In this document: piece after piece, positions 1-64,000 of the stretch | How positions within the stretch are numbered: the stretch's first letter is position 1 | Layout of the letters: each line of letters opens with the position of its first letter | Assembly (NCBI GenBank): GCA_038063555.1 | Contig: JBBTUX010000002.1 | Span: 6,806-70,805, forward strand | DNA from: Patescibacteria group bacterium | GTDB lineage: Bacteria > Patescibacteriota > Minisyncoccia > Phycocordibacterales > JAKFXT01 | DNA length: 64,000 nucleotides | Reading direction: 5' to 3' | Made by a program: the position numbers and the translations under genes | Notes under the pieces: generated by a model | Database searches by the model: none | Seen by the model: only the letters and a program-made list of their open reading frames with translations | What the model was told of the DNA's origin: nothing

Positions 1-470
1 AAGTAAAAAGTGTACTTTCAGATTTTTCTGGAACTTGGAGACGCTTTGAATACAAAGGAAAAATGAAAAGTGGAGCCATAATTTATGATGATTACGCGCA
101 TCACCCTGCAGAAATAGCCGCGACATTATCTGGCGCTCGCGAAGCATTTCCAGACAAAAAAATTACTATTATTTTTCAACCCCATTTATATTCTCGTACC
201 AAACTTTTATTAAATGATTTTGCTGAAAGTTTATCCAAAGCGGATTATGCAATTTTGGCTGACATATATGCGGCGCGAGAAAAACCAGATGAAACAATTT
301 CTTCAAAAATTTTAGCCGAAAAAATCAAGGGAAAAAATAAAAAAGTGAGATATTTTCCCGATTTTGGTGAAATAGAGAAATATCTTTCAGAAAATGCGGT
401 AGAAGGGGATTTGCTTATAACCATGGGCGCAGGCGATATTTACAAAGTTGGGGAGGAGCTACTTGGTTAA
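1..470 (+). CDS. murC: UDP-N-acetylmuramate--L-alanine ligase, C-terminal fragment (5' end truncated by window edge)
   Basis: The open frame runs from the window edge with no stop. Translation gives ...GTWRRFEYKGK...GAIIYDDYAHHPAEI..., matching the Mur ligase C-terminal domain and the MurC signatures RRFE and DDYAHHP. Confidence 0.75.
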   Translation, partial: VKSVLSDFSGTWRRFEYKGKMKSGAIIYDDYAHHPAEIAATLSGAREAFPDKKITIIFQPHLYSRTKLLLNDFAESLSKADYAILADIYAAREKPDETISSKILAEKIKGKNKKVRYFPDFGEIEKYLSENAVEGDLLITMGAGDIYKVGEELLG

Positions 471-480
471 TTTGCATTTG

Positions 481-507
481 TTGCAAGTACAACTTGTCCC
501 GTATAAT
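481..507 (+). promoter_or_regulatory. Putative sigma70-like promoter for the ArsR-like gene (TTGCAA, then about 15 nt, then TATAAT at 502-507)
   Basis: A perfect TATAAT hexamer sits at 502-507, with TTGCAA 15 nt upstream. The -10 box overlaps the left arm of palindrome P1, which is an operator-like arrangement. Confidence 0.3.
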
Positions 508-543
508 CTATACCACTATTCGCTAGAATAGTGGTATAGATTA
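504..543. repeat. Palindrome P1 of family A: 18-bp arms TAATCTATACCACTATTC / GAATAGTGGTATAGATTA around the loop GCTA
   Basis: I read it directly as an inverted repeat. It shares the core ATCTATAC[C/T]ACTATTC with P2 (853-890) and P3 (4154-4197). Confidence 0.9.
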
Positions 544-566
544 CGGAGTGTGGTAATATTGAGGTT

Positions 567-833
567 ATGAATTCCAGAAAGACCGAGGTGATTACAAAAG
601 GCTTGGCTAGCCACAGACGGTTGTATATAGTTGAAATGTTATTTAAAAAACCAGAAATGTCTGTTGAAGAAATTGCCAAAGTGGCCAAGATAAGTCACAA
701 AAATGCTTCTGGCCATATTAACAAACTGACTTCTTCTGGTTTGATAATGAAACGGCATGATGGTAATTTTGTTCGTCATAAACTGACAAAACGTGGCGAA
801 ACCATTCTCAAATTCTTGAGAATATTGGAATAG
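567..833 (+). CDS. ArsR/SmtB-like winged-helix HTH transcriptional regulator (88 aa)
   Basis: At 88 aa it has an ...ASHRRLYIVEML... recognition-helix region typical of the ArsR family. It is about 50% identical to the paralog at 60192-60461. Its 3' end encodes FLRILE* over a short palindrome (ATTCTCAA/TTGAGAAT at 804-823). Confidence 0.6.
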   Translation: MNSRKTEVITKGLASHRRLYIVEMLFKKPEMSVEEIAKVAKISHKNASGHINKLTSSGLIMKRHDGNFVRHKLTKRGETILKFLRILE

Positions 834-852
834 TGTAAAAAATAGAAGCGTA

Positions 853-890
853 CATCTATACTACTATTCGCGCGAATAGTAGTATAGATG
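853..890. repeat. Palindrome P2 of family A: a perfect 38-bp palindrome CATCTATACTACTATTCG|CGAATAGTAGTATAGATG
   Basis: I read it directly. It lies between the ArsR-like gene and the DGR target gene. Confidence 0.9.
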
Positions 891-973
891 TTACAGAAAA
901 ATGGTAAGAAAAAAGTAAGAATAAGAAAAAAAAGCTGATGGCAGACCACTGTCTTTTTTGCTAAAGTAAGGTC

Positions 974-2989
974 ATGGAAAAGTTTGAAGGTGATTTTCTT
1001 AAGGATAAATACTGGGGCAATAAAGAATTCCGGGAAGCCGCGGGGGTTTCGGCTCGCCGCACGAAAAAGCGTGAAAGCGAGAATGTGCCCAATACGCCAC
1101 CTGAGCGCATTGAGAACTACCTCGATCGATTTACCGAGATAACCGATCGGGAAGACCCTGAAAAACGCGAGCGCGGCATTTCTGCCATTGAGCGACTCGT
1201 GGAGAAGAAATACATCATCAAGGCAGAAAATATAACCGATGAATATATAAAAAATGTATTGCTCGGCAATGAAGCCGAACTTCTCGGATACGAGCGGGAA
1301 GATGTAAAAGACGAGCAGATACGAAAAACCGTGCTTGATTCGCTGGAGAATAAAATTCATTCGCCTCTCTCTACATATAGAGTGCCGATTGAACTTCGAG
1401 AATCATTGGAGAATATGATTATTACCGACCAGAAAGGGAGGATGAAGCAGTGGCTCGATTACCTTACAGGAGAAGAAGCGCGTCATGCTCCGGTTGCACT
1501 TCGTTATTGGGCATTCGCCGAAATGCTTAAACAGGGAGATTACGATCCTGTTAGCGGAGAATACAACAAACGCACTAACGCAACAGTTGCAATTTTCCCC
1601 GAACTCGACCAACAAGCCCTTGCCCTTGTTTTTGATGAAGTGGAACGACGAAGAACCGGCAAAACATCTGCACTTTCTACGGGCGATGATGCGCGACAGG
1701 CCGAATTGCGAGATCTGCTTCAACATGAGAATTTTGGTAAGCTCTATGCGTTCATGCAGGAGCATGTTCGTTCGCTAAAATTACCGACCGAGCGTCTTGT
1801 CATCACCGAGGGAGGATGGAAACTCTTTTCAAAAGATTCTTCACCATCTGATTTAACCGCTCCGCTCCAAGGGTATCAGACTAAATGGTGCATTGCGGGA
1901 GAAGGCCACGCTACCAGCTATCTGGAAACTGGTGATGTCTGGATTTATTTTTCAAAAGATGTGGACGGACAAAATACTATCCCTCGCGCGTGCGTTATAG
2001 ATAACAAAGAACACGGTATTACCGAAGTCCGAGGCATCATTTTCAATGAAGAAGTTAAACAACATCTTGACGACTACATCACGCCGGTAGTTGACGCAAA
2101 ACTCAAAGATATGGAGGGTGGTGAAAAATGGGCGGACAAAATGGATGATATGAAGAAGTTGCGTGAACTGCACTTCAAATATTTGCAAAAGGAACCATTG
2201 AATAAAAACGATTTAACTTTCTTGTATGAGATTGACCGACCAATACAGGAATCCGGATATGGTAAAGACCCGAGAATAGAAGAGCTGAAAAAAGGCAGAA
2301 ACAGACAAGAGGACATCAAAACAATGTGTGATTGTAAGGAAGAGTTTATTGCCACAGATTTTATTGATATAAAAGAAATCACACAAGTGTTTTGTGAAGA
2401 TACAGGAGATAAAATAACTTTCTTTGATTTTCGGGAAGGACAAAACAAAGAGAAACTTCTGCCGCTTATGGAATTGGCGAAAAGAATAAAAGAAACTGGA
2501 AGGGGAGCACGACCAGACATGTCATTTGAGGGAGGAATAGTAAATATAAATGTGCCAAAAGAAAAACTAAAGGACTTGCCGACGGCCATTAAGTCATTCG
2601 AAGAGGCAGACAATAATTCACCCTCGTCTATTTGGGAAGAATTAAAAAAAATGCCATTTGCTACATTGGAGCAATCTTCTTTGGAACTTATTGTTCTTTC
2701 TTACAATAAAGACGTAGAAACAAGAAAATCATCAGAAAAAATAGTAGAAGATATGGATAAGCTAGGACTTAGACCAGCTACCTTTGGGGAATTAATTACT
2801 CTTGGCATAATTAAGCCCGTTTTTAACAAGAAAAACGAATATATTGTTGCTCTCGGCACAAAAGCTACTCTGGACGGCGGTGTTCGTGTCTCGGTCTTGG
2901 TCTGGTACGGTGATAAGCGTCTTCTGGATGGCGACGGGTGGACGATCGAGTGGGGCGAGCTTAGCCGTTTCCTTTGTCTCCGCAAATAG
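974..2989 (+). CDS. DGR target protein (671 aa) with a C-terminal variable region
   Basis: This long ORF lies immediately upstream of the TR and RT. Its last roughly 40 codons (VR 2868-2985) align without gaps to the TR, with conserved Trp and Gly scaffold codons (LDGGVRVSVLVWYGDKRLLDGDGWTIEWGELSRFLCLRK versus TR-frame LDGDIHVPNLDWNDGERSLNRNIWDNEWDDRNRFVCLRN). The N-terminal half is GC-richer than the C-terminal half. I recognised no other domain. Confidence 0.6.
   Translation: MEKFEGDFLKDKYWGNKEFREAAGVSARRTKKRESENVPNTPPERIENYLDRFTEITDREDPEKRERGISAIERLVEKKYIIKAENITDEYIKNVLLGNEAELLGYEREDVKDEQIRKTVLDSLENKIHSPLSTYRVPIELRESLENMIITDQKGRMKQWLDYLTGEEARHAPVALRYWAFAEMLKQGDYDPVSGEYNKRTNATVAIFPELDQQALALVFDEVERRRTGKTSALSTGDDARQAELRDLLQHENFGKLYAFMQEHVRSLKLPTERLVITEGGWKLFSKDSSPSDLTAPLQGYQTKWCIAGEGHATSYLETGDVWIYFSKDVDGQNTIPRACVIDNKEHGITEVRGIIFNEEVKQHLDDYITPVVDAKLKDMEGGEKWADKMDDMKKLRELHFKYLQKEPLNKNDLTFLYEIDRPIQESGYGKDPRIEELKKGRNRQEDIKTMCDCKEEFIATDFIDIKEITQVFCEDTGDKITFFDFREGQNKEKLLPLMELAKRIKETGRGARPDMSFEGGIVNINVPKEKLKDLPTAIKSFEEADNNSPSSIWEELKKMPFATLEQSSLELIVLSYNKDVETRKSSEKIVEDMDKLGLRPATFGELITLGIIKPVFNKKNEYIVALGTKATLDGGVRVSVLVWYGDKRLLDGDGWTIEWGELSRFLCLRK
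2868..2985 (+). repeat. DGR variable region (VR), 118 bp, at the 3' end of the target gene
   Basis: It aligns without gaps to 3288-3405, with identical 12-nt 5' and 8-nt 3' ends (CTCTGGACGGCG ... CTCCGCAA). TR AAY codons correspond to diversified VR codons (V, Y, D, D, I, S, K). About 42 of 118 positions mismatch, and only about half of those sit at TR adenines. Confidence 0.55.
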
Positions 2990-3287
2990 ATTTTTGAATT
3001 TTTGTCACTTTGCTTATGATTTAGATATTTTGATTTTGTTCTTTTCTTTTTTTAAATTAAAATAATAATGAGAGTAGATAATGAGTGCGCGGATAAATTC
3101 TTCGCAACATCGAAATCAGTAGAACACAGATCGGAATTTTTGCGTGATAAGTGCGTGAAAAGTGTGTCTGTGTTTTCTTTAAAAAAAGAAATCTACTTGG
3201 CGCATATACGTCTGGCATTATGATGCCGACTTAAATACAATGTATGGTTGCGACTATATGTGGTGGATTGCATGTGTATATGCGAAA

Positions 3288-3405
3288 CTCTGGACGGCGA
3301 TATTCATGTCCCGAACTTGGATTGGAATGACGGTGAGCGTAGTTTGAACAGGAACATCTGGGACAATGAGTGGGATGATAGGAATCGATTTGTTTGCCTC
3401 CGCAA
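3288..3405 (+). repeat. DGR template region (TR), 118 bp, adenine/AAY-rich, non-coding
   Basis: In the VR reading frame it carries 7 Asn (AAC/AAT) codons in about 39 codons. It lies 85 nt upstream of the RT. The ORF-track ORF 3248-3463 covers it and is probably not a real protein. Confidence 0.55.
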
Positions 3406-3469
3406 TTTAATTTCTTTCTCCGCCAGATATTTATTTTGGTGGAGTTTTCTTTTGACTCTCTAATTCCAA

Positions 3470-4183
3470 TTGTTTAATCAATTGGTTATGCCAGTAATTA
3501 GCAAAGCAAGTGTTAGAGACAGAGTTGTTCATAGGTTGGTTTATAACGCTCTTTATTATTACTTTGACTATAAATTTATTTATGATTCTTATAGTTGTCG
3601 AATTGGAAAAGGTACACACAAGGCACAGGCGAGATTCAGAAGTTTTGTTAATAAGGTTAGCAAAAATTATACGGCCTCCTGTTTTGTTTTAAAATTTGAT
3701 ATCAAAAAATGTTTTGAGAGTATTGATAAAAATATACTCAAAAATATACTTTCTTTTCATATTGAGGATAAAGGACTAAAAAGAATTATATTTTCTATAA
3801 TTGATAGTTTTGGAACGGGAATTCCTCTCGGGAATTTGACATCACAATTATTCTTGAATATTTATCTCCACGAGCTTGATTGGTATGTAAAACAATTTTG
3901 GGGGTGTAAATATTACCTGCGATATGCTGACGATATAATCATTATCTCCACCAACAAAGAGAAATTAGAAGAACTATATGCAAATTTAGAAATTTTTCTT
4001 AAAAACAAATTGAACCTCACTACTCACAAGAAAATCATTATTAGTATTTACTCGGGAATTGATATTTTGGGGTTGGTGTTTTTCCCGCAGTATCAACGCT
4101 TGCGACGCAGTACCGAAAGAAGAATAGAAAAAAGAAATAGCAAAATATTTAAACATCATCTATACCACTATTCCATGGAATAG
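3470..4183 (+). CDS. DGR-type reverse transcriptase (237 aa; apparently shortened at both the N- and C-terminus)
   Basis: It contains the RT motifs VRDRVVH (motif 1), CRIGKGTHKA (motif 2), FDIKKCFESID, the DGR-diagnostic GIPLGNLTSQLF motif and YADDIII (motif 5). Alignment from memory to Bordetella phage Brt starts at Brt motif 1 (the first roughly 55 aa are missing) and stops about 40 aa short. The last codons lie inside palindrome P3. Confidence 0.8.
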   Translation: MFNQLVMPVISKASVRDRVVHRLVYNALYYYFDYKFIYDSYSCRIGKGTHKAQARFRSFVNKVSKNYTASCFVLKFDIKKCFESIDKNILKNILSFHIEDKGLKRIIFSIIDSFGTGIPLGNLTSQLFLNIYLHELDWYVKQFWGCKYYLRYADDIIIISTNKEKLEELYANLEIFLKNKLNLTTHKKIIISIYSGIDILGLVFFPQYQRLRRSTERRIEKRNSKIFKHHLYHYSME

Positions 4184-4197
4184 TGGTATAGATGATG
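4154..4197. repeat. Palindrome P3 of family A: a perfect 44-bp palindrome CATCATCTATACCACTATTCCA|TGGAATAGTGGTATAGATGATG
   Basis: I read it directly. It overlaps the RT stop codon (TAG at 4181-4183) and shares its core with P1 and P2. It also creates the spurious mirror ORFs ending ...LYHYSME. Confidence 0.9.
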
Positions 4198-4266
4198 TTG
4201 ACGGTAACACTGGCAATGCAATATTGTAGCCTCTCTTAACAAAAGCTTAACAAAGGATATTTTTTT

Positions 4267-4971
4267 GTGTATGGTGTTTTCATGGCTACGTTTTATATAG
4301 TGGCAACGCCGATTGGGAATCTTGAGGACATGACTTTCCGGGCGATTCGTATTTTGAAGGAGGTGGATATTATATTGTGCGAAGATACACGGGTAACACA
4401 AAAATTACTTAAACATTATGAAATTAACGATAAACAGCTTTCTACATATAACGCACAAAAAAGCTCGGTTAGTTTCAGTAAAATTAGCAATTGGATAAAA
4501 GAAGGGAAAAATTTGGCGTTAGTGACTGACGCGGGAACTCCAGGAATATCAGACCCGGGGAGTGAACTTGTGGAAAAATTAAAGAGTGAGTTTAGTAGTG
4601 AAGAGCTCAAAATTGAGCCAATACCGGGGGCTTCGGCGATTGTTGCGGCTATGTCCGCCGCAGGTATCCCTGCGGCGGAATGGACCTTTTTGGGATTTTT
4701 ACCGCACAAAAAGGGCAGGGAGACCTTGTTTAAGGAAATTGCTAAAGGAGAGAGAACTTTTGTTTTTTATGAATCCCCACACAGGATTATGAAAACTTTG
4801 GAAAAGTTGGCACAAGTAATACTTGATAATCGCAAAGTTGCGGTGTGTAAAGAATTGACCAAAATTCACGAAGAATTTGTAAGGGGGAGCGCAAAGGAAA
4901 TATTTGCTCACTTTAGAAAAAACCCCGACCGTGTCCGTGGGGAATTTGTGGTCATAGTTTCTAAATGTTAA
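4267..4971 (+). CDS. rsmI: 16S rRNA (cytidine1402-2'-O)-methyltransferase
   Basis: It has a tetrapyrrole-methylase fold N-terminus, FYIVATPIGNLEDMTFRAIRILKEVDIILCEDTR, and GISDPG. The true start is probably the M of MATFYIV at 4282. Confidence 0.75.
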   Translation: MYGVFMATFYIVATPIGNLEDMTFRAIRILKEVDIILCEDTRVTQKLLKHYEINDKQLSTYNAQKSSVSFSKISNWIKEGKNLALVTDAGTPGISDPGSELVEKLKSEFSSEELKIEPIPGASAIVAAMSAAGIPAAEWTFLGFLPHKKGRETLFKEIAKGERTFVFYESPHRIMKTLEKLAQVILDNRKVAVCKELTKIHEEFVRGSAKEIFAHFRKNPDRVRGEFVVIVSKC

Positions 4972-4980
4972 AATACCTTT

Positions 4981-5253
4981 ATGCAGAAAAATTTTTTCAT
5001 AGTTTTGGGTATATTTGTAGCTTTGCTTCCATTTATCTCAATTCCCAATTCATATAAAACGCCTGTGTACATTATTCTTGGCGCAACCATGGCCATTGCA
5101 AGTTATAGAGAAAGATATTTAAAAAAGAAATTATTAATTCCTCATTTGAGGCGTTTCAAGAAGTTTGCGTCATCGACTCCTATTGCAAATGATATTTCAG
5201 TAAGGACTAATTCTCTTGATGAAAACGCCACCTCTAAAGGTACACAGCAATAA
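4981..5253 (+). CDS. Hypothetical small membrane protein
   Basis: This 90-aa ORF has one or two predicted TM helices. It overlaps the next ORF in a different frame. Confidence 0.25.
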   Translation: MQKNFFIVLGIFVALLPFISIPNSYKTPVYIILGATMAIASYRERYLKKKLLIPHLRRFKKFASSTPIANDISVRTNSLDENATSKGTQQ

Positions 5254-6469
5254 AGGTAGATTATTTGTCTACACTTTGGCCACGGGCGCTATTTTTGCGG
5301 GCGGCTTTTTTGGTTTGCAGTATTTCCCAGGATTTCTCCCGTCACTTACAACATATAAAAGCCAATTCATAGCGCAAGGTTCCGGTCTTTCTCCCAAAGC
5401 AGAAAAGGTAATGCATCTTAAAACACCAGAACCACTCAAAGCGATTTATATGAGTCAGTGTGTTGTGGGCACCAAAGATTTTAGACAAGATTTAGTGGAT
5501 CTTATTAAGAGAACAGAGTTAAACGCTGTTGTTATTGATATTAAAGATTATACGGGGAAGATTGCTTTTGAAACTGATAATCCAAAACTTAAAAACTCTG
5601 TATCGGGTGATTGCGGTGCAACCGATATGAAAAATTTTATTCTCTCGCTTCATGATGATGGCATATACGTGATTGGACGCGTTACTGTTTTCCAAGACCC
5701 ATATATGACGAAAACACGACCGGACTTAGCGGTTAAAAAGAAAAGTGATAATGATATTGTCTGGAAAGATTATAAAGGACTTTCTTTTGTTGATGTGGGA
5801 GCCCGTGAACACTGGGATTATATTATTGAAATAGCTAAAGAAGCATACGGTATTGGATATGACGAAATAAATTTTGACTATATAAGATTTCCTTCGGACG
5901 GTGACATGAAAGATATTGATTACACATATTCTCGTGGCAAAACAAAAGCAGAGGTCTTAAGAGAATTTTTTAGTTACTTGCACGATAATTTAAAAAGTCT
6001 AGGAGTAATAGTATCAGCCGACCTTTTTGGAATGACCACAACCAATACCGATGACTTAAATATAGGACAAATTTTGGAATACGGCCTTATGTATTTTGAT
6101 TATGTTTCCCCAATGGTTTATCCAAGTCATTACCCGCCAAATTTTAATAATTGGAAAAATCCAAATCTATATCCCGGAGAAGTCGTTTCATTTTCTATGG
6201 GTAAAGCAGTAGAAAGAGCGCTTGCCACTAGCACAACATTGAACCTTATAAATTCAATTCCTATAGCAAGTACTACTCCGCAACTTTATACCAAACCTGT
6301 TTGGGATAAATTAAAACTTCGTCCTTGGCTTCAAGATTTTCAATATGGTGGCACATATGGCCCCAAAGAGGTGCGAGCACAAATTGACGCTACTTATAGT
6401 GTGGGACTCACAAGTTGGATGCTTTGGGCGCCATCCAACAGATACACTGAATCAGCCCTTCTTAAATAG
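5216..6469 (+). CDS. Hypothetical membrane-anchored protein, possibly a glycoside-hydrolase-like (TIM-barrel) domain protein
   Basis: It has an N-terminal TM helix followed by a roughly 380-aa soluble domain. I recognised no definitive motif. Confidence 0.3.
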   Translation: MMKTPPLKVHSNKGRLFVYTLATGAIFAGGFFGLQYFPGFLPSLTTYKSQFIAQGSGLSPKAEKVMHLKTPEPLKAIYMSQCVVGTKDFRQDLVDLIKRTELNAVVIDIKDYTGKIAFETDNPKLKNSVSGDCGATDMKNFILSLHDDGIYVIGRVTVFQDPYMTKTRPDLAVKKKSDNDIVWKDYKGLSFVDVGAREHWDYIIEIAKEAYGIGYDEINFDYIRFPSDGDMKDIDYTYSRGKTKAEVLREFFSYLHDNLKSLGVIVSADLFGMTTTNTDDLNIGQILEYGLMYFDYVSPMVYPSHYPPNFNNWKNPNLYPGEVVSFSMGKAVERALATSTTLNLINSIPIASTTPQLYTKPVWDKLKLRPWLQDFQYGGTYGPKEVRAQIDATYSVGLTSWMLWAPSNRYTESALLK

Positions 6470-6494
6470 CGAGAGGTCTATTTTTGGCTTATAA

Positions 6495-8357
6495 TTGAAT
6501 AGATTATGGCACCTTTGGACCCCAAAAGAGTTTTACATTACAAATCAGAATATATTTTATTGTGAGGTCAATTTTAAACCCATGAATTCAAACGAATTTT
6601 CTAAAAACTCTAACGGGGCAAGTGAAAATCGTATAACTTATTTTGCCCATACTGACGCTAGAAACAAGCAGGTTCCTTTTGGAATTAAAGCTAAAGACAG
6701 AACTCGTCATGTATATGTCATAGGCAAAACGGGAATGGGAAAATCCACCCTCCTTGAAAATATGGCGATTCAAGATATTCAAAACGGGGAGGGATTGGCT
6801 TTTATTGACCCTCATGGCAAAACGGCTGAATATTTGTTGGATTTTGTGCCAGAGCACAGAATAAAAGATGTTTTATACTTTGCTCCTTTTGATTTGGAAA
6901 ATCCAATTGCTTTTAACGTAATGGAAGATGTGGGCGCAGATAAAAGACATCTTGTTGTTGCCGGATTAATGAGTGCGTTTGAAAAGATTTGGATTGACGC
7001 CTGGAGCGCCCGTATGGCTTATATTTTGCAAAACACATTACACGCTCTTTTGGAATATCCGGGAGCAACGCTTCTTGGGGTAAACAAAATGTTGACTGAT
7101 AAGGAGTATAGAAAAAAAGTTGTTGATAATGTTAGTGACCCAACAGTTAAATCTTTTTGGACGGACGAATTTGCAAAATACACAGATAGATACACAGCCG
7201 ATGCAACGCCCGCCATTCAAAATAAGGTGGGGCAGTTTACCAGCAACCCTCTTATCAGAAATATTATAGGTCAACCTCATTCTTCTTTTGATATTAGAAA
7301 GATAATGGACGAAAAGAAGATTTTAATAATTAATCTTTCCAAAGGACTTGTCGGTGAAAATAACGCCAATCTTTTGGGTAGTATGCTTGTAACCAAGATA
7401 TATCTTGCGGCTATGTCTCGCGCTGATGTGAGTGAAAAATCAATGATTAAACTTCCAAATTTTTATCTTCATGTAGATGAATTTCAATCTTTTGCTAATA
7501 AAAGTTTTGCCGACATTCTTTCGGAAGCTCGTAAATACAAATTAAATTTGACCATTGCTCATCAATATATAGAACAAATGGAAGAAGAGGTGAGAGATGC
7601 TGTTTTTGGAAATGTCGGCACAACAATAGCTTTTCGAGTCGGGGCATTTGACGCTGAAGTTTTGGAAAAAGAATTTGCCCCCGTTTTTATGGCGGAGGAT
7701 TTAGTTAATTTGGGATTTGCTCAAGTGTATTTGAAGTTAATGATAGATGGAGTTGGTTCCCAACCATTTTCTGCTAAAACCATGGGGCCAATCACAAAAA
7801 CAACTTCTTCTTATAAGAGATTAATACTAGCATCTTCTAGAGAACAATTTAGTTTTCCGCGCTCTCAAGTTGAGAGTGTTATTTCTGAACAACTTATTTC
7901 CAAAGTGGAAACAAGAACCGAAAAAAAACCAAGAGAAGAAATGTTCTCTGGGGTTCAGTCCGAGTTACAAAAAAGAGATGAAAAACGTAAGGGGGTAGAA
8001 AATAGAGAAAAATCAACCAGTGTAAATAAACCAGAAGGACATTTAAGTGAACTTCGACAAACTTTGGCTGGAGTAATGGGAGCAGATTTGTCAAAATCAG
8101 AGAATAAATCTTCTCCTAAACTGGAAGTAAAATCACAACCGCAATCCCATAAACCAAAAGAAAATCCTAGGCGAGAAGTAAAAAATGAAGGAATGTCAGA
8201 TCATAAAAAAGCTCTAGCAGAAGTTTTGGCTAAACTTCAAGAGAAAGAAAAAAAATCTGTTTCAGAAGAAAAAGAAGCAGAGGAATCATTTAACAAGAAA
8301 GAAATTTCGGAAAAGGAATTACGAGATATGCTCCATGTTGATAATGAGGGAAATTAA
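6495..8357 (+). CDS. VirD4/TraD-family (T4SS coupling-protein-like) P-loop ATPase with a K/E-rich C-terminal tail
   Basis: It has Walker A GKTGMGKST, the segment FIDPHGK, a Walker B-like LHVDEFQSF and ...TIAHQY.... No N-terminal TM helices are present. The C-terminal roughly 150 aa are low-complexity K/E-rich sequence. The likely start is M at 6582. Confidence 0.5.
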   Translation: MNRLWHLWTPKEFYITNQNIFYCEVNFKPMNSNEFSKNSNGASENRITYFAHTDARNKQVPFGIKAKDRTRHVYVIGKTGMGKSTLLENMAIQDIQNGEGLAFIDPHGKTAEYLLDFVPEHRIKDVLYFAPFDLENPIAFNVMEDVGADKRHLVVAGLMSAFEKIWIDAWSARMAYILQNTLHALLEYPGATLLGVNKMLTDKEYRKKVVDNVSDPTVKSFWTDEFAKYTDRYTADATPAIQNKVGQFTSNPLIRNIIGQPHSSFDIRKIMDEKKILIINLSKGLVGENNANLLGSMLVTKIYLAAMSRADVSEKSMIKLPNFYLHVDEFQSFANKSFADILSEARKYKLNLTIAHQYIEQMEEEVRDAVFGNVGTTIAFRVGAFDAEVLEKEFAPVFMAEDLVNLGFAQVYLKLMIDGVGSQPFSAKTMGPITKTTSSYKRLILASSREQFSFPRSQVESVISEQLISKVETRTEKKPREEMFSGVQSELQKRDEKRKGVENREKSTSVNKPEGHLSELRQTLAGVMGADLSKSENKSSPKLEVKSQPQSHKPKENPRREVKNEGMSDHKKALAEVLAKLQEKEKKSVSEEKEAEESFNKKEISEKELRDMLHVDNEGN

Positions 8358-9729
8358 TTATTTTTTGATTTTTGTTTTTCTTTTTTTACCAGTTTTTGCT
8401 TTTGCCGATATTAAAATTACCGAAATAATGTATAACGCTTTAGGTAGTGGCAGTTCCGAGTTGCAAGATTTTGTAGAGGTAAAAAACATTGGTTCTTTAT
8501 CAGTGGATTTGTCCTCTTTCAAATTTTCTGATGGTTCGGACCATTCTATTAATTCATATGAAACTTCATTGACTATTGTCCCACCGCAAGAAGTGGTGAT
8601 TTTGGTAAGTTCTCCAAGTAAATTTTTGACTGAATGGCCTCAGTTTAGTGGGAAGGTGCTTGATAGTTCTGTTTCTTTTGTAACAACGGACACAGCTGTT
8701 ATTAAAGATGAAAGTGGGGCAATTATTGATTCGGTTTCCTTTTCTTCTGACATGGGAGCCAATAATGATGGCAATTCCTTACAGCTGGTAAACGGACAGT
8801 GGATTGCTACGATCCCTACTCCCGGCCAATCAAACGCTACGGGTGAATTATCGGGATCTCAAAATTTATCAAATACAAATAATTCCAGCCCAGAAAATCA
8901 ATCACAAACCCAAACGACAGGAACGCAATTATCACAAATTTATGAGCAACAAATATATGCAAACGCAGGTGTAGATAAAACGATTTTAGTAGGAGCAGAA
9001 CTTTTGTTAAATGGTTCGGCTTTAGGAATCAAAAAAGAACCTTTAACGAATGCCCGCTATTTATGGAATTTTGGTGACGGATCTTCTAAAGAAGGGAAAA
9101 AGGTAAGTCATACTTACTCATTTCCGGGAATCTATACCGTAAGTTTAGACGTTTCTTCCGGCGATTATTCACAGGGAGATGTAATGATTGTTACTGCGGT
9201 GGATGCAAAAATAAAAATAGGGGAGATCATTAATGGAATTGATGGATACATAACAGTGTCAAACGAAGGGAATAGTGATATTGATATTTCCAGATTTATT
9301 CTCCAAAGCTCTACAAGTACCTTTGTTTTTCCTGTAGGAACAATTATAAAAGCAAAAAATAGTATTCGTTTTCCGAACGCTAATACAAAATTGTCTGGAA
9401 TCTTCCCAGTCTCTTTACTTTATCCAAACATGACCCCTGTTAAAGCCATCAGAGAAACTGTAGTTCCGGAAACCTCTCTCGTGTCGCAAAAGAGCCCAAT
9501 TCTATCATCAAAAAAAGAAAGTTTAACACCAATTCAAGAAAATTCTGTATCAGAAGAAAATGATAAGAAAGATTTTTTGAGTGCAGTTGGAGAAAGTGGG
9601 CAGGAAAATAATTTACTGTGGATTTCAGCCGTTCTCGCTTTGGTGGGTATTTCTATTGCTGGAGTGATATATTCAAGGAGAGAAAGAAATGAAGCAGATC
9701 TATATGAAATTACAGAAGTGGACGAGTGA
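8335..9729 (+). CDS. Secreted, membrane-anchored surface protein with lamin-tail (LTD)-like and PKD domains
   Basis: It has a signal peptide (MREINYFLIFVFLFLPVFAFA) and LTD-like segments (ITEIMYNALGSG...FVEVKNIGSLSVDLSSFKFSD; IKIGEIINGIDGYITVSNEGNSDIDISRF). There is a PKD-like segment YLWNFGDGSSKEGKKVSHTYSFPGIYTVSLDVS, an S/T/N/Q-rich linker and a C-terminal TM anchor. Confidence 0.55.
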   Translation: MLIMREINYFLIFVFLFLPVFAFADIKITEIMYNALGSGSSELQDFVEVKNIGSLSVDLSSFKFSDGSDHSINSYETSLTIVPPQEVVILVSSPSKFLTEWPQFSGKVLDSSVSFVTTDTAVIKDESGAIIDSVSFSSDMGANNDGNSLQLVNGQWIATIPTPGQSNATGELSGSQNLSNTNNSSPENQSQTQTTGTQLSQIYEQQIYANAGVDKTILVGAELLLNGSALGIKKEPLTNARYLWNFGDGSSKEGKKVSHTYSFPGIYTVSLDVSSGDYSQGDVMIVTAVDAKIKIGEIINGIDGYITVSNEGNSDIDISRFILQSSTSTFVFPVGTIIKAKNSIRFPNANTKLSGIFPVSLLYPNMTPVKAIRETVVPETSLVSQKSPILSSKKESLTPIQENSVSEENDKKDFLSAVGESGQENNLLWISAVLALVGISIAGVIYSRRERNEADLYEITEVDE

Positions 9730-9773
9730 CATTAGTTGGACTTTTCTGGTTTAGACACTAGTATAAATTCGGT

Positions 9774-11228
9774 ATGAAAAAATCAACGCAAAAATTAGTT
9801 TTAGTCACGGGAGGAGCTGGGTTTATCGGTTCTCATCTTTGTGAACGTCTTGTTAAAGATGGCTATAAAGTAATTTCATTGGACAATTATTTTACTGGTT
9901 CAAAGGATAATCATATTGATGGGGTTGAATACCGCGAAGGTCATACCAAAGATATAGAAAAACATATAAAAGAAATACCAGATATTATTTTTCACCTTGG
10001 AGAATATTCCCGTGTTGAACAAAGTCTTTTGGAAGAAGATGTGGTATATGATCTTAATATTGTTGGAACCGGAGGAGTTATAAATTTTTGGAAAAAAAAT
10101 AAATGTAAGTTGGTTTACGCTGGCTCGTCCACAAAATTTGGCGATTTTGGCGCTACGCGTTTAGCAACTCCGTATTCGAGATCAAAAGCAGATAATACAG
10201 AATTAGTTAAAAAAATAGGTGATGCAGAAAGATTGCCTTATGCAATAACTTATTTTTACAACGTATACGGTCCGGGAGAAAGATCTGGGGTATACGGTAC
10301 AGTTATTGAAACTTTCAAACAGATATATTTGCATGGTGCGCCTATCTCAGTCACTTCTCCTGGAAATCAAACTCGTAATTTTACTCATGTCTACGATATT
10401 GTTGAAGGATTAATTTTAATAGGCGAGAAGGGATTAGGTGATGAGTATGGACTTGGTAATGAAGAAAGTTTTTCGATTATTAAAGTTGCCAAGATGTTTG
10501 GCGAAAACATTACTATGTTGCCGGAACGCTCTGGTAACAGAATGCAGTCAGATCTTGATACAAAAAAAGTAAGAGAAATCGGATGGAATACAAAACGATA
10601 TCTTCAAGGTTACATAGAGGATTTTATAAAGAAAAATAAGAAAGGTCGTGTGCGCGAGAAAAGAGTGCTTATATTCTCAACAACCTTTTCTCCCATAGTT
10701 GGACCAGCAGAAATTGCTTTGGAAGAACTAATAAGCAAAATGCCAGATATTCAATTTGATATTATTACAACTTTATTTTCTGGTGGTGCAAAAAAGTTTG
10801 AAAAACGAGGGGAAAATATGAATATATATAAGGTTGGCATTGGAAACAAAATGGATAAGTATTTACTTCCTATTCTAGGATATAAAAAAGCTAAAGATCT
10901 TCATATAAAACACAAATATCTCTTTACCTGGGCTCTAATGGCTAGTTACGCAGCTCTTGCCGGTATATTTTTGAAGCGTAAAAAAAAGTTACCACTTTTA
11001 GTTACACTTGCAGACCAAAAATTAACAGAGATATCTTTTTTGACTAGAAAAATATTAAAAATAGTTTTATCTGATGTAGACCAGATATATGGAGTTAATG
11101 TTAACCAAGAAAAACACGCCTCCCATATTAAAGGTAAACCTTTACGTAATTCAATAGGGGAAGGTGACGCTTTTGCAAATCAACTCAGGTATTCTTATTC
11201 AGAGATTCTACTTAATAGTAAAAAATAA
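9774..11228 (+). CDS. NAD-dependent sugar epimerase/dehydratase fused to a GT4 N-terminal-domain duplicate (484 aa)
   Basis: The N-terminal roughly 290 aa have the Rossmann motif LVTGGAGFIGSHL and a UXS/GalE-like body. The C-terminal roughly 190 aa (RVLIFSTTFSPIVGPAEIALEELISKMPDIQFDIITT...) are clearly paralogous to the N-terminus of the next GT4 (KILIFSLAYFPKHVGGAEVAIKEITERINPKDIEFHMVT...). Confidence 0.6.
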   Translation: MKKSTQKLVLVTGGAGFIGSHLCERLVKDGYKVISLDNYFTGSKDNHIDGVEYREGHTKDIEKHIKEIPDIIFHLGEYSRVEQSLLEEDVVYDLNIVGTGGVINFWKKNKCKLVYAGSSTKFGDFGATRLATPYSRSKADNTELVKKIGDAERLPYAITYFYNVYGPGERSGVYGTVIETFKQIYLHGAPISVTSPGNQTRNFTHVYDIVEGLILIGEKGLGDEYGLGNEESFSIIKVAKMFGENITMLPERSGNRMQSDLDTKKVREIGWNTKRYLQGYIEDFIKKNKKGRVREKRVLIFSTTFSPIVGPAEIALEELISKMPDIQFDIITTLFSGGAKKFEKRGENMNIYKVGIGNKMDKYLLPILGYKKAKDLHIKHKYLFTWALMASYAALAGIFLKRKKKLPLLVTLADQKLTEISFLTRKILKIVLSDVDQIYGVNVNQEKHASHIKGKPLRNSIGEGDAFANQLRYSYSEILLNSKK

Positions 11229-11234
11229 ATCTTT

Positions 11235-12458
11235 ATGAAAAAAATATTAATTTTTTCTTTGGCTTATTTTCCAAAACATGTCGGAGGTGCAGAGGTTGCT
11301 ATTAAAGAAATTACTGAAAGAATAAATCCAAAAGACATAGAGTTTCATATGGTTACCCTTAGATTTGATTCCACTCTTCCAAAAGTTGAAAAAATAGCAA
11401 ATGTTTTGGTACACAGAATTGGTCTTACGACCAATAATCCTTCTACGGGCGACTTAAGAAGATTTCCACTCCATTTAAACAAATTATTTTTTCAATTTTT
11501 AGCCTTTTGGAAAGCACGATCACTCCATAGAGAATATAAATATGATGCTATTTGGGCTATGATGGTTCATTCTTGTGGAGTTCCGACTGCCATCTTCAAA
11601 ATAAATTATCCAAACGTAAAATATATTCTCACTTTGCAAGAAGGGGATCCCATTGAATATATAGAAAATAAAATGAAACCATTTTGGCCATTTTTTACTA
11701 GAGCTTTTACTAAAGCTGATATAATCCAAGTTATATCTACCTTTTTAGGAAAGTGGGCAAGAAACAGGGGGTTCAAAGGTCCTCTTGAAGTTATTCCAAA
11801 TGCAGTAAACGTGGCTCATTTTTCTCAAATATATTCAAACGAAGAATTAAATGATATAAAAAATAAACTTGGCAAAAAAGACGGAGAAGTTTTTATGGTG
11901 ACAACTTCTCGTTTAGTAAAAAAAAATGCATGTGACGATGTTATTAGAGCATTGTCTTATTTACCAAGTAATATTAAATTTGTGATTATGGGAACTGGTC
12001 CAGACGAGGGAATGCTTAAAAGTTTGATTAAGGAATTAAAAATTACAGAACGGATTGTTTTTCTAGGACAAGTAAACCACGAAGAAATGCCACTTTATTT
12101 AAAGGCTTGCGATATTTTTATTCGACCATCGCGATCTGAGGGAATGGGCAATTCTTTTGTTGAAGCTATGGTAGCAGAATTGCCTGTTATTGCAACACAA
12201 GAGGGCGGCATAGCAGATTTCTTGTTTGATAAAAGACGAAATCCAGACAGAGAAACAACGGGGTGGGCAGTGGATAAAGATTCTCCAGAGCAAATTGCTG
12301 AAGCGGTAAAAAATATTATTTCTAATACAGGTAAAGTTTCTAAAGTTGTTGCTAATGCTAAAAAAATGGCAATTGAAAAATACGACTGGAATATAATTGT
12401 AAAAAATATGAAAGAGAGAGTTTTCGATAGAGTTTTGGACACAGAAATTATCGAATAG
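11235..12458 (+). CDS. GT4-family glycosyltransferase
   Basis: It has a GT-B fold: an N-terminal GT4 domain and a C-terminal Glycos_transf_1-like region with the EG..NS.VEAM motif (RPSRSEGMGNSFVEAM). Confidence 0.7.
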   Translation: MKKILIFSLAYFPKHVGGAEVAIKEITERINPKDIEFHMVTLRFDSTLPKVEKIANVLVHRIGLTTNNPSTGDLRRFPLHLNKLFFQFLAFWKARSLHREYKYDAIWAMMVHSCGVPTAIFKINYPNVKYILTLQEGDPIEYIENKMKPFWPFFTRAFTKADIIQVISTFLGKWARNRGFKGPLEVIPNAVNVAHFSQIYSNEELNDIKNKLGKKDGEVFMVTTSRLVKKNACDDVIRALSYLPSNIKFVIMGTGPDEGMLKSLIKELKITERIVFLGQVNHEEMPLYLKACDIFIRPSRSEGMGNSFVEAMVAELPVIATQEGGIADFLFDKRRNPDRETTGWAVDKDSPEQIAEAVKNIISNTGKVSKVVANAKKMAIEKYDWNIIVKNMKERVFDRVLDTEIIE

Positions 12459-12511
12459 GTTTGTTTTTTGATGTAACCTCTGTTAGGGTATTATGGTTAC
12501 ATTTTTATAAT

Positions 12512-13375
12512 ATGAAAATTGGATTTATTGGTCAGGGTTATATTGGTAAAAATTACGCAAACGATTTTGAAAACCGTGGGTTTAAAGTGATACGTTATTC
12601 TCTAGAAAAAGAATATATAGGCAATAAAGAAAAGATAAAAGGTTGCGACATTGTTTTTGTAGCGGTGCCAACACCCACTACCCCGCGCGGTTTTGATGAT
12701 TCAATAGTTACTTCCGCAATGTCGCTTATTGGAAATGGTAAAATTGCCGTAATAAAATCCACTCTTTTGCCTGGAATTACAAAAAAGATACAAAAAAAAT
12801 ATCCAAAAGTTTTTATTCTACACTCCCCAGAGTTTCTGAGTCGAGGAACAGCTTCTTATGATGCGGCACATCCTATAGTTAATATAGTTGGAATGCCAAG
12901 AAACAACGGAGAATATAAAGATAGAGCTAAAAAATTATTATCTATTCTACCAAAATCTTCCTCAAAAATAGTTAGTTCTGAAACTTCTGAATTTTTTAAA
13001 TATGTTCACAACACTTCTTTATTTGTGAGGGGTGTATATATGAATCTTTTATACGATCTGGCGAAATCACTCAATGTGGAGTGGCAAGACGTAAAAGATT
13101 TAATAATTTTAGATCCCATGATTGCTTTCCAAGATTCAGTTGTTGCGAAATGGCACATAGATCCTGTTCGTAAAGAAGGCAGGGGAATTGGAGGCAATTG
13201 CCATATAAAAGATTTCGAAGCACTGTCAAGGCTTTATAAGAAAAATGTTAAAGATAAAATCGGAGAAAAAATAATTGATTCTTTGAAGAAAAAAAATATA
13301 AGTTTGCTGACAGAGAGTAAAAAAGATATACCGTTAATCAGGGGTGTCTATGGTAAAAGAATATTAAAAAAATAA
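12512..13375 (+). CDS. Nucleotide-sugar dehydrogenase-like protein (UDP-glucose 6-dehydrogenase family), short form
   Basis: It has MKIGFIGQGYIGKNY (NAD-binding), ...VFVAVPTP..., ...IKSTLLPGIT..., and a catalytic-Cys-like GIGGNCHIKD that matches GGSCFPKD. At about 288 aa it appears to lack the C-terminal UDP-sugar-binding domain. Confidence 0.5.
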   Translation: MKIGFIGQGYIGKNYANDFENRGFKVIRYSLEKEYIGNKEKIKGCDIVFVAVPTPTTPRGFDDSIVTSAMSLIGNGKIAVIKSTLLPGITKKIQKKYPKVFILHSPEFLSRGTASYDAAHPIVNIVGMPRNNGEYKDRAKKLLSILPKSSSKIVSSETSEFFKYVHNTSLFVRGVYMNLLYDLAKSLNVEWQDVKDLIILDPMIAFQDSVVAKWHIDPVRKEGRGIGGNCHIKDFEALSRLYKKNVKDKIGEKIIDSLKKKNISLLTESKKDIPLIRGVYGKRILKK

Positions 13376-13385
13376 TAAAATAATT

Positions 13386-14288
13386 ATGAGAAAAGTGGTG
13401 GTCGTTGGTGGAGCTGGTTTTATTGGTTCGCACTTGACCGATTCTTTGGTTGAGGAGGGCTATGATGTGCATGTTATAGATAATCTTTCGGCTGGAAAGA
13501 GGGAACACGTAAATAAAAAAGCCAAGTTACATGTCAAAGATATAAGGAAAATCAAGGATATTAAACCAATCATAAGAGGAGCAGAATACGTTTTTCACTT
13601 AGCAGCCCTGCCTCGTGTGCAGTATTCAATAGAAAATCCAGAAGAAACACACGACGTAAACGTTAACGGCACACTAAACGTTTTAATCGCGAGCAAAGAA
13701 GAGGATGTAAAAAAAGTAATATACTCGGCTTCAAGTTCTGCTTATGGAAATCAAAAAATTACACCACTTCATGAGGATTTACCTGCAAAGCCCACTAGTC
13801 CATATGGCCTACAAAAATATTTAGGAGAATTATATTGTAAAGTCTGGAATACTGTATACGGACTTCCCACAGTTTCACTCCGCTATTTTAATGTTTACGG
13901 CCCCAGACTTGATCCAGAGGGGGCATACGCTTTAGTTATAGGAAAGTTTTTAAAACAAAAAAAGGAAAGCAAACCGCTAACTATTACCGGAGATGGAAAA
14001 CAAACGCGAGATTTTACTCACGTAAAAGATGTTGTTAGAGCGAATATTTTGGCAGCTAAAAGTAAAAAAGTTGGAAGGGGCGAAGTAATTAATATAGGAG
14101 CGGGTAAAAATAAATCTGTAATAGAAATTGCCAAACTTATTGGTGGTAAAAAAGTTTTTATTCCTCCTCGTTTTGAACCCAAGCATACAAAAGCTGATAA
14201 TAGAAAAGCCAAAAAACTTTTAGGATGGGAGCCAAAAATTTCTATTGAAGAGGGTCTGGCAGAGTTAAGGAAAATTTGGGGTATTTAA
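13386..14288 (+). CDS. NAD-dependent epimerase/dehydratase (UDP-sugar 4-epimerase-like)
   Basis: It has VVVGGAGFIGSHL and an extended SDR-type body with YxxxK-like YGLQKYLGE. Confidence 0.7.
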   Translation: MRKVVVVGGAGFIGSHLTDSLVEEGYDVHVIDNLSAGKREHVNKKAKLHVKDIRKIKDIKPIIRGAEYVFHLAALPRVQYSIENPEETHDVNVNGTLNVLIASKEEDVKKVIYSASSSAYGNQKITPLHEDLPAKPTSPYGLQKYLGELYCKVWNTVYGLPTVSLRYFNVYGPRLDPEGAYALVIGKFLKQKKESKPLTITGDGKQTRDFTHVKDVVRANILAAKSKKVGRGEVINIGAGKNKSVIEIAKLIGGKKVFIPPRFEPKHTKADNRKAKKLLGWEPKISIEEGLAELRKIWGI

Positions 14289-14291
14289 ATA

Positions 14292-15635
14292 CTAAGCACC
14301 AGATTGTGACATCAATGTTCTAATAGTTTTCAAAGCTATTTTTACATCTAATATTAGAGATTGGTTTTTTAAATAATAAAGATCATAAGAAAGTTTGTTT
14401 CGCGTTTCTTCCACTCCGATTCCATGGTGTGCGTGTCGTCCATAAATTTGTGCCCAACCAGAAAGACCTGGCTTTATCAAATGTCTAATATTGTAATAAG
14501 GAATTTTTCCTTCATAGTATTTAACTCCTGAAGGTAATTCTGGTCGTGGTCCAATTAGTGACATGTCATTTTTTATGATACTCCAGAGTTGAGGCAATTC
14601 ATCAATACGGCTCTTACGTAAAAAATTACCAACACGGGTTATTTTATTTTCACCTTTTTGTTGAAGGTCTGTTATGTTTTGTGTCATACTTCTAAACTTA
14701 TATGTTTTAATTATGCTATTATTTTTTCCAACTCTTTCTTGCATAATGAAAATTTGTCCTCCATCATCAATTTTAATTGCTAAATAGACAAATGGGTAAA
14801 ATAATAAAGAGATAATTCCAAGTATAGAAGCGATAAAAAAATCCATCATTCTCTTTAAGACATTATAAAAAGTATTGGTAGAAGAGGATATGTTTTCTAA
14901 AAACCAGCTATGGTTTAGTGAAGAAACAGGTATACGGTCAAAGATTTCCTCGTATAATTTATTAATGTCAAGAAAGTGAAATTGTTTAAATAATGAGTTG
15001 TAAAGGTGACTTATTAGATATTCTGATTTTTTGTTGTGTAAATCTGTTACTATAACGGAGACGTCATGTTTTTTTACATCACTTTTTATTTTTTTAAGAA
15101 GCACTTCTTCGTTTAGATTTTCTGGACTAATTGTTGAAACAAAAAAAATTGAGTAGCGGGAATTACTATTGACTTCTTTTTCAACCTCTACAATTTCTTC
15201 GCCATTTCCTATAAGTATTGCATTTAATTTTTCAGAAATTATTAGAAACCTAACTCCATATATTCTCCATAAAAAAATAAGAACAGAAGATATTGCTATG
15301 TATAGAAAGAGATTTGTTTTTGGTTCTATGCCAAAACTAGGAATAAAATAAAAGAAAATAACAGACAGGAAAGTATTGGTTGCCTGGGTATTAAATAATG
15401 TCTCTGGTAACTTTGCTTTGAAGAAAAGCGTTTGTTTTTCATAGAGGCCTGCGATGAAAAAGACCATTAGCCAGAGAGTAATCAAAATACTGAAGGGTAG
15501 AAGATGTTGAATTACAAGGCTATTGCTGGGAAATTCTAAATGACGCAGAAAGAGAGTTAAATAAAGTGATGTGGACAAAATGACAATGTCGCCAATCAAA
15601 AGATAGAGATATTCACGGTTAGAAAATAGGATCAT
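14292..15635 (-). CDS. Polyprenyl-phosphate sugar-1-phosphate transferase (WbaP/bacterial sugar transferase family), the initiating enzyme
   Basis: It has multi-TM N-terminal helices and a C-terminal Bac_transf motif ...IDELPQLWSIIKNDMSLIGPRPELP... Confidence 0.75.
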   Translation of the reverse strand: MILFSNREYLYLLIGDIVILSTSLYLTLFLRHLEFPSNSLVIQHLLPFSILITLWLMVFFIAGLYEKQTLFFKAKLPETLFNTQATNTFLSVIFFYFIPSFGIEPKTNLFLYIAISSVLIFLWRIYGVRFLIISEKLNAILIGNGEEIVEVEKEVNSNSRYSIFFVSTISPENLNEEVLLKKIKSDVKKHDVSVIVTDLHNKKSEYLISHLYNSLFKQFHFLDINKLYEEIFDRIPVSSLNHSWFLENISSSTNTFYNVLKRMMDFFIASILGIISLLFYPFVYLAIKIDDGGQIFIMQERVGKNNSIIKTYKFRSMTQNITDLQQKGENKITRVGNFLRKSRIDELPQLWSIIKNDMSLIGPRPELPSGVKYYEGKIPYYNIRHLIKPGLSGWAQIYGRHAHHGIGVEETRNKLSYDLYYLKNQSLILDVKIALKTIRTLMSQSGA

Positions 15636-15721
15636 ATTTTTCCCGAATCATACAGAATAAATGATAAAAATCAATTATTATTATAATCGTAAAACATTTT
15701 TATTCGTGATAAGGTAACACC

Positions 15722-16864
15722 ATGGAAATTAGAAAAATTAAATTAATGTTTGCTGTCACAAAGTCAAATTGGGGAGGGGCTCAGCGCTATGTTTATGATT
15801 TGGTGACTAGTCTGCCGAAAAATCAATTTGAGATCACAGTGCTTTTGGGCGGGTCCGGTTTGTTAAAAAAAAAGTTAGAAGCTGTTAATTTTCGGACTAT
15901 TTCTATTCCAACACTTGATCGTGATATTGATTTGTTTAAGGAATTCGTGATTTTTTTTAATATTTGGAAAATATTGATGAACGAGAAACCAGATATTCTG
16001 CATGTTAATAGTTCTAAAATTGGTGGTCTCGGGTCATTTGTTGGAAGGATCATTGGAATTAAAAATATTTTTTTTACAGTTCATGGATGGCCATTTTTTG
16101 AAAATAGGTTTTTCTTGTTTAAATGGTTAATTGTGTTTTTCTCTTGGTTAACAGTAATTTTTTCACATAAAACAATTGTAATTTCTAAAAATGATCAAGT
16201 AATAGGTTCACGTTTACCTTTTGTGAAAGATAAAATTTTTATGATTCATAATGGGATTGGTTCGATTGATTTTAAGGAGAAAGATTCTAGTAGAACCTAT
16301 CTTTTGGGTGAAAAAATGGCTAATTTAAACTCGATTGCTTTTTGGATAGCTGGAGGGACAGAATTGACATTCAATAAAAACTTAGAAATGGCCATATTAG
16401 GAGTAATTGAGGCCAAGAGAAGAGGTTTTGATATTTTATATTTAATTATTGGTGAAGGTGAAGAAAGAGGAAAAATTGAAAAATTAATTGAGAAATATAA
16501 AGCCACTGACTTTATTAGACTCGTTGGTTTCAAGGAAAATTTACAGCAATATTTAAAAGCTTTTGATTGTTTTCTTTTAACTTCAAAAAAAGAGGGTCTA
16601 CCATATATATTACTTGAAACAGGATTAGCTGGGATTCCAGTTATTGCTTCTAATGTTGGCGGAATTCCCGAAATTATTGATGACAGAGAAAATGGTATTT
16701 TAATTGAGCCAAAGAATATAAATGGTATAGCTAGTGCCATTGAGTATTTGATTAAAAACCCAGAAATTAGAAAAATATATGGAGAAAAATTACAGGAAAA
16801 AGTTAAAACTCAATTCAGTAAAGAATTAATGCTTAAAAAAACAATTGAACTTTATAACTCATAA
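15722..16864 (+). CDS. GT4-family glycosyltransferase
   Basis: It has a GT-B architecture with the C-terminal ...TSKKEGLPYILLETGLAGIPVIASNVGGIPEII... motif. Confidence 0.7.
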   Translation: MEIRKIKLMFAVTKSNWGGAQRYVYDLVTSLPKNQFEITVLLGGSGLLKKKLEAVNFRTISIPTLDRDIDLFKEFVIFFNIWKILMNEKPDILHVNSSKIGGLGSFVGRIIGIKNIFFTVHGWPFFENRFFLFKWLIVFFSWLTVIFSHKTIVISKNDQVIGSRLPFVKDKIFMIHNGIGSIDFKEKDSSRTYLLGEKMANLNSIAFWIAGGTELTFNKNLEMAILGVIEAKRRGFDILYLIIGEGEERGKIEKLIEKYKATDFIRLVGFKENLQQYLKAFDCFLLTSKKEGLPYILLETGLAGIPVIASNVGGIPEIIDDRENGILIEPKNINGIASAIEYLIKNPEIRKIYGEKLQEKVKTQFSKELMLKKTIELYNS

Positions 16865-16865
16865 A

Positions 16866-17975
16866 ATGAACGAAAACAATAAGAAAATCAAAGTCGTCAT
16901 AGCCACGCCGAATTCTGGTGGCCCCATAACTTATAGCAAAATACTTTTTTTGCATTTACCGAAAATGGGATATGAAGTGAGAATAGTCAATTTCTCGTCA
17001 GTAGAAAATTTACCGAAATTAGTAAGACATGTGGTTTATTTTCTTAAATTATTTTTCGAAGGATTTAAGGCTGACATTATTTATGCTCAAGATCCAGTTT
17101 CAACTGGGTTACCTGCATTATTGGCGGCTAAATTAATCGGTAGTCGTTTTTTTTTAAAAATCGTTGGTGACTATGCTTGGGAGCAAGGGGTGCAAAGGTT
17201 TGCTGTAAAAGATTCGCTTGATGATTTTGCAAAAAAGAAAAAATATTCATTTATGGTTCAACTATTACGATATATCGAAACATTTGTGGCTAAGAGGGCG
17301 GAGAAAATAATTGTTCCGAGCAATTACTTAAAAGGGATTGTTGAGAAATGGGGTATTGAAAGTGGAAAAATTGAAGTTATATATAACGCTGTCTCAATTG
17401 ATGAAATAGGGCGGGTGCCTGAAGCTGTGAAAAGAATGTCCAAACCTTTGGTTGTGACAGCTGGTAGATTGGTTCCTTGGAAAGGAATAAAGCCACTAAT
17501 GAAAGTTTTTGAGGGTGTTTGGCACGCACGTCTAGAAGGATCAAATGCCTCATTGGTTGTCGTTGGTCAAGGGACAGAAGAAAAGGAGCTGAAAGATTAT
17601 GCAGAAGAATTAAATATAAAGAATCAGTGTTTATTTACAGGTCAACTATCCCATGAGGATACGCTTGCAGTAATGAAAGAGGCCGATATTTTTGTATTGA
17701 ACTCGACCTATGAAGGTCTATCGCATACCCTAATTGAAGCTTTGAAGCTTGGGCTTTGTATTATTGCAACAGACGCTGGGGGAAATGGTGAAATTATTAT
17801 GAATGGGAATGGACTCGTCATTAAAACTGGAGACGAAAAAATGCTTGCGTCCAATCTCAAGATGCTTATCGAACATCAAGAGAAGAGAGCTCAATTTTCA
17901 GCAATAGCAAAAGAATCGGCTGAACGATTTTCAATAGAAGCAATGCTTCAAAAGTTGGCTTTGGTTTTAAGGTAA
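16866..17975 (+). CDS. GT4-family glycosyltransferase
   Basis: It carries ...NSTYEGLSHTLIEALKLGLCIIATDAGGNGEII.... The start is set at ATG 16866, just after the upstream stop. Confidence 0.7.
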   Translation: MNENNKKIKVVIATPNSGGPITYSKILFLHLPKMGYEVRIVNFSSVENLPKLVRHVVYFLKLFFEGFKADIIYAQDPVSTGLPALLAAKLIGSRFFLKIVGDYAWEQGVQRFAVKDSLDDFAKKKKYSFMVQLLRYIETFVAKRAEKIIVPSNYLKGIVEKWGIESGKIEVIYNAVSIDEIGRVPEAVKRMSKPLVVTAGRLVPWKGIKPLMKVFEGVWHARLEGSNASLVVVGQGTEEKELKDYAEELNIKNQCLFTGQLSHEDTLAVMKEADIFVLNSTYEGLSHTLIEALKLGLCIIATDAGGNGEIIMNGNGLVIKTGDEKMLASNLKMLIEHQEKRAQFSAIAKESAERFSIEAMLQKLALVLR

Positions 17976-17984
17976 AATGTACTT

Positions 17985-19109
17985 ATGAAGATTTTAATGA
18001 TTTCGACTGATTGGCGCATAGCTCTTTTGGGCAGTAAAGAGCATATACGAATGAGTGGTTATGCAACCGTAACAGAGGAACTACACATAATAGTTTTTAC
18101 TTTAAAAAGCCAAGGACTAAAATCAACTCAATCTGGAAATCTATATATTTATCCCACAAACTCTATTTTCAAATTATTATACGGAGTTAATGCTTATTTT
18201 TTATCAAATAAAATTAAAGAGAAGGGCATTACTTTAGTGACTGCACAAGACCCATTTGAAGCAGGTTTAATTGCTCTTAAAATTTCGAAGAAATTAAAAG
18301 CTTCTTTTCAAGTGCAACTTCATACCGACTTTGCTAGTACTTATTATGGTAGGGAATCATTCAAAAATCGTCTAAGGATAGCTATTGCAGATTATGTTAT
18401 CCCCAAGGCTAATTGCGTAAGAGTTGTTTCTAAACGTTTGCAAAGAGACCTCATTAATCGCTATGGTTTAAAGAAAGAGCCGTTTGTTTTACCAATACAC
18501 CTTGATATACCAATGTCTATACTTTCAGAGCATCAAGACTTGCTACGCGTTAAATACCCTAAGTTTGGCACAGTTATGGTTATGATTAGTCGAATCGAAA
18601 AAGAAAAAAATATGATTATGGCTATTAAGTGTTTTAATAATATATATAAAAGTTATCCGGGAGTCGGTCTTGTGATCGTTGGAGACGGATCTTTGAAAGC
18701 TGGTTTAGAAAAACTCGTTAGGAAACTTGGCCTTGAGGAAATTGTAATTTTTGAGGGATGGAGCGATAAGACAATAATATATTTTTTAAGCGCAGATTTA
18801 TTTTTAAATACTTCTAATTACGAAGGGTTCGGCAGAACTTTGATGGAAGCTTCCGCCGCAGGGTGTCCCATTATAACCACGGACGTTGGAATCGTGGGAG
18901 AAGTTTTAAACAATAAAAACGCTCTGATTTCAGCACCACAAGATGAACTAACTTTTCAAAATAATTTAGAATTTGCTCTAAAAAATAAAAACCTTATTAA
19001 GGAAAGAGCTAAGCTTGCTCGCAATGCTGTGAATTACTATATGTCTATTACGGAAGATGATCGTCTCTCTATGTATAAGAGCTCTTGGGAAGAATGTTCC
19101 CAAAAGTAA
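17985..19109 (+). CDS. GT4-family glycosyltransferase
   Basis: It carries ...TSNYEGFGRTLMEASAAGCPIITTDVGIVGEVL... Confidence 0.7.
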   Translation: MKILMISTDWRIALLGSKEHIRMSGYATVTEELHIIVFTLKSQGLKSTQSGNLYIYPTNSIFKLLYGVNAYFLSNKIKEKGITLVTAQDPFEAGLIALKISKKLKASFQVQLHTDFASTYYGRESFKNRLRIAIADYVIPKANCVRVVSKRLQRDLINRYGLKKEPFVLPIHLDIPMSILSEHQDLLRVKYPKFGTVMVMISRIEKEKNMIMAIKCFNNIYKSYPGVGLVIVGDGSLKAGLEKLVRKLGLEEIVIFEGWSDKTIIYFLSADLFLNTSNYEGFGRTLMEASAAGCPIITTDVGIVGEVLNNKNALISAPQDELTFQNNLEFALKNKNLIKERAKLARNAVNYYMSITEDDRLSMYKSSWEECSQK

Positions 19110-19110
19110 T

Positions 19111-20199
19111 ATGAAACTTTTAATCTTAACTCAAAAAATTGATAGGGATGATCCAGTTCTTGGCTTTTTTCACCAATGGGTTAAGGAGTTTGCAAAACAT
19201 TGGACAAGAATAACCGTAATTTGCCTTGAGAAGGGTTTTTATGATTTCCCAAAAAACACCGAGGTGTTTTCTCTTGGTAAAGAAGAAAAAGTTTCTAGGA
19301 TTATATATTTATTGCGTTTTTACAAATATATAATTTATGAACATAAAAATTATGATGCTGTTTTTGTGCATATGAACCAAGAGTATGTGTTGTTGGGTGG
19401 TTTGATATGGAAATTTTTTGGAAAAAATATAAGTATGTGGAGGAACCATTTGAAAGGGAGTTTTCTAACTAATTTAGCGGTATTTCTATCTGATAGGGTT
19501 TTTTGCACTTCCAATCAATCGTATACCACCCGATTTAAAAAAACCAAGATTATGCCTGCGGGAATAAATACAGATTTATTTAAACCCGATGCTTCAGTGC
19601 ACAAGAAACCAAAATCCATTCTTTTTTTGGGCCGAATCGATCCAGTCAAGAATGTTGATGTTTTTGTTGAAGCGCTCCAAAAATTAAGAAATGAAGGAAT
19701 AAAATTTTTTGCAACTATAGCAGGGGGCTCCTCGGATAAATATAAAGCGTATGAAAAAATGATTCATGAGAAAATAATTACGTATGATTTAGGCGATAAA
19801 GTGACATTTACTGGCGCCATGTCACAAAGAGAAGCTTTAAAATTGTATAGAGAGCATGAGTTTTATGTGAATTTGACCCCCTCCGGTAGTATGGACAAAA
19901 CTATTTTTGAAGCTCTTGCTTCCGGTCTTAAAGTTCTAGTCGCCAATACTTTTTTTAGGGATAAATTACCCGAAAGTTCTATTGTGGCAAATCCCAATGA
20001 TTTGGAAAGTTTGGTTTCCAAGATTAAAAACATCCTTAGCGATTCTCACGGCGACAACTCTGATTCTCAAAAAAATAACATGGCTTTCCTTGAGTGGCAT
20101 AGTTTGAATAATTTAATGAAAGAGCTAAAAGTAGCCATGACTAATACGAGAAAGGTTGTTTCAAAACAAACGAATGAAATTAATTTATATAACTTCTAA
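19111..20199 (+). CDS. GT4-family glycosyltransferase
   Basis: It has a GT-B C-terminal domain (...LTPSGSMDKTIFEALASGLKVLVAN...). The start is set at the internal ATG 19111, after the upstream stop. Confidence 0.6.
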   Translation: MKLLILTQKIDRDDPVLGFFHQWVKEFAKHWTRITVICLEKGFYDFPKNTEVFSLGKEEKVSRIIYLLRFYKYIIYEHKNYDAVFVHMNQEYVLLGGLIWKFFGKNISMWRNHLKGSFLTNLAVFLSDRVFCTSNQSYTTRFKKTKIMPAGINTDLFKPDASVHKKPKSILFLGRIDPVKNVDVFVEALQKLRNEGIKFFATIAGGSSDKYKAYEKMIHEKIITYDLGDKVTFTGAMSQREALKLYREHEFYVNLTPSGSMDKTIFEALASGLKVLVANTFFRDKLPESSIVANPNDLESLVSKIKNILSDSHGDNSDSQKNNMAFLEWHSLNNLMKELKVAMTNTRKVVSKQTNEINLYNF

Positions 20200-21286
20200 A
20201 AAATTTCCATCCACGAAAACTGACCCTTTCTATGTAAGGTCAATGGCACAGGCTTTCGCCGAGCTTTTGGGTAAAGATTTTTTGTTTTTTGTGAGAGGAA
20301 ATATTCCTGATGAATTGAAAGATGTAAATGCTATATCGGTGAAATTACCAAAACGTTTTAGAATCGCGCTTTACTTTATTTTTTTACCTATTTTTATTGT
20401 GTTGCATAAATGGAATGCCAAAGACATAGTTTTTTTTTCTTACGATCCTTTTTTATTGTCGATACTTATATTCTGGCGAAAAATTTTTAGATTTCAATAT
20501 TCTATCTGTTCTGACTGGCATCAACTTTTTGATGACTGGAAAGATAAATATGTAGCGAAAAATAGTGATTATCTGATATCCACCTCAAAAAGATTAAAAG
20601 AACTTCTGCACTCCGTCTGTGGCATTGATCAGAATAAAATATTGGTCGCTTATGGAGGGGTGAATGTAAATCTTTATATTGAGAAATCAAAAATAAAAAA
20701 AGAGGAGTATCGTCAAAAGTTAGAACTCCCGATAGATTCCTTCCTTGTGGGTTACGTAGGTAGTTTTAGAAGTGTTGGTATGGAAAAGGGGCTTGATATT
20801 ATGATCAAATCTTTTTCTTATCTAGACGAAAAAATAATGATGGTATTTGTGGGTGGTTCTAAACAACATATAAACGAATACATGATGTTAGCGAGAGAGA
20901 AAAATGTTCTGAACAGATGTATTTTTGTGGAAAAACAAAAGCCGTTTGATAAAGTTGTTGAATATATGTTGGCTATGGACATTTTAGTCATACCTTACCC
21001 GGACAAACGTCATTTTAGAGATTACGGTTTTCCAATGAAAGTGTGGGAATATATGGCTTCCGGGCGGCCGATAGTATACTCAAATCTTGAAATTATAGGG
21101 GAGATATTGAAAGGAAGAGCTACTGCTTTTAAGCCCGATGACGCATCTAGTCTTGCGGAAGCAATATTGTCTCTTTATCAAGATAGGGAATCGGCCGAAA
21201 GATTAGCAAAGCAAAATCCCGAGGATGTTTTAGCTTATACTTGGAAAGCAAGGGTTAAAAATATATTGGATTTTGTTAATCTATAA
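20174..21286 (+). CDS. GT4-family glycosyltransferase
   Basis: It carries ...VWEYMASGRPIVYSNLEIIGEIL... in a GT-B C-terminal domain. Confidence 0.6.
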   Translation: MKLIYITSKKFPSTKTDPFYVRSMAQAFAELLGKDFLFFVRGNIPDELKDVNAISVKLPKRFRIALYFIFLPIFIVLHKWNAKDIVFFSYDPFLLSILIFWRKIFRFQYSICSDWHQLFDDWKDKYVAKNSDYLISTSKRLKELLHSVCGIDQNKILVAYGGVNVNLYIEKSKIKKEEYRQKLELPIDSFLVGYVGSFRSVGMEKGLDIMIKSFSYLDEKIMMVFVGGSKQHINEYMMLAREKNVLNRCIFVEKQKPFDKVVEYMLAMDILVIPYPDKRHFRDYGFPMKVWEYMASGRPIVYSNLEIIGEILKGRATAFKPDDASSLAEAILSLYQDRESAERLAKQNPEDVLAYTWKARVKNILDFVNL

Positions 21287-21291
21287 ATAAC

Positions 21292-23121
21292 ATGTGCGGT
21301 ATATCGGGATTTAATTGGAAAGATGAAAACAAGGTATCCTCTATGGTGGGGGAACTTAATCACCGCGGACCTGATGCTAAGGGTATTTTTGTTGATGAAA
21401 AAATATCTCTTGGACACAACCGATTAAGTATTATTGACCTGTCAGCCAGGGCAAATCAACCAATGTTTGATAATGATAAAGATTTAGTGATTGTCTTTAA
21501 TGGAGAGATTTATAATTTTGAGGATTTGAAAAGGGAGTTAGAAGGAGAGTATGAATTTAAGACCAAGAGTGATACGGAAGTAATTCTTGCTGGATATAAA
21601 AAGTGGGGGAAGAATGTAGTCAATAAATTAAATGGCATGTTCGCTTTCGCTATTTGGAATAAAAGTAAGGAGGAATTATTTTGCGCTCGAGACCATGCGG
21701 GAGTTAAACCCTTCTATTATTTTTTTGATGGGGATAGATTTATATTTGCTTCGGAAATCAAAGCTATTTTAAAGCATGCAACGTCACGTAAGCTAAACAG
21801 GAACGCTTTCAATCAGTACTTGCGTATGCTCTATGTACCAGAGCCCATGACTATGATTGAAAATATTTACAAACTGCCTCCTAAAAGCACTCTGACTCTC
21901 AAAGACAAAAATCTCTTTGTAGAAGAATATAATAATCTAGCAGAAGAAACGAAAATTATTTCATACGAAGAAAACAGGGATATTTTGCGAGAGAAAGTCA
22001 TAGGTGCTGTAAAGAGGCAGCTTGTTTCCGATGTGCCTGTTGGAGTTTATCTTTCCGGAGGTATAGATTCTAGCGCGGTGCTATTTTCCATGACGAAGTT
22101 CTGCAAAGACATTGAAACTTTTTCTATTGGTTTTGAACTGGGAAAGGGAGAAGAAAAGGAAAAATTCAATAGTGACTTTGAGCTTGCGGGAAAAACGGCA
22201 AATTTTTTCGGGACTAAACACAATTCACTTTTGGTTTCCGCTAAAGACGCCAGGGACTCTTTCGAAGAAGCTGTGTCTAAATGTGATGATCCTATATCCA
22301 ATCCCACATCCATAGCAATGATGCTTCTTTCTAAGTTTGCCAAGAATAAAGTAAGTGTGGTCCTGACCGGAAGTGGCGGGGATGAACTTTTCGGTGGTTA
22401 TGATCGCTACAGAATAGCCCTCTTGGCATCTTACTATCAAAAACTCCCAAGGTTCTTGCGGGCAGTGGGCAATATAAACACAAGGGTTTCCAAAATGGAT
22501 TATAAAAATAAAATTGATCTTTTTGCGCAATTTATGTTTGAAAAAGATGACATACTCTCGGAAGTGATTTCACCGTCAGTTTTCCAAGAAGATGATGACA
22601 TTAAAAAATATTTTCAGCAAAAATATCTTTCTCAATGTATTGGTGATGTAGCTGATTGTTTTATGAAAGTAGACCAGAAAAGCTGGCTACCAGATTATTT
22701 CTTTATGCTTGCCGATAAAATGTCTATGGCTAATTCTCTTGAAGAGAGGGTCCCTTTGGTAGATAAGGAACTGGTTGCTTTCTCCAAGATAATACCAAGG
22801 TCTTTTAAACTAGATTTATTCAGGACAAAAAAAATTCTAAAAGATGCTTTCAGAAATGATTTACCAGAATATCTTTTTAATCAACCTAAGCGTGGTTGGT
22901 TTTCACCGGGGGCTAAATGGTTGAGAAACCCAGATTTTGCAAAATTTGCCAAAGAGGTCTTATCCGAAGATTATTACGAAGGCACTAGAGAGCTTTTCAA
23001 TTGGTCCAATGTGAGAGAATTGTTGGATAAGCATATACGCAAAGAGAAATACAATTTGACCATTCTCTGGGCTATTCTTACTTTTCAAATTTGGGCAAGG
23101 AAATACAGAATAGAAATATGA
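21292..23121 (+). CDS. asnB: Asparagine synthetase (glutamine-hydrolysing) / amidotransferase of the polysaccharide-locus type
   Basis: It has the N-terminal Ntn nucleophile MCGISGF, a class-II GATase domain and a PP-loop SGGIDSS in the synthetase domain. Confidence 0.8.
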   Translation: MCGISGFNWKDENKVSSMVGELNHRGPDAKGIFVDEKISLGHNRLSIIDLSARANQPMFDNDKDLVIVFNGEIYNFEDLKRELEGEYEFKTKSDTEVILAGYKKWGKNVVNKLNGMFAFAIWNKSKEELFCARDHAGVKPFYYFFDGDRFIFASEIKAILKHATSRKLNRNAFNQYLRMLYVPEPMTMIENIYKLPPKSTLTLKDKNLFVEEYNNLAEETKIISYEENRDILREKVIGAVKRQLVSDVPVGVYLSGGIDSSAVLFSMTKFCKDIETFSIGFELGKGEEKEKFNSDFELAGKTANFFGTKHNSLLVSAKDARDSFEEAVSKCDDPISNPTSIAMMLLSKFAKNKVSVVLTGSGGDELFGGYDRYRIALLASYYQKLPRFLRAVGNINTRVSKMDYKNKIDLFAQFMFEKDDILSEVISPSVFQEDDDIKKYFQQKYLSQCIGDVADCFMKVDQKSWLPDYFFMLADKMSMANSLEERVPLVDKELVAFSKIIPRSFKLDLFRTKKILKDAFRNDLPEYLFNQPKRGWFSPGAKWLRNPDFAKFAKEVLSEDYYEGTRELFNWSNVRELLDKHIRKEKYNLTILWAILTFQIWARKYRIEI

Positions 23122-24065
23122 AGACGGATAATAAAAGACATAAATTAATTGAAATGTTTCTTACTTCTGTATCAAAATACGAAGATTCTCTGCAGTATAT
23201 AAAGTTTGAAAAAGATAAGTTAAAAAGAATTTTGTATGGTTTAAATAAATTCGGTTTTTCTTATGTCTTATACAATTTGTCCAGATTTAAGGTACCTGGA
23301 CTTTTTGGTGATATTCGCGGTCAGTTTTTCTTTGGCAGAGAAATGATTTGGCCAATTGGGGACATCGGCGCTAATGTATTCTCCATGTATGGCATTTCTC
23401 CGCATAAAAGTGAAAAAAAGTTGGCTCTTTGGATTATTAAAAACATTGGGGACTCTGAAATTTTTTACGATGTCGGAGCGCATCTTGGATACTACACAGC
23501 CCTTTCTTTGGAAATTCTTACAAAAGGCGAAGTGCATGTATTTGAAGCAAATAATAAACTTTGCAGATATCTATATAAAAATTTTTCTGGTTTAAAAGGG
23601 GTTCATATCTCCTGCACCGCTATTGCCGATATTGTTGGAAAAGTAAATTTCTATGATGTGAGTAGTACTGAAGATAGTTCCACTAGCTCTCGATTTAACC
23701 TGTCGGGGAGAGAAATTGTTCCCTCAAGAATTGATGCAATCACTCTAGATGAGTATGTAAGGAGAGGGCGTAAAGCGCCAACGGTAATAAAGTTTGATAT
23801 TGAAGGCGGAGAATACGATGCGATTATGGGAGCCGAAAGTCTCATAAAAGGGAATAGACCCATGATTATTATGGAAGTTTGGGGGGGAGAGAAAGGTAGA
23901 AAATATTCCGAAAGAGCAGTTAAAAAACTTCAAGAGTTTGATTACAAAGCTTTCCCATTAAAAAGCGATGGCTCTGTTTCCGATAAACCTATAGAAGATC
24001 CAGTTGGAAACATTACAAATTTATCAAATGATGCTCGGGACAATTTTTTATTTTTGGTAAAATAA
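23091..24065 (+). CDS. FkbM-family SAM-dependent methyltransferase
   Basis: It has ...FYDVGAHLGYYT... and ...VFEANNK.... The likely start is M at about 23118. Confidence 0.55.
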   Translation: MGKEIQNRNMKTDNKRHKLIEMFLTSVSKYEDSLQYIKFEKDKLKRILYGLNKFGFSYVLYNLSRFKVPGLFGDIRGQFFFGREMIWPIGDIGANVFSMYGISPHKSEKKLALWIIKNIGDSEIFYDVGAHLGYYTALSLEILTKGEVHVFEANNKLCRYLYKNFSGLKGVHISCTAIADIVGKVNFYDVSSTEDSSTSSRFNLSGREIVPSRIDAITLDEYVRRGRKAPTVIKFDIEGGEYDAIMGAESLIKGNRPMIIMEVWGGEKGRKYSERAVKKLQEFDYKAFPLKSDGSVSDKPIEDPVGNITNLSNDARDNFLFLVK

Positions 24066-24068
24066 ATT

Positions 24069-25184
24069 ATGAGAATTACCTACATAGCCAATGCCCGTAT
24101 TCCCACCGAGAAAGCTCACGGCATTCAAATAATTAAGATGTGCGAGGCCTTCACCAACCTAGGTCATAGAGTTGAATTAGTAATTCCCAAACGCAAAAAT
24201 CCTATTCAGGAAGAAATTTTTTCTTACTATGGAGTAAAGAATAGTTTTGTTATAACTCGTCTTTGGTGCATTGATACGGTTAAATTTGGATTTTGGGGGT
24301 TTCTCTTGGAATGGCTATCATTTGCTGAAATGGCATTTTGGTATTTACTTTTCAAAAAAAACGATATTTATTTTGGCCGAGACTACGTGACCCTTCTTTA
24401 CCTAAGCCTTTTTCGAAGAAAAACCGTATGGGAAACTCATACTGGTGAGTGGAATATTTTAATTTGGCTCTTTTCTAAATTAGATAATAAAGTGGTGGCT
24501 ATTAGCCAGGGACTCAAAGATTTTTATGTAAAGAAAGGCGTGAAAGAAGAGAAAATTGTGGTAGCGCATGATGCGGTTGATTTGGAACAATTCACTGTTT
24601 CCATAAAGAAAGATGTGGCGCGAGAAAAACACGGCTTGCAAAGCGAGCTCCCACTGGCTTTGTATGCAGGTAAATTAGACGGATGGAAGGGGGTAGAAAC
24701 TTTACTGTTGGCCAGTCAGTTATTAATAGGCGAAGTTAAGATGGTAATAATAGGGGGCAGTGAAGAGGAAATAGTTACATTAAAAAAGAAATATCCGGAA
24801 GTTACTTTCCTTGGCTATCATCCCTATCGGCAATTACCGGAAATTCAACAGATGGCAGACGTGTTGGTAATTCCCAACACAAGCAAGAACATTGTTTCCC
24901 GACAATTCACTTCTCCTTTAAAAGTATTTGCGGCAATGGCCTCGGGGATTCCAATGGTGGTTTCTGATCTCCCTTCTGTGCGCGAGATTCTGGATGATTC
25001 AATGTGTTATTTCTTTTCCCCGGATAATGCAGAAAATCTTGCGAATGTTATCAAAATGGTGTTAACCGATGGAATGAACAGTCAAGTTAAGACAGAAAAG
25101 GCACTTTTGAAAGCGGAAATTTATACGTGGGAAAAGAGAGCGGCGAACATACTTAATTTCATGTCAAAAGATAATTCCAACTAA
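24069..25184 (+). CDS. GT4-family glycosyltransferase
   Basis: It has a GT-B fold with ...VFAAMASGIPMVVSDLPSVREIL... Confidence 0.7.
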   Translation: MRITYIANARIPTEKAHGIQIIKMCEAFTNLGHRVELVIPKRKNPIQEEIFSYYGVKNSFVITRLWCIDTVKFGFWGFLLEWLSFAEMAFWYLLFKKNDIYFGRDYVTLLYLSLFRRKTVWETHTGEWNILIWLFSKLDNKVVAISQGLKDFYVKKGVKEEKIVVAHDAVDLEQFTVSIKKDVAREKHGLQSELPLALYAGKLDGWKGVETLLLASQLLIGEVKMVIIGGSEEEIVTLKKKYPEVTFLGYHPYRQLPEIQQMADVLVIPNTSKNIVSRQFTSPLKVFAAMASGIPMVVSDLPSVREILDDSMCYFFSPDNAENLANVIKMVLTDGMNSQVKTEKALLKAEIYTWEKRAANILNFMSKDNSN

Positions 25185-25193
25185 AATAAAAAA

Positions 25194-25760
25194 ATGAAGG
25201 AGTTATTTTTACAGGATATTCCGCTTTCCCTTATAAGGCACAATGATTTGCCTTGCTATAATAAGGAGGGTTTTGGTGGCTGTAAAATTGAAATGTGGCC
25301 GATGTATAATTTTTTCCGCCAATATCTTGACAACAAAAAAGAATCTGCCAGACAAAATTTTGAAAATTGGTATAGAGAGCAACTTACCAAGTACCACGCT
25401 TCGCCAAAATCGGAGGGTGGTATGCGCCACGGGTCGCTGTATCAATTAATTGAAAAAAGATGCAATGCGCCGTTTTCCAAAGTCGAGGAGGGGTGCAAAG
25501 ACGAAGTCATAAGAGAAAGAGTGGGACAACGGTTTAAGATGCTTGAAGATATACAAAATCAAGGATATAAAGTGAATGAGACCGAGCGCATTGATGCGGT
25601 CAGAAAAAACGAATTGATTTATCTAAAGGGAGGGCATCATCGCGCTGCGGCGCTATCTGCTCTGGGAAAAACAGAGCTTCCGGGTGTTCTTGTTTTTCCA
25701 AATCAACTAGTTTATAACATGATTCGTTTTTGGCGATGGATAAAGTATGACAATATTTAA
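25194..25760 (+). CDS. Hypothetical protein with a ParB/sulfiredoxin-like motif
   Basis: Its ...YLKGGHHRAAALSALGK... resembles the ParB-like nuclease-domain motif DGHHR. It has no other recognisable domain. Confidence 0.3.
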   Translation: MKELFLQDIPLSLIRHNDLPCYNKEGFGGCKIEMWPMYNFFRQYLDNKKESARQNFENWYREQLTKYHASPKSEGGMRHGSLYQLIEKRCNAPFSKVEEGCKDEVIRERVGQRFKMLEDIQNQGYKVNETERIDAVRKNELIYLKGGHHRAAALSALGKTELPGVLVFPNQLVYNMIRFWRWIKYDNI

Positions 25761-26430
25761 AAATAAAGAAGAATATAAAAAATGGATTGAAATGGAGGAT
25801 TGGTATCAAACAATCAACCTTAAAAGCGGTTTAAAAACGGCAGGCAAAGCCCCAACACATTTGCGCGAGCCCCTTTTTGAAAAATTTGATTTAGAGAATA
25901 AATCTTTTTTGGATATTGGCTGCAATTCCGGACAATATTGTTTCTTGGCAAAAGATAAGGGTGCTTCCAAAGTGGTTGGAATTGATATAGAAAAAAAACG
26001 TATAGCGCAGGCGAAAACTCTTGCCGAAAACGAAGGATACGACATTGATTTTGAAAAACGCAGTATTTTTGATATAGACACTTTCCCCAAATTTGATGTG
26101 GTGTTTTGCATCGCGGTCCTTACTGAAATTCAAGATATTTTCGGCGCAATTGAAAAGTTGAAAAAAGTTATTGGGAAAATGGCTTATCTTGAACTGGAAT
26201 TGGCAAAACCGATATTTTATTTTTCGCACTCTAAATATTGGCTAAAAGGTTACCCCAATCTTTCGCGCCAGAATGCAGTGGCCGAAGTTAGGCAAACGCA
26301 CAACGACAAGTGGGTTATTAGCCCCTCTTTCGAAGTATTACGAGCGGCTTTTGGTGAGGAATTTAAACTTACACGTAAAGAAGGAGGCGTCCGATATGAC
26401 TTAGTTGAAGTGACTCGAGTTTCTAAGTAA
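25747..26430 (+). CDS. Class I SAM-dependent methyltransferase
   Basis: It has motif I LDIGCNSGQY, an acidic motif II VVGIDIE and a ...FDVVFC... segment. Confidence 0.6.
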   Translation: MTIFKNKEEYKKWIEMEDWYQTINLKSGLKTAGKAPTHLREPLFEKFDLENKSFLDIGCNSGQYCFLAKDKGASKVVGIDIEKKRIAQAKTLAENEGYDIDFEKRSIFDIDTFPKFDVVFCIAVLTEIQDIFGAIEKLKKVIGKMAYLELELAKPIFYFSHSKYWLKGYPNLSRQNAVAEVRQTHNDKWVISPSFEVLRAAFGEEFKLTRKEGGVRYDLVEVTRVSK

Positions 26431-26453
26431 TTTTAAGAATATAAATTTAAACT

Positions 26454-27617
26454 ATGAATTATTTATTGCGCATGCGAAATATCCTGCTGTTTATTCTCGC
26501 AATTTTCTCCATTGTTTTTTATGGGAATAGAAAAAAAATAAATAAGACGCCGAAGAAAATACTCATTATACAACTGGCGAAGTTGGGGGATATGGTTTGT
26601 ATGACTCCTGTTTTTCATGCGCTACGGCAGAATGTGCCTCAAACAAAAATATATGTAATGGGGGATGGAACAAATAAAGAATTACTAAAAGGCAATAATG
26701 ACATTGATGAATATTTAGTATTTCAACATGGGAGGTTGTTTTCTATGGTTAAGCAATTAAGGCGCGAAAAAATAAACGTTGCATGCATTCGTGGTACAGG
26801 GTTTGTTCCTCTTGTGGTAGCACTTCTTGCTGGTATACCCTTAATTATTACACCAAAAGTTACAAAAGGAAAGGCCCTTCAAACAAAAACCTACGAGTTG
26901 CTTCTTCCTTACGTGAAGACAGTTGATTTTAGATTTGGGGAATATATGCCACGCCAATTTTTACGATTGCTTGAACCGTTAGGTATAGTATCTTCCGACA
27001 CTAAAAAATATTTGGTATTTTCAGATACTGCACTTGAAAAAACAAACCAATTTTTAAAGCGTAATGGAATAGAATCGGAAAAATATCTTGTAGTAGGGAT
27101 ATCACCATCCGCAGGAAATAAAATAAAGGAATGGCCGGAAGAACGTTTCGCTGAAGTTGCTGATTATCTTATACAAAAACATAATGCGAAGGTGCTACTA
27201 ATTGGAGGACCACATGACGATCAAAAAGTGAAAAAGTTGATTAAAAATATTAAAAATATTGCAGGTGTTGTAAATACTCAAGGGGAATTTAATGTAGATG
27301 AGCTCAAGGCACTTGTCTCCAAGCTGGACCTGTTTATAAGCGTTGATACTGGCCCGATTTATATTGCGGAAGCATTTGGTGTACCCACAATTGATATCAT
27401 AGGACCAGTAGATGAAAAAGAGCAGCCCCCAATTTCAAATATTCACAGAATTGTTTATTGGAAGGACCGTAAAGCACCAGCAGTTCATATTTTGAATACG
27501 CGCATTTATGATGCTTATGAAGCCAGAAAACAGATAGAGTCAATTTCTGCTAAGGACGTTATCTCAACTTTTGAAGAATTAATCAGAGATTCAGAGTTCA
27601 GAAGGTTTGTGTGCTAA
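26454..27617 (+). CDS. GT9-family glycosyltransferase (heptosyltransferase-like)
   Basis: It has KILIIQLAKLGDMVCMTPVFHALRQ at the N-terminus and a GT-B C-terminal half with ...SVDTGPIYIAEAFGVPTI... Confidence 0.6.
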   Translation: MNYLLRMRNILLFILAIFSIVFYGNRKKINKTPKKILIIQLAKLGDMVCMTPVFHALRQNVPQTKIYVMGDGTNKELLKGNNDIDEYLVFQHGRLFSMVKQLRREKINVACIRGTGFVPLVVALLAGIPLIITPKVTKGKALQTKTYELLLPYVKTVDFRFGEYMPRQFLRLLEPLGIVSSDTKKYLVFSDTALEKTNQFLKRNGIESEKYLVVGISPSAGNKIKEWPEERFAEVADYLIQKHNAKVLLIGGPHDDQKVKKLIKNIKNIAGVVNTQGEFNVDELKALVSKLDLFISVDTGPIYIAEAFGVPTIDIIGPVDEKEQPPISNIHRIVYWKDRKAPAVHILNTRIYDAYEARKQIESISAKDVISTFEELIRDSEFRRFVC

Positions 27618-27632
27618 AATTGTTTATACAAC

Positions 27633-27887
27633 ATGGAAGCAAACGGGGATAAATTTTTAAAGCGTACAATAAATAGAATTCGTGATTCTCATATCGGGAG
27701 GTATTTTTTAAATAAAAGTTTTTTTGATTATTTTTGGACCGGAGGACTTTTCACCATTCTTAACATTTTTTTTGTGTGGCTCTTTATAGATATTTTTAAA
27801 ATTCCGACCATTATTTCTAGTATTGTCGTAATCGGCGGATTATTTATTGCTCGGTATGTAGTCTATAGATGGTTAAAGGTAATGTGA
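27633..27887 (+). CDS. Small GtrA-like membrane protein (2 TM helices)
   Basis: This 84-aa protein has two hydrophobic helices and a GtrA-like ...RYVVYRW... end. Confidence 0.35.
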   Translation: MEANGDKFLKRTINRIRDSHIGRYFLNKSFFDYFWTGGLFTILNIFFVWLFIDIFKIPTIISSIVVIGGLFIARYVVYRWLKVM

Positions 27888-27891
27888 AATT

Positions 27892-28503
27892 ATGATCTCT
27901 TTAATCTCTTTATTGAAAAAACTTCCCATAGATGTGGGTCAGGCTGAAATGAAGCACACAAGCGCAGGAAAACGCATCGCATTTTCATTTGTAGAGGATG
28001 GGAATGGGAAAGCAGCTCTTGATATAGGGTGTCGCGATGGTTATTGGTCGGAGAAGCTAAAAGAAAAAGGATATCAAGTAAAATCTTTGGATATTGAACC
28101 CCGCTACGACAATGCCATAACTCACAATGTGGAAACAGGTTTGCCATTTGCTGATAAATCATTTGATCTCGTTTGGTGCACGGAGGTTATAGAACATTTG
28201 CACAAACCATCCTTTTTATTGGAAGAGATTGAAAGAGTTTTAAGACCTGGGGGTAAAGTTATTTTAACTACCCCTAATTCCGGTTGGTGGTTTTATTGGA
28301 TTGTGAGTCTTTGGGGGTGGACTCCACAAAAACTACAAAATTTGGATCATAAACAATTTTTCAAAGAAAAAGATATAAGAAAAATTGCGGGCAAAAATTA
28401 TGATTTATTCGGTTACTTTCCCTATGCTTTCTTTTTCTTTCGCATAAGCTTCCTTATTGGCGCGCTTTCGCCGACTTTTATACTTGTCCGCAGAGTTTGT
28501 TAA
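27892..28503 (+). CDS. Class I SAM-dependent methyltransferase (Methyltransf_11-like)
   Basis: It has LDIGCRDGYW as motif I and ...RVLRPGGKVILTTPN... Confidence 0.6.
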   Translation: MISLISLLKKLPIDVGQAEMKHTSAGKRIAFSFVEDGNGKAALDIGCRDGYWSEKLKEKGYQVKSLDIEPRYDNAITHNVETGLPFADKSFDLVWCTEVIEHLHKPSFLLEEIERVLRPGGKVILTTPNSGWWFYWIVSLWGWTPQKLQNLDHKQFFKEKDIRKIAGKNYDLFGYFPYAFFFFRISFLIGALSPTFILVRRVC

Positions 28504-28664
28504 TCATTCATTTACCACGACACCATCCACATTTGTTTTCGTGACATTTATTGAGTGCGCACGTTTACAATAAAAAAAAGACATGTCGGTAAGCAAACTC
28601 AATTTTAACAAACTAAGGTTATTGAGATTATTGAAGAGTTATTAGTTGATTTATATAAAGGAAA

Positions 28665-28702
28665 ATAAAAAAACCGCTCGGCCTATATTGTGGCAAAGCG
28701 GG
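28665..28702 (-). terminator. Rho-independent terminator for the minus-strand SDR gene
   Basis: The minus strand reads CCCGCTTTGCCACAATATAGGCCGAGCGG followed by TTTTTTTATTTT, which is a GC stem plus T-tract, immediately 3' of the SDR stop. Confidence 0.5.
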
Positions 28703-28704
28703 AA

Positions 28705-29409
28705 TTATCGTGTCTCTAACTCCTCAATTCTCGGTGGGCCACGCAGGATGCGCACGAGTTTGTATTGGAAGTTACTGCGATACAAACTCATTATTTGTTC
28801 TGCTACCCACTTGGGATCAAGGAGAGAGGATAAGTCGTCGCGGGGGTTACTTCTCCAGAACTCGGTGTTCATTCCGGAAGGTCCTACTACCAAGACTTTG
28901 CCAATACGCTCGTCAAGCGAGAGAGAGCTGGCAAGCATGGCGGTTCCCGCTTTGATTCCAGTGTAGACTGGTTCACGGAGACGGGGAATCCACTGCGAGG
29001 TAGAGGTGACAGCGATGAACCCGTTTAGCACCCCCTGCTTTCGCAGAATCCTTTGCATCATCATGGCGGGTGCCAGGAAGCCGACATTGGTCATTTTCTG
29101 GATACTTGAATCCCCGAGTTCGTCGATAGTTCCTTTTTCCTCGAATCCGGCGGCGTAAATAAGCAGGTCAATCGGACCAACTTTGCCGATTAGTGAATCT
29201 AAGTCGACAGAAAGCTCGTCGGCATTAGGGCCTATATAAAAGTTGAAGAATCGAACGTTTTTTTCCTGGGGATCGTTTCTGCCGGTAATGAAAACGGTAT
29301 CGCTTTCTTTGGCGAAAAAACGTGCCAAGGCAAGTCCTAATCCGGATGTTCCGCCGACAATTAATATTTTTTTCATGACAATTCCTCGGTGACTAACTAT
29401 TTCGCACAT
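28705..29409 (-). CDS. Short-chain dehydrogenase/reductase (SDR) family oxidoreductase
   Basis: It has MKKILIVGGTSGLGLALA, a TGxxxGxG Rossmann motif. Its GC content is much higher than the surrounding sequence. Confidence 0.65.
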   Translation of the reverse strand: MCEIVSHRGIVMKKILIVGGTSGLGLALARFFAKESDTVFITGRNDPQEKNVRFFNFYIGPNADELSVDLDSLIGKVGPIDLLIYAAGFEEKGTIDELGDSSIQKMTNVGFLAPAMMMQRILRKQGVLNGFIAVTSTSQWIPRLREPVYTGIKAGTAMLASSLSLDERIGKVLVVGPSGMNTEFWRSNPRDDLSSLLDPKWVAEQIMSLYRSNFQYKLVRILRGPPRIEELETR

Positions 29410-29498
29410 TAATACTAAAATTCTTCTTTGTCAAATTTTGTTTTTCAAAAAAATGTCGGAGAAGCGAGTGCGTCTCCGACATGTTGCTACGGCCAGGA

Positions 29499-30824
29499 TC
29501 ACAGGAAGTAATCCCCCCGATCAGCGACGGCCTCAAGTTCTTCCGGATTGATCCCGCTTTTGATGGCGTCTTCAATCCAGTCGTTGACTGGTTTGTAGAG
29601 GCAGGTTACTTCGCGGCACTCATGCTCTGCGTTGAAATGTCGCAGTATTGAGGTGGTGGCTTCTTGTGTTTTGGCCACGCTTCCGGTATCCGCATAAGCA
29701 TCTTTCCCGGCGATGAAGGCCTTTCCAACTCCGCGATGTGCTGGGCAGTTGTAAAGTCCGCGTGGAGAGAGAACCTGGCGCAAGGCCTGCATGTGGCAGG
29801 TGTTCGGTTGCTTGGTGAAATCTCGCCATGTGTCGCTTTCCAGGAGCCGTAGATTGGTACTCTCCACGATGTTGAATGTGGGGGTTTCCAGTTTTTTGGC
29901 TTCGTTGATTGCAATTCGGATGCGGGCGATTGTGCTCCTGTAATCCTCAATCGCCCCGGTGTCCATCACTTCGCCGCCCTCCGGAGAGCGCCGAAGAAAC
30001 GGCTTGGCGGAAAAATAGCTGAACCCCGAATCATGCGCCAATTTTGCCGCAGGAACTATCTCATCGATATTCGGCACAACTGACACCTTCTCTGCGCTTT
30101 CGGCTCCACGCCAGGTGACAATAAAGGAAAAACCGATTTGAAGCCCCGGGTTTTTTTCGCGAATACCCGGTACTCCGGCACAAATTTCCTCCAATGACAC
30201 ATTTTGCTTCGGTTGATGCATGGCTTGAAAGGTTTGGTCATACGCGGAGTCAAGCGAAAGGCGCACCCAGTCACCGGGAGTGAACAAATGTGCCACCTCG
30301 CGGATTTTCTCGTTGCGGGAACCGTTGCTGACGACCGCCACTTGAATGTTGCGCTCTTTTAGGAAGCGAACGGTGTCTCCAAATCGAGGGTAAAGAGTCG
30401 GTTCGCCCCCCCCGATTAGAATTACCGAACGCAGCCCCCGCTCAATCAGTTGCGAAAGAGAAGACAGCAGTTTTTCGTGGGCATACTTGACCGGACTGTT
30501 CAGAATGTCCCAGTCGATGCAATGTCCACACGCGTAATTGCAGGCGGTGGTCATGTCCAAGTTCATGGAAAGCGGTCCGAAGTCCACGGGCATTTCCGGC
30601 GGAGCGTTGCCTTTCAAGAGGGCATGGTTCACCGCTCTTTGCCACTTCACATACGAAATGACCCTGGGCAGAACCGACTCCTGCCGCAATTTGGCGGTGA
30701 AATCATGACGCTGGTCGAGCTTGGGGCTCGGTGGCACCGTTTTCCCCGAGTTTGAAGCAATCTCCAAGTTTGGCTGTAAACCGCGCCTGGATTTAATCTT
30801 TATTACTTGTCTGGTCAGGTTCAC
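29499..30824 (-). CDS. Radical SAM domain protein of unknown specificity, with extra C-terminal Cys residues
   Basis: It has CNYACGHC, a CxxxCxxC motif, at about aa 95 and a glycine-rich SAM motif ILIGGGEP. The C-terminus carries additional Cys (CHMQ, CPAHRG, CREVTC). It lies in a GC-rich island. Confidence 0.65.
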   Translation of the reverse strand: MNLTRQVIKIKSRRGLQPNLEIASNSGKTVPPSPKLDQRHDFTAKLRQESVLPRVISYVKWQRAVNHALLKGNAPPEMPVDFGPLSMNLDMTTACNYACGHCIDWDILNSPVKYAHEKLLSSLSQLIERGLRSVILIGGGEPTLYPRFGDTVRFLKERNIQVAVVSNGSRNEKIREVAHLFTPGDWVRLSLDSAYDQTFQAMHQPKQNVSLEEICAGVPGIREKNPGLQIGFSFIVTWRGAESAEKVSVVPNIDEIVPAAKLAHDSGFSYFSAKPFLRRSPEGGEVMDTGAIEDYRSTIARIRIAINEAKKLETPTFNIVESTNLRLLESDTWRDFTKQPNTCHMQALRQVLSPRGLYNCPAHRGVGKAFIAGKDAYADTGSVAKTQEATTSILRHFNAEHECREVTCLYKPVNDWIEDAIKSGINPEELEAVADRGDYFL

Positions 30825-31193
30825 GATGCTCTCCTAAAGTTTCATTAGTTCGGAAGGATTTAAAAGATCGGTCTAGTATGAAACTAGTCTTGTCCAACGT
30901 TAACACTTTTCTAGACACATTCCAATGTTTACATTTTTGTGGGGTAAAAGTGTCAAAGTGTTTAATTTTTTAAAAATTAGCAATTTGTCGCTTCTTCGAA
31001 CGTTTGCGCCAAGGAGCTTCAGAGAGAAGTGTGTGGGATGAAATAAAGATGCGGGTTGGCAAGTGGCGACCTGAATGGTTCTCACGGCGCAAGTAAGGGA
31101 TTTTTGCAATACAGGCGCGAAGGGGTCGAGAGGAACCACACGCGTTTTTTTTTCATGTTATACTGACGCACCAAACCATAACCAGAGGCGCCC

Positions 31194-32147
31194 ATGAGAA
31201 TGTCAATTATATTGCCTGTTTATAACGAAGCGGGTAGCATAGAGGAGCTTTACCTTCAAATTAAGAATGAGCTTGCTTTAGTGTCTTTTAAATATGAAAT
31301 TGTTGCTGTAAACGACGGCTCTACTGATAAGAGTTTAGAAATACTTGAGAAAATCGCCAAGGACGACCATAATTTCCGAGTACTCAATTTAAGCAAAAAC
31401 TATGGCCAAACAGCGGCGCTTTCCGCGGGACTTGACTTTGCTTCGGGCGAAGTAATTATACCGATGGATTCGGATTTACAGAATGATCCGGCGGATATCC
31501 CAAAATTCTTGGAGCTCATAGATGAGGGGTATGACGTAGTTTCCGGCTGGAGAAAGGACAGAAAAGACAATTTTCTTCGCCGCTTGCCATCCCAGATAGC
31601 CAACAAGCTCATTTCCTACATCACAAATGTGAAACTTCATGATTATGGCTGTACCATGAAGGCCTACAGTAAAGAAATAATAAAGGATGTGCGCTTCTAC
31701 GGAGAGATGCATCGCTTTATGCCGGTTTATGTTGCCTGGCACGGCGCGCGAATAAAAGAGCTCGTCGTAAATCATCGGGCGAGAATTCACGATAAGTCAA
31801 AGTACGGAATTGGCAGGACTTTCCGCGTAATTCTGGATCTTCTCACGGTTAAATTTCTGATGACTTATTTGGGAAGGCCGATGCACTTTTTCGGCTGGGC
31901 GGGACTTTTCTCTCTTTTTTTAAGTTTTATATCAGGAGGCGGGGCTATTTTTTTGAGAATATTTGAAGATATTCATTTTACTAGAACGCCCCTTCCGTTG
32001 TTGACAGTTTTTTTAGCTATCATGGGTGTCCAGTTTATCTTAATGGGATTATTGGCCGAAATTTTGATCAGAATTTATCACGAGCCACGTGGCAAGAATA
32101 CCTATACACTAAGAAGTAAAATAAACTTTGAGCATGAGTCAGTTTAA
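31194..32147 (+). CDS. GT2-family polyprenyl-phosphate glycosyltransferase (DPM1/ArnC/GtrB-like) with C-terminal TM helices
   Basis: It has ILPVYNEAGSIEEL, VNDGSTDKS and the DSD motif (PMDSDLQNDP). Two C-terminal TM helices are present. Confidence 0.75.
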   Translation: MRMSIILPVYNEAGSIEELYLQIKNELALVSFKYEIVAVNDGSTDKSLEILEKIAKDDHNFRVLNLSKNYGQTAALSAGLDFASGEVIIPMDSDLQNDPADIPKFLELIDEGYDVVSGWRKDRKDNFLRRLPSQIANKLISYITNVKLHDYGCTMKAYSKEIIKDVRFYGEMHRFMPVYVAWHGARIKELVVNHRARIHDKSKYGIGRTFRVILDLLTVKFLMTYLGRPMHFFGWAGLFSLFLSFISGGGAIFLRIFEDIHFTRTPLPLLTVFLAIMGVQFILMGLLAEILIRIYHEPRGKNTYTLRSKINFEHESV

Positions 32148-33903
32148 ACAAGTTCTCGTCGAACACAGGTGGGTGTTCATTTTGGCAATTCTCACTTCAG
32201 TTATAGTTTCCTTTCCGCAAATTTATTTTCGCGTTGACCATGGGGAAGGTCGATTCGGTGACGGTATTTATCAAGGAATAGAGCTTTTGCCGGATTCTCC
32301 ATGGTCTGCACGGGTTAGGGAAGTGCAGGATGGGCATCCGAATTTTGGAAGTATTTATTACAAAGAAGGAAAGGGTGACCCGTATCTTTTTCAGCCCCTT
32401 GGTTCCATGGTGGCGGCGTATGCGGGCAAGCTATTTTCTTTAGGAATTAACAACACCATTCTTCTTTCTCGTCTGGCACTTACTTTTTTTACCTCTCTTT
32501 TGATATACGCTTTTGTTTATCTTTTTTCTAGAGAAAAAATAGTTGCCTTATGCTGTACAGCGGTACTTTTGCTCGCAGAATCCATTTTAAGTTATTTTGG
32601 CCTCAAGCAGATTCTTCAGGGAATTAGTCCGGAAGATTTTCTTAGAATTGCAAGACCTGTTAATCCGGCAATGATATATATATTATTTTTCGGTTTTATG
32701 ACAGCTTTTTGGCTGTTTTATCAAAAAGGAACTTGGCGTTATGGAATTTTAAGCGCAATTTTGCTTGGTTTGAATTTTTATAATTATTTTTATTCATGGA
32801 CATTTCTCTACGCTTTCGGTGGATTTTTATTTTTAATACTTATTATCAGAAAAAATTGGCAAAAGGCTTTTAAAATAGGTACTGTTTTTGTTGGCGCGCT
32901 TCTTTTGATGATTCCTTACGCCATAAATTTTTACCGCGCCACATTGCACCCGGCTTATGCGGAAGCGAGTGTACGTTTTGGGGTAATTGAAACCCACGCG
33001 CCTTTATTTGTCGGCTTTGTAGTAATTGTTGCCCTCGTTATCTTTTTGTGGAAATTTCCAAGAGAAGATAGAGAGAAATATATTTTTGGATTAGCGCTTT
33101 TACTTGCACCCTTCCTCACTATGAACCAACAGCTTCTTACGGGTAAGGTTTTACAAGCGGCTCATTATCATTGGTTTTTTCATAAGCCAATAGCAGTTAT
33201 CTTTACTCTCATAGTGGTTTTCTATTTACTTGAACGTTACAAACTTTTTCTTTATAAGAAAGTGTTGGCAGTTCTAATTATTTCGACAAGTATTGCGACC
33301 GGGGTCTTTGTTCAGGGGACTTCTTATGTTGGGGGTGACAACGACGGCGGCAGTGTAGCCATCGAGAGACAGAAATATGGACCGGTTATGAAATGGTTGA
33401 ATGCAAATGCCGAAAAAGAAGCAGTTGTCATGTCCAACAATGAAACTTCCCACATGGTAGCAATTTATACTCCCCTAAATCTTTTTTATCATCGAGCTGC
33501 AATGTACTCTCTCGCCGCTACAAAAGAGCGTCTCCTCGAGGTTTGGTTTACTTTTTACCGTCTTAACGGTGTGGGAGCGACGGATGCCCGAGAGAAAATT
33601 TTTGCAGATCGCGAACTAGTTTCCGCGAATATTTACGGTATGTACTACCGAGAACTTTTAGGCGCGTATGAAGCGATTCCTGATGAAAAAATTGAAGAAA
33701 TTGTCAAATTGTATGAAAAGGGACTTACCATATCAAACTCTAAATGGCTGAAACAGATGATGGATAAGTACGAAGTAGAATATATTGTTTGGGATAAAAA
33801 TAATAATCCGACCTGGGAATTGGATCAGTATGATTATCTTAATAAAGTGGTCGATTTCAGCGACTACAATCTTGCCATCTATCATTTTCGCCCATATCCG
33901 TGA
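32128..33903 (+). CDS. Polytopic membrane protein, putative GT-C-fold glycosyltransferase (ArnT/PMT-like)
   Basis: It has roughly 10 TM helices plus a C-terminal soluble domain. It lies immediately downstream of the polyprenyl-P sugar synthase, which is a classic pairing. Confidence 0.4.
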   Translation: MSMSQFKQVLVEHRWVFILAILTSVIVSFPQIYFRVDHGEGRFGDGIYQGIELLPDSPWSARVREVQDGHPNFGSIYYKEGKGDPYLFQPLGSMVAAYAGKLFSLGINNTILLSRLALTFFTSLLIYAFVYLFSREKIVALCCTAVLLLAESILSYFGLKQILQGISPEDFLRIARPVNPAMIYILFFGFMTAFWLFYQKGTWRYGILSAILLGLNFYNYFYSWTFLYAFGGFLFLILIIRKNWQKAFKIGTVFVGALLLMIPYAINFYRATLHPAYAEASVRFGVIETHAPLFVGFVVIVALVIFLWKFPREDREKYIFGLALLLAPFLTMNQQLLTGKVLQAAHYHWFFHKPIAVIFTLIVVFYLLERYKLFLYKKVLAVLIISTSIATGVFVQGTSYVGGDNDGGSVAIERQKYGPVMKWLNANAEKEAVVMSNNETSHMVAIYTPLNLFYHRAAMYSLAATKERLLEVWFTFYRLNGVGATDAREKIFADRELVSANIYGMYYRELLGAYEAIPDEKIEEIVKLYEKGLTISNSKWLKQMMDKYEVEYIVWDKNNNPTWELDQYDYLNKVVDFSDYNLAIYHFRPYP

Positions 33904-33939
33904 ACCCGACTATGTACACTCCCTGTAACTGTTGATTAT

Positions 33940-36012
33940 ATGACAATTTTTTTAGCCATTGCATTTTTTTCAATCCTGTTCTTTTTTGGTTGGCAGACGG
34001 CTCGTTTTATTTTTAACGAAAACCGCATTGAATATTTAATTGCCTTTGCAGGAATCTTTGGAATTGGGCTATACACATTTTTTATTAATGTAGCCGGCTT
34101 GTTTATTCCGATACAAACAGCATTTTACCTAATATTACTTATTTTTCTTTTGCTGGCACTTACTTGTTATGCGAGTCGGCGGCTTCAGATATTTGGCCAT
34201 CAGAAACATCTGGAATGGGGGATTGATACAAGGTGGAGAAAAATACTTCTTTTCTTCACTTTATTTTTAACTCTTTCTGTTGGTCTCATTTCTTTTCGTC
34301 ATCCTATGGATTTAGCCACTATTCGCGAACCTACGGCAGCGACTATAGCCGAAGGAAACTTTCCGCCCATGGAAATATTCAGTCCAACAAACCCATTTCG
34401 CTATCACTATGCTCCAGATTTATTTTCCGCCGCCATTCACAAAGTAACAGACATGCCTCTGTATTTGGCTTATGATTTTCAAAATGCGATTTTGAGCGGG
34501 ACCTTGTTTCTTTTGGTTTTTCTTTTCATTAAATTATTTTTTGCCAACAATTTTGTGGCGTTTTTTTCTTCATTATCTACGGTATATGCCGGAACCCTTG
34601 TTTTCTTTGAAGGTTTTAAAGGCATTCCGGTTTTATATAATAAATATATTTTGGAACAGGAAATCCAGGCCCCCTTTAAGTTTATTTCTGACGCCATTGT
34701 CGGAGAATATACCACTCCGGTAATAAATTCTGTTATTACACTGCATTGGGGGGCGATGGCTTTCTCCTTGATGATGATTGTGGTGTATATCTATTTCCGT
34801 TTGCTACAGACGGAAAAAGAAGATCGCCGCACATTGATATTTTTTACGGGTGGGTTTTTATTCGCTCTTCTGGCTCTTGTTTCAGAATCTTACTTTGCAG
34901 TTTTGAGCGTTATTTTTTTCTCTTTTCCATTTATCTTCTATTTCTTCGAAAGAGACACGGTAAAAGCGAAAAAAGTTTTTGTCACATCGTTCTTCCTCTT
35001 GTTAATAGCTTTGCCTGTGGCCTTCTCCCAAGGAGGACTTCTAAGTGCTGCCCTTGCTCAACAACTTCATCTGCCCTCCACTCAAAATTCAGATGAAACG
35101 ATTCTATATGCAAACAATAAAGATAATGTCGGCCCCTTTAAATTTGGTACGCCCTGGTTGCTGTATGATGGCAAGCCATTGTACAACCCCCAGTTCCTTG
35201 TGGAATGGATACTATTGCTGGCAGTGCTCGGTCCGGCCCTTGTTTTTTTGTTCAGGAGTCGTTTTGACCTGGCTCTTTTTCTGACAAGCTTAATACTTTT
35301 ATTTTTTTCAATTCCCCTTTTTATTGACTCGGATTTTCCGATTCTTGCCGGTCAGCTAGGAAGATTCTTTTACCCGATAAATCTGTTTGGAGGTCTCCTC
35401 GTGGGCCTGTTTTTGGCAACTTTGTACCTGCGTATGCAAAAACCCCTGCTTAAAGGAGTTCTTTTATTTTTTGTCTTTATTCTTATGGCACAAGGTCTAT
35501 TTACTCATTCTGTCTGGTTGGCTTTTGGATATCCCCTAGGGGGTGCCTGGAACCCGAATGCAAAGTTTTTTGCCGAAGCAGGTACCCTTGAGGCGAATGC
35601 ATATAGCTGGGTCAAAAAGAATACCACCACTCATGATATTTTTCTTATTATTAAAGACGATTACACGGAATGTGGAGCTTCCAGCGCCCCGAACTGCCTT
35701 TTTATTCTCAATACAGGCAGAATGGCCCCCATCTTTACACATCGTGGTACCGGTGATAACACTGAATCTGAAACATCGTCGCCGGAAAAGGCAATCTTGT
35801 TCAGCGAAGCAAGCAAAAGTTGTACGCCCAATATTTTAAGGAAGCTGAACTATGGCTATATTTATGTTGACGGAGAGTGGCGATTGGGCATGGAAGAAAA
35901 ATGTGTTAAAAACAATAATCTCGAGCTTGTATTTGAAGGCACTGAAGAAACGAAATTTATTAGGATTTATAAAATCAAAGAGGGCGGTTACAGTAGAAAT
36001 AAAACTTTTTAA
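33940..36012 (+). CDS. Large polytopic membrane protein (690 aa), possibly a second GT-C-like glycosyltransferase or polymerase
   Basis: It has many TM helices and a C-terminal soluble domain. I found no definitive motif. Confidence 0.3.
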   Translation: MTIFLAIAFFSILFFFGWQTARFIFNENRIEYLIAFAGIFGIGLYTFFINVAGLFIPIQTAFYLILLIFLLLALTCYASRRLQIFGHQKHLEWGIDTRWRKILLFFTLFLTLSVGLISFRHPMDLATIREPTAATIAEGNFPPMEIFSPTNPFRYHYAPDLFSAAIHKVTDMPLYLAYDFQNAILSGTLFLLVFLFIKLFFANNFVAFFSSLSTVYAGTLVFFEGFKGIPVLYNKYILEQEIQAPFKFISDAIVGEYTTPVINSVITLHWGAMAFSLMMIVVYIYFRLLQTEKEDRRTLIFFTGGFLFALLALVSESYFAVLSVIFFSFPFIFYFFERDTVKAKKVFVTSFFLLLIALPVAFSQGGLLSAALAQQLHLPSTQNSDETILYANNKDNVGPFKFGTPWLLYDGKPLYNPQFLVEWILLLAVLGPALVFLFRSRFDLALFLTSLILLFFSIPLFIDSDFPILAGQLGRFFYPINLFGGLLVGLFLATLYLRMQKPLLKGVLLFFVFILMAQGLFTHSVWLAFGYPLGGAWNPNAKFFAEAGTLEANAYSWVKKNTTTHDIFLIIKDDYTECGASSAPNCLFILNTGRMAPIFTHRGTGDNTESETSSPEKAILFSEASKSCTPNILRKLNYGYIYVDGEWRLGMEEKCVKNNNLELVFEGTEETKFIRIYKIKEGGYSRNKTF

Positions 36013-36018
36013 CGTTTC

Positions 36019-36435
36019 TCATTCCCCGTTGTGCATCTTTAGCTGTCTATCTTCTTCCTTCCTAAAAATAAAATTATAGATTATAAAATTAATAACAGCC
36101 AGAGCCCCCAACATGATTATCTGCGCATGGATATACCACATCCCCTGTATTTCGACTAAAAAATAAATTGCGGAAGTGCTGACCATAACATTACAAACAA
36201 CTAAAAGGGTGAAAAAAAACAACTGTCGAGGAATGCGTCGCGTATTTTTCTCTCCAAAGGTCCAAAATTTCTGAAGTGAAAAATTTAAGAAAAATGACGC
36301 AAGAAAAGCAAAAATAACCGAGGTCAAATAGTGTATTCTTAAAAACTCCGTTAATGTGTATGTTAAAGCAAGATAAGTAAGCGCGGCATACCCGCCTGAA
36401 AATAACGACTTGGTGAATTTTTTTGCAAGTGGCAT
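36019..36435 (-). CDS. GtrA-family membrane protein (polyprenyl-P-sugar flippase-like)
   Basis: It has ...FLASFFLNFSLQKFWTFGEKN..., a GtrA signature, and 4 TM helices. The start is set at the MPLAKKF ATG at 36435. The longer ORF from 36552 would translate the upstream 12-mer tandem repeat as HKHL x3. Confidence 0.6.
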   Translation of the reverse strand: MPLAKKFTKSLFSGGYAALTYLALTYTLTEFLRIHYLTSVIFAFLASFFLNFSLQKFWTFGEKNTRRIPRQLFFFTLLVVCNVMVSTSAIYFLVEIQGMWYIHAQIIMLGALAVINFIIYNFIFRKEEDRQLKMHNGE

Positions 36436-36487
36436 GCGAAAATAAATAGGACTTACGCACCTACCAGACCCACAAAAAATCAGATAA

Positions 36488-36523
36488 TGTAAATGCTTGT
36501 GTAAATGCTTGTGTAAATGCTTG
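36488..36523. repeat. Tandem repeat of the 12-mer TGTAAATGCTTG, 3 perfect copies
   Basis: I read it directly. It lies about 55-90 bp upstream of the GtrA-like start, in the divergent intergenic region shared with rfbB. Confidence 0.85.
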
Positions 36524-36666
36524 TGAATATAATAACATGCCCAATGTCTCAATAAAAATATCCTTCGGAGCTTTACACCAAGAAAGGAAGAGATAATTGA
36601 GAATATAGCACTTCAAGATAGGCCCATTGCAAAATATAAGAAACATAGGTTAAACTACCTTTCAAT

Positions 36667-37740
36667 ATGACTGCCAAAGCTAAAAATGCCAAAACGATAC
36701 TGATTACTGGGGGTGCGGGTTTTATTGGAAGCAATATTGTTGAATATCTTTTTGATAAATATCCAGCATACAATTTTATTGTTCTGGACGCTCTAACATA
36801 TGCTGGCGATATAAAAAATATTCCGGAGCGTATTCATAAAGCAAAAAATTTTCGCTTCGTGTACGGCGATGTTCGTAATGCCAAAATTGTGCAACACCTT
36901 GTTTCTAAGGTGACGGATATTATTCATTTTGCCGCAGAAACCCACGTAGCCCGGTCTATTTATGATGATGCACGTTTTTTTGAAACAGATGTCTTGGGTA
37001 CATTGGAAATTGCTAACGCCGTTTTAGTCAATCGTAGTAATATTTCTCTTTTTATTCATATTTCTACAAGTGAAGTATATGGGACGGCTAAGTCACGTCT
37101 AATGGATGAAAGTCATCCTTTGAATCCAGCAAGCCCATATGCTGGAGCAAAGACAGGGGCTGATCGTTTGGTGTCGTCTTATTATCTTACGCATAGAATA
37201 CCTGCTGTAATTTTAAGAATATTTAATCAATTTGGACCAAGACAACATTTAGAGAAGTTAATTCCACGTTTTATCACCAATATTATTTCTGGGGAATTGC
37301 TCACCATTCATGGAACAGGTAATAGTATGCGCGATTTTACATATGTTTCAGATTTGGCGCGAGGAATTGATTTGGTCCTTCATGCACCTAAAGAAAAGGT
37401 TGTGGGAGAGGTTTTTAATTTGGGTAACGGGCAGAGTTTTTCTATTAATGAAGTTGCTCAAAAAATTATCAAATTAATGAAGCGAAATCATAAGTTATCA
37501 AAACTAAAATTTAGTCATTCTGCGTTGAATATAGGTGACCGTCCAGGACAAGTTTTCCGACACACGGCTTCGTATGACAAGATCAAAAAAGTTCTTGGTT
37601 GGAAGCCGAGAGTTAAGTTTGATAATGGTTTGGAAAAAACAATTGATTGGTATTTAGATAATCAATTGTGGTGGCGAGACAAAAAATGGATGCGTCATGT
37701 GGAGATTGAAACAGAGGCAGGGAAATTTGAAAAACATTAA
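36667..37740 (+). CDS. rfbB: dTDP-glucose 4,6-dehydratase
   Basis: It has ILITGGAGFIGSN, ...DALTYAGD..., ...FIHISTSEVYG... and YAGAKTGAD (YxxxK). Confidence 0.8.
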   Translation: MTAKAKNAKTILITGGAGFIGSNIVEYLFDKYPAYNFIVLDALTYAGDIKNIPERIHKAKNFRFVYGDVRNAKIVQHLVSKVTDIIHFAAETHVARSIYDDARFFETDVLGTLEIANAVLVNRSNISLFIHISTSEVYGTAKSRLMDESHPLNPASPYAGAKTGADRLVSSYYLTHRIPAVILRIFNQFGPRQHLEKLIPRFITNIISGELLTIHGTGNSMRDFTYVSDLARGIDLVLHAPKEKVVGEVFNLGNGQSFSINEVAQKIIKLMKRNHKLSKLKFSHSALNIGDRPGQVFRHTASYDKIKKVLGWKPRVKFDNGLEKTIDWYLDNQLWWRDKKWMRHVEIETEAGKFEKH

Positions 37741-37752
37741 TTTTTTATAATT

Positions 37753-38448
37753 TTAGCGTAAACGAAGTACGTAAGTAATCATATCGCGGACAAACTCAAG
37801 AGATGTCCATACGTAGATTTTTGATTTTCCGTGAGTTCTTTTTAAGAATTCAATAGGGATTTCTATAAAAGGTATTTTGGCTCGATTAAGTCGTATGACC
37901 CATTCGGCGTCAATAAAGTATCTGTGATTAGTGAGAGTAACTAATTTTAGTATTTCTCGTCGCATAAATTTTGGTTTTGCGTTGACGTCCCAAGTTGTAT
38001 CACCAAACAATAGAACAAAAATAAGGTTAAAGAAAAAGCTCTGCACTTTGCGGAAAAGAGATTCTCGTCGTATGACACGAACTGCTTTTGCGGCTCTAGC
38101 TTTTTTAGATTCCATAACGCTATAAACATTGAATATCTCTTGAGGAGCTATTTGACCATCACCATCACACCATCCTATGGTGTTTCCTTTGGCCTCCTTA
38201 ATCCCTTCTAATATTGCTGCACCGTAACCTTTATTGGTGAGAAAATGTATCACAGAAATATTCTTATCTTTCAGTATTAATTCGTCGAGTATCCTCCGAG
38301 TATTGTCGGTTGATCCGTCATTGACGATGATCAATTCGAAACTAACTCCATTTTTTTTGAAGATAGAGAGAATCTCATTGGCAGTTTGTTTAAGTCTCTC
38401 ACCTTCGTTATAGATGGGTAAAATGAGAGAAAGATCGGGTGTCTCCAT
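37753..38448 (-). CDS. GT2-family glycosyltransferase (soluble, DPM1-like)
   Basis: It has LSLILPIYNEGERL, VNDGSTDNT and a DxD-like GWCDGDGQ. Confidence 0.65.
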   Translation of the reverse strand: METPDLSLILPIYNEGERLKQTANEILSIFKKNGVSFELIIVNDGSTDNTRRILDELILKDKNISVIHFLTNKGYGAAILEGIKEAKGNTIGWCDGDGQIAPQEIFNVYSVMESKKARAAKAVRVIRRESLFRKVQSFFFNLIFVLLFGDTTWDVNAKPKFMRREILKLVTLTNHRYFIDAEWVIRLNRAKIPFIEIPIEFLKRTHGKSKIYVWTSLEFVRDMITYVLRLR

Positions 38449-38502
38449 ATCAGGTGGGTCTTAAATAGCTTATTCTGTTTAATAACTCAATAACAGCAAA
38501 TA

Positions 38503-39288
38503 TTATCTTGGATTTTTTTGGGCGATACAAAGAAGGGAAGTTCCAAACGGAAAGTTTAACCAAGGTAATAATTTTCCCTCTAGACCAAATAACCATGCCA
38601 TCATGTTATTTAGTATGGGTGGCATAGCAATAATATCAGATTCGCCCGTGCGTACTCCAAATGCTTTTTTTGTAAGACGTATCAGGGCAATCGGAATAAA
38701 AAATATCGTATTGAAGTAGGAAAGCCGGAGAATGGTTAATCCGGTAGATGCCTCAATCGTGGTGCGCATTAATTTTTTTGTGTAACGCCTCTTGTGTAGA
38801 TTGACATCATCGTGCTCGCTCCACAGGAACTGGTATGCGGGAACTGTTATAATCACCAACCCTCCCGGCTCCAATACAGATTCTATTTTTTTTAACGCTT
38901 CTTTGTCGTCCTCAATGTGTTCTAAGGAGTCAAATAATGTAACAAGTTTAAAGGTTTGGTTGACGGCAACATCTGTCCAGAGTCCCTTTATGATGTGCAC
39001 ATTTTTTATTCTTCGTTTGAGGATTTCTATCATTTCATCGGCCATCTCTACGCAATATACGGAGTCGGAGATTTTAGCCACTAATGTGGTAAGGTAGCCG
39101 GTTCCGCAGCCGATATCGAGCGCGCGAGCGTTCTTTTGGGGAATTGTTTTGTGTTTTAGTAACCGAGAAAATATCTTATATCGACCGATGAACCACCAGT
39201 GCGTTTCTTCCTGGAGCCGGTAATCTTCATAGAGACTTTTTTGCATATGCGTTTTTTGCATTATGTAGTTGTGTAGAAGATAAGTCAA
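38503..39288 (-). CDS. Class I SAM-dependent methyltransferase
   Basis: It has motif I LDIGCGTGYLT and ...LEPGGLVIITVP... Confidence 0.6.
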   Translation of the reverse strand: MTYLLHNYIMQKTHMQKSLYEDYRLQEETHWWFIGRYKIFSRLLKHKTIPQKNARALDIGCGTGYLTTLVAKISDSVYCVEMADEMIEILKRRIKNVHIIKGLWTDVAVNQTFKLVTLFDSLEHIEDDKEALKKIESVLEPGGLVIITVPAYQFLWSEHDDVNLHKRRYTKKLMRTTIEASTGLTILRLSYFNTIFFIPIALIRLTKKAFGVRTGESDIIAMPPILNNMMAWLFGLEGKLLPWLNFPFGTSLLCIAQKNPR

Positions 39289-39544
39289 TGATGTTTTTCA
39301 GAAATTCGTAACATTTTAGAATACCCCAAAAACAGAATCCCAAAACAACATCTCTTCCTTTTTTTATTTGTCGTGATTACTTTCGGCATGAATACACTTT
39401 TTATGTACACGAAGGTCGATATATCTGTGATTTATTACTTTATTTATTACTTAGCAGTGCAGCTTATTTCAAGCGGCAAATTTGCCTTTTGCAGCTATCT
39501 TGTGAACAAAAATATTATTTTTCGTACTGTAAGCAATTATGGTA

Positions 39545-40105
39545 TTACAATAGATAATTTTTTACCCGAGTTTTTTTATTTTGTTTCTTGAAGAGTTTAA
39601 CCGCCTGCGGAATAGTACGATCTTTGTGCAATTTAAGAGTGTTTTTTGGTAGGGCATTAACTGAATACCAAGTTCCTTTTTTTCCACTAGTCTTACAAAG
39701 ATAAGTTATTACAAGAATGTGGCCACGCGCTTCCCTTTTGTTATTCAAGTGTCCTAAAAAGTCTAATATTTTTAGATTTCCCCCGAATTCGTCTTTTGAA
39801 AGTCGTGTGATTACATCACTAAATTCTTCGCCTACTCTTAAAATTGATCCAGGAACATGCCATATTCCTGGATAGGCGCTATCATTAAGTGATCTTTTAG
39901 TGAGAAATACCTCAATATTTTTTTTCCATTTGTTTCTTCTGATGCACACTGCGTCAATGGAGACACTTACGCTTACACGGGCCACAGCATTAAAAAGAAG
40001 TGTTCCTTTCGGTTTTTGGGGGTCAATTTTACTCAAAGCTTTTATTACATGTTTTTTTTCTATTTCGTAGGTATTTTTTTCTTGTAAGATTGACTTTTTT
40101 AACAT
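39545..40105 (-). CDS. NUDIX-like hydrolase domain protein
   Basis: It has a degenerate Nudix box: GS(x5)VGEEF(x5)ITRLSKDEFG. Confidence 0.35.
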   Translation of the reverse strand: MLKKSILQEKNTYEIEKKHVIKALSKIDPQKPKGTLLFNAVARVSVSVSIDAVCIRRNKWKKNIEVFLTKRSLNDSAYPGIWHVPGSILRVGEEFSDVITRLSKDEFGGNLKILDFLGHLNNKREARGHILVITYLCKTSGKKGTWYSVNALPKNTLKLHKDRTIPQAVKLFKKQNKKTRVKNYLL

Positions 40106-40234
40106 ATGATCGTTTATTAGATTTATATTGAGGTTTTTTATACTTTCGGGTAAAGTAAAAATATAGTAAGATGGGCTTTACTGCAAGTCTCGGTATTGTT
40201 AGGCATGGCTTTTTAAAAATAAGATAATAAAATA

Positions 40235-41515
40235 ATGAATTCACCATATCCCAAACACCACTTAGTAAATATAGGCCATATACCCACCTGCCAAGTCTGT
40301 AATTCTAAAAAGCTTCATACTATTTTAGACTTGGGTCATCAACCGCTTTGTGACACCTTGCTTTCAAAGGAAGACCTTGATCGACCTGAAAAAACATATC
40401 CACTTCGAATGATTTGGTGCGAAAATTGTACTAATTCCCAGATAGATTACTGCGTTGATGGAAATGAGGTTTATCATCCGGGTTATCCTTACAAGAGCGG
40501 TGTTACCAGAGAACTGGTTGAGTATCAGGTAAAAATTGCCGAAAGTCTCATAAAGAAATACAGTCTTAAAAAGAGAGATTTAGTTGTTGATGTTGGATCA
40601 AACGACGGCACGCTTCTTAGTGGCTTTAAGGGCACGGGCATAAAAGTTCTTGGCGTGGAGCCGACGAACATCGCAAAAATCGCAAATAAAAACGGTATTG
40701 ATACCGTGCAAGCATTCTTTGATATCAAAACCTCCAAGGCAATCAAAAAGAAATATGGTCAGGCCTCTTTGATTGTGACCACAAATACTTTTGCCCATAT
40801 GCGAACACTCGGTGAAGTAATTATGGGAGCTTATAATTTACTTAAAGATAATGGAGTTTTTGTAATTGAGAACCATTATCTTTTGGATGTTATTCAAGGC
40901 GGACAATTTGATACGGTTTACCACGAACACTTGAGAACCTATTCATTGAAATCTCTCACCAAATTATTTGACCAATACGATTTTACAGTTACGGACGTGG
41001 AAAGAGGAGATAGGTATGGCGGAAATATTCGCGTACATGTTACAAAAGGCAAAGGAAGGAAGATTTCTCCGGAAGTTAATAAATTACTGAAACTTGAAGA
41101 AAAATCCGGACTCAATGAGCTTGCTACATATACTAAATTTGCTAAAAGAGTAAAAAAAGCGCGTATAAATTTTATGGATTTTCTAATTTCTACTAAAAAA
41201 TCTGGCAAACATATAGTCGGCGATGCCGCCCCAGGTCGTTGTGTTACGCTGTTTAATTATTATGGAGTTGATTCGGAGTTCATTCCTTATATTACTGAGC
41301 AGCCAGCTTCTTTAAAACTGAACATGTACTTACCCGGTAAACATATTCCGATCATTAATAATCAAAGGCTAATGGATGAACAGCCAGATTATGTAATTAT
41401 GCTGGCCTGGCATTATGCAAAAGCAATTATGCCAAAACTAAAAGCTCGGGGATTAAAATCAGATTTTGTTATTCCTTTACCTGACTTTCGTATAGTAAAA
41501 AATTCTGAAGTATAA
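40235..41515 (+). CDS. NDP-hexose C-methyltransferase (TylC3/TcaB9-like, SAM-dependent)
   Basis: It has an N-terminal Zn-ribbon (CQVCNS...CENC), a central MTase motif VVDVGSNDG and a C-terminal C-methyltransferase domain. Confidence 0.55.
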   Translation: MNSPYPKHHLVNIGHIPTCQVCNSKKLHTILDLGHQPLCDTLLSKEDLDRPEKTYPLRMIWCENCTNSQIDYCVDGNEVYHPGYPYKSGVTRELVEYQVKIAESLIKKYSLKKRDLVVDVGSNDGTLLSGFKGTGIKVLGVEPTNIAKIANKNGIDTVQAFFDIKTSKAIKKKYGQASLIVTTNTFAHMRTLGEVIMGAYNLLKDNGVFVIENHYLLDVIQGGQFDTVYHEHLRTYSLKSLTKLFDQYDFTVTDVERGDRYGGNIRVHVTKGKGRKISPEVNKLLKLEEKSGLNELATYTKFAKRVKKARINFMDFLISTKKSGKHIVGDAAPGRCVTLFNYYGVDSEFIPYITEQPASLKLNMYLPGKHIPIINNQRLMDEQPDYVIMLAWHYAKAIMPKLKARGLKSDFVIPLPDFRIVKNSEV

Positions 41516-41534
41516 GAGCGGAATTTAATCTTGT

Positions 41535-42482
41535 ATGTCACGTCTAAAAATCGCTGTTTTGGGAGCCAGTGGTATTGGTAAATTCTACGTAAGAGAATTT
41601 TTGCATGCAGGAGCGGAGGTAGTGGCAATTTTGGGAAGTAGTAAGGAGACTGCAGAAAAAACTGTCGCCAAACTTTCTTCAGAATATATTTTTTCGCCTA
41701 AAGCGTACTTTGATTTGGATATGCTTATACAAAATGAGTCACTCGATGCAGTTAGTGTATGTACCCCTCCCGAATTTCATTACCCACAGGTAAAGAGGTG
41801 CCTTGAAGCGGGTTTACATGTTTTATGCGAAAAGCCATTTATTTTAGATTCTGAATGTGATAACAGCCAAAAAACTACTGAGCTTGTTAAGCTGGCTGAA
41901 AAGAAAAAATTGGTGCTCGGGGTGAATATGCAGTGGCCTTCGGTTTTAAAATATTTTAAGCCCTTTGTTGACTTGTCCAATGTTCAAGATTTTTTTATGT
42001 TTATGCAACCAAGTGTCAAAGGGAAAGAGATGCTTATTGAACAGCTCTCCCATATGAACAGTGTTCTTATAAGACTCATCCCGAATGGTAAAGCCGAGAA
42101 AATAGAATTCTCAACACAAGCACCAGAGGCGGAAGAAATTGATGTCCATTTTGGGTATTTTAATAAAAACTCTAAGAGCAAGGTTCATTACAAATTCAAA
42201 CATAAAGCAGACAGGCCAAGGGACATTCGATTTTCTATTAATGGAATTGAATTTAAAAGGCATGTAGGGGAAGATTATAAGCAGAAATTCATAACCGATA
42301 AAAATGAGATTGATATAGAAGATCCTTTCAAAATTTCAATCGGAATGTTTATTGGGGCAATAGAAGGCAAGGGCTCTCCATTAATAAGCGGGGAAGAGAT
42401 AATTGAAAATATTGCATTACAAGACAGAATAATTGCAGAATATACAAAACGCACAATTATGCCGATAAGATTGACTTTGTGA
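41535..42482 (+). CDS. Gfo/Idh/MocA-family NAD(P)-dependent oxidoreductase
   Basis: It has an N-terminal Rossmann LKIAVLGASGIGKFY and ...EKP... in the linker. Confidence 0.55.
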   Translation: MSRLKIAVLGASGIGKFYVREFLHAGAEVVAILGSSKETAEKTVAKLSSEYIFSPKAYFDLDMLIQNESLDAVSVCTPPEFHYPQVKRCLEAGLHVLCEKPFILDSECDNSQKTTELVKLAEKKKLVLGVNMQWPSVLKYFKPFVDLSNVQDFFMFMQPSVKGKEMLIEQLSHMNSVLIRLIPNGKAEKIEFSTQAPEAEEIDVHFGYFNKNSKSKVHYKFKHKADRPRDIRFSINGIEFKRHVGEDYKQKFITDKNEIDIEDPFKISIGMFIGAIEGKGSPLISGEEIIENIALQDRIIAEYTKRTIMPIRLTL

Positions 42483-42561
42483 CTTCAGCGAAGTTTGACG
42501 TGTTTTCCAGTGTATTGGTTTGGGAAATAAAGGATAAATAGAATGATCCCGTACGAAATTC

Positions 42562-42822
42562 ATGTTCTATACTTACATACTGAAAAGTAAAATGAATGGT
42601 AGATTATATACCGGGTACACTAATGATTTACGGAAACGTTTTAATCAACATAATGAAAAAAGATCAAAATATACAAAATACCGGGGGCCGTACAATCTCA
42701 TTTATTATGAAGCGTGCGTGGATGAAAATGACGCAAGGTCGAGAGAGTTATATCTTAAATCAGGTAGGGGTAAGCGTTATCTTAAATCAAGATTAAAACG
42801 TTTCCTATTTTGTACGGGATGA
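42562..42822 (+). CDS. GIY-YIG nuclease-superfamily small protein (UPF0213/YhbQ-like)
   Basis: It carries FYTYIL...GRLYTGYTNDLRKRFNQH, which are GIY-YIG motifs. Confidence 0.65.
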   Translation: MFYTYILKSKMNGRLYTGYTNDLRKRFNQHNEKRSKYTKYRGPYNLIYYEACVDENDARSRELYLKSGRGKRYLKSRLKRFLFCTG

Positions 42823-44081
42823 AGATTGTATTTCTACAAGATGATTTTCCACCACAAAGTTTTGGTGGAGCAGGGATTTCTACTTTTGAACTTGCACTCG
42901 GTATGAAGAATGCTGGTCATGATATTTTTGTTATTACCACCTGCAGGAAACAAGGCGATGCGGGTGAAAGTGATTATCAGGGTTTAAAGATTTTCAAAAT
43001 ATTAAGCAACTACCATCCGAGGTGGCGCGCGTATCTGAGTATTTATAACAGGCCTGTAATCAAAGAAGTGGAGAAAATACTGGAGAAAATAAAGCCAGAT
43101 ATTGTACATGCCAATAATATTCACTTCTATCTTTCATATTGCACATTGCAAGTGGCAAAGAAATACTCCAAAGCAGTGGTAATAACCCTAAGAGATGCCA
43201 TGTCTATTTGTTATGGGAAGTTAGAGACGAAACAGTATTTGGAGAATTTTAATTGTCGCACTACCTGGCGCGATCATATAAGCCAAGCGAGAAAGAGATG
43301 GAATCCTTTTCGCAACTTTTTTATTAAAAGATATCTTAAGTATGCAAGTAAAATATTTGCAATTAGCAAGTCGTTACAAAATGCTCTTTTCCAAAACGGT
43401 ATCAAAAATGTTGATGTTATATACAACGGAATTAATGTTCGCGAATGGAATGTTGAAGCAAATGCTGTTACACAATTTCAATCTAAATATGATTTGCATG
43501 CAAAAAAAGTTCTTCTCTTTAGCGGACGGCTCGGTGCATCAAAGGGCGGAGCGAAAGCTCTCGAAGCGCTAGTCATAATAGTTAGAGAGATACCTGACGT
43601 GGTGCTTTTGGTTGCTGGAAGTGTTGACGAGTACGCGCGTGTGATGAAAGAGTACGCAAGGAGGTTGAATGTAGAAAAAAACCTGATTTTTACGGGTTGG
43701 ATTGAAAGAGAGGAAATCAAAGTTGCTTATGCCGTTTCTGATATTGTGCTGATGCCATCCGTTTATCTTGACGCTTTTGGTAGAGTGAATATTGAAGCGA
43801 TGGCTTCGAGGAAACCGGTGGTCGGCACTTGCTACGGAGGAACTCCCGAAATTGTTGTTGATGGAGTTACAGGTTACATCGTGAATCCATGTTATCCAGA
43901 GAGAATAGCTGAAAAAATAATTGAGTTACTCAAAAATCCTAAAATGGCGGAGGAATTTGGTGATGCTGGATACGAAAGAGTAAAGACCCATTTCAACCTT
44001 GAAAGGAGTGTTGAGCAGCATCTTTCCCAATATGATATGTTACTTAATACGAGCCGTGTTAGTAGTAGACAAAAGACATAA
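42810..44081 (+). CDS. GT4-family glycosyltransferase
   Basis: It has a GT-B fold with ...PSVYLDAFGRVNIEAMASRKPVVGTCYGGTPEIV... Confidence 0.7.
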   Translation: MYGMKIVFLQDDFPPQSFGGAGISTFELALGMKNAGHDIFVITTCRKQGDAGESDYQGLKIFKILSNYHPRWRAYLSIYNRPVIKEVEKILEKIKPDIVHANNIHFYLSYCTLQVAKKYSKAVVITLRDAMSICYGKLETKQYLENFNCRTTWRDHISQARKRWNPFRNFFIKRYLKYASKIFAISKSLQNALFQNGIKNVDVIYNGINVREWNVEANAVTQFQSKYDLHAKKVLLFSGRLGASKGGAKALEALVIIVREIPDVVLLVAGSVDEYARVMKEYARRLNVEKNLIFTGWIEREEIKVAYAVSDIVLMPSVYLDAFGRVNIEAMASRKPVVGTCYGGTPEIVVDGVTGYIVNPCYPERIAEKIIELLKNPKMAEEFGDAGYERVKTHFNLERSVEQHLSQYDMLLNTSRVSSRQKT

Positions 44082-44093
44082 ATCTGGAAAAAT

Positions 44094-44915
44094 ATGCCAA
44101 AAAATAAACTTTTTTCTCGCGAGCACAGAAATGAAAATAAACTGGTGAAGGTTGGGAAAGTGGTAATTGGTGGACCGGAGTTTATTGTTATGGCTGGACC
44201 ATGTGCGGTTGAGAATCTAAAGCAAATACAGAAAATTGCCTTTAGCGTTAAAAGCTCCGGCGCCGAAGTTTTGCGAGGCGGGGCTTGGAAGCCAAGATCT
44301 TCCCCTTATAGTTTCCAAGGTTTGGAAACTGAAGGTCTAGAATATTTAAAAAAAGCAGCAGAAGAAAACAACCTCTTAATAGTAAGTGAGATAATGGATC
44401 ACCGTGATATTCCGCTTTTCTTGGAAAATGTGGACATTTTGCAAGTTGGAGCCAGAAATATGCACAATTTCACTCTTCTCAAAGAGCTAGGTAAAATTAA
44501 TAAACCAATCTTGTTAAAACGTGGCATGAGCGCGACTATAGATGAATTTTTACATGCGGCAGAATATATTCTCTCTGGAGGAAACGAAAACGTTATTCTT
44601 TGTGAACGTGGCATTCGTACTTTTGAAACGGCAACCAGGAATACTTTAGATATTTCGGCTATACCAATTGTTAAAAAACTTTCCCATTTACCAATAATAG
44701 TTGATCCAAGTCATGCTGCCGGGAAGAACAAAGAAATCATTCCCGCTCTGTGTAGGGCGGCTTTAGCCGCGGGTGCCGATGGTCTTTTGCTTGAAGTCCA
44801 TCATGACGCCGATAATGCGCTTTGCGATGGAGATCAGGCGCTTTCCGAAAAAGAATTTGCCGATCTTATGATTGATCTTAAAAAAGTTGCTCCAGTTTTT
44901 GGTAGAAAAATATGA
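44094..44915 (+). CDS. Class I-beta 3-deoxy-ulosonate-phosphate synthase (DAHP synthase / KDO8P synthase family); its motifs sit closer to DAHP synthase
   Basis: It has GPCAVEN, RGGAWKPRSSPYSFQGLETEGL, LQVGARNMHNF and GADGLLLEVHHDADNALCDGDQAL. Canonical KdsA has KANRSS and QIPAFLxRQTDL instead, while the motifs here match type I-beta DAHPS from memory. Confidence 0.6.
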   Translation: MPKNKLFSREHRNENKLVKVGKVVIGGPEFIVMAGPCAVENLKQIQKIAFSVKSSGAEVLRGGAWKPRSSPYSFQGLETEGLEYLKKAAEENNLLIVSEIMDHRDIPLFLENVDILQVGARNMHNFTLLKELGKINKPILLKRGMSATIDEFLHAAEYILSGGNENVILCERGIRTFETATRNTLDISAIPIVKKLSHLPIIVDPSHAAGKNKEIIPALCRAALAAGADGLLLEVHHDADNALCDGDQALSEKEFADLMIDLKKVAPVFGRKI

Positions 44916-44976
44916 CGCATATTAACAAATAAAAAAACGCACAGGCCGGTTTTTGGCCCATGCGGTCGTGTGGAAC

Positions 44977-45624
44977 TCAGCCCAGGGTTCTGTGTCGAGC
45001 AATAATGGGTTTCCATAGCCCTTTGACGTCAAGTAGCATCTGCAGGACTTCCCGCACAACGCCATAGCCACCTTTTGCTTTGGTGACATAGTCCACTTCG
45101 GCTCTTGCCTCCGGTGCTGCGTCTTGCGGAGCAGCAGAGAATCCCGCACGGCGAATGAGGGAAATATCCTGAATATCGTTCCCGATAAACAAGACTTCAT
45201 CCCACCCGATGTCAAACTCTTTCAGCAGTGCTTCAACTGCGGCGACCTTATCTTCGACGCCCTGTAGGCACCGAGCACCAAGATCTTCAGCTCGTTGTCG
45301 CACTGTTGGAGACTTGCGCCCGCTGATGAGAACAACAGGTATATCGTGTCTCAGGCATTCCTTGATAACAATGCCGTCGCCAGTAAAGAAGAAGTACCCC
45401 TCAATTCGGCCGTCGGCACCAGATGATAGTTGAAGGAACCTCTCGCTCGGCACGCCGTCGCCATTGCATGGGACGAGCTTTTGAGTAATCCCGGCTGTTT
45501 CAATGTTAAGTCCATCCGATGTTTTGGAAATATAAAACCTGTCATCGGTGTGGACGCCGTCTACGTCCGTTACCGCCATGCGCACTTTTTGAAGTGCGAC
45601 ATTATTGCTATTTCCATGCATCAT
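44977..45624 (-). CDS. kdsC: HAD-family 3-deoxy-ulosonate-8-phosphate phosphatase
   Basis: It has the HAD motif I VTDVDGV and a motif IV-like FIGNDIQD. It is GC-rich. Confidence 0.6.
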   Translation of the reverse strand: MMHGNSNNVALQKVRMAVTDVDGVHTDDRFYISKTSDGLNIETAGITQKLVPCNGDGVPSERFLQLSSGADGRIEGYFFFTGDGIVIKECLRHDIPVVLISGRKSPTVRQRAEDLGARCLQGVEDKVAAVEALLKEFDIGWDEVLFIGNDIQDISLIRRAGFSAAPQDAAPEARAEVDYVTKAKGGYGVVREVLQMLLDVKGLWKPIIARHRTLG

Positions 45625-46390
45625 GATCTCCTTTTTGTTGTCGTGCGACCATGATGGTGCGCACCTGTTCTAGTTCGTCAGGCATGTTCACGCCCAAATT
45701 TTTCCAATCGCCCTTAACGACACGTATACGGACGCCGTTTTCAAGAATTCGCATTTGCTCCACCCCCTCACGTAATTCAAGAGGAGTCCGGGACATTTGC
45801 AGAAATTCGTACAAAAATTCACGTCTAACTACCATAACTCCGATTACATGATAAAGGTCAACTGGAGAGTTGGTGCTATGCGCAAAGGGGACTGGGGCTC
45901 TAGAAAATGACAATACATTATTTTTTAAATCTGTCAAAACCTTGACGACACTTGGAGAGCGCCACATTTCTTCATCATGGATTTTGTCTGCAGCAATGGA
46001 CACCTGGAGCTCGGGGTCTTCCTGAAGTAGAGCCACACATTGATCTATTGCTTCGGCTGGGTAGAGAGGTTCGTCTCCCCAAATGATTGCAATAACATCA
46101 GGAGTGAATTCGGTAAATAATTTAGTCGCGGCGCCGGCGCGATCGCTTCCTGTGGGTAGCTCGCTTGGTGTCATGATGACCGGTACTCCTAAAGGTTTCA
46201 CTATATTTGCAATACGTTCGGAGTCAGTTGCAACCACCAGCGCATCCAAAAGATGCGCTTTCTTTGTACGATCTATTGTGTGTTGTATAAGGGGCTTGCC
46301 AGATATATCGGCGAGCATTTTTTCTGGGATTCGGGTAGAGCCTAGGCGGGCGGGGATTATCCCAAGAACTTTAAGGCGGGGGTTTTGCAT
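45608..46390 (-). CDS. kdsB: 3-deoxy-manno-octulosonate cytidylyltransferase (CMP-Kdo synthetase family)
   Basis: It has LGIIPARLGSTRIPEK and ...WGDEPL... It aligns with E. coli KdsB along its length, from memory. It is GC-rich. Confidence 0.65.
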   Translation of the reverse strand: MQNPRLKVLGIIPARLGSTRIPEKMLADISGKPLIQHTIDRTKKAHLLDALVVATDSERIANIVKPLGVPVIMTPSELPTGSDRAGAATKLFTEFTPDVIAIIWGDEPLYPAEAIDQCVALLQEDPELQVSIAADKIHDEEMWRSPSVVKVLTDLKNNVLSFSRAPVPFAHSTNSPVDLYHVIGVMVVRREFLYEFLQMSRTPLELREGVEQMRILENGVRIRVVKGDWKNLGVNMPDELEQVRTIMVARQQKGDHDAWK

Positions 46391-46492
46391 ATGTATGGAT
46401 ACTTGGAAATTGTATAGAAAGTTTCGTTGAACAGCAATGTTTATTATACATTCGTATGTGGTTCTATAAATAAATTTTTAAATAAATCAAAT

Positions 46493-46528
46493 AAAAAATG
46501 CATACACTCCGCGAGGAAAATGTATGCA
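46493..46528 (-). terminator. Rho-independent terminator downstream of the minus-strand glycosyltransferase gene
   Basis: The minus strand reads TGCATACATTTTCCTCGCGGAGTGTATGCA, a 9-bp stem, followed by TTTTTTATTT. Confidence 0.5.
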
Positions 46529-46559
46529 CGTGATGCTGTACTTAACTTAGTGATGCAGG

Positions 46560-47732
46560 TCAACTTCTTGGCTTGGAAGCGACTTCTTCCAGATAATCGC
46601 AGACCCGGCCGAGGGATTTCTGTGGAGGAATAAAGCGACTTTCAAGCTCTCGTCCCCACTCATCGTCCAATGTTCGAGAGAGCTCCGCAATGGCTTCCTC
46701 CCCGTCGCGTGCGCAAAGAGAACGCCCATCGGCTACGTCTCCCCAATAGGGCCATTTCTGGAGAAGTTCTTTTTCGAAATACTTCCGCCCCCGCCCGCCG
46801 AAATTCCGAATCACCACGTTTCCGAGGAGAACGGCTTTGAGACCTTCCACTGAAAGGCTTCCGGCAAAGACTGCGTCCGCCGCGATGTTTAGAACTTCAG
46901 AGGACGGCGCCCCATGGACTTTGCTCAAAACACGCAACGTCCGTGGTGCCCACTTTCGAATCCTCCCCATTTCGTTCTTGCAAAAATCGGGGTTATCGAA
47001 ACTTGTGTTGAGAGCTGGGTGAAGTCTGGGAATAAAAACGAGGGGGTGTATTTCCGAAACCTCTGTAACCGCTTTCAGAACCATCTCGCAATCTTCGGCG
47101 TAGAGGTCTCGAATGCCGTGGGACCACCAGAGCACAATCTTTTCCTCTTCTGATATCCCATTGTCTTTCCGGAATGTCAGCCGTATTTCCTCCCGTTGCG
47201 GGAGAAGCTCAAGAAGGCCGTCGAAGAGAGGTTGGCCGACGACTTTCACAGCGCGCGAATCCATGGAAGGATGCATTTTGCGAATGGCATCTGCATGTCC
47301 TTCGTTAATTGCACACCAGTTTCCATACCCCACTTCGCGCCACATCGGAAAGGCGTGATTGAAGTAATTGTCGGCCGGGAAGAACAGAGGGATCTTCATT
47401 GTGGAAACGACATCGGCAACTTCTCGGCAGAGATTTGGATTGGCTTGCACATCGAGACCAACCGAAATCGCGTCGAACTTGGAGTATGAGTAGAAATCCG
47501 ATGCCGAACGCGCCAAGAAAGGATTTCCGACACCTCCCTTGGCGAAGATGTTTGTTGCTTGCCCTCTGGAATCGGCCAGAAGTTGCACATTATGCCCCCG
47601 ACGAATCATTTCTCTTGCCAACGCCAAGTGGACGTTAGCGCTTCCTCCATCGGCGGAAACGAACAAGAATTTTTTCATTTGATGAACCAACCCCTTCTTT
47701 GGTTGTTGGAAAATCTGATGGCATTTAATCAT
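46560..47732 (-). CDS. Putative GT-B glycosyltransferase, possibly a capsule KpsS-like or Kdo transferase
   Basis: It is 390 aa, GC-rich and adjacent to kdsB. I verified no definitive motif; the functional guess rests on context and size only. Confidence 0.25.
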   Translation of the reverse strand: MIKCHQIFQQPKKGLVHQMKKFLFVSADGGSANVHLALAREMIRRGHNVQLLADSRGQATNIFAKGGVGNPFLARSASDFYSYSKFDAISVGLDVQANPNLCREVADVVSTMKIPLFFPADNYFNHAFPMWREVGYGNWCAINEGHADAIRKMHPSMDSRAVKVVGQPLFDGLLELLPQREEIRLTFRKDNGISEEEKIVLWWSHGIRDLYAEDCEMVLKAVTEVSEIHPLVFIPRLHPALNTSFDNPDFCKNEMGRIRKWAPRTLRVLSKVHGAPSSEVLNIAADAVFAGSLSVEGLKAVLLGNVVIRNFGGRGRKYFEKELLQKWPYWGDVADGRSLCARDGEEAIAELSRTLDDEWGRELESRFIPPQKSLGRVCDYLEEVASKPRS

Positions 47733-47762
47733 AATTCATAGAAAAGTCAAATTTTTCTCTCT

Positions 47763-49568
47763 GTGACATTGACCTCTCCTCGTTTGTTGGTAATCTTACT
47801 ATACATGAAAGAGAAGAAAGTTTTAGTGGTTTTTGGAGAACAACTTCCACCGAAATGGTTGCAATTAAGACATCAATATGACGTCGTAATTACTAGCGAA
47901 AAATTACGACAAAATGTAGAGAAACTCGGCTTTAAATGGACGGATATTGATGGATTAATTGAACCAGGAAGTATTTATGAGGCAAGCACCTTTGCCGAGG
48001 AACTTTCTCACTTGAAATTTTCTGACGGGTCTCGGATTGCCAAGTCATTTCTTTATAAAGGATACGAATTATGGTGGACACATTATGACATGTTGTTTTT
48101 ATACTTTTGTTTACCATATACGAGGTATAGGAAATTACTTGAATATGTAAGAAGTTTTCAGGGTGTTTATTTTTATCGTCCTCCGAATAAAAGTTTGTTT
48201 TCTTGCTATCTAGAAGCATACGGCAGCAAAATGATTGTACTTCAAGAGCCAAGACTCAAAAGCCCATCCTTTCTTCCTTTTGGTGTCTTTCTACAAATTG
48301 TAATTACTCTTTTGTGTTTGCCGATTCTTATATTAAGAAGGTATCATTCCATGATATTTATTGGCGATAAATTTGAAAAAGATAAAGATTATGATTCTAG
48401 GGTGAAGTTTATATATGAAGAGTTGAGACAAAAGAAAATTCCTTTCGTTGAGTTCATTCGCGGTTTGGAATCTTGGAAAACCGTATTAGAGCATGCGTTT
48501 ACAAGAAAGCGTCCAGTCGTTTATTCTGAAGCGGTAGCTTTTGTCGGTCGTTTTATAAGTATTCTCACAGGCGGACATTCTATAGCTAGAAAAAGATTTG
48601 GCTCTCACATTTTTTCTTCTGAAACAGATAGGGAAGCGCGATTTAAATTTTTTGTGGCAACCCAATATCTTTTAGGCGCATACGATGATATTTGGGCGAT
48701 ACGGATTATGAAATGGATTTTGCGTGTGATAGGTGTTAGGGCGGCATTTATTTCGGCGGCTTGTGAACGTAATTTTCACACTGTATTGGGTTGTAAATTA
48801 AATGTCATACCAATAGTTGGTATTTTGCACGGATTCGCTTCAAAGAATTACAATGTATATGATTTTATGCCGGGGTTTGATGGAGAAAAAAGTTTATCCG
48901 TTGATAAGTATGGTCTTTGGAGCGAGTGGTGGAGAGGATATTATATAAAAAATAGTAAAACCTATCGTCCGGAACAGCTTTTTGTTTCTGGTCCAATGAG
49001 ACCCTTGCAAAAACCATTAATTGATTCTGTTTTGAAAACACTTGTTAAACGACAAAAGATAAATGTTCTTTTGGTTTCTGAAATAGTCGCTGTCCCCTCG
49101 GAAGTCATGCCGTATCTGGATGCTCTTTTTGAAGATTCTAATTTTTCTGTTTATATAAAATTTCGTCAAAATAAAGACGCTTTTGAAGAATGGCTAAAGA
49201 TTAATCGTCCTGATGTTTTAGCCAAGCTTGGTAAAGACAGAACTTTGAAAGGGACGATGAATGAAGCTATTGAACTGTGCGATGTTGTAGTCGGTTCCCA
49301 GAGCACTGGAGTTATAGAGGCGACACTTCACGGCAAACCCTTTGTTTTTTTCAACACCAAGAAGTGGGGCGACTATTTTGATTTAAAATCACTTGATTCA
49401 AAATATAATTTCTTTGCAGAAAATCCTAAAGAGTTAGTTAATTACATAAGAGAGAGCGAAAAAATTCCCAAAGAAGTGTTAAAAGATTTTTGTGAAAGAT
49501 TTTTCGGAGACCCACGTAAAAATGGTAGCAAATGGGCTGTCGAAGAATTGGAAAAATTTTCCAAATAG
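47763..49568 (+). CDS. Putative GT-B polymer-forming transferase (TagF/CDP-glycerol glycerophosphotransferase-like or capsule-synthesis family)
   Basis: Its C-terminal ...CDVVVGSQSTGVIEATLHGKPFVFF... resembles GT-B donor-binding segments. The assignment is low-confidence. Confidence 0.25.
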   Translation: MTLTSPRLLVILLYMKEKKVLVVFGEQLPPKWLQLRHQYDVVITSEKLRQNVEKLGFKWTDIDGLIEPGSIYEASTFAEELSHLKFSDGSRIAKSFLYKGYELWWTHYDMLFLYFCLPYTRYRKLLEYVRSFQGVYFYRPPNKSLFSCYLEAYGSKMIVLQEPRLKSPSFLPFGVFLQIVITLLCLPILILRRYHSMIFIGDKFEKDKDYDSRVKFIYEELRQKKIPFVEFIRGLESWKTVLEHAFTRKRPVVYSEAVAFVGRFISILTGGHSIARKRFGSHIFSSETDREARFKFFVATQYLLGAYDDIWAIRIMKWILRVIGVRAAFISAACERNFHTVLGCKLNVIPIVGILHGFASKNYNVYDFMPGFDGEKSLSVDKYGLWSEWWRGYYIKNSKTYRPEQLFVSGPMRPLQKPLIDSVLKTLVKRQKINVLLVSEIVAVPSEVMPYLDALFEDSNFSVYIKFRQNKDAFEEWLKINRPDVLAKLGKDRTLKGTMNEAIELCDVVVGSQSTGVIEATLHGKPFVFFNTKKWGDYFDLKSLDSKYNFFAENPKELVNYIRESEKIPKEVLKDFCERFFGDPRKNGSKWAVEELEKFSK

Positions 49569-49579
49569 ATTCACTAAAG

Positions 49580-50836
49580 TCAACTATTCTTTCGCCACAT
49601 AGCTATGTTGATGAGCATGCCGATGAAAGACATAATGACAAAAGCCGATACTAATCCCATTATTCCACCTTGTATTCCAAGGACTAAATAAAGAATAATT
49701 TTAAGAATATTTTGAATTAAGCTGTTTGTAAAAATAACCCTAGACAATTTTTGAGAAACCAAAAGCAAGCTGACGTAGCGGTTGGGGATGGCGAATACAA
49801 AGCTAACTGCCAATATTTGTGAATAAGTTACGGCGTCTATATATTGTGGAAGCAAGTATTTGAATAAATATGGAGCAACCAATATATAGCTAATAAAACA
49901 CACGAGCCCCACCGCGATACCTTGAAAAGTTCTCAAATAGAAAGTTTCATTTATTTCTCGAGGTGTCTTTGTGGCAAATTTCGGAAAACCTAAACCGACC
50001 CAGTTTTTTATTAAATAAGTTGCTCTGTCCGGAATGGCGATTGCGAGTGAGTATAGTGCGAGCTGGGCTACTCCATAGAAGTGAGCCAGAATAATCTTGT
50101 CTATTTGCGAGGCAACTGGACCGATAAACCCAATGAAGGTTAGCTCCCGGCCATATTTCAAGGTTTCTTCGGTCGGTGTTTTGGGTGGCTTGAATGTGTA
50201 TAAAGTGAACAAATAAAAAAATAAAGTGGTGGCGAAGGTCGTCGCGGCATAGGTGATAATTAACCAGATGATTTCCTTGGTTAAGAGCAATGTGGCCAGC
50301 ATTCCCAATCCGTATACAAAAGTGGAAACGATACTTGAAATACTTGCCAATTTGAATTCTTTTTTGCCTTCAAGATAAGCTCCGTATGTATTAAAAGCTA
50401 AAGTGGCTGGGACAAATATTCCTAAAATAAGAAATGACATCGCGAATAGCGAATCGTCTTGCATAAAATAATAACCGCTAAGCGCCCAAAAAGCGGAGAG
50501 CATTAGTATGTTCCACCTGAGCTGATATCTGACGGATGTTTGAAGCGCTCCCTCTTGTCCTGCTGCTACCGCTCTTGCAACGGCGCCATTCATTCCGGTA
50601 AGCGAGAAAACATTCAATATGGCGGCCAAAGAAAGAATATATCTATAGAGACCATATGTTTCTTTTGGTAACAGATTGGCAAAAGCAATTACTAGTAAGA
50701 GCGATAAAACGTTTGATGCTACTTGCCCGAATGTTATCCAGAAACTTCCCTTGGCGACATATACCATATCAATCTTTAAAAAGCGCTCGCTGAAACGAAG
50801 CGCTTCAAGGGACTTTTGTTTTAGGCCGGCAATCAT
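49580..50836 (-). CDS. Oligosaccharide flippase (Wzx / MOP superfamily)
   Basis: It is a roughly 418-aa polytopic membrane protein with about 12-14 TM helices and a Wzx-like organisation. Confidence 0.55.
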   Translation of the reverse strand: MIAGLKQKSLEALRFSERFLKIDMVYVAKGSFWITFGQVASNVLSLLLVIAFANLLPKETYGLYRYILSLAAILNVFSLTGMNGAVARAVAAGQEGALQTSVRYQLRWNILMLSAFWALSGYYFMQDDSLFAMSFLILGIFVPATLAFNTYGAYLEGKKEFKLASISSIVSTFVYGLGMLATLLLTKEIIWLIITYAATTFATTLFFYLFTLYTFKPPKTPTEETLKYGRELTFIGFIGPVASQIDKIILAHFYGVAQLALYSLAIAIPDRATYLIKNWVGLGFPKFATKTPREINETFYLRTFQGIAVGLVCFISYILVAPYLFKYLLPQYIDAVTYSQILAVSFVFAIPNRYVSLLLVSQKLSRVIFTNSLIQNILKIILYLVLGIQGGIMGLVSAFVIMSFIGMLINIAMWRKNS

Positions 50837-51050
50837 ATGAAGTAAAACTATGTTAGCTTGGCTGAAGTTTCTTGGCTAGTCATCAATAAGGAGTAATGCT
50901 ATAGTGTCGCCTTATGAATCCTGTTAGTAGAAAATGGCATTAGAAACAGTGTCAATTTATATACTATGAGCAAAAGGTTGAATATTATTAAAATAATACA
51001 AATTTGGTTAATCTACTTCTAAAAGAAGTGATGCCATTTTTCACTACAGG

Positions 51051-53408
51051 ATGAATAACGTCCTCCGGTATACAATTTTACTCGGTTTATTTTCAATACC
51101 GTTTATTCCTCTCATTGTTTCTAGTTCAATGTTTTTTCCGTTTATAACTGGGAAAAATTTTACTTTCCGAATCATAGTAGAAATTATCTTTGCTCTATGG
51201 CTCATTCTTTCTCTAAGAGAAGCTCTATATAGACCTAAGTTCTCTGGCATTTTAGCCGCTTTCGCTGTTTTTGTGGGAATCGTTGCTATCGCAGACTTAA
51301 ATAGCGAATATGCCTTTAAAAGTCTTTGGAGCAATTATGAACGTATGGAGGGTTTGGTAACTTTGGTTCACTTGCTCGCATATTTTGTCGTTCTTGGTTC
51401 AATGTTTATAAAACGTTCTACTTGGGATCATTTCTTTAACTTAATGCTTGTGGTGTCCTCTGGTCTTTCCACTTATGGACTTTTTCAATTGGCAGGGTTT
51501 CTCATTATAAATCAAGGAGGCATTAGAGTAGATGGAACTTTAGGTAATGCCACCTATTTTGCAATTTATCTTGTCTTTCACTTCTTTTTGGCTTTGATGT
51601 TGGCAATTAGGCAGAAAGGTAAAGATTGGGATGCGATTTCGCGCGCCGTAATTACCGCTTCTGCTATTTTTGTTCCCTTGATAATGTTTGGTTTTTTGCC
51701 GGCAAACGCCAGCATAAAAGAAGGTAGGGAAATTTTCGCTTGGATTATACCTATTATAAGTTTAATCACAGTTGGGCTTTCTTTTCTTTCTCGTCAATAT
51801 CTTTATTTATTCCTTGGAGCCATTTATTCTCTTGTTCTTTATTACACGGCAACTCGTGGCGCCATCTTGGGATTAATTGGGGGGGTTTTGCTCGCCTCGC
51901 TTCTCGTTGCTTTGTTTGAAAAAGAAGAAAAGAATTTGAAGAAAATTTCTTGGGGAGTAATTGGCGCCGTTTTCATACTAATAGTTGGCTTTTTCTTTAT
52001 TCGTAACACTGAATTTGTAAAAACAAGTCCAGTTTTGAATCGTTTTGCCACTATTTCCATAAACGAAACCAAGACCCAGGCTCGCGCCTATGTTTGGCCA
52101 ATGGCCATAGAAGGATTTAAGGAAAGGCCAATTTTAGGATGGGGGCAAGAAAGTTTTAATTATGTTTTTAACAAACATTATAATCCGGCAATGTTTAACC
52201 ACGAGCCGTGGTTTGATAGAACGCATAATGTTTTTCTAGATTGGCTTATAGCGAGTGGCATCTTGGGACTTTTGGGGTATTTGTCTTTATATGGCTTTGG
52301 TCTTTACGCTTTGTGGAAAAAAAGTGACATGACATTTGCGGAAAAGGCAGTATTAATAGGACTTTTTTCCGCCTATGTTTTCCACAATTTCTTTGTCTTT
52401 GATAATTTGGTTAGCTACTTGCTCTTTGTCATATTTCTCGCCTTTCTTCATTTTGATACGGCCAAGGATTTCCCCGAAAGAGTATCTCTTCCTTTCAGAT
52501 CGTTCACCAATTTGGGCAACATTGGTTTTTCAATGGTCAGCATTATTGTGATCGCCACCACTGTTTGGGGAATATATGCGATAAATGGTAAGGCAATATC
52601 GGCAAACACCACTTTAATTAATGCTATTAACGGTGATAACAAATTGAGCGTAACCGATAGATTGAAAACTTTTCAAAAAGCGATTGATTATGGAAGTTTT
52701 GGTAATCAAGAAATTCGTGAGCAACTTTTCCAGTCTATGAATAGTGTTTCCCAGGTGGATTCGGTTTCTTCTCAAGACAAGGAGGCGTTTTATCAATACA
52801 CTAAGTCCCAATATGAGGAAATGATTAAAGAAGCGCCGAATGACGTAAGGCATCATATGTTTTTTGGCTCTTTGTTAAGCAGTCATCGCGACTACCAAGC
52901 TGGGCTAAATGAACTTTTAATAGCGCAGAAACTTTCGCCTAAAAAACAAACCATCCTTTTTGAGATTGCAAGATTACGTTTAATTGTTGGCGATAGTGCG
53001 GGCGCCATTAATATCTTAAAAGATACATTGGCTTTGGCGCCGAATAATACAGAAGCTCGTATTAATTTGGCAACAGCCGCCATATATTCAGGGCAAAACG
53101 AATTAGCCAATCAAGTTCTTTTGGAGGGATTTAACACAGTGGCTTATCCTCATGAGCAGCTTTTGCGCGCTTATTATGATACTAAACAATTTAATCAAGT
53201 TCTTGCCATATGGATTAGTAGAGCCAACGCTGAACCAAGTTCTCGAAATTATGCTGGGGTTGCCGCTTCTTATTTGCAACTTGGAAGAAGAATTGATGAC
53301 AGAATAGCTTTAGAAAAAGCGCGAGATCTGGAACTTAATCCAAGTGCTAAATCTCAATATCAAAAATTTATAGATGATTTGGTGGCAGGGAAAAATATTT
53401 TGAAGTAA
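51051..53408 (+). CDS. O-antigen ligase/polymerase (Wzy_C-like) membrane domain fused to C-terminal TPR repeats
   Basis: The N-terminal roughly 480 aa are polytopic, with a Wzy/WaaL-type large periplasmic loop (...YVWPMAIEGFKERPILGWGQESF...HNVFLDWL...). The C-terminal roughly 250 aa hold TPR-like repeats. Confidence 0.55.
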   Translation: MNNVLRYTILLGLFSIPFIPLIVSSSMFFPFITGKNFTFRIIVEIIFALWLILSLREALYRPKFSGILAAFAVFVGIVAIADLNSEYAFKSLWSNYERMEGLVTLVHLLAYFVVLGSMFIKRSTWDHFFNLMLVVSSGLSTYGLFQLAGFLIINQGGIRVDGTLGNATYFAIYLVFHFFLALMLAIRQKGKDWDAISRAVITASAIFVPLIMFGFLPANASIKEGREIFAWIIPIISLITVGLSFLSRQYLYLFLGAIYSLVLYYTATRGAILGLIGGVLLASLLVALFEKEEKNLKKISWGVIGAVFILIVGFFFIRNTEFVKTSPVLNRFATISINETKTQARAYVWPMAIEGFKERPILGWGQESFNYVFNKHYNPAMFNHEPWFDRTHNVFLDWLIASGILGLLGYLSLYGFGLYALWKKSDMTFAEKAVLIGLFSAYVFHNFFVFDNLVSYLLFVIFLAFLHFDTAKDFPERVSLPFRSFTNLGNIGFSMVSIIVIATTVWGIYAINGKAISANTTLINAINGDNKLSVTDRLKTFQKAIDYGSFGNQEIREQLFQSMNSVSQVDSVSSQDKEAFYQYTKSQYEEMIKEAPNDVRHHMFFGSLLSSHRDYQAGLNELLIAQKLSPKKQTILFEIARLRLIVGDSAGAINILKDTLALAPNNTEARINLATAAIYSGQNELANQVLLEGFNTVAYPHEQLLRAYYDTKQFNQVLAIWISRANAEPSSRNYAGVAASYLQLGRRIDDRIALEKARDLELNPSAKSQYQKFIDDLVAGKNILK

Positions 53409-53416
53409 GTATAGAT

Positions 53417-53444
53417 TTGACTTTTAGCTCAAATTTGCTATAAT
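53417..53444 (+). promoter_or_regulatory. Near-consensus sigma70 promoter (TTGACT, then 16 nt, then TATAAT)
   Basis: TTGACT at 53417-53422 and TATAAT at 53439-53444 give a textbook promoter spacing. It drives either a small RNA or a 260-nt murB leader. Confidence 0.5.
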
Positions 53445-53450
53445 GGGGCG

Positions 53451-53660
53451 CAAGTGAGTGCTAACAAATTCTGTTAGTTCTAACGAATGTCTGCGAAAAG
53501 GCCTCCGTAAGGGGGCCTTTTCGTGCCTATGGAAAGAGCTTTTGCTATACTTTGACCGAGGGAATTTTCAATTGTTCCTATATATGGCTCCCGGCTGCAC
53601 TCACTTAAGACATTAGTTTTGGAGCTGGCACCCGGGGGCCATATGTCGGCGTAATTTTTT
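53451..53660 (+). ncRNA. Candidate structured small RNA (about 210 nt), or a long structured 5' leader of murB
   Basis: It begins GGGGCGCAAGTGAGTGC. The 5' end is complementary to 53597-53609 (GCACTCACTTAAG). Internal hairpins include CTAACA-AATTC-TGTTAG and AAGGCCTCC-GTAA-GGGGGCCTT, and a T-run follows at 53652-53660. I found no match to tmRNA, RNase P or SRP consensus elements. Confidence 0.3.
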
Positions 53661-53706
53661 ATTCATCCAGTTTAGAGACAAATTAAATTAACAACACCAG
53701 CCTATT

Positions 53707-54744
53707 ATGACCAGCGGTATCTCTAACGGGATAAAGGAAAATGTTTCTCTAAAGCCATTAACAACATTTCGTATCGGCGGGAAAGCCCGCTTTTTTTGTT
53801 TAATAAACAATATAGAAGACCTTAAAAAGGCGACCAATTTTGCTAAAGAAAATAAACTTGAAATTTTTATTTTAGGAGGAGGTTCAAATATTTTGGTTGC
53901 CGACGAAGGATTTTCTGGAGTTGTCATTCGCATGAACATTTTGGGAACCGAAATTAAAAAGAGCGCTGATGGCACACAGGTTTCTGTTGGAGCGGGAGTT
54001 TCTTGGGATGAATTTGTCGGAGAGATGGTTTTAAAAAATATATACGGACTTGAAAATCTTTCTCTAATCCCAGGAAGTGTGGGAGCCGCCCCTATTCAAA
54101 ATATCGGCGCTTATGGAAAAGAGGTGAAAGATTTTATAGATTCGGTAGAAGTTTTTGATATCAAAAATCTAAAAGAAGTAAAATTAAGTAACAAGGATTG
54201 CAATTTTTCTTACAGAGACAGTATTTTTAAAAAAGAAGATGGTAAAAATTTAGTCATTACCAGAGTTAACTTTTTGCTAAATGGTAATTTTAATCCCGAT
54301 ATAACTTACAAGGATTTAAAAGATTATTTTTTGGGAAAAGAGCCAGAAATTACCCCTTTCAAACTTCGCCAAGCGGTGATTTCCATAAGAAAAGGCAAAT
54401 TACCTGACCTAAAAGTATATGGCACGGCTGGGTCATTTTTTAAAAACCCTATAATTGATGAAGATTTGACGAGATCTCTCTTAGGAAATTATCCTAACAT
54501 TCCTAATTGGAGAGACCGTGACGGAAAAACGAAGGTTTCGGCAGGGTTTCTCATAGACAAGGTCTGCGGTTTGGGCAAAGAACAAGTGGGGGATGCTTGT
54601 GTTTGGGAAAAGCAAAACTTAGTTTTGATAAATAAAGGCGAGGCGATGGCTAAAGATGTTCTAGAGCTTTCGGGAAAAATAAAAAAATGTGTTAAGGAAA
54701 AGACGGGAATAAATCTCGAACAAGAAGTGCAATTTATTTCCTGA
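53707..54744 (+). CDS. murB: UDP-N-acetylenolpyruvoylglucosamine reductase
   Basis: It has an FAD-binding PCMH-type N-terminus (...LKPLTTFRIGGKARFF...ILGGGSNILV...) and a MurB C-terminal domain. Confidence 0.75.
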   Translation: MTSGISNGIKENVSLKPLTTFRIGGKARFFCLINNIEDLKKATNFAKENKLEIFILGGGSNILVADEGFSGVVIRMNILGTEIKKSADGTQVSVGAGVSWDEFVGEMVLKNIYGLENLSLIPGSVGAAPIQNIGAYGKEVKDFIDSVEVFDIKNLKEVKLSNKDCNFSYRDSIFKKEDGKNLVITRVNFLLNGNFNPDITYKDLKDYFLGKEPEITPFKLRQAVISIRKGKLPDLKVYGTAGSFFKNPIIDEDLTRSLLGNYPNIPNWRDRDGKTKVSAGFLIDKVCGLGKEQVGDACVWEKQNLVLINKGEAMAKDVLELSGKIKKCVKEKTGINLEQEVQFIS

Positions 54745-55185
54745 TTATTTTCTTTGGATTTATTTTTAAGTTGTCAGTTTTTAATTTTAAATTATTTCCC
54801 ACTAAATTTTTTGTAAAAAACTTAGTGGGAAAGTTATCCACATAATTTTGTAAAAAAATATTGTGAAAGATTTTATTAGAGGGATAATTGTATTTAGAAG
54901 TAGTGGTTTGTTGTTTTTCTCTTTCGGAATGACACTTTGTAAATATTTTTATGAATGTGCCGAAAAGAGAGGTCGGCAGCATCCGCGAATTATAAAGTAG
55001 TTCTAATACCGAAATGGCAAAGAAAAGAAAGGCCGCAAAAAAGAAGGCCAAGAAGTCAAGAAAGAAGAAGATGTAAATCTTCTTCTAAGGACTTCTCACT
55101 TAAGGCAAGGGACCATCTCTCAAAAGGAGAAGGTCCTTTGCTTTTTTGGCCTATTTTTAAGAGCTAAATATGCTAAAATGTCCCA

Positions 55186-57690
55186 ATGTTTAAATGGTTT
55201 GAGGGTTTTGCCGACAGTGGACAGGGCGCTCTGAAAAAGGCGGAAAAAGAGCTTCAAAAAGTTAATGCTTTTGAGGAGAAAATTGTCGCGCTTTCAGACG
55301 ATGCTTTAAAAGCAAAAACTTTGGAATTCAAGGAGCGTTATCAAAAGGAGGAAACATTAGATGATTTACTCCCCGAGGCCTTTGCTGTTGTTCGTGAAGC
55401 CGCTAAGCGTTTCCGGGGTGAACGTCATTATGATGTGCAAATAATAGGCGGCATCGTTCTTCATCGTCGCGGTATTGCGGAAATGAAAACTGGTGAAGGA
55501 AAAACTTTGGTGGCAACCTTACCTGTTTATTTGAATGCCATTTCCGCTAAGGGAGTGCATGTAATTACGGTTAATGATTATCTCTCCCGACGTGACGCTG
55601 TTTGGATGGGAGAAATTTATTCTTTTTTGGGATTATCGGTCGGAGTTTTAAATCATGACTCTTCTTTCCTTTATGACCCCAAGCACGGCAACAACCAACA
55701 ACTAACAACCAACAACCAACAAGAGGATGCGAAAGACGAGGAAAGAGACAAGTTGGGTTCATTTAAAGTGATGCATGAATTTTTACGCCCAGTGACAAGG
55801 AAAGAAGCTTATCAAGCTGATATAACTTATGGCACGAATAGCGAATTTGGCTTTGATTACTTAAGGGATAATCTTGAATACAGTAAAGAGTCATTGAGAC
55901 AAAGACCGCACGCTTTTGCTGTAGTGGATGAAATTGACTCTATTTTAATAGATGAAGCAAGGACCCCCTTAATAATATCGGCGCCTTCTTCAGAAAGCGC
56001 AGAACTTTACAACGTCTTTGCTAAAATTGCTCGACAAATGAAAAAGGACGAGGATTTTTTGATTGATGAAAAACTAAAAGCTATAACTTTGACCGATGAA
56101 GGAATAAACAAAGCAGAAAAAACATTGGGTGTTTCCAATATTTATACGGAAAAAGGCATTAAATATGTGCATCACTTGGAAACGGCCATAAAAGCGTCGG
56201 CTCTTTTTGAAAAAGATAAAGAATATGTTGTAAAAAACGATGAAATTATCATAGTGGATGAATTTACAGGGCGACTTCAACCAGGTAGACGTTGGAGTGA
56301 AGGGTTACACCAAGCTATTGAAGCCAAAGAAGGAGTTTCCGTGCAAAAGGAATCCCGCACCTTTGCATCAATCACCTATCAAAATTATTTCCGTCTTTAC
56401 GAAAAACTTTCGGGGATGACAGGAACGGCCCTCACTTCATCTGAAGAATTTTATAAAGTTTATGGTTTGGAAGTTGTGGCTATTCCTACCAATAGACCTT
56501 CGGCAAGAATGGATTTTGAAGACCAAATTTTCCAAACTGAAAAAGGAAAATTGAAAGCCATAGCTTCTCGAGTCAAAGACCTGCACCAGAAGGGCCAACC
56601 AGTTTTAATAGGTACGGTTTCAATTGAAAAAAATGAACTTCTTTCTGCTTACTTAAAGCAAGAAGGAATACCGCACGAAATACTTAATGCTAAAAATCAT
56701 GAGCGTGAAGGAGAAATTATTGCTCAAGCTGGAAAAAAAGGACAAGTAACAATAGCGACCAACATGGCGGGACGCGGGGTGGATATAAAGTTGGGGGGAA
56801 ATCCAGCAACAAATGAAGAATATGAAGAAGTGAAGAAGAATGGCGGACTTTTTGTCCTGGGAACCGAGCGACACGAAGCGCGACGTATAGATAATCAGCT
56901 CCGCGGTCGTTCTGCCCGTCAGGGCGACTCAGGCGCCACACAATTTTTTGTTTCATTGGAGGATTCTTTAATGAGAGTTTTTGCGTCCGATACTATAAAA
57001 AATATGATGGGACGTTTTGGTATTCCCGAAGACCAGCCAATTGAAAATCGTCTCATAACTCGCTCCCTTGAATCGGCTCAAACTAAAATTGAAGGATTTC
57101 ATTTTGATTCCAGGAAACACATTCTTGAATACGATGACATTTTGAATCACCAACGCACCATAATGTATTCTCGCCGTCGCGACATGCTTTTAGGAGAAAA
57201 TGAAGCGGTGGATGTATTTCTAGAACAAGTAATTTTAGGAGATGAGAATTTGGCCGCGAAAGTTCAGCAATTAAAACAAAAAATAGGAGCTGAGAATTTT
57301 TATTTGAATTTACGCCGTTTGGTTTTACAAACAATAGATTTATTTTGGATTGACCACTTGGAAGCGATGGATTACTTACGCTCATCGGTCAATTTGCGTG
57401 CTTATGGTCAACGTGACCCATTGGTGGAATATAAAAAAGAAGGATTGAAAATTTTTAAAGAAATGGAAGAGGGAATGTTTAATGAGATTACTCGTCTACT
57501 TCCAATTTTAGCTGAAGGAGCTCTCGCTATGGAGAAACAATCGGAGTTAACTGAAGTTAAAGAAGGAGCGGAATCAATAACTTCTTCAACAAAAAGTAGC
57601 CCAGATAATTCAGGTATACCTAAGGTTGGCCGAAACGAACAGTGCCCCTGCGGAAGTGGCAAGAAGTATAAACATTGTCATGGGAAGTAG
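55186..57690 (+). CDS. secA: Preprotein translocase ATPase SecA
   Basis: It has DEAD-like motor motifs (...MKTGEGKTLVATLP..., ...VDEIDSILIDEARTPLIIS...) and a C-terminal zinc-binding tail CPCGSGKKYKHCHGK. It also contains an N/Q-rich low-complexity insert (NNQQLTTNNQQ) encoded by a CAACAA-type repeat at about 55686-55720. Confidence 0.9.
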   Translation: MFKWFEGFADSGQGALKKAEKELQKVNAFEEKIVALSDDALKAKTLEFKERYQKEETLDDLLPEAFAVVREAAKRFRGERHYDVQIIGGIVLHRRGIAEMKTGEGKTLVATLPVYLNAISAKGVHVITVNDYLSRRDAVWMGEIYSFLGLSVGVLNHDSSFLYDPKHGNNQQLTTNNQQEDAKDEERDKLGSFKVMHEFLRPVTRKEAYQADITYGTNSEFGFDYLRDNLEYSKESLRQRPHAFAVVDEIDSILIDEARTPLIISAPSSESAELYNVFAKIARQMKKDEDFLIDEKLKAITLTDEGINKAEKTLGVSNIYTEKGIKYVHHLETAIKASALFEKDKEYVVKNDEIIIVDEFTGRLQPGRRWSEGLHQAIEAKEGVSVQKESRTFASITYQNYFRLYEKLSGMTGTALTSSEEFYKVYGLEVVAIPTNRPSARMDFEDQIFQTEKGKLKAIASRVKDLHQKGQPVLIGTVSIEKNELLSAYLKQEGIPHEILNAKNHEREGEIIAQAGKKGQVTIATNMAGRGVDIKLGGNPATNEEYEEVKKNGGLFVLGTERHEARRIDNQLRGRSARQGDSGATQFFVSLEDSLMRVFASDTIKNMMGRFGIPEDQPIENRLITRSLESAQTKIEGFHFDSRKHILEYDDILNHQRTIMYSRRRDMLLGENEAVDVFLEQVILGDENLAAKVQQLKQKIGAENFYLNLRRLVLQTIDLFWIDHLEAMDYLRSSVNLRAYGQRDPLVEYKKEGLKIFKEMEEGMFNEITRLLPILAEGALAMEKQSELTEVKEGAESITSSTKSSPDNSGIPKVGRNEQCPCGSGKKYKHCHGK

Positions 57691-57694
57691 AAGT

Positions 57695-58084
57695 ATGTCG
57701 CCAATAGAAATCAGAAAATCTGAAATAGAAGGAAAAGGAGTATTCGCAGCCCGCAACATCGAGAAGGGCGAGCATGTGTATTCCTATCCAAGTGGTAAAA
57801 TTATTGGCGCATCTGATATCTTGCGAATTCCAGAGAATGATAAGCGGTACTTGGACAAGATTGGAGATGGTAAGTTCGAGATTATTGAACCACCAGCACG
57901 ATACGTAAATCATTCGTGTAATCCGAATATTGAAGAAAAAGACAGAAAGGCATTTGCCCTAAGGGATATAAAACGAGGTGAAGAGATAACAATTGATTAT
58001 GATAAGATTGCCTATATTGAAAAGCCGTTTAAATGCCAATGTGACTCAAAGAATTGCAGGAGATTAGTGCGGGGGAAGCAATAA
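57695..58084 (+). CDS. SET-domain protein (putative protein-lysine N-methyltransferase)
   Basis: It has ...GKGVFAARNIEKGE..., NHSCNPN and a post-SET-like CQCDSKNCRR. The start is set at the ATG with a GGAAG RBS, after the secA stop. Confidence 0.6.
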   Translation: MSPIEIRKSEIEGKGVFAARNIEKGEHVYSYPSGKIIGASDILRIPENDKRYLDKIGDGKFEIIEPPARYVNHSCNPNIEEKDRKAFALRDIKRGEEITIDYDKIAYIEKPFKCQCDSKNCRRLVRGKQ

Positions 58085-58098
58085 GAAATAAAATTGTC

Positions 58099-58518
58099 AT
58101 GGGAAATAAAAGAAAAGTCTCGATATTAATTCCTTATAAAATCAGAAAGGGGAACACTCTAGTTTTTCTTCAGAAACGTTCAAAAGATGCCAAAAGACTT
58201 CCTGATTATTTTGGATTTTTTGGTGGAGGAGCGGAAGGAAATGAAAATCCGGAAGACGCTCTGAGGAGGGAAATCAAAGAAGAGTTGAATTACATACCAA
58301 CGGGTTACAGATTTCTTAAGAAGTATGATTTTACAGGTAGTATTAAAGATATATTTTTTCTTGAAGTAAGCAATGATTTTGAAAAGGAGATAACTGTTTT
58401 GGAGGGAGATTATGGAAAATGGTTTTCCGAAAGAGAATTTGAGAAAGAACAAAAATTAATTGAGGAAGATAAAATTGTTTTACGAGATTTATTCAAATTA
58501 CTAAAAAATGAAAAATAA
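58099..58518 (+). CDS. NUDIX hydrolase
   Basis: It has the Nudix box GGGAEGNENPEDALRREIKEELN. Confidence 0.65.
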   Translation: MGNKRKVSILIPYKIRKGNTLVFLQKRSKDAKRLPDYFGFFGGGAEGNENPEDALRREIKEELNYIPTGYRFLKKYDFTGSIKDIFFLEVSNDFEKEITVLEGDYGKWFSEREFEKEQKLIEEDKIVLRDLFKLLKNEK

Positions 58519-58828
58519 ATTTGTACAAATTCAAACTACAGTTGCCAATAAAAAAGACGCTGAAAAGATTGCCAAAGTATTGAGTCAGAGAAAATTATCT
58601 GCTTGCACGCAAATAATTGGCCCAGTCACAAGTATTTATCGATGGAAAGGAAAATTGGAAAACTCTAAAGAATTTTTAATTCTAATAAAAACAAAATTAA
58701 ATCTCTATAAAAAAGTAGAGAAAGTAATCAAAGAAAATCATCCTTACGAATTACCCGAAATTATCGTTACCCCCATTATTGCTGGAAGTAAAGAATACTT
58801 AAACTGGTTAAACAAAGAGATAAAATAA
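58508..58828 (+). CDS. cutA: CutA1 divalent-cation-tolerance protein (PII-like fold)
   Basis: At 106 aa it carries ...TQIIGPVTSIYRWKGK...SKEFLILIKT..., typical of CutA. Confidence 0.6.
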   Translation: MKNKFVQIQTTVANKKDAEKIAKVLSQRKLSACTQIIGPVTSIYRWKGKLENSKEFLILIKTKLNLYKKVEKVIKENHPYELPEIIVTPIIAGSKEYLNWLNKEIK

Positions 58829-58832
58829 AAGT

Positions 58833-59096
58833 ATGGAAAATTTTGAACAAAGAATACAAAAAATTGAGGAGAGAAACGAAAGGGTGGAAAAGGACAAAGC
58901 TTGGGAAACAAGTTGGACTCGAAAAATTGTCCTAGCCATTTTTACATACTTAGTCATAGGCCTGTTTTTGTGGGTAATTGAAATCCAAAAACCATGGCTT
59001 AATGCTCTAGTTCCAACAGCCGGTTTTCTAATCTCAACCCTGACCATACCGTTATTCAAAAAAGTTTGGTTAAAATACACAGAAAATGGAAAATAG
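58833..59096 (+). CDS. Hypothetical small membrane protein (2 TM helices)
   Basis: This 87-aa protein has two hydrophobic helices and overlaps the next gene by 11 nt. Confidence 0.35.
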   Translation: MENFEQRIQKIEERNERVEKDKAWETSWTRKIVLAIFTYLVIGLFLWVIEIQKPWLNALVPTAGFLISTLTIPLFKKVWLKYTENGK

Positions 59097-59511
59097 TATA
59101 GAAGTAAAAACAAGTGCTGGTGGGGTAGTGGTAAATAAAAATGGGGAAGTCCTTGTGGTGAATCAAAACGGAAATTCTTGGTCTTTGCCAAAAGGACACA
59201 TCGAAGATGGTGAAGAAGTTTTGACTGCCGCTAAAAGGGAAATTTATGAAGAGTCGGGGATTAGTGAATTAGAGCTAGTTCGTGAGCTGGGTAAATACAG
59301 AAGAACAGCAATAGATAAGGACGGCAAGGGGGAAATCGTCTCAATAATGAAAGAAATAATAATTTTCTATTTCAAAACCAAACAAATGGATTTAAAGCCA
59401 ATTGATAAGGATAATCCAGAGGCAAAATGGGTTTCAAAAGATGAGGTATCTAGTATTTTGACACATCCGAAAGACAAGGAATTTTTCTTAAGTATTAAGA
59501 ATCAAATATGA
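59086..59511 (+). CDS. NUDIX hydrolase
   Basis: It has the Nudix box GHIEDGEEVLTAAKREIYEESGI. Confidence 0.65.
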   Translation: MENSIEVKTSAGGVVVNKNGEVLVVNQNGNSWSLPKGHIEDGEEVLTAAKREIYEESGISELELVRELGKYRRTAIDKDGKGEIVSIMKEIIIFYFKTKQMDLKPIDKDNPEAKWVSKDEVSSILTHPKDKEFFLSIKNQI

Positions 59512-60128
59512 AAAGAATAAATGGAAAAGTTGCCGATAAAGTTGTTGAACTTGGTAAATTGGTTTTACAATTTGCAAGAGTAAATAGAATCACTCTTTAT
59601 GAGGATGGTGTTACACCAGAATCTGACACAGACCATACCGTAATGCTTTCACTTATTGCTTGTGCTGTCGCATCAGAATATAAAAAAGATTTAGATTTGG
59701 GATTAGTTGCTCAATTTGCCCTAGTTCATGATTTTGTAGAGGTTTACACGGGAGACATTCCTAATATTCATGGAAAAATGATTGATAAAAGACACTTGAA
59801 GAAAAAGGAACTTGAACAAAAAGCCTTAAAAAGATTAGAAAAAAACTTCAAAAAAGTTTTACCTTGGCTTTCAAAGACCATAAAAAAGTATGAAAAAATG
59901 GATACTAAAGAAGCCCGTTTTGTTAAGATTTTAGATAAAGCGATGCCTAAAATAACACATTCGCTTAATAAAATGAAAGCTTTAAAAATACGTGGTTTTG
60001 ACAAGAAAATGGCAGAAGATACTTTAAGAGACCAAATAATATCCATAGAAAAAAGTTATGGAAAAGACCAAAAAGAAGCGATAGACATAATGAAATTATT
60101 AGCAAAAAAATCTTTATCCGCTTTTTAA
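59508..60128 (+). CDS. HD-domain phosphohydrolase (YfbR-like 5'-deoxynucleotidase family)
   Basis: It has ...SDTDHTVMLSLIA... and ...LVHDFVEVYTGDIP..., which are the HD motifs. Its 4-nt overlap with the upstream gene makes an ATGA junction. Confidence 0.55.
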   Translation: MKRINGKVADKVVELGKLVLQFARVNRITLYEDGVTPESDTDHTVMLSLIACAVASEYKKDLDLGLVAQFALVHDFVEVYTGDIPNIHGKMIDKRHLKKKELEQKALKRLEKNFKKVLPWLSKTIKKYEKMDTKEARFVKILDKAMPKITHSLNKMKALKIRGFDKKMAEDTLRDQIISIEKSYGKDQKEAIDIMKLLAKKSLSAF

Positions 60129-60173
60129 ATTCTCTATTCCAATGTTCTCAAGAACATTGGAATAGAGAATTTT
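60127..60173. repeat. Palindrome P4 of family B: 22-bp arms AAATTCTCTATTCCAATGTTCT / AGAACATTGGAATAGAGAATTT with a 2-nt spacer
   Basis: I read it directly. It overlaps the HD-gene stop and lies 19 nt upstream of the second ArsR-like gene. Confidence 0.9.
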
Positions 60174-60191
60174 TAGTGATATTATAGAGTT

Positions 60192-60461
60192 ATGAAAAAC
60201 TTTAGGAAACTGGAAAGGGTAGTGAAAGGATTTTCCAATCACCGAAGAATTGAAATTTTAGAATTGTTAAAAAGAAAACCGGAACTTTCCGTCGTTGAAA
60301 TTGCTGAAGAGTTGAAAATCAATTTCAAAACAGCTTCCGAGCACATAAGAAGATTGGCCATTGCTGGACTTGTAATCAAACGCTCCGAAGGTCCTGCTGT
60401 CCGTCACAAACTCACCCCCACCGGAATCTCTATTCTAATGTTCTTAAGAACATTAGAATAG
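60192..60461 (+). CDS. ArsR/SmtB-like winged-helix HTH transcriptional regulator, a paralog of 567-833
   Basis: At 89 aa it carries ...SNHRRIEILELL... It is about 50% identical to the first copy. Its 3' end encodes FLRTLE* inside palindrome P5. Confidence 0.6.
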   Translation: MKNFRKLERVVKGFSNHRRIEILELLKRKPELSVVEIAEELKINFKTASEHIRRLAIAGLVIKRSEGPAVRHKLTPTGISILMFLRTLE

Positions 60462-60465
60462 AGAT
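60426..60465. repeat. Palindrome P5 of family B: a perfect 40-bp palindrome ATCTCTATTCTAATGTTCTT|AAGAACATTAGAATAGAGAT
   Basis: I read it directly. It covers the last 11 codons and the stop of the ArsR-like gene and shares its core with P4. Confidence 0.9.
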
Positions 60466-60654
60466 TTAGGAAAATAAATAATAATACTTATAAATACTTG
60501 CACGATAAACAAGAGATATGAGAAACTAGACGGAACCTGTCCCGTTAGAAGTCGCGGACACCAAAACATAATTTTATTAAATCAGTTATATCAATTATCA
60601 AAAATCATTGTAGTAAATGCGGAGTATTAATTTCCGTGTCCTACTTCTAATGGG

Positions 60655-61224
60655 ATGAATACACAAAAAGATTTTATAGTCATAGGAGTAACGGGAGAAC
60701 CCTCATCTGGAAAAGATACCTTTGCCCAAATTATTGAAGAAAAAGGATTCCACCACATTTCAGGGGGTGATTTTTTACGAGAAGAGGCTAAGAAAATAGG
60801 AGTGCCTCTTGATAGAACGAGTATAACTAACTTTGTTATGAAAATGAGAAAAGAAAAAGGTCTTCAATATCCAATGGATATTGTTATAGAAAATGTTTTT
60901 AATAACACTGTTATTTCTGGCATGAGAAATACGACTGAAGTGGATTTACTTAAAAATACGTTTGGTAATAAATTTTATATGGTTGCTGTTACGGCAACGC
61001 CAGAAATTCGGTATGAGCGTATGAAAAAGCGCGGCAGAATTGGGGATGAAGTAACGTTTGAGATCTTTAAAAAAGAAGAATCCGTAGAGAAACGTGGCGG
61101 CTCTGGTACTCATGAACTTAGTAAAGTTATAGAAAATGCAGATTATAAAATTGACAATAGTGGAAGTGGAGAAGAATTTAAAAAGAAAGTTGATGAATGG
61201 TTTAGGGGTATAATCAAAAGATGA
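60655..61224 (+). CDS. P-loop nucleotide/nucleoside kinase-like protein
   Basis: It has Walker A GVTGEPSSGKDT and is about 190 aa, a size typical of small NMP/dephospho-CoA-kinase-like enzymes. Confidence 0.4.
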   Translation: MNTQKDFIVIGVTGEPSSGKDTFAQIIEEKGFHHISGGDFLREEAKKIGVPLDRTSITNFVMKMRKEKGLQYPMDIVIENVFNNTVISGMRNTTEVDLLKNTFGNKFYMVAVTATPEIRYERMKKRGRIGDEVTFEIFKKEESVEKRGGSGTHELSKVIENADYKIDNSGSGEEFKKKVDEWFRGIIKR

Positions 61225-62516
61225 GTATAAAAAAGATAAAAAATTATGATGAATTGGCACGAAACGATTTGCGTAAAGAAGCATTGTCTATTGTTGAATC
61301 TGGTTTACAGGCAATTGACACCAAAAGAGCTATTGAGAGGTTTGTAAAAATTACTGATGGAGAAATATCAGTCATTGGTCAAAAGTTTAATTTAGATAAA
61401 AAAGGACGCATTTTTGTTATAGGGGTTGGTAAATGTTCATTGGATTCGGCTGAGGTGTTGGAAAAATTATATGGAGATTATATTTATAAAGGAATGGTTA
61501 TAGATATTAGGTGTAATACAGAATTAAAAAAAATAAAATCATGCGAAGGCGACCATCCTTTTCCAAGTCAGAGAAATGTTGATTTGACGAGTGAAATGAT
61601 TGAAATGTTAAAAGAAGTTACAAAGGACGATTTGGTTTTAGCCATAATCTCCGGCGGTGGATCAACTCTTTTGTGTAACCCAGTTAATTTTACTTGTGTT
61701 GATGAATCAAATATTATTCAATGCCTTTTTCGAGGTGGAGCAAATATTCAAGAGATTAATATGATTCGAAAACATCTTTCTCTGGCTAGAGGAGGAAACC
61801 TTGCTAAGGCGTGTTACCCAGCACAAGTGGCCGTATTAATTTTTTCTGATGTTATAGAGAATGATTTAAATTCAATAGCTTCAGGACCTTTTATTAAAGA
61901 CAATTCTTTGGTTGATGAAGCGCGAGAGACACTTAAAAAATATGATATTGATAAAAGATGTTCTTTTGATGCCACCAATTTAATGGAAACTCCAAAAGAA
62001 GATAAGTATTTTGAAAAAGTTCATCACATAATTCTTGTTTCAAATGAAATTGGACTTTTGGCTATGAAAAAAGAATCAGAAAAGTTGGGGTATGACGCGT
62101 ATGTCTCCGCAAGTTATTTAATAGGAGAAGCTTCAATTTGCGGAGAGAGAATAGTAAAAGAATTACATAATAAAACAAACAAAACAGTTTTACTTTATGG
62201 AGGTGAAACAACGGTGCGTATAAAAGGAAGTGGAAAGGGTGGTCGTAATCAAGAATTAATTTTAGGCGCTTTCACTAAAGTTAAAGAAAATGAATGCATA
62301 GTTTCATTTGCTTCAGATGGTAGGGATAACACCGAGGTTGCTGGTGCCATTTGTGATATAATCAGCATAGAGACAGCAAAAACAAAAAAACTTTTGCCGA
62401 AAAAATATTTAGATAACAACGATTCATTTCCTTTTTTTGCTGAACTCAACGACCACATTATTACCGGACCGACCGGCTCGAATGTTGCCGATTTCGTTAT
62501 TGCTTTAAAGCGTTAA
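61221..62516 (+). CDS. Glycerate kinase (MOFRL family, glycerate 2-kinase-like)
   Basis: It has ...LAIISGGGSTLL... and ...GGETTVRIKGSGKGGRNQE..., characteristic of DUF4147/MOFRL glycerate kinases. Confidence 0.5.
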   Translation: MSIKKIKNYDELARNDLRKEALSIVESGLQAIDTKRAIERFVKITDGEISVIGQKFNLDKKGRIFVIGVGKCSLDSAEVLEKLYGDYIYKGMVIDIRCNTELKKIKSCEGDHPFPSQRNVDLTSEMIEMLKEVTKDDLVLAIISGGGSTLLCNPVNFTCVDESNIIQCLFRGGANIQEINMIRKHLSLARGGNLAKACYPAQVAVLIFSDVIENDLNSIASGPFIKDNSLVDEARETLKKYDIDKRCSFDATNLMETPKEDKYFEKVHHIILVSNEIGLLAMKKESEKLGYDAYVSASYLIGEASICGERIVKELHNKTNKTVLLYGGETTVRIKGSGKGGRNQELILGAFTKVKENECIVSFASDGRDNTEVAGAICDIISIETAKTKKLLPKKYLDNNDSFPFFAELNDHIITGPTGSNVADFVIALKR

Positions 62517-62562
62517 AACGCACGAATTTTAGAGCCCTTAGGAAATTTTTAATAAAAGTTTT

Positions 62563-64000
62563 ATGTTAGACAGAGAAAAATCTTTAGTTCTTTGGTTTGA
62601 CCAAGTCGGCATCGTGGACGTACCGCTTGTCGGCGGGAAAAACGCTTCGCTTGGAGAGATGTATTCCAATTTAAATCCGATGGGAATAAATATTCCGAAC
62701 GGTTTTTGCATTACGGCTTACGCTTACAGACATTTTCTGGAAAAGGCCGGCATTAAAGAAAAGATACAACAACTTTTGAAAGGACTGGACACCGGCAATT
62801 TGCGGGAGTTGGAGCGCGTGGGAGAAGCGGTGCGCGACACTATTCTAAGAGCCAAATTGCCGGAAGATTTGAATAAAGAAATAATTAAGGGTTATATAAA
62901 TTTAAGCTTGGCCTATAATGAAAAAAATGTGGATGTGGCCGTGCGCTCCAGTGCCACCGCCGAAGATTTGCCGGGGGCTTCGTTTGCCGGAGAGCAAGAA
63001 ACTTATTTGAATATTTCGGGAAATGAAGATTTGCTATTTTCGGTCAAAAAATGCTTCGCCTCGCTTTTCACCAATCGCGCTATTTCTTATAGACAAGACA
63101 AGGGATTTGCGGGTTTTGACGCGGCGCTTTCGGTTACAGTGCAAAAAATGGCGCGCTCTGACATGGCTTGTTCGGGTGTGATGTTTACGCTTGACACCGA
63201 AACCGGTTTTGAAGACGTGGTGGTTATCAATGGTTCATACGGTTTGGGGGAGATGATTGTGCAAGGCGCGGTGACGCCGGATGAATTCACGATTTTTAAA
63301 CCGGGGCTAAAGCGCGGACTTCCAGCTTTAATCGGCAAGGACCTTGGCAAGAAAGACCAAAAAATGATTTACGCCGCGCACGGCATAAAAAAAGTTCCGG
63401 TTTCCAAAAGCGACCAGGAAAAATTTTGTTTAACCGACCAAGAGGTTTTGACGCTGGCCGAATGGGGAGTAAAAATTGAAGAGTATTTTTCCAAGAAAGT
63501 AGGCCATTTTCAGCCGATGGATATGGAGTGGGCCAAGGATGGTAAAACCAATAAACTTTTCATTGTGCAGGCGCGTCCCGAAACGATTCACGCCGGCAAG
63601 AAAAAAGATGTTTACGTGGAGTATAAACTTTTAGAACAAGGGAAAAAATTGGTGGCGGGGACCGCCATTGGCACCAAGCTTGCAACGGGTCCGGTGCGGG
63701 TTATTCGCGATGTAAAGAATATTCATCAGTTTCAAAAAGGCGAAGTACTGGTAACCGAAATTACCGACCCCGACTGGGAGCCCATAATGAAAATTGCTTC
63801 GGCCATTGTGACTGATAAAGGCGGACGCACCTCCCACGCGGCCATAGTTTCCCGCGAGCTCGGTATTCCGGCCATTGTGGGCACCGAAAACGCCACTGCC
63901 AAACTTCACGATAAGCAGATGGTGACGATTGATTGCTCGGGCGGTAAAGAGGGAGTGGTTTATGAGGGGAAATTGAAATTTGAAGTTATTGAGCATGAAC
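62563..64000 (+). CDS. ppsA: Phosphoenolpyruvate synthase / pyruvate-water dikinase, N-terminal fragment (runs off the window end)
   Basis: It has MLDREKSLVLWFDQVGIVDVPLVGGKNASLGEM..., a PEP-utilisers N-terminal ATP-grasp, and later ...GGRTSHAAIVSRELGIPAIVG... from the phospho-His domain. The frame stays open to 64000. It is GC-richer than the flanks. Confidence 0.85.
   Translation, partial: MLDREKSLVLWFDQVGIVDVPLVGGKNASLGEMYSNLNPMGINIPNGFCITAYAYRHFLEKAGIKEKIQQLLKGLDTGNLRELERVGEAVRDTILRAKLPEDLNKEIIKGYINLSLAYNEKNVDVAVRSSATAEDLPGASFAGEQETYLNISGNEDLLFSVKKCFASLFTNRAISYRQDKGFAGFDAALSVTVQKMARSDMACSGVMFTLDTETGFEDVVVINGSYGLGEMIVQGAVTPDEFTIFKPGLKRGLPALIGKDLGKKDQKMIYAAHGIKKVPVSKSDQEKFCLTDQEVLTLAEWGVKIEEYFSKKVGHFQPMDMEWAKDGKTNKLFIVQARPETIHAGKKKDVYVEYKLLEQGKKLVAGTAIGTKLATGPVRVIRDVKNIHQFQKGEVLVTEITDPDWEPIMKIASAIVTDKGGRTSHAAIVSRELGIPAIVGTENATAKLHDKQMVTIDCSGGKEGVVYEGKLKFEVIEHE

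Follow-up and report, generated by a model that had tools for sequence, protein, structure and literature searches.

In the window, the whole 64,000-nucleotide stretch of DNA that was analyzed, a GC-rich island is formed by a two-gene cassette that encodes a radical-SAM enzyme (rSAM) and an SDR and carries its own terminators, a conserved leader, and a conserved intergenic region. The neighboring ORFs are glycan genes. An earlier sequence-only reading had placed both genes on the minus strand with a terminator of their own. The strands of the ORFs agree, a hairpin plus U-tract was found behind each of the two genes, and Pfam bore out the gene identities (adh_short, E 4.7e-17; Radical_SAM, E 5.3e-15). 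The SDR gene (28705-29409, minus strand) is an ORF of 234 aa that matches PF00106 with 62.5 bits against a cut-off of 26.6. Its translation shows GGTSGLG, a Gly-rich motif, and YTGIK (YxxxK), which together with the adh_short match identify a classical SDR; all NCBIfam equivalog models stayed below cut-off. The true start is likely the ATG at 29376 (223 aa), with GAGGA ahead of it at 29383-29387; homologues are 217-230 aa long and start at the MKK position. Directly behind the SDR stop codon, an intrinsic-terminator-like hairpin and U-tract (28667-28701, minus strand) folds with a dG of -15 kcal/mol and a z of -4.0, with 0 of 200 shuffles as good. In the alignment with L005, a related cassette on a 2.6-kb low-coverage contig from another Patescibacteria MAG (its "Saccharibacteria" label comes from binning and may not hold), nucleotide similarity is lost right behind this stop codon, which sets the left boundary of the island at the SDR stop and terminator.

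The conserved intergenic region (29410-29498, minus strand) contains the rSAM terminator followed by a promoter-like TTGACA box. The terminator, a hairpin with U-tract at 29446-29482 (minus strand; inverted repeat I5), folds with a dG of -18.8 and a z of -3.4. The TTGACA box at 29429-29434 resembles an SDR promoter, the promoter-like site being located at 29448-29420. Between the window and L005 the whole region is nearly invariant, and the stretch CCGACATTTTTTTGAAAAACAAAATTTGACAAA is fully so; the invariant intergenic 31-mer had 0 exact matches in JGI metagenomes. Upstream of rSAM, the 5' leader and promoter region (30825-30975, minus strand) comprises an AGGAG ribosome-binding site (30831-30835), the palindrome or hairpin GACTAGTTTCATACTAGAC (30870-30888), and TTGACA-17-TGTAAA (30928-30956). 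It shares 71% nucleotide identity over 112 nt with the region upstream of the rSAM gene of L003, a gene that is 63% identical, and judged by this similarity it is the right boundary of the portion conserved with other cassettes. Folding of the leader was no better than that of shuffles (z -0.7), and Rfam returned no RNA family in the whole window at gathering threshold or in 28.3-31.4 kb at E <= 1. Between the rSAM promoter region and a divergent GT2 gene lies a GC-rich (~50%) non-coding spacer (30985-31193, no strand assigned), with a GC of 0.505 in the 200-bp window at 31001-31200 and no ORF. It has no homologue among 84 related loci and also folds no better than shuffles (z -0.1); it may be a remnant of the donor or else belong to the GT2 leader.

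The rSAM gene (29499-30824, minus strand) encodes a member of an uncharacterized family. Its product is 441 aa long from a GTG at 30824, compared with 422 aa from an ATG at 30767 in the NCBI annotation; the GTG start is backed by alignment to the L003 start and ribosome-binding site and by independent gene calls. The cluster motif CNYACGHC (CX3CX2C), the PF04055 match, and a partial TIM-barrel fold place the protein in the radical SAM superfamily. It further shows GGGEP and four invariant C-terminal cysteines (C324, C341, C384, and C389 in the 422-aa numbering). All NCBIfam models remained below cut-off, and an exact-sequence look-up of the 422-aa protein gave no record. An AF2 model (pLDDT 88.8) has SkfB, BlsE, SuiB, MoaA, DesII, and viperin as distant fold neighbors (TM about 0.5). 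Its top fold matches are SPASM/twitch enzymes, while the canonical cysteine spacing is absent and SPASM models score below cut-off. Viperin membership was considered and rejected: the best-scoring model, viperin_w_prok (NF038283), gave 63.2 bits against a cut-off of 180 and covered residues 85-236 only, and TIGR04278 gave 26 against 450. About 1961 homologues were found. Among IMG/VR, INPHARED phages, and PLSDB plasmids, only generic matches to the rSAM core (<= 32%) and no member of the family appeared. A Streptomyces homologue that adjoins a GHMP kinase and an NAD-dependent epimerase was set aside as too distant to be of use (29% identity).

Across the SDR and rSAM genes plus the spacer separating them (28705-30824), GC content is 0.512, the maximum among all 2.12-kb windows of the 64 kb (mean 0.376, sd 0.039); for the island as originally drawn (28650-30900) it is 0.504. 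The flanks are at 0.357 (left) and 0.403 (right), and the host genome is at ~36.5%. In 1-kb windows, GC climbs from 0.35-0.37 at 27-28.5 kb to 0.497-0.534 at 29.0-30.5 kb. In 200-bp windows, the step up falls at ~28.70 kb (0.37 to 0.485-0.555), GC dips to 0.405-0.45 at 29.1-29.5 kb, over the intergenic region and the adjoining 5' portion of the SDR gene, holds at 0.505-0.565 until 30.8 kb, and then drops to 0.34 at 30.8-31.0 kb. The sequence-only reading had described a jump from roughly 33% to well over 50% GC with a return to AT-rich sequence at about 30.9 kb. The jump is real, but the flanks are at 36-40% rather than 33% and the SDR gene as a whole reaches only 48.5%; likewise, the return is seen at 30.8-31.0 kb but is followed by the patch of 0.505 at 31.0-31.2 kb and then by a GT2 gene at 41%.

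Codon usage, which had been proposed as a check, separates both genes from their surroundings. Relative to the 46 other ORFs of the window (GC3 0.316 +/- 0.059), GC3 is raised in the SDR gene (GC 0.485, GC3 0.528, z = 3.6) and further in the rSAM gene (GC 0.535, GC3 0.609, z = 5.0), and no other gene among the 52 ORFs deviates as strongly in synonymous-codon likelihood (z -4.2 and -4.4, respectively). Tetranucleotides, a further proposed check, gave a divided result. After GC correction, the island correlates with background segments at 0.43-0.58, compared with 0.64-0.80 among background segments, but the sliding correlation in 2-kb windows did not single it out and had its extremes elsewhere, at 16-18 kb and 58-61 kb. 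The island thus stands apart only when whole segments are compared with one another. Core genes of the window are AT-rich (GC3 0.33 for SecA and 0.32 for MurB), indicating that the odd part is the island, not the locus. The converse, an AT-rich locus of foreign origin, was rejected on the same grounds.

We then placed the cassette among its relatives using neighbor-joining trees of 84 sequences. All 9 Patescibacteria copies included in the rSAM tree form one clade (93% bootstrap), and the window copy groups with that of L005 at 100%. Best hits outside the host lineage had been suggested as a sign of acquisition; when this was checked, the closest relatives all proved to be Patescibacteria. Nor do the sugar-modification genes look like new arrivals in such a locus, as had been supposed: rSAM and SDR are adjacent in 12 of 13 Patescibacteria loci and no more than 2 kb apart in the remaining one, and in 8 of the 13 a GT9 gene is found no farther than 10 kb away from the cassette. 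The rSAM-SDR pair, frequently accompanied by GT9, makes up a module that is conserved in the glycan loci of Patescibacteria, and exchange or replacement within the phylum therefore fits better than the gain of a new function. Across the loci, the identity matrices of rSAM and SDR are correlated (r = 0.75), which indicates that the two genes travel together.

The relationship to L005 provides evidence of transfer that is independent of composition. Between the two loci, rSAM and SDR are 88% and 79% identical at the amino-acid level and 86% and 81% identical at the nucleotide level, with dS of 0.57 and 0.77 and dN/dS of 0.11-0.14; the next-closest relative is 63-66% identical. The window carries a GT9 (heptosyltransferase-family) gene at 26454-27617 on the plus strand (Pfam Glyco_transf_9, E 6e-25), which has native AT-rich composition and matches NCBIfam heptosyltransferase models, all below cut-off. 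Beside the L005 cassette, a convergent GT9 shows only 51% amino-acid identity to it, with dS saturated and dN 0.44; this flank is one gene that ends at the contig end, and its orthology with the window GT9 is assumed. Relative to L005, the window has two additional genes between SDR and GT9. As a control, the L007 and L093 cassettes are equally similar (86% and 81%), yet their surroundings stay collinear over 10 kb, with 75-81% identity between the nucleotides and 62-90% between the flanking proteins, and in all other pairs GT9 and SDR diverge at like rates (45-55%). The cassette is thus far closer to this copy from a distantly related genome than the neighboring GT9 would permit, and the horizontal acquisition first proposed from composition is thereby supported beyond it. 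That it was recent, as also proposed, holds in a relative sense: the two known copies are dS ~0.6 apart, and the databases contain no donor or near-identical copy.

We consider it probable that the window cassette was brought in horizontally from another Patescibacterium with ~50% GC and did not evolve in place. The GC elevation could instead be intrinsic to the genes, arising from codon, mRNA, or expression selection in a vertically inherited pair. This is consistent with rSAM GC3 lying above that of neighboring genes in 7 of the 13 Patescibacteria loci, even between synonymously saturated copies and with a native adjacent SDR in L012 and L019, so part of the excess could be gene-specific. 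Furthermore, rSAM is never AT-richer than its host in these loci, and with a lowest rSAM GC of 45% no AT-rich copy was seen. However, in six Patescibacteria loci with a GC of 42-55% (L091-L094, L001, and L007) the two genes match their surroundings in composition, which also makes donors of this sort plausible, and in Planctomycetota loci rSAM GC departs from the flanks by -0.07 to +0.02, the gene in the AT-richest locus, L047, falling below its flank. Moreover, SecA and like core genes lack the bias, the GC enrichment in the window extends to the SDR gene and to some of the non-coding sequence, and an intrinsic effect would leave the 88% identity to L005 beside a 51% flank unexplained, given the vertical pattern that L007 and L093 display. 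We therefore regard intrinsic elevation as unlikely.

Direct acquisition from a GC-rich lineage in another phylum, such as Planctomycetota, in which the rSAM family has its widest distribution, draws on the 501 relatives of rSAM in GTDB species genomes, the best 80 of which are mostly from Planctomycetota, where the gene is compositionally native; the island GC is also inside the range of low-GC Planctomycetota. Their copies are 49-59% identical to that of the window, though, compared with 63-88% for the closest Patescibacteria copies, and the window rSAM sits within the Patescibacteria-only clade. The SDR partner is confined to Patescibacteria-type loci and is missing from all ~75 Planctomycetota loci, which have a GFO-family gene in its place, and the leader is common to the window and the Patescibacteria-type locus L003. 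A direct cross-phylum origin is accordingly quite improbable. With the tree rooted at its midpoint, the Patescibacteria clade falls among sequences of Planctomycetota, a pattern that a single old transfer between the phyla, from GC-rich donors into the ancestor of the clade and followed by incomplete amelioration, could produce. Synonymous sites are saturated between most Patescibacteria rSAM copies, by which time an ancient donor signal should be gone; several copies are fully native, and no other copy has a GC excess as large as that in the window (+0.17). We give such an ancient acquisition very little credence as the source of the island. An assembly or binning chimera, in which GC-rich foreign reads were joined into an AT-rich contig, deserves mention for a metagenome-assembled genome with several GC-rich patches on one contig. 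In an independent Logan assembly (L085), 5.5 kb across the island are 100% identical, including both junctions, which indicates that the island is not an assembly artefact; two further assemblies match at 100% over 4.8 and 3.3 kb, the latter ending inside the rSAM gene. In addition, eight contigs (up to 202 kb), all from the same population, carry the identical SDR, with a shared context in the three loci retrieved. Native sequence lies on both sides, and the module occurs in the same locus type of other Patescibacteria. We judge a chimera to be extremely improbable.

For acquisition from within the phylum, the direction of transfer, the GC content of the donor, and the recombination route are parts that we infer. 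A Patescibacterium with about 50% GC would have served as donor, entry would most likely have been by recombination into a glycan locus that was already present, an existing copy would have been exchanged or replaced within the phylum, and the composition and codon usage of the cassette would still be short of drift to host values. The cassette has reached fixation in the population, and purifying selection acts on it. Two features expected of a horizontally acquired islet were found, namely atypical composition and codon usage and a similarity discordant with the flank (one flanking gene; neighbor-joining trees), while a source outside the host lineage was not, the nearest relatives all being Patescibacteria. 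There is no integrase or transposase beside the island, no tRNA gene in the window, and no meaningful flanking repeat; as phage, plasmid, and IMG/VR copies were also absent, vehicle and mechanism can be proposed only indirectly.

Glycan loci are classic sites of gene exchange, and the genomic event itself is ordinary. Patescibacteria have tiny genomes, and their surface glycans are thought to mediate host attachment; a literature search on horizontal transfer of glycan genes in this group found nothing relevant. The island offers a clean, internally controlled case of gene exchange between Patescibacteria lineages and illustrates that compositional islands in Patescibacteria MAGs can be genuine rather than binning errors. 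It resembles O-antigen and capsule cassettes in that sugar-modification genes of atypical composition and codon usage, without mobility genes, are placed between conserved genes of a glycan locus and have a phylogeny discordant with the flanks. Textbook surface-polysaccharide cassettes are AT-rich and reside in higher-GC genomes, whereas this island shows the opposite polarity in a Patescibacterium host and comprises only two genes from a phylum-wide module, which suggests replacement of an existing copy and not a new serotype function.

The rSAM-oxidoreductase(-GT9) module, which is conserved, common to Patescibacteria and Planctomycetota, and without a curated family, is a by-product that may matter more and is biochemically testable. 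In both phyla, GT9, HldE/RfaE-domain-II-like adenylyltransferases, and ADP-sugar-type Nudix hydrolases recur around rSAM, and this context, with the fold neighbors, suggests the tailoring of a nucleotide sugar. Based on gene neighborhood and distant fold similarity (TM about 0.5), we tentatively propose a radical oxidation or dehydration of a nucleotide sugar followed by reduction, with the product passed to GT9. The rSAM, twitch/SPASM-like and probably with an auxiliary Fe-S cluster, would start the radical step on a nucleotide-activated sugar, possibly of the ADP-heptose type; the NAD(P)H-dependent SDR would reduce the resulting keto intermediate; and GT9 would move the epimerized or deoxygenated sugar onto an envelope glycan, the window GT9 being its presumed user. 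A broader possibility, in our view doubtful but worth stating, is that the uncharacterized rSAM family (~2000 proteins in ~500 species genomes, native in ~70 Planctomycetota loci examined) and a dedicated NAD(P)-dependent oxidoreductase, an SDR in Patescibacteria and a GFO-family protein in Planctomycetota, tailor an ADP-heptose-type sugar for GT9, and that AT-rich Patescibacteria copies have been repeatedly replaced from GC-richer relatives. Such replacement would account for the lack of any ameliorated copy, and the chemistry, if true, would represent a novel way of making a modified envelope sugar without oxygen. A full-text literature search for radical SAM with heptose, ADP-heptose, heptosyltransferase, or nucleotide sugar returned nothing relevant.

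Several known systems share parts of this logic. AprD4 and AprD3, a radical-SAM 1,2-diol dehydratase and an NADPH-dependent reductase in the C3' deoxygenation of apramycin, likewise pair a radical-SAM enzyme with an NAD(P)H-dependent reductase encoded beside it in a sugar pathway. Their sequence of radical step, keto intermediate, and reductase is plausible here; rSAM itself does not qualify for this type, which calls for specific homology to AprD4 and 1,2-diol dehydratase activity. Identity to the twitch/SPASM-type enzymes of sugars or nucleotides, BlsE, DesII, MoaA, BtrN, SpeY, anSME, and SkfB is only 10-19%, and rSAM lacks the canonical seven-cysteine SPASM motif, its four invariant cysteines having other spacing. 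Viperins and prokaryotic viperins, which are CTP/NTP 3'-deoxy-3',4'-didehydro synthases and thus act on a nucleotide, give the best profile and PDB sequence matches in the N-terminal rSAM core (~84-236), but rSAM exceeds them by 120-150 aa, its cysteine-rich C-terminal domain is unrelated, and its gene resides in a glycan locus in place of a defense context. The GT9, adenylyltransferase, and Nudix genes near rSAM resemble the ADP-heptose pathway with its GT9 heptosyltransferases (HldE/RfaE, WaaC/WaaF/WaaQ), although the window GT9 does not reach the cut-off of any curated heptosyltransferase model. The window yielded no HldE, GmhA, or GmhB, and Patescibacteria are generally described as lacking LPS.

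Similar islands had been reported elsewhere in the window, and they proved to be of different kinds. In the 5' half of a putative DGR target, the increase in GC comes chiefly from first codon positions (GC1 0.59, GC3 0.43) and the compositional signal is weak; no TR/VR pair was found in positions 1-6000. The ppsA gene looks native: its tetranucleotides are native-like, its codon usage deviates only mildly, and its synteny with the neighboring gene is conserved. The block at 44977-47732 (minus strand, GC 0.491), which is not part of the cassette, is compositionally foreign. It encodes a KdsC-like HAD phosphatase (44977-45624, minus strand) that scores just below KdsC cut-offs or less (TIGR01670, 102.2 vs 106.95; NF007019, 107.6 vs 208), a KdsB CMP-Kdo synthetase (45608-46390, minus strand; NF003952, 235.9 bits vs a cut-off of 193), and a 390-aa near-orphan of GT-B fold (46560-47732, minus strand), for which 5.8e9 proteins include 2 homologues at about 40%. 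The genes of this block have a GC of 0.47-0.515 and codon z values of -2.5 to -3.7, and its GC-corrected tetranucleotides correlate with those of the rSAM-SDR island at r 0.65, compared with 0.48-0.59 for the background.

GC content was scanned in 1-kb and 200-bp windows, GC3 and synonymous-codon likelihood were calculated for each ORF, and GC-corrected tetranucleotide usage was compared between segments. The window has a mean GC of 37.8%, and the 1-kb scan rises from 0.35–0.37 at 27–28.5 kb to 0.497–0.534 at 29.0–30.5 kb. At 200-bp resolution, a sharp step from 0.37 to 0.485–0.555 lies near 28.70 kb, followed by a trough of 0.405–0.45 over 29.1–29.5 kb, values of 0.505–0.565 up to 30.8 kb, and a fall to 0.34 at 30.8–31.0 kb. 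The segment 28705–30824, spanning an SDR gene and a radical-SAM (rSAM) gene, reaches 51.2% GC, more than any other window of that length (2.12 kb) in the 64 kb (mean 0.376, sd 0.039). The sequence-only reading had described a jump from roughly 33% to well over 50% GC; the jump is present, but the flanks are actually 36–40% and the whole SDR gene is just under 50%. Compared with the 46 other ORFs of the window (GC3 0.316 ± 0.059), GC3 is elevated in both SDR (z = 3.6) and rSAM (z = 5.0), and these genes have the two lowest synonymous-codon likelihoods (z = −4.2 and −4.4, respectively). Tetranucleotide correlations between the island and four background segments are 0.43–0.58, versus 0.64–0.80 among the background segments themselves. 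SecA (GC3 0.33) and MurB (GC3 0.32), core genes of the window, are AT-rich, so the odd part is the island and not the locus. An independent assembly is 100% identical over 5.5 kb across the island, both junctions included, and two more match 4.8 and 3.3 kb of the region at 100%. The compositional island is real.

Both genes lie on the minus strand, and each ends in a terminator-like hairpin with a U-tract, in line with the claim that they carry their own terminator. The hairpins are found on the minus strand at 29446–29482 after rSAM (dG −18.8, z −3.4) and at 28667–28701 after SDR (dG −15, z −4.0). The SDR gene (28705–29409; GC 0.485, GC3 0.528) matches Pfam adh_short (E 4.7e-17), and its translation displays GGTSGLG and YxxxK (YTGIK) motifs. 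Because its homologues are 217–230 aa long and start at the MKK position, the true start is probably the ATG at 29376, preceded by GAGGA. The rSAM gene (29499–30824; GC 0.535, GC3 0.609) encodes a protein with a PF04055 match, CNYACGHC and GGGEP motifs, and four invariant C-terminal cysteines. Its GTG start at 30824 (441 aa) is given by independent gene calls and lines up with the ATG and AGGAG ribosome-binding site of the homologue in L003, another Patescibacteria locus. Ahead of rSAM, a leader of ~110 nt (30863–30968, minus strand) is 71% identical in nucleotides to L003 positions 7859–7970, while the encoded proteins are only 63% identical. The common stretch includes the palindrome/hairpin GACTAGTTTCATACTAGAC (30870–30888); the leader had no Rfam match and no significant folding, and it may be an operator or cis-regulatory element. 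A 200-bp non-coding, GC-rich (~50%) spacer at 30985–31193, between the rSAM promoter region and a divergent GT2 gene, yielded no ORF, significant structure, or homologue in related loci. No tRNA genes, Rfam matches, mobility genes, or flanking repeats were found around the island.

The rSAM family comprises ~1961 homologues, with 501 relatives in GTDB species genomes, the best 80 of which are mostly from Planctomycetota and a few from Patescibacteria. In every Planctomycetota locus, the GC difference between rSAM and its flanks stays between −0.07 and +0.02. A homologue of the window SDR occurs in 8/8 Patescibacteria-type loci of the GTDB set and in 0/~75 Planctomycetota loci, where a GFO/IDH/MocA ORF stands directly ahead of rSAM in 66–70 cases. 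In four further Patescibacteria loci, rSAM adjoins SDR, with a GT9 gene adjacent or nearby. The identity matrices of rSAM and SDR are correlated (r = 0.75), so this pair evolves as one unit. The window also encodes a compositionally native GFO/IDH/MocA oxidoreductase (41535–42482, plus strand), 11 kb from rSAM and adjoining a sugar C-methyltransferase gene; its best matches to the Planctomycetota ORFs ahead of rSAM are at 27–33% identity (E 1e-37 to 1e-43).

The closest relative of the cassette is on L005, a contig of 2.6 kb that was binned to an uncultured 'Saccharibacteria' MAG and that also appears in Hainich H41 groundwater assemblies (ERZ1292624/5). L005 holds the 3' 344 codons of rSAM and a complete SDR gene. 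Window and L005 rSAM/SDR are 86%/81% identical in nucleotides and 88%/79% in amino acids, and the terminator–promoter intergenic region is almost invariant. With dS of 0.57 and 0.77 and dN/dS of 0.11–0.14, both copies are functional and descend from a common ancestor that is fairly recent. Nucleotide similarity stops at the SDR stop codon. The next L005 gene is a convergent GT9, the counterpart of the window GT9 (26454–27617), yet the two are only 51% identical (dN 0.44, dS saturated), whereas GT9 and SDR divergence is alike (45–55%) in all other pairs. In the window, a gene for a methyltransferase and an ORF of 84 aa are inserted between SDR and GT9. As a control, the Patescibacteria loci L007 and L093 have the same level of cassette identity (86%/81%), together with 10 kb of collinear DNA at 75–81% identity and flanking proteins at 62–90%. 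On sequence comparison, that is the pattern expected of vertical descent, and the window/L005 pair departs from it. Likewise, the L005 cassette exceeds its flank in GC3 (0.56/0.52 versus 0.35).

We therefore consider it likely that the island reflects within-phylum horizontal exchange of a conserved rSAM–SDR cassette into a Patescibacteria glycan locus. The sequence-only reading had proposed recent acquisition from sharp compositional boundaries; the cassette/flank discordance with L005 upholds a transfer, and the source is placed within the phylum, as all nine Patescibacteria rSAM copies included in a neighbour-joining tree form one clade (93% bootstrap), with window and L005 grouped at 100%. 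The gene pair is compositionally native in Patescibacteria loci of 42–55% GC (L001, L007, L091–L094), so donors of fitting composition exist. Apart from L005, the best match is only 63–66% identical, and the donor was not found. Could GC elevation intrinsic to the gene explain the island without transfer? The rSAM GC3 exceeds 0.5 in all six of the most AT-rich Patescibacteria hosts (L012, L019, L049, L003, L006, and the window), even where the adjoining SDR is compositionally native (L012 and L019), and no ameliorated rSAM copy was seen among 13 Patescibacteria loci. AT-rich lineages may recurrently replace the gene from GC-richer relatives; alternatively, a gene-specific force or constraint may add to its high GC3. 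As the whole explanation, an intrinsic cause is improbable, leaving both the L005 discordance and the six compositionally native copies unexplained.

Among the other regions named as similar islands, 44977–47732 (GC 0.491) does have a foreign composition, with codon z of −2.5 to −3.7 and a GC-corrected signature similar to that of the rSAM–SDR island (r 0.65). It encodes a KdsC-like phosphatase scoring slightly under family cut-offs, KdsB scoring over its cut-off, and, upstream of kdsB, a 390-aa ORF (46560–47732, minus strand) that matches no Pfam or NCBIfam model and has only two homologues (~40% identity) in a set of 5.8 billion proteins. The predicted structure of this ORF (pLDDT 76.7) adopts a GT-B fold resembling those of WecB, MurG, and GT4 enzymes, which makes the label 'putative glycosyltransferase' plausible at the fold level; a novel transferase with a Kdo-related role is possible. 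The adjacent kdsA (44094–44915, plus strand) is native and AT-rich (GC3 0.32), and the GC-rich kdsC-like and kdsB genes lie on the opposite strand; thus, the Kdo pathway (44094–46390) appears to be a compositional mosaic. This Patescibacterium has Kdo synthesis and activation genes as well as the GT9 'heptosyltransferase', both normally tied to the LPS inner core; in most descriptions, Patescibacteria have no outer membrane. The ppsA gene (from 62563; GC3 0.50), which the sequence-only reading also listed, probably does not form a comparable island: its codon usage deviates only mildly (z −1.4), it has a native-like tetranucleotide signature (r 0.69–0.75), and its adjacency to a preceding glycerate-kinase (MOFRL) gene (GC3 0.23; window 61221–64000) is kept in L001 (3937–7695; ppsA 64%, MOFRL 53% identity). 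The 5' half of ORF 974–2989 is GC-rich as described, but chiefly at first codon positions (GC1 0.59, GC3 0.43). A reverse transcriptase (RVT_1) match lies in ORF 3470–4183, only 237 aa long, and no same-strand TR/VR pair was detected within 1–6000 with A-specific mismatches allowed, making 'DGR target' a putative label.

While the exchange is an event of a known kind, the uncharacterised rSAM family is the more interesting lead; no paper on it was found in the literature searched. No curated family covers the protein. A viperin identity was rejected, as the best NCBIfam match, prokaryotic viperin, was confined to the N-terminal core and scored 63 bits where the cut-off is 180. The AlphaFold2 model (pLDDT 88.8) scores nearest to BlsE (21.4), SuiB (18.8), MoaA (18.2), DesII (18.1), viperin (17.8), and anSME (17.5), with AprD4 at only 8.6; Foldseek was also used. 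By this model, the nearest folds belong to twitch/SPASM-like enzymes, and several of these have nucleotides or nucleotide sugars as substrates. A GT9 gene is found no more than 10 kb from the cassette in 8/13 Patescibacteria loci, and GT9-like and HldE-like ORFs (the latter named by sequence inspection) occur near rSAM in 13 and 14 Planctomycetota loci, respectively. L003 encodes an RfaE-domain-II adenylyltransferase (150.7 bits; cut-off 181.5) and a YffH/AdpP-type (ADP-sugar) Nudix protein, the latter type also found downstream of rSAM in 24 Planctomycetota loci. Gene context and predicted fold both point to a nucleotide-sugar substrate. In a tentative model that we hold doubtful as a whole, rSAM would oxidise or dehydrate a nucleotide sugar of the ADP-heptose type by radical chemistry, SDR (in Planctomycetota, the GFO enzyme) would then use NAD(P)H to reduce the resulting keto intermediate, and the GT9 transferase would use the product. 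A distant rSAM homologue (29% identity) is present in Streptomyces sp. BHT-5-2 p1 (720807–721715), in a stretch without listed annotation; its neighbours, GHMP kinase, NAD-dependent epimerase/dehydratase, and sugar ABC-transporter genes, again provide a sugar context.

Follow-up and report, generated by a model that had tools for sequence, protein, structure and literature searches.

A class I-beta DAHP synthase-type aldolase linked to KdsC- and KdsB-like genes in Patescibacteria may supply a C7 ulosonic acid for a surface glycan

In a glycan gene cluster of a Patescibacterial genome, an apparently unregulated DAHP synthase (DAHPS) is paired with diverged KdsC- and KdsB-like enzymes, in parallel to the canonical Kdo module of sister lineages. 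We give a probability of roughly 0.45 to the reading that these bacteria make and display a new C7 ulosonic acid, 3-deoxy-D-arabino-heptulosonate (DAH), by way of CMP-DAH, a new nucleotide sugar; we know of no report of DAH as a constituent of a glycan. That a DAHPS-type enzyme feeds a KdsC/KdsB-type CMP-ulosonate route to a glycan is, in our judgment, quite probable. The odds seem about evenly balanced for the full pathway including its C7 product, in which we infer the use of erythrose-4-phosphate (E4P) over arabinose-5-phosphate (A5P), all of the enzyme activities and the transferase.

Results

The window, by which we mean the whole 64-kb stretch of DNA analyzed, is part of a 202.5-kb contig of a Patescibacteria MAG from Hainich groundwater. 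A Wzx/Wzy glycan cluster of ∼40 kb surrounds the aldolase and the KdsB-like/KdsC-like pair, and encodes a GT9 (heptosyltransferase-family) glycosyltransferase (26454..27617, plus strand; Pfam Glyco_transf_9, 88 bits), a GT4 glycosyltransferase (42810..44081, plus strand; Pfam Glycos_transf_1 and Glyco_transf_4), a Wzx-type flippase (49580..50836, minus strand; Pfam Polysacc_synt), and a Wzy_C (O-antigen ligase/polymerase-like) protein with TPR repeats (51051..53408, plus strand) that is followed by MurB and SecA. Twelve nucleotides separate the end of the GT4 gene from the start codon of the aldolase, and the two genes probably form one transcription unit. The Wzy_C–MurB–SecA order also follows the module in related loci L001 and L007, and Wzy_C and SecA without MurB lie downstream of it in L008. 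In L001, a 42 per cent identical counterpart of the window GT9 immediately precedes the DAHPS-type gene.

On its sequence, the aldolase (44094..44915, plus strand, 273 aa) belongs to the class I-beta DAHP synthases and not to the KDO8P synthases (KDO8PS). It scores 382.9 bits against NCBIfam TIGR01361 (cut-off 267.75), 424.8 against NF006421 (cut-off 335) and 252 against Pfam DAHP_synth_1, and at 103.3 bits falls far short of the KDO8P_synth cut-off of 314 (TIGR01362). The match to the BagF/FevY family of NCBIfam is partial (308 bits, cut-off 700), and with 29 bits against TIGR03569 the protein is not NeuB-type. Its best PDB match is the Thermotoga maritima DAHPS at ∼300 bits, with 294 and 282 bits for entries 1zco and 1vs1, which represent unadorned I-beta DAHPSs (Pyrococcus furiosus, Aeropyrum pernix), against 80 bits for the best KDO8PS. 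It is deposited as a 3-deoxy-7-phosphoheptulonate synthase.

The active site agrees with the profiles. KPRSSPYSFQG and QVGARNMHNF are present, and KANRSS and QLPAFLARQTDL, both found in the E. coli KdsA used for comparison, are absent. The KPRSSP (K66), GARN, LKRG, ERGIRT and DPSH motifs are all intact, and the metal ligands C37, H207, E234 and D245 align with C102, H272, E298 and D309 of the T. maritima enzyme. The beta7–alpha7 loop is short, reading HAAGKNKE after the metal-binding histidine, against HALQCRDPFGAASGGRR in E. coli KdsA. In an NJ tree this aldolase and eight further ones with the same linkage fall within DAHPS, well away from KdsA, and those of L008, L010 and L015 likewise exceed the TIGR01361 cut-off. 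The original prediction had read DAHP-synthase rather than KdsA motifs in this gene and proposed a phylogeny against KDO8PS; the motifs and the two profile scores uphold the first, and the NJ tree answers the second with a position inside class I-beta DAHPS.

The protein is an intact catalytic barrel without the N-terminal regulatory domain, and should therefore be unregulated, as unadorned I-beta DAHPS barrels are (PMC6435475). It shares about 63–66 per cent identity with canonical, regulated DAHPSs from other phyla and has no clear specificity-changing substitution. Such high identity and an unaltered active site would fit the use of E4P, and would equally fit an ordinary housekeeping enzyme.

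Convergent with the aldolase, and adjacent to one another as had been predicted, are genes for a KdsC-like HAD phosphatase (44977..45624, minus strand, 215 aa) and a KdsB-like cytidylyltransferase (45608..46390, minus strand, 260 aa) that overlap by 17 nt. The phosphatase, assigned by TIGR01670 and its HAD motifs, reaches 102.2 bits against that YrbI-family model, just below the cut-off of 106.95 that the short KdsC forms of L001 and L005 pass (147.6); a Kdn-9-P phosphatase model also matches it, at 98 bits. HAD motifs I–IV are intact, and an insertion of ∼35–40 aa directly follows motif I (DVDGVHT), so that the protein does not match the C0-type HAD architecture without a cap insert.

The cytidylyltransferase falls in a Patescibacterial group that we call KdsB2. 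It passes the subfamily model NF003952 (236 bits, cut-off 193) and narrowly misses the equivalog TIGR00466 (146.2 bits, cut-off 155.2), against which the L001 KdsB passes with 164 bits and Patescibacterial KdsB proteins linked to KpsF/KdsA reach 208–214; at 55 bits against the PseF model (cut-off 206) it is not NeuA/PseF-like. Of the E. coli KdsB residues R10, R15, K19, Q98, D100 and D235, the arginines, the lysine and D100 are kept, and Q98 is replaced by W and D235 by N. In E. coli, D235 is the Mg-A ligand position, equivalent to A. aeolicus D219 (PMC3149649). Across a KdsB2 alignment of 32 sequences N235 is invariant and W104 nearly so (at least 90 per cent), and the KpsF-linked KdsB departs from this group at the sites of E. 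coli Q98 and D235. Both the KdsB2 active-site changes and the KdsC-like insertion are compatible with a non-Kdo sugar. The nearest relatives of the window KdsB and KdsC (54–62 per cent) are operon-encoded copies beside DAHPS-type genes.

These two genes and a third on the minus strand make up an island (44977–47732) with a GC content of 0.47–0.52 against a window median of 0.37, bearing out the GC-rich island first noticed here. Robust GC3 z-scores are 3.2 for the KdsC-like gene, 1.8 for the KdsB-like gene and 3.8 for the third, a 390-aa ORF; the aldolase stands at 0.0, and it and the flanking genes, including that of a GT-B protein, look native. The earlier suggestion of a composite of native and acquired parts fits this genome, in that the aldolase and GT-B genes have native GC3 and the KdsC-like gene and 390-aa ORF foreign GC3. 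Three signals, each a consensus match only, punctuate the region: a terminator-like hairpin (44938..44964, minus strand; 10 pairs, 7 of them G–C, then a T run) shortly after the stop codon of the KdsC-like gene, within the 61-nt gap separating the convergent genes, a sigma-70-like promoter match (46443..46470, minus strand, 10/12) upstream of the KdsB-like gene, and a further terminator-like hairpin (46498–46529) after the 390-aa ORF and before that promoter match.

Two proteins beyond the pair may bear on transfer of the sugar. The first, u601 (47763..49568, plus strand; deposited start 47805, 587 aa), has a predicted GT-B fold (pLDDT 89), and its structure matches are GT-B proteins, WaaA and TagF/TarL among them. 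It also matches, weakly, the NulO-transferase model BFO_1060, whose family includes the T. forsythia Pse/Leg transferase (PMC5420450). The u601 family is widespread in Patescibacteria, where it adjoins CMP-ulosonic-acid genes, and u601 is our candidate transferase for the activated sugar. The 390-aa ORF of the island (46560..47732, minus strand) likely starts at Met19 (∼47678). It has no Pfam or NCBIfam match, belongs to a very small family (46 representatives among 1.84 billion proteins), and gives faint GT-B/MurG-like signals, with MurG at E = 0.047 in a PDB profile search.

The association of these genes recurs. Of 13 loci with a Patescibacterial-type KdsB, 9 have a DAHPS-type aldolase no more than 10 kb away, whereas none of 73 Gram-negative KdsB loci does (Fisher p = 1.6e-9). 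This and all other linkage p-values are indicative only, since the loci lack phylogenetic independence (L126 all but duplicates L008) and their sampling was anchored on KdsB and GT-B. The linkage of DAHPS to KdsB/KdsC is conserved in about 10 non-redundant Patescibacterial loci that share only ∼63 per cent aldolase identity. It takes the form of a GT9–DAHPS–GT-B–KdsB–KdsC operon in L001–L004 (the GT-B being u496 in L001), of DAHPS–x–KdsB–KdsC in L005, and of DAHPS–KdsB–KdsC in L010–L013 and L015; L008 and L103 are linked likewise. The linkage of DAHPS-type aldolase and KdsB is not due to chance. The view that a DAHPS-class enzyme was recruited to a KdsC/KdsB-type module for a surface glycan is supported by these ∼10 linked loci and the 0 of 73 in Gram-negatives.

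Other Patescibacteria carry the canonical set of KpsF, true KdsA (338–358 bits, TIGR01362) and KdsB beside the same GT-B family. This, together with a kdsA–SIS–kdsB arrangement on a Streptomyces plasmid, softens the original view that a CMP-Kdo-type pathway would be unexpected in a monoderm CPR organism. KpsF adjoins the GT-B family in eight other Patescibacterial loci and in none of the 11 that have a DAHPS-type aldolase (p = 0.019 among 32 loci, indicative), and KdsC is present in 10 of the 11 DAHPS loci versus 0 of 10 KpsF/KdsA loci (p = 3e-5, likewise indicative).

No KdsD/KpsF homologue was found in the window, in the 10 kb past its right end (by Pfam annotation) or in the 11 DAHPS-type loci with flanks of up to 10 kb. 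The window and 1.26 Mb of related Patescibacterial loci likewise yielded no aroB, aroK, aroA, aroC, aroE or aroD, genes of the shikimate pathway whose complete presence the original prediction had named as refuting it, and the adjoining 10 kb held no shikimate gene by Pfam annotation. For the host genome these negatives cover about 75 kb, and for the related loci flanks of at most 10 kb. The KdsB2–KdsC loci L006, L007, L009, L104 and L130 have no aldolase within 10 kb; genes of the pathway thus need not lie together, and the argument from the lack of KpsF in the cluster is the weaker for it.

Discussion

In our proposal, the aldolase is a genuine class I-beta DAHP synthase, withdrawn from aromatic amino-acid synthesis to act as the first of three enzymes. 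The unregulated barrel would condense PEP with E4P to give DAH7P, the KdsC-like HAD phosphatase would release free DAH, and the diverged KdsB-like cytidylyltransferase would convert this to CMP-DAH. The GT-B protein u601 (possibly the 390-aa ORF) would then place the sugar on a lipid-linked glycan, which may be flipped by Wzx and polymerized or ligated by Wzy_C.

There is some reason to think that the same module, with the same role in a glycan, could instead condense PEP with A5P or another pentose phosphate, KdsA having been replaced non-orthologously and the product being CMP-Kdo or a Kdo epimer. Its partners are closest to KdsC and KdsB (NF003952 at 236 against 193, with L001 copies that pass TIGR00466 and TIGR01670), canonical Kdo modules adjoin the same GT-B family, and a GT9 gene sits beside the module in L001; heptosyltransferases of the GT9 family use Kdo as their acceptor in LPS. 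Substrate ambiguity of the unadorned I-beta DAHPS of Pyrococcus furiosus, to go by the title of Schofield et al. 2005 (cited in PMC6435475), makes use of A5P by the aldolase conceivable. We nonetheless hold this rather unlikely, given that no A5P isomerase was found in the 11 DAHPS-type loci with flanks of up to 10 kb, though the canonical modules of Patescibacteria have KpsF in the cluster, that the aldolase retains KPR(S/T)SP and the short beta7–alpha7 loop without KANRS, and that KdsB2 and the KpsF-linked KdsB differ at E. coli Q98 and D235. The island could also be a laterally acquired cassette independent of the aldolase, perhaps acting on an ulosonic acid made by an unlinked synthase or scavenged from a host organism, in which case the convergent adjacency would be functionally meaningless. 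The GC3 of the KdsC-like gene and the 390-aa ORF beside a native aldolase, the opposite strands, the hairpin between aldolase and KdsC-like gene, and the several KdsB2–KdsC loci without a nearby aldolase all lean this way. It is improbable, however, in view of DAHPS-type genes that are co-directional with and directly adjacent to KdsB–KdsC in L001–L005, L010–L013 and L015, of the particular similarity of the window pair to those operon copies, and of the lack of an alternative synthase of KdsA or NeuB type in the 64-kb window.

A DAHP synthase of the ordinary aroF/aroG type, supplying the shikimate pathway and placed in a glycan cluster by coincidence, would account for the annotation, for the close identity to canonical regulated enzymes and for the unchanged active site. 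It would leave the want of a feedback-regulatory domain and of shikimate genes (window, adjacent 10 kb and 1.26 Mb of related loci) to be explained, as well as a KdsB/KdsC linkage that recurs across loci with such divergent aldolases, and we think it very improbable. Amino-acid biosynthesis is, as far as we know, typically absent from Patescibacteria. Least credible to us is that DAH7P feeds a non-glycan product, even though dedicated, unregulated DAHPS paralogues such as PhzC and BagF/FevY are known from secondary metabolism (PMC6435475) and the aldolase partially matches the BagF/FevY model. The region lacks the tailoring genes that mark those pathways, such as a cyclase or an aminotransferase, glycosyltransferases, Wzx and Wzy lie all around, and what regularly accompanies the aldolase is a sugar-phosphate phosphatase with a cytidylyltransferase.

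The divergence between the sister enzymes DAHP synthase and KDO8P synthase, which use E4P and A5P respectively, has long been studied, and a member of the DAHPS branch seems here to do the physiological work of the KDO8PS branch. Should DAH be the product, the ulosonic acids would gain a new member and a new CMP-sugar, and ‘orphan’ DAHP synthase genes in Patescibacteria without aromatic amino-acid synthesis would have a functional explanation. A distinctive acidic surface sugar on episymbiotic, ultrasmall bacteria could also mediate attachment to the host or serve for metabolic labeling. If the product is Kdo, the module would be a clean non-orthologous displacement inside one enzyme superfamily. 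With either product, annotation of such genes to the ‘shikimate pathway’ misleads metabolic reconstructions of CPR bacteria.

The proposed route shares its logic with the canonical Gram-negative CMP-Kdo pathway (KdsD/KpsF, KdsA, KdsC and KdsB), in which PEP-dependent aldol condensation is followed by HAD dephosphorylation, activation with CTP and transfer by a glycosyltransferase, and the window phosphatase and cytidylyltransferase are homologues of its KdsC and KdsB. It departs from that pathway in having a class I-beta DAHPS in place of KdsA and no A5P isomerase in the cluster, W and N at KdsB positions 98 and 235, and an insertion after motif I of KdsC. The host is moreover a Patescibacterium, and the predicted destination of the product is a Wzx/Wzy glycan, unlike the canonical route to lipid A. 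The unadorned I-beta DAHPSs of P. furiosus and Aeropyrum pernix share with the aldolase the bare (beta/alpha)8 barrel of ∼260–275 aa, the motifs and the metal ligands; those enzymes serve the shikimate pathway, whereas the window aldolase is part of a glycan operon, with linkage to KdsB/KdsC and no shikimate genes nearby.

Pathways for Kdn and nonulosonic acids likewise cluster a synthase, a KdsC-family phosphatase and a cytidylyltransferase with a dedicated transferase, although there the synthase is NeuB-type and the cytidylyltransferase NeuA/PseF-like rather than KdsB-like. PhzC and BagF/FevY offer the parallel of a DAHPS copy free of feedback control and committed to a specialized product. 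Theirs are shikimate-derived aromatic products, whereas the partnership of a sugar-phosphate phosphatase with a CMP-transferase in the window points to an acyclic or pyranose ulosonic acid as the end product.

A DAHP synthase-type aldolase

By every measure applied, the aldolase predicted at 44094–44915 (+; 273 aa) is a class I-beta DAHP synthase (DAHPS). As the original prediction had it, the sequence contains the DAHPS signatures KPRSSPYSFQG and QVGARNMHNF and lacks the KANRSS and QLPAFLARQTDL motifs, both of which are seen in E. coli KdsA on direct comparison. The profiles bear this out, with TIGR01361 giving 383 bits (cut-off 268), NF006421 425 bits (cut-off 335) and the KDO8PS equivalog 103 bits (cut-off 314). 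Among PDB structures the DAHPSs of T. maritima, P. furiosus and A. pernix match at 282–302 bits and the best KDO8PS at 80 bits, and the phylogenetic placement proposed with the prediction, here a neighbor-joining tree with six KdsA sequences as outgroup, puts the aldolase inside DAHPS rather than KDO8PS, with a long internal branch between. All four metal ligands (C37, H207, E234, D245) are intact, the KPRSSP, GARN, LKRG, ERGIRT and DPSH motifs are unbroken, and the beta7–alpha7 loop is short as in DAHPS, unlike that of KdsA. Because regulated DAHPSs align with it only from their residue ∼69 onward, the protein is a bare catalytic barrel lacking a ferredoxin-like or chorismate-mutase regulatory domain, much like the ‘unadorned’ type I-beta enzymes, which are unregulated (PMC6435475). 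Its identity to ordinary regulated DAHPSs from other phyla is 63–66 per cent, no substitution pointing to an altered substrate was found in alignment with DAHPSs, and the database annotation of the gene is DAHP synthase and nothing further.

Genomic setting

An exact protein match assigns the window to a Patescibacteria MAG from Hainich groundwater, on a contig of 202.5 kb. By Pfam content, a single large surface-glycan region spans ∼9.7–53 kb of the window and encodes many GT4, two GT2 and one GT9 glycosyltransferases, sugar epimerases/dehydratases, methyltransferases, AsnB, an initiating sugar transferase, a Wzx flippase and a Wzy_C/TPR protein; MurB and SecA genes come after it. The aldolase gene starts 12 nt after the end of a GT4 gene and converges, across a 61-nt gap holding a terminator-like hairpin, on a KdsC-like phosphatase gene (44977–45624, −; 215 aa), which in turn shares a 17-nt overlap with a KdsB-like cytidylyltransferase gene (45608–46390, −; 260 aa). 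All three ORFs lie where they had been predicted, and the GC-rich island described around KdsC and KdsB was recovered as a compositional island at 44977–47732 that also takes in a 390-aa ORF (46560–47732, −). GC is 0.47–0.52 across these three minus-strand genes against a median of 0.37, with GC3 z-scores of 3.2 (KdsC-like), 1.8 (KdsB-like) and 3.8 (390-aa ORF), while the aldolase (0.0) and the gene for a GT-B protein, u601 (47763–49568, +; −0.2), look native by composition. The family that includes the 390-aa ORF is very small, with 46 representatives (E ≤ 1e-3) in 1.84 billion proteins, and its members are mostly ∼330–410 aa, which suggests Met19 as the true start of the ORF.

Elsewhere in the glycan cluster, which is otherwise on the plus strand, a second GC3-outlier island at 28705–30824 (−), encoding a short-chain dehydrogenase and a radical-SAM protein (z 3.6 and 4.9), looks like another acquired cassette. 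An 86-aa ORF with a GIY-YIG nuclease domain (42562–42822, +) sits between a Gfo/Idh/MocA oxidoreductase gene and the GT4 gene that precedes the aldolase, overlapping the start of the latter GT4 gene. Immediately upstream of the cluster (6495–9729) lie genes for a TrwB/TraG-like coupling-protein ATPase and, after it, a protein that looks secreted and has lamin-tail and PKD domains. A reverse-transcriptase ORF (3470–4183; RVT_1, 65 bits) comes after a 671-aa ORF without a Pfam match, with GC raised to 0.43, and 974–4183 could represent a retroelement or a unit of the diversity-generating or retron-like type. In the 10 kb past the right end of the window (flanking locus L178, 11343–16412) there are PEP synthase/PPDK-like, 2-hydroxyacid dehydrogenase and enolase genes, and PEP-generating central metabolism is therefore close by.

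Conserved linkage and two alternative modules

Two of the closest short DAHPS matches are on other Patescibacterial contigs, each with a co-directional operon: GT9–DAHPS–496-aa protein–KdsB-like–KdsC-like–methyltransferase–Wzy_C–MurB–SecA (loci L001–L004) and DAHPS–641-aa membrane protein–KdsB-like–KdsC-like (L005). The KdsB-like protein falls in a diverged Patescibacterial group, KdsB2, of >100 clusters (44–81 per cent identity). When GTDB genomes were scanned with the KdsB-like alignment and every locus was surveyed by tblastn, a DAHPS-type aldolase (46–66 per cent identity) lay ≤10 kb from a Patescibacterial-type KdsB in 9 of 13 distinct loci, immediately upstream as DAHPS–KdsB–KdsC in L010–L013 and L015, versus none of the 73 Gram-negative KdsB loci of the same scan, seven of which have a KdsA-type gene instead (Fisher p = 1.6e-9, for loci that are anchored samples, not independent, and include the near-duplicates L008 and L126). 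The other linked aldolases are likewise bona fide DAHPS by HMM. At several KdsB2–KdsC loci the 10-kb flanks contain no aldolase. In one Patescibacterial locus (L014, 11403–12452, −) a 349-aa, very divergent DAHP_synth_1-like ORF (Pfam 23 bits, below cut-off; containing GLKSRTS, FDPSH and IEVG) adjoins KdsB2–KdsC and a GT-B gene, which suggests rapid aldolase evolution in some lineages. A ∼320–338-aa family without a Pfam domain (57–83 per cent mutual identity) adjoins KdsB2 in seven loci (L104, 8782–9798; L130, 6380–7381; L008, 7000–7953; L103, L095, L094 and L126), and has no member in the window.

The u601 protein has no Pfam domain, but its AF2 model (pLDDT 89) has a GT-B fold, and the 496-aa protein of L001 is remotely homologous to it (hhalign 96 per cent). 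With this family as anchor for a metagenome scan, 93 Patescibacterial loci were tabulated, among which two alternative modules adjoin the same GT-B family. One is canonical, comprising a KpsF arabinose-5-P isomerase (254–267 bits, TIGR00393), true KdsA (338–358, TIGR01362) and a KdsB well above the TIGR00466 cut-off (208–214); the other comprises the DAHPS-type aldolase, KdsB2 and the KdsC-like phosphatase. KpsF (8 loci) and the DAHPS-type aldolase (11 loci, about 10 non-redundant) never occur together in the 93-locus table, and KdsC-like genes are found in 10 of 11 DAHPS loci versus 0 of 10 KpsF/KdsA loci. Many further u601 loci have more distant cytidylyltransferases (29–40 per cent identity), suggesting that the CMP-sugar synthetases found with this GT-B family are of at least two kinds. 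At one canonical Patescibacterial Kdo module (L142, 8750–14368) a single 987-aa protein joins the GT-B to a GT4 domain, and after KdsA–KdsB comes a fructose-6-P-aldolase/transaldolase-like protein with fused CBS domains.

Two conserved active-site positions separate KdsB2 from both E. coli KdsB and the KpsF-linked Patescibacterial KdsB. In an alignment of 32 KdsB2 sequences (A1), E. coli Q98 is replaced by a nearly invariant Trp (at least 90 per cent) and D235, the second Mg-A ligand (A. aeolicus D219; PMC3149649), by an invariant Asn, while KpsF/KdsA-linked copies keep Q and D. The window KdsC-like protein keeps all HAD motifs and shares with L010–L013 and L094 a ∼35–40-residue insertion directly after motif I, containing a conserved C-x-x-DG, which the short forms of L001, L005, L008 and L103 lack. 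KdsC is normally capless, yet this insertion falls at the usual cap-insertion site.

Proposed pathway

Enzyme classes, motifs, operon linkage and exclusivity with KpsF are evident at the level of sequence, and in the best-supported pathway, for which each enzymatic activity, like the nature of the sugar, is our inference, the aldolase would condense PEP and erythrose-4-P (E4P) to the C7 product DAH7P, the KdsC-like phosphatase would release DAH, and KdsB2 would activate it to CMP-DAH for transfer by the GT-B protein and export of the glycan by Wzx/Wzy. The main rival is that the DAHPS-type barrel takes arabinose-5-P made elsewhere and that the product is Kdo, a reading kept alive by the reported ambiguity of P. 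furiosus DAHPS towards its substrate (Schofield 2005, as cited in PMC6435475); no KdsD/KpsF homologue was found in the 64-kb window or the 10 kb past its right end. Two other readings, that the gene is an aroG of the ordinary kind and that it stands beside an acquired KdsB/KdsC cassette purely by coincidence, are much less likely because DAHPS–KdsB–KdsC operons recur across loci. A check for the shikimate pathway had been proposed at the outset: E. coli AroB, AroK, AroA, AroC, AroE and AroD had no tblastn match (E ≤ 0.01) in the window, which covers part of its genome, or in 92 Patescibacterial loci (1.26 Mb together), nor did any Pfam match in the window indicate that pathway.

Comparison with the Kdo pathway

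The original prediction held that a CMP-Kdo-type pathway would be unexpected in a monoderm CPR organism, but canonical modules occur in other Patescibacteria, and kdsA–SIS–kdsB on a Streptomyces plasmid. That linear plasmid (L177; NZ_CP108746 of Streptomyces sp. NBC_00963, 6545–8720) has an annotated kdsA–SIS-domain–kdsB operon adjoining P450 and terpene synthase genes, and so shows that a monoderm can have Kdo-type genes of the canonical sort. Neither in Patescibacteria nor in monoderms, therefore, is the mere presence of Kdo-type genes a surprise. Our literature search found no paper describing a module of DAHPS-type aldolase with KdsB2 and KdsC, and the interest of the system would rise considerably were the C7 sugar confirmed. 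The window module departs from the CMP-Kdo pathway at the synthase and the isomerase, and in part at KdsB and KdsC, while the working logic proposed for it is the same.

Follow-up and report, generated by a model that had tools for sequence, protein, structure and literature searches.

Why should the gene for a small DNA-binding protein lie between two closely similar palindromes, one of which runs through its own last codons and stop codon? The gene in question, paralog 2, is found together with a related regulator gene, paralog 1, on a 64,000-nt stretch of DNA from a Patescibacteria group bacterium (GCA_038063555.1, contig JBBTUX010000002.1, positions 6,806-70,805, forward strand). We refer to this stretch as the window and give all coordinates within it; palindromes are listed without strand. 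The host of paralog 2 is an uncultivated groundwater bacterium.

Anatomy of the paralog 2 locus

The upstream palindrome, P4 (60127-60172), is 46 bp long and consists of two 22-nt arms, 100% complementary, on either side of a central CA (AAATTCTCTATTCCAATGTTCT-CA-AGAACATTGGAATAGAGAATTT). Its conserved core is the 28 bp from 60136 to 60163. P4 starts inside the TAA stop codon (60126-60128) of an upstream HD-domain gene and is followed by five T residues. It ends 19 nt before the ATG of paralog 2 (60192), as a preliminary description of the locus had it. The downstream palindrome, P5 (60425-60466; AATCTCTATTCTAATGTTCTT/AAGAACATTAGAATAGAGATT; core, 60432-60459), had been described as a perfect 40-bp palindrome over the last 11 codons and the stop codon. 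It is perfect and covers these codons (I-S-I-L-M-F-L-R-T-L-E), the TAG at 60459-60461 and 5 nt of 3' flank, but its length is 42 bp. An identical copy of the 42-mer is present at another locus, L001. P4 and P5 are 90% identical across 41 nt, and the C/T variant previously noted in their shared core is compensated by G/A in the opposite arm. Exact matches to the 17-mer common to P4 and P5 are confined to their four arms; allowing up to three mismatches brings the number of matches to 6, where 0.57 would be expected. Only three exact matches to the paralog-2-type core occur in the 64-kb window, all of them on the two regulator genes, so that within the window P4 and P5 are not copies of a genome-wide repeat unrelated to these genes. 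The neighbours of paralog 2 encode an HD hydrolase, a NUDIX protein, a P-loop kinase and a glycerate kinase.

Paralog 2 (60192-60461, + strand) encodes an 89-aa winged-helix protein of the ArsR/SmtB fold with the recognition helix NFKTASEHIRRL. The fold assignment is based on a match to Pfam HTH_5 (ArsR) (6.3e-10, 39.2 bits against a cut-off of 22), on an AF2 model (pLDDT 89) with the secondary structure H-H-H-H-E-E-H and the topology a1-a2-a3-aR-b-b-a5, and on Foldseek, whose best matches are CadC, ArsR, HlyU, CzrA and SmtB (TM 0.75-0.82). The ArsR/SmtB subfamily model NF033788 of NCBIfam scores 52.8, slightly below its cut-off of 55. There are also weak NCBIfam matches to the archaeal chromatin proteins Sul12a and Sso10a, and the centromere binder AspA (PDB 5k5q) is among the sequence and fold matches. 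Defence-system libraries returned only generic winged-helix matches to Csa3/CasR domains. We searched the paralog 2 sequence for an inducer site and found no cysteine, and neither histidine nor aspartate in α5 (PTGISILMFLRTLE). A metal or ligand site is not evident, and the protein has no obvious signal to respond to. The residues that are invariant in the family (H17, R18, H51, K63, R64, H72) fall in the DNA-contact regions. Homologues make up more than 1,695 protein clusters from Patescibacteria (the candidate phyla radiation, CPR), and the protein is 60-89% conserved across CPR lineages.

A promoter-like element (60157-60185, + strand) consists of TTGGAA, a 17-nt spacer and TG-n-TATTAT. The TTGGAA hexamer (60157-60162) lies inside the right arm of P4, and the -10 hexamer occupies 60180-60185. 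Transcription is predicted to begin at about 60192, which is the ATG, and the mRNA is probably leaderless. The same geometry is seen in the family: the gap between the end of the core and the start codon is mostly 27-35 nt in 80 orthologue loci from GTDB, and a TAnnnT element starts 14-18 nt past the core in 52% of regulator-upstream sites, compared with 8% of background. Upstream sites in the family thus lie across the -35 part of a predicted promoter of the extended -10 type. In the window a 13-2-13 palindrome covers the predicted -35, and in 52% of orthologues a -10-like element follows at the set offset. We also considered whether the 3' site might be the promoter or operator of the downstream gene, and rejected this candidate: a -10 element stands at the set offset in 17% of cases (background, 10%), and the downstream genes are unrelated to each other.

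A bracket of sites conserved across the family

One hundred and ten family genes had enough flanking sequence to be scored. Of these, 106 have a site upstream whose core is either ATTCnnnnnTTCTnnAGAAnnnnnGAAT or a variant belonging to one of the subfamilies; 103 have a site near the stop codon, its start falling in the interval from -32 to +80 nt relative to that codon; and 101 have the two together. This supports the proposal that regulator and cognate operator form a module, the operators being predicted ones. In the GTDB orthologue loci, 78 of 80 have a core within 260 bp upstream and 77 of 80 have one in the coding end. At sixteen positions of the core there is next to no variation, even between CPR lineages of phylum rank. 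As in the lac system, where O3 lies at the 3' end of lacI, the downstream site overlaps the end of the gene; in paralog 2 the P5 core shares position 60459 with the stop codon. The two sites of a bracket are 271-476 bp apart. Tests for a period of 9.5-12 bp in these spacings were negative (all p above 0.07), and the lack of phasing weakens a model with a rigid DNA loop between the sites to the point that we reject it.

DNA-level selection fixes the coding-end site. The core site makes up the last nine codons of 79 out of 82 canonical genes, and codon usage in it departs from that of the same genes elsewhere: arginine is AGA in 81 of 81 cases (23% in the rest of the gene), phenylalanine is TTC in 78 of 79 (36% in the gene body), and glutamate is GAA in 79 of 81 (63% in the gene body). 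The claim that the conserved C-terminal peptide is encoded by the palindrome itself is borne out in this way. The site near the stop also survives a shift of register. In type C genes the left arm or the centre of the site contains the stop codon, and at two loci (L079, L080) the 3' site begins 10-13 nt past the stop. In the clade of the window, the codons covary with the 3'-UTR at P5.

Three or four subfamilies can be distinguished, which have different recognition helices and correspondingly different palindromes. The helix NFKTASEHIRRL of paralog 2 is paired with ATTC..RTTCT-YR; NFxNASGHINKL with TATAC..TATTC-N4 (P1-P3 of the window, described below, and the loci L081 and L083/84); NFKTISEHTRRL with ATTCYAACATTCT-GCAG; and NFRTASDHIKKM with ..TTTCC-GC-GGAAA.. 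(L080). At L147, two paralogs lie 3.4 kb apart and each has its own palindrome variant.

Paralog 1 (567-833, + strand) belongs to a rarer subfamily. It encodes an 88-aa winged-helix protein with the recognition helix SHKNASGHINKL, and paralog 2 is 54% identical to it. Three paralog-1-type palindromes are present in the window, alongside the three sites of the paralog-2 type. P1 (504-543), 5' of paralog 1, has the core TATACCACTATTC-GCTA-GAATAGTGGTATA at 509-538; P2 (852-891) is a perfect 40-bp palindrome starting 19 nt past the paralog 1 stop; P3 (4152-4199), perfect over 48 bp, is located upstream of rsmI and overlaps the 3' end of a reverse-transcriptase ORF. Paralog 1 had been said to carry a degenerate version of the arrangement in paralog 2, a short ATTCTCAA/TTGAGAAT palindrome in its coding end. 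This palindrome is present, but the site is not merely short or degenerate, as a 28-bp paralog-2-type core matches with zero mismatches at 804-831, over the last nine codons and the stop (I-L-K-F-L-R-I-L-E-stop). P1 does precede paralog 1 as a cognate palindrome should, but the site inside the gene is of the paralog-2 type and not of the P1-P3 type that flanks paralog 1. The notion that each regulator gene both carries and is preceded by its cognate palindrome is corrected in this respect. The two genes have indeed been duplicated and have diverged. The duplication is, however, old rather than local to the window, since other metagenomes contain paralog-1-type genes with P1-type palindromes in the same gene order, murC-regulator-rsmI; a P1-type palindrome also lies 5' of the subfamily members at L081 and L083/L084.

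Proposed function of the promoter and stop-codon sites

The reading of the observed anatomy, family-wide bracket, coding-end constraint, promoter geometry and helix-site co-variation that we consider somewhat probable is autorepression, with P4 as the promoter operator and P5 as a stop-codon operator acting as a roadblock or auxiliary site. That the protein binds these sites, that it represses, and what the 3' site does are inferred here from comparative analysis. Paralog 2 would be a small, sensor-less winged-helix dimer of the ArsR/SmtB type, recognising a cognate site of about 28-34 bp, (C)TATTC-YnAnR-TTCT-YR-AGAA-YnTnR-GAATA(G). P4 would be its primary operator; given that P4 overlaps the -35 of the extended -10 promoter, bound protein is proposed to repress transcription of its own gene. 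P5 would be a second binding site within the last codons and the stop codon, where the protein would most likely halt RNA polymerases before or at the stop codon, whether these started at the gene's own promoter or entered by read-through of the operon upstream. Such a roadblock would resemble that at lac O3, and the truncated, non-stop transcripts would be cleared by trans-translation; the 64-kb window, which was the scope of our search, contains no tmRNA gene. Alternatively, P5 may be an auxiliary operator that raises the occupancy of P4.

The family's sites are not restricted to regulator genes. In a sample of 100 exact core matches from metagenomes, 77 do not adjoin a regulator gene but lie beside unrelated genes in tandem, convergent and divergent intergenic regions. 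These solo sites have a -10 box at the set offset in 12% of cases, against 11% of background, from which it follows that at most sites the protein would do something other than classical promoter occlusion. A conserved regulon was rejected, the neighbours of 47 solo sites being functionally unrelated. Sites can also be clustered: the L006 gene is surrounded by six within 620 bp, and L115 has four within 2 kb.

The paralog 2 protein might be viewed as a chromosome-organising or centromere-like binder whose dispersed palindromes serve as insulators, roadblocks or nucleoid marks, in the manner of AspA, ParB/parS, Noc or SlmA; the sites at its own gene would then be one instance of many, with simple autoregulation added. 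We regard this as unlikely. The solo sites, which are mostly intergenic, indifferent to orientation and free of promoter geometry, fit such a role, as do the arrays, the conservation of a sensor-less protein across CPR lineages and the matches to AspA, Sul12a and Sso10a. However, every paralog-2-type site in the 64-kb window is on a regulator gene, a density typical of a regulon and not of a nucleoid protein. No ParA-like partner is encoded among the 25 commonest families of 51 downstream genes, and the similarity to AspA and Sul12a is generic to winged-helix proteins (E about 1e-4 to 1e-5).

A somewhat less probable explanation is that the palindromes are the ends of a mobile or selfish cassette of about 370 bp, that the protein is its DNA-recognition factor, and that solo palindromes are empty or scarred sites. 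A like-repeat bracket is near-universal in the family. The block 60129-60496 (+ strand) comprises P4, the gene, P5 and an AT-rich tail of about 30 nt. L207 and L208, which have orthologues of the HD and kinase genes, lack the block between the two, and the L207 genome has a regulator of 89% identity at a different locus, L001. A reciprocal empty-site comparison found homologues of the L001 neighbours neither in the window nor in L205. Among 51 orthologues, nearly every one has a different gene downstream. Pairwise regulator identity is about 67% within and between named taxa (same-taxon, 53-80%; cross-taxon mean, 67.5%) and lacks taxonomic structure; identity is saturated, and a test of horizontal transfer by taxon labels is for this reason uninformative. 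Against a cassette, comparison with L207 revealed a target-site duplication neither at 60129 nor at 60496. The empty site of L207 retains no solo palindrome, and several other multi-gene indels separate the two genomes in the same region. The protein has no catalytic domain, no recombinase is linked to it, and the paralog-1 subfamily holds a stable murC-regulator-rsmI synteny. Recent site-specific integration predicts that the left arm of P4 equals the right arm of P5, the opposite of what is seen: each palindrome is self-complementary and the two differ. A MITE or other transposon was rejected on similar grounds, the flanks of solo sites, even within one contig, being unrelated and target-site duplications and neighbouring recombinases absent.

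The RNA hairpins predicted for the palindromes are very stable (-26 to -34 kcal/mol; z = -7.7 to -9.7), with -33 kcal/mol (z = -9.7) for P4 and -29.6 kcal/mol for P5. Being placed directly past the HD gene stop, with its stem and T5 tail, P4 resembles an intrinsic terminator; P5 is followed only by TTT. Family-wide, at least five T in the 8 nt after the site are found at 11-16% of sites compared with 3-9% of background, and with U-tracts hardly enriched past the stems we rejected a general terminator reading. Of the non-coding sites, 30% stay palindromic for at least 5 bp beyond the conserved core, compared with 1.3% in the control, the extension sequence itself not being conserved, and the arms of one site match each other at 5.9 of 8 positions but those of another site of the same locus at only 4.6 of 8 (p = 5e-9). 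Dimer symmetry alone is insufficient to account for arms that match each other best and for palindromy beyond the core. Perfect and extended palindromy is probably kept by hairpin-templated (quasi-palindrome) correction or by selection for the hairpin, and in the clade of the window it has probably even changed the conserved lysine to methionine.

That the palindromes are structures only (terminators, mRNA 3' stabilisers or REP-like hairpins), associated with the winged-helix gene incidentally or through shared sequence ancestry, is very improbable in spite of these stable, covarying stems, since a hairpin does not need sixteen near-invariant core positions or a palindrome variant that follows the recognition helix of the adjoining gene, the coding-end site of most orthologues is a weak quasi-palindrome with fixed core letters (-8.4 kcal/mol in paralog 1), long perfect palindromes can also be found where two genes diverge (L021, L032), canonical GC-rich terminators are present in the same genomes, and Rfam gave no family at gathering thresholds in the whole window and only meaningless miRNA-hairpin matches far below threshold in a permissive scan of 60050-60720.

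More tentatively, autorepression could be combined with the other observations into one scheme, in which the ArsR-like protein and its site are interlocked throughout the CPR, the gene is sealed by operators, the palindromes are repaired by hairpin correction, and solo sites act as barriers. If this is true, selection on the site that the protein binds determines the C-terminal peptide (ILKFLRTLE), the codons chosen for it and the very stop codon; promoter occlusion combined with a stop-codon roadblock, which leaves non-stop mRNA for trans-translation, would set the regulator level independently of read-through in a compact genome; hairpin-templated correction keeps the palindromes perfect and has rewritten lysine to methionine in the window's clade; and tens of solo palindromes per genome would be marked as orientation-independent transcription barriers.

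Relation to known systems

ArsR/SmtB repressors bind 12-2-12 inverted repeats at their own promoters (PMC8790569), the usual form being a homodimer on an imperfect repeat. The autorepressors SmtB, CzrA, CadC, ArsR, HlyU and PagR resemble paralog 2 in fold and size, and the palindrome of about 13-2-13 bp over the predicted promoter of paralog 2 resembles their operators. Paralog 2 differs from them in lacking cysteine and the α3N/α5 metal ligands, its family in having a second site conserved at the stop codon, and its palindromes in being perfect, with arms of up to 25 nt. Furthermore, the paralog 2 family is restricted to CPR and has no curated model.

A parallel to P5 is found in a protein of unrelated fold. 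A passage in PMC3711431 that cites Abo et al. 2000 describes E. coli LacI bound at O3, at the 3' end of lacI, as a roadblock to transcription of its own gene, giving truncated transcripts and SsrA-tagged products. P5 is like O3 in its position at the 3' end of the predicted repressor's own gene. The lac O3 is a weak site that is used mainly for looping to O1 of the neighbouring operon; unlike O3, the stop-codon site described here is as good as the promoter site, is under synonymous constraint in about 100 orthologues, and is not accompanied by a conserved downstream gene.

AspA from the Sulfolobus plasmid pNOB8 is an ArsR-like centromere binder, a small winged-helix protein with a palindrome beside its own gene, as is the case for paralog 2. 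In ParB/parS systems, the binding site can be inside the coding sequence of the binder, exemplified by the parS site inside spo0J, and P5 is similarly placed. Unlike AspA and ParB, paralog 2 has no partition ATPase or ParB partner nearby, and its similarity to AspA is weak (E about 5e-4). REP/RAYT loci also consist of a gene flanked by short palindrome copies that recur as solo intergenic copies. RAYT proteins have a Y1 (HUH) transposase domain, whereas paralog 2 is an 89-aa predicted winged-helix DNA binder without one; and unlike the high-copy REPs, the palindromes here number three plus three in the 64-kb window, with one copy inside the coding sequence.

We searched the literature for regulons and ArsR palindromes of CPR bacteria and for the motif strings, but nothing relevant came up, and the bracket layout shared by about 100 related genes appears to be previously undescribed. 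The parallel with lacI suggests that LacI-O3-style self-roadblocking, usually seen as a peculiarity of lac, may be an ancient and widespread design. To our knowledge, regulators are scarce in CPR bacteria, and hardly any of their regulatory DNA has been defined by experiment. The family offers a testable candidate protein-site pair that is conserved throughout the CPR, with three or four natural helix-site variants for decoding recognition. It is also a clear case of a coding end shaped by a DNA-level signal, with synonymous sites frozen in about 100 independent orthologues. Finally, the analysis flags a class of dispersed palindromes in CPR genomes as candidate insulators, roadblocks or selfish elements. 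Sites related to P4 and P5 that stand without a regulator gene are common in other CPR contigs.

Paralog 2, its palindromes and its promoter

The regulator gene at 60192-60461 (paralog 2) encodes an 89-residue winged-helix protein of ArsR type (Pfam HTH_5, 6.3e-10) with 54% identity to the product of paralog 1 (567-833). P4 (60127-60172) has 22-nt arms of 100% complementarity and a 2-nt centre; its left edge falls within the stop codon (TAA) of the HD-domain gene upstream, and its right edge lies 19 nt 5' of the ATG at 60192. P5 (60425-60466) is a perfect palindrome covering the final 11 codons (ISILMFLRTLE), the TAG at 60459-60461 and 5 nt 3' of it. The preliminary description of this pair was correct overall, except that P5 measures 42 bp and not 40 bp. 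P4 and P5 are 90% identical over 41 nt, and the sole C/T mismatch inside the arm has a matching G/A in the opposite arm. A 17-mer common to both has six matches at ≤3 mismatches in place of the 0.57 expected. Besides P4 and P5, the 64-kb window has just three such long palindromes, P1 (504-543), P2 (852-891) and P3 (4152-4199), five in all. The P4/gene/P5 feature is real and non-random. The source contig of the window, Hain_H41_01um_R3_40 (202,502 bp), derives from Hainich groundwater.

All five palindromes have a common architecture of outer pentamer, N3, inner TTC unit, N4 and mirror image. P4 and P5 read TATTC-YAA-TRTTC-TYRA-GAAYA-TTR-GAATA and P1-P3 read TATAC-YAC-TATTC-N4-GAATA-GTR-GTATA, a difference of about three positions per half-site plus the centre. 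The 28-bp core ATTCNNNNNTTCTNNAGAANNNNNGAAT has three exact matches in the window: P4, P5 and 804-831, the last nine codons and stop of paralog 1, whose coding end thus holds a paralog-2-type site. The suggestion that each regulator has its cognate palindrome therefore applies to the flanks of paralog 1, where P1 and P2 are of its own type, but not to its coding end.

The right arm of P4 contains TTGGAA (60157-60162), followed after a 17-nt gap by TG-n-TATTAT. Across the family, a TAnnnT hexamer starts 14-18 nt beyond the core on the gene side of 52% of regulator-upstream sites, compared with 14% at the same offset on the far side and 8% in the background. Core and start codon are mostly 27-35 nt apart (28 nt in the window), which would place the transcript start at or adjoining the ATG; the regulator transcript probably begins there. 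With operator, -10 box and start codon spaced in this way at 60163-60192 of the window and in the orthologue loci, regulator mRNAs across the family are expected to be leaderless or nearly so. Protein bound at P4 would cover the spacer and the -35, as is classical for autorepression by ArsR/SmtB proteins (PMC8790569). The fold and the putative promoter operator group the paralog 2 family with ArsR/SmtB autorepressors; the paralog 2 protein lacks every known inducer site.

A bracketed regulator family in Patescibacteria

Paralog 2 has >1,695 homologue clusters with E values no higher than 1e-3. Among those listed, the top 120 by score are 67-100% identical, and the ones with names are labelled as Patescibacteria (CPR), including Woykebacteria, Roizmanbacteria, Levybacteria and Parcubacteria. 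In 80 orthologous loci from GTDB species genomes, the core occurs within 260 bp upstream in 78 (61 exact) and at the coding end in 77. Sufficient flank was available for 110 distinct family genes: upstream sites are present in 106 of them, stop-region sites (starting at -32 to +80 nt relative to the stop codon) in 103, and the two together in 101. P4/gene/P5 turns out to be one instance of a CPR-wide self-bracketing design, with a putative operator encoded in the regulator's C-terminus. A search of the accessible literature found no description of this protein, motif or arrangement, and we found no curated family for the protein; the design appears to be undescribed so far. AspA, whose gene adjoins a palindrome, is a distant fold relative. 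The likeness to REP/RAYT systems is one of layout only (bracket plus solo copies). In one locus of another genome, L006:2772-3387, a single regulator gene is surrounded by an iteron-like array of six core sites within 620 bp: three upstream, one at the coding end and two downstream. All six have the asymmetric pair of half-sites that typifies coding-end sites.

The invariant core is accompanied by an invariant recognition helix, and helix and site change together in four cases: canonical, paralog-1 type, type C and locus L080. P1-like palindromes lie upstream of paralog-1-type members at L081 and L083/L084, where the gene order, murC-regulator-rsmI, is that of the window. Type C, a third and more divergent subfamily of about 45% identity, has the helix NFKTISEHTRRL and the C-terminus ..KFIxTF(SHS)* (members in L085-L162, e.g. 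L158:1405-1752, L111:1800-2170 and L147:12646-13071). Its variant site, ATTCYAACATTCT-GCAG-..., is present upstream and repeated at the stop codon in a different register, the stop falling either in the left arm of the downstream palindrome or at its centre. L147 has a canonical gene and, 3.4 kb away, a type-C gene; each is paired with the site variant that matches it. In about 1 Mb of fetched DNA, exact paralog-1-type cores were found solely at paralog-1-type genes. These patterns are strong comparative evidence that the protein reads its palindrome. The regulator-plus-operator reading originally proposed is, on comparative grounds, well supported through the bracketed genes and the helix/site co-variation.

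The coding-end site

Of 82 canonical genes, 79 differ from the core at no more than one position over the last nine codons and first stop base; the encoded peptide is I/V-L-K-F-L-R-T/I-L-E. Synonymous codons are fixed: Phe is TTC in 78/79 cases (36% elsewhere in the same genes), Arg is AGA in 81/81 (23%) and Glu is GAA in 79/81 (63%), and of the tail Leu codons the first is CTN and the second TTR. The idea that the palindrome itself encodes the C-terminal peptide is thus upheld, and the site is under DNA-level selection, with synonymous choice frozen. In members of diverged specificity, peptide and embedded site have decayed in step (FLSMLG*, FLRLLD*, FLTTLD*, FLKSLTD*); L079 and L080 nonetheless retain a site just 3' of the stop. 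Since sites are kept at the stop across subfamilies and registers, the conserved property is a gene sealed between cognate sites at its promoter and its stop codon.

The main uncertainty is what the 3' site and the solo sites (cores without an adjoining regulator) do. A role of the 3' site as the next gene's promoter was rejected, as a -10 box occurs at the fixed offset in 17% of cases versus 10% in the background and the downstream genes are unrelated. The site is a poor RNA hairpin in most orthologues (-8.4 kcal/mol for paralog 1), and we looked for helical phasing between the 3' and upstream sites and found none. The best-fitting precedent is lacI, whose O3 the putative stop-codon operator resembles: LacI bound to O3, a site at the 3' end of its gene, roadblocks lacI transcription, and SsrA tagging and proteolysis follow from the truncated transcript (PMC3711431). 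A stop-codon site in several registers is what a roadblock of this kind requires. It would keep autoregulation robust against read-through from the upstream operon, which ends only at P4. By this analogy, a self-roadblock is a tentative assignment, to which we give somewhat less than even weight; within the same model, the 3' site might instead be an auxiliary cooperative operator.

Solo sites, excess palindromy and mobility

The regulator-operator model leaves unexplained the solo sites, the excess palindromy and an indel of the whole block. That P4 and P5 belong to a repeat unrelated to the regulators does not hold in the window, where all paralog-2-type sites are on regulator genes and solo sites number zero; elsewhere, 77 of 100 exact-core matches from a metagenome scan have no adjoining regulator gene. 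Solo sites, many of them the type-C variant, are intergenic (flanking genes tandem 27, convergent 11, divergent 8), with 16 inside crude ORF calls. Their neighbouring genes are mutually unrelated, and the fixed -10 geometry was looked for at these sites and is absent. The unrelated flanks rule out MITEs.

Complementarity extends ≥5 bp beyond the core in 30% of non-coding sites versus 1.3% of controls, in sequence that is not itself conserved. Arms agree at 5.9/8 positions within a site versus 4.6/8 between sites of the same locus (p = 5e-9). In the window clade, the coding-end palindrome was perfected via Leu CTC to CTA and Lys AAA to Met ATG, and the 3' UTR covaries with the codons upstream of it: six pairs changed on both sides, and the observed score was reached by 0/500 shuffles. 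We attribute this excess to either of two candidate causes, hairpin-templated quasi-palindrome correction or selection in favour of a hairpin or cruciform structure.

The block 60129-60496 (P4, gene, P5 and AT-rich tail) is absent between the orthologous HD and kinase genes in two related loci, L207 and L208; the L207 genome has an 89%-identical regulator elsewhere (L001). The empty site shows neither a solo palindrome nor a target-site duplication, and further multi-gene indels lie nearby between the two genomes compared. The indel is thus compatible with the tiny mobile unit once suggested, but is not proof of one. Compared with L207, the P-loop kinase gene has an insertion of about 115 bp (60537-60652) in its leader and 5' end, single-copy in the window and with 13-14-nt terminal inverted repeats (GTCCCGTTAGAAGT ... 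ACTTCTAATGGGAT). The insertion displaces the start codon of the kinase; candidate identities for it are a structured leader and a miniature inverted-repeat element.

The order murC, paralog-1-type regulator, variable gene, rsmI (TP_methylase) is kept in the window (63-4971), L081 and L083, and among the genes downstream of canonical regulators rsmI alone recurs (7/51). In the window, a cassette resembling a diversity-generating retroelement (974-4183), bracketed by P2 and P3, lies between paralog 1 and rsmI. Its parts are an ORF of 671 aa whose end is VR-like (2868-2992), a TR-like copy at 3288-3412 and, at 3470-4183, a reverse transcriptase of 237 aa (Pfam RVT_1, 9e-18); no reverse transcriptase lies between regulator and rsmI in L081 or L083. 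VR and TR differ at 45/125 positions, only 20 of the 45 at TR adenines, so there is no clean active signature. P3 provides the last ten codons and stop of the reverse transcriptase ORF (..HHLYHYSME*) and, being palindromic, gives the identical peptide end to a spurious opposite-strand ORF (4168-4401). A GC-rich hairpin with an 11-bp stem (TCCGCCGCAGG TATC CCTGCGGCGGA) lies at 4654-4679, within the rsmI coding region.
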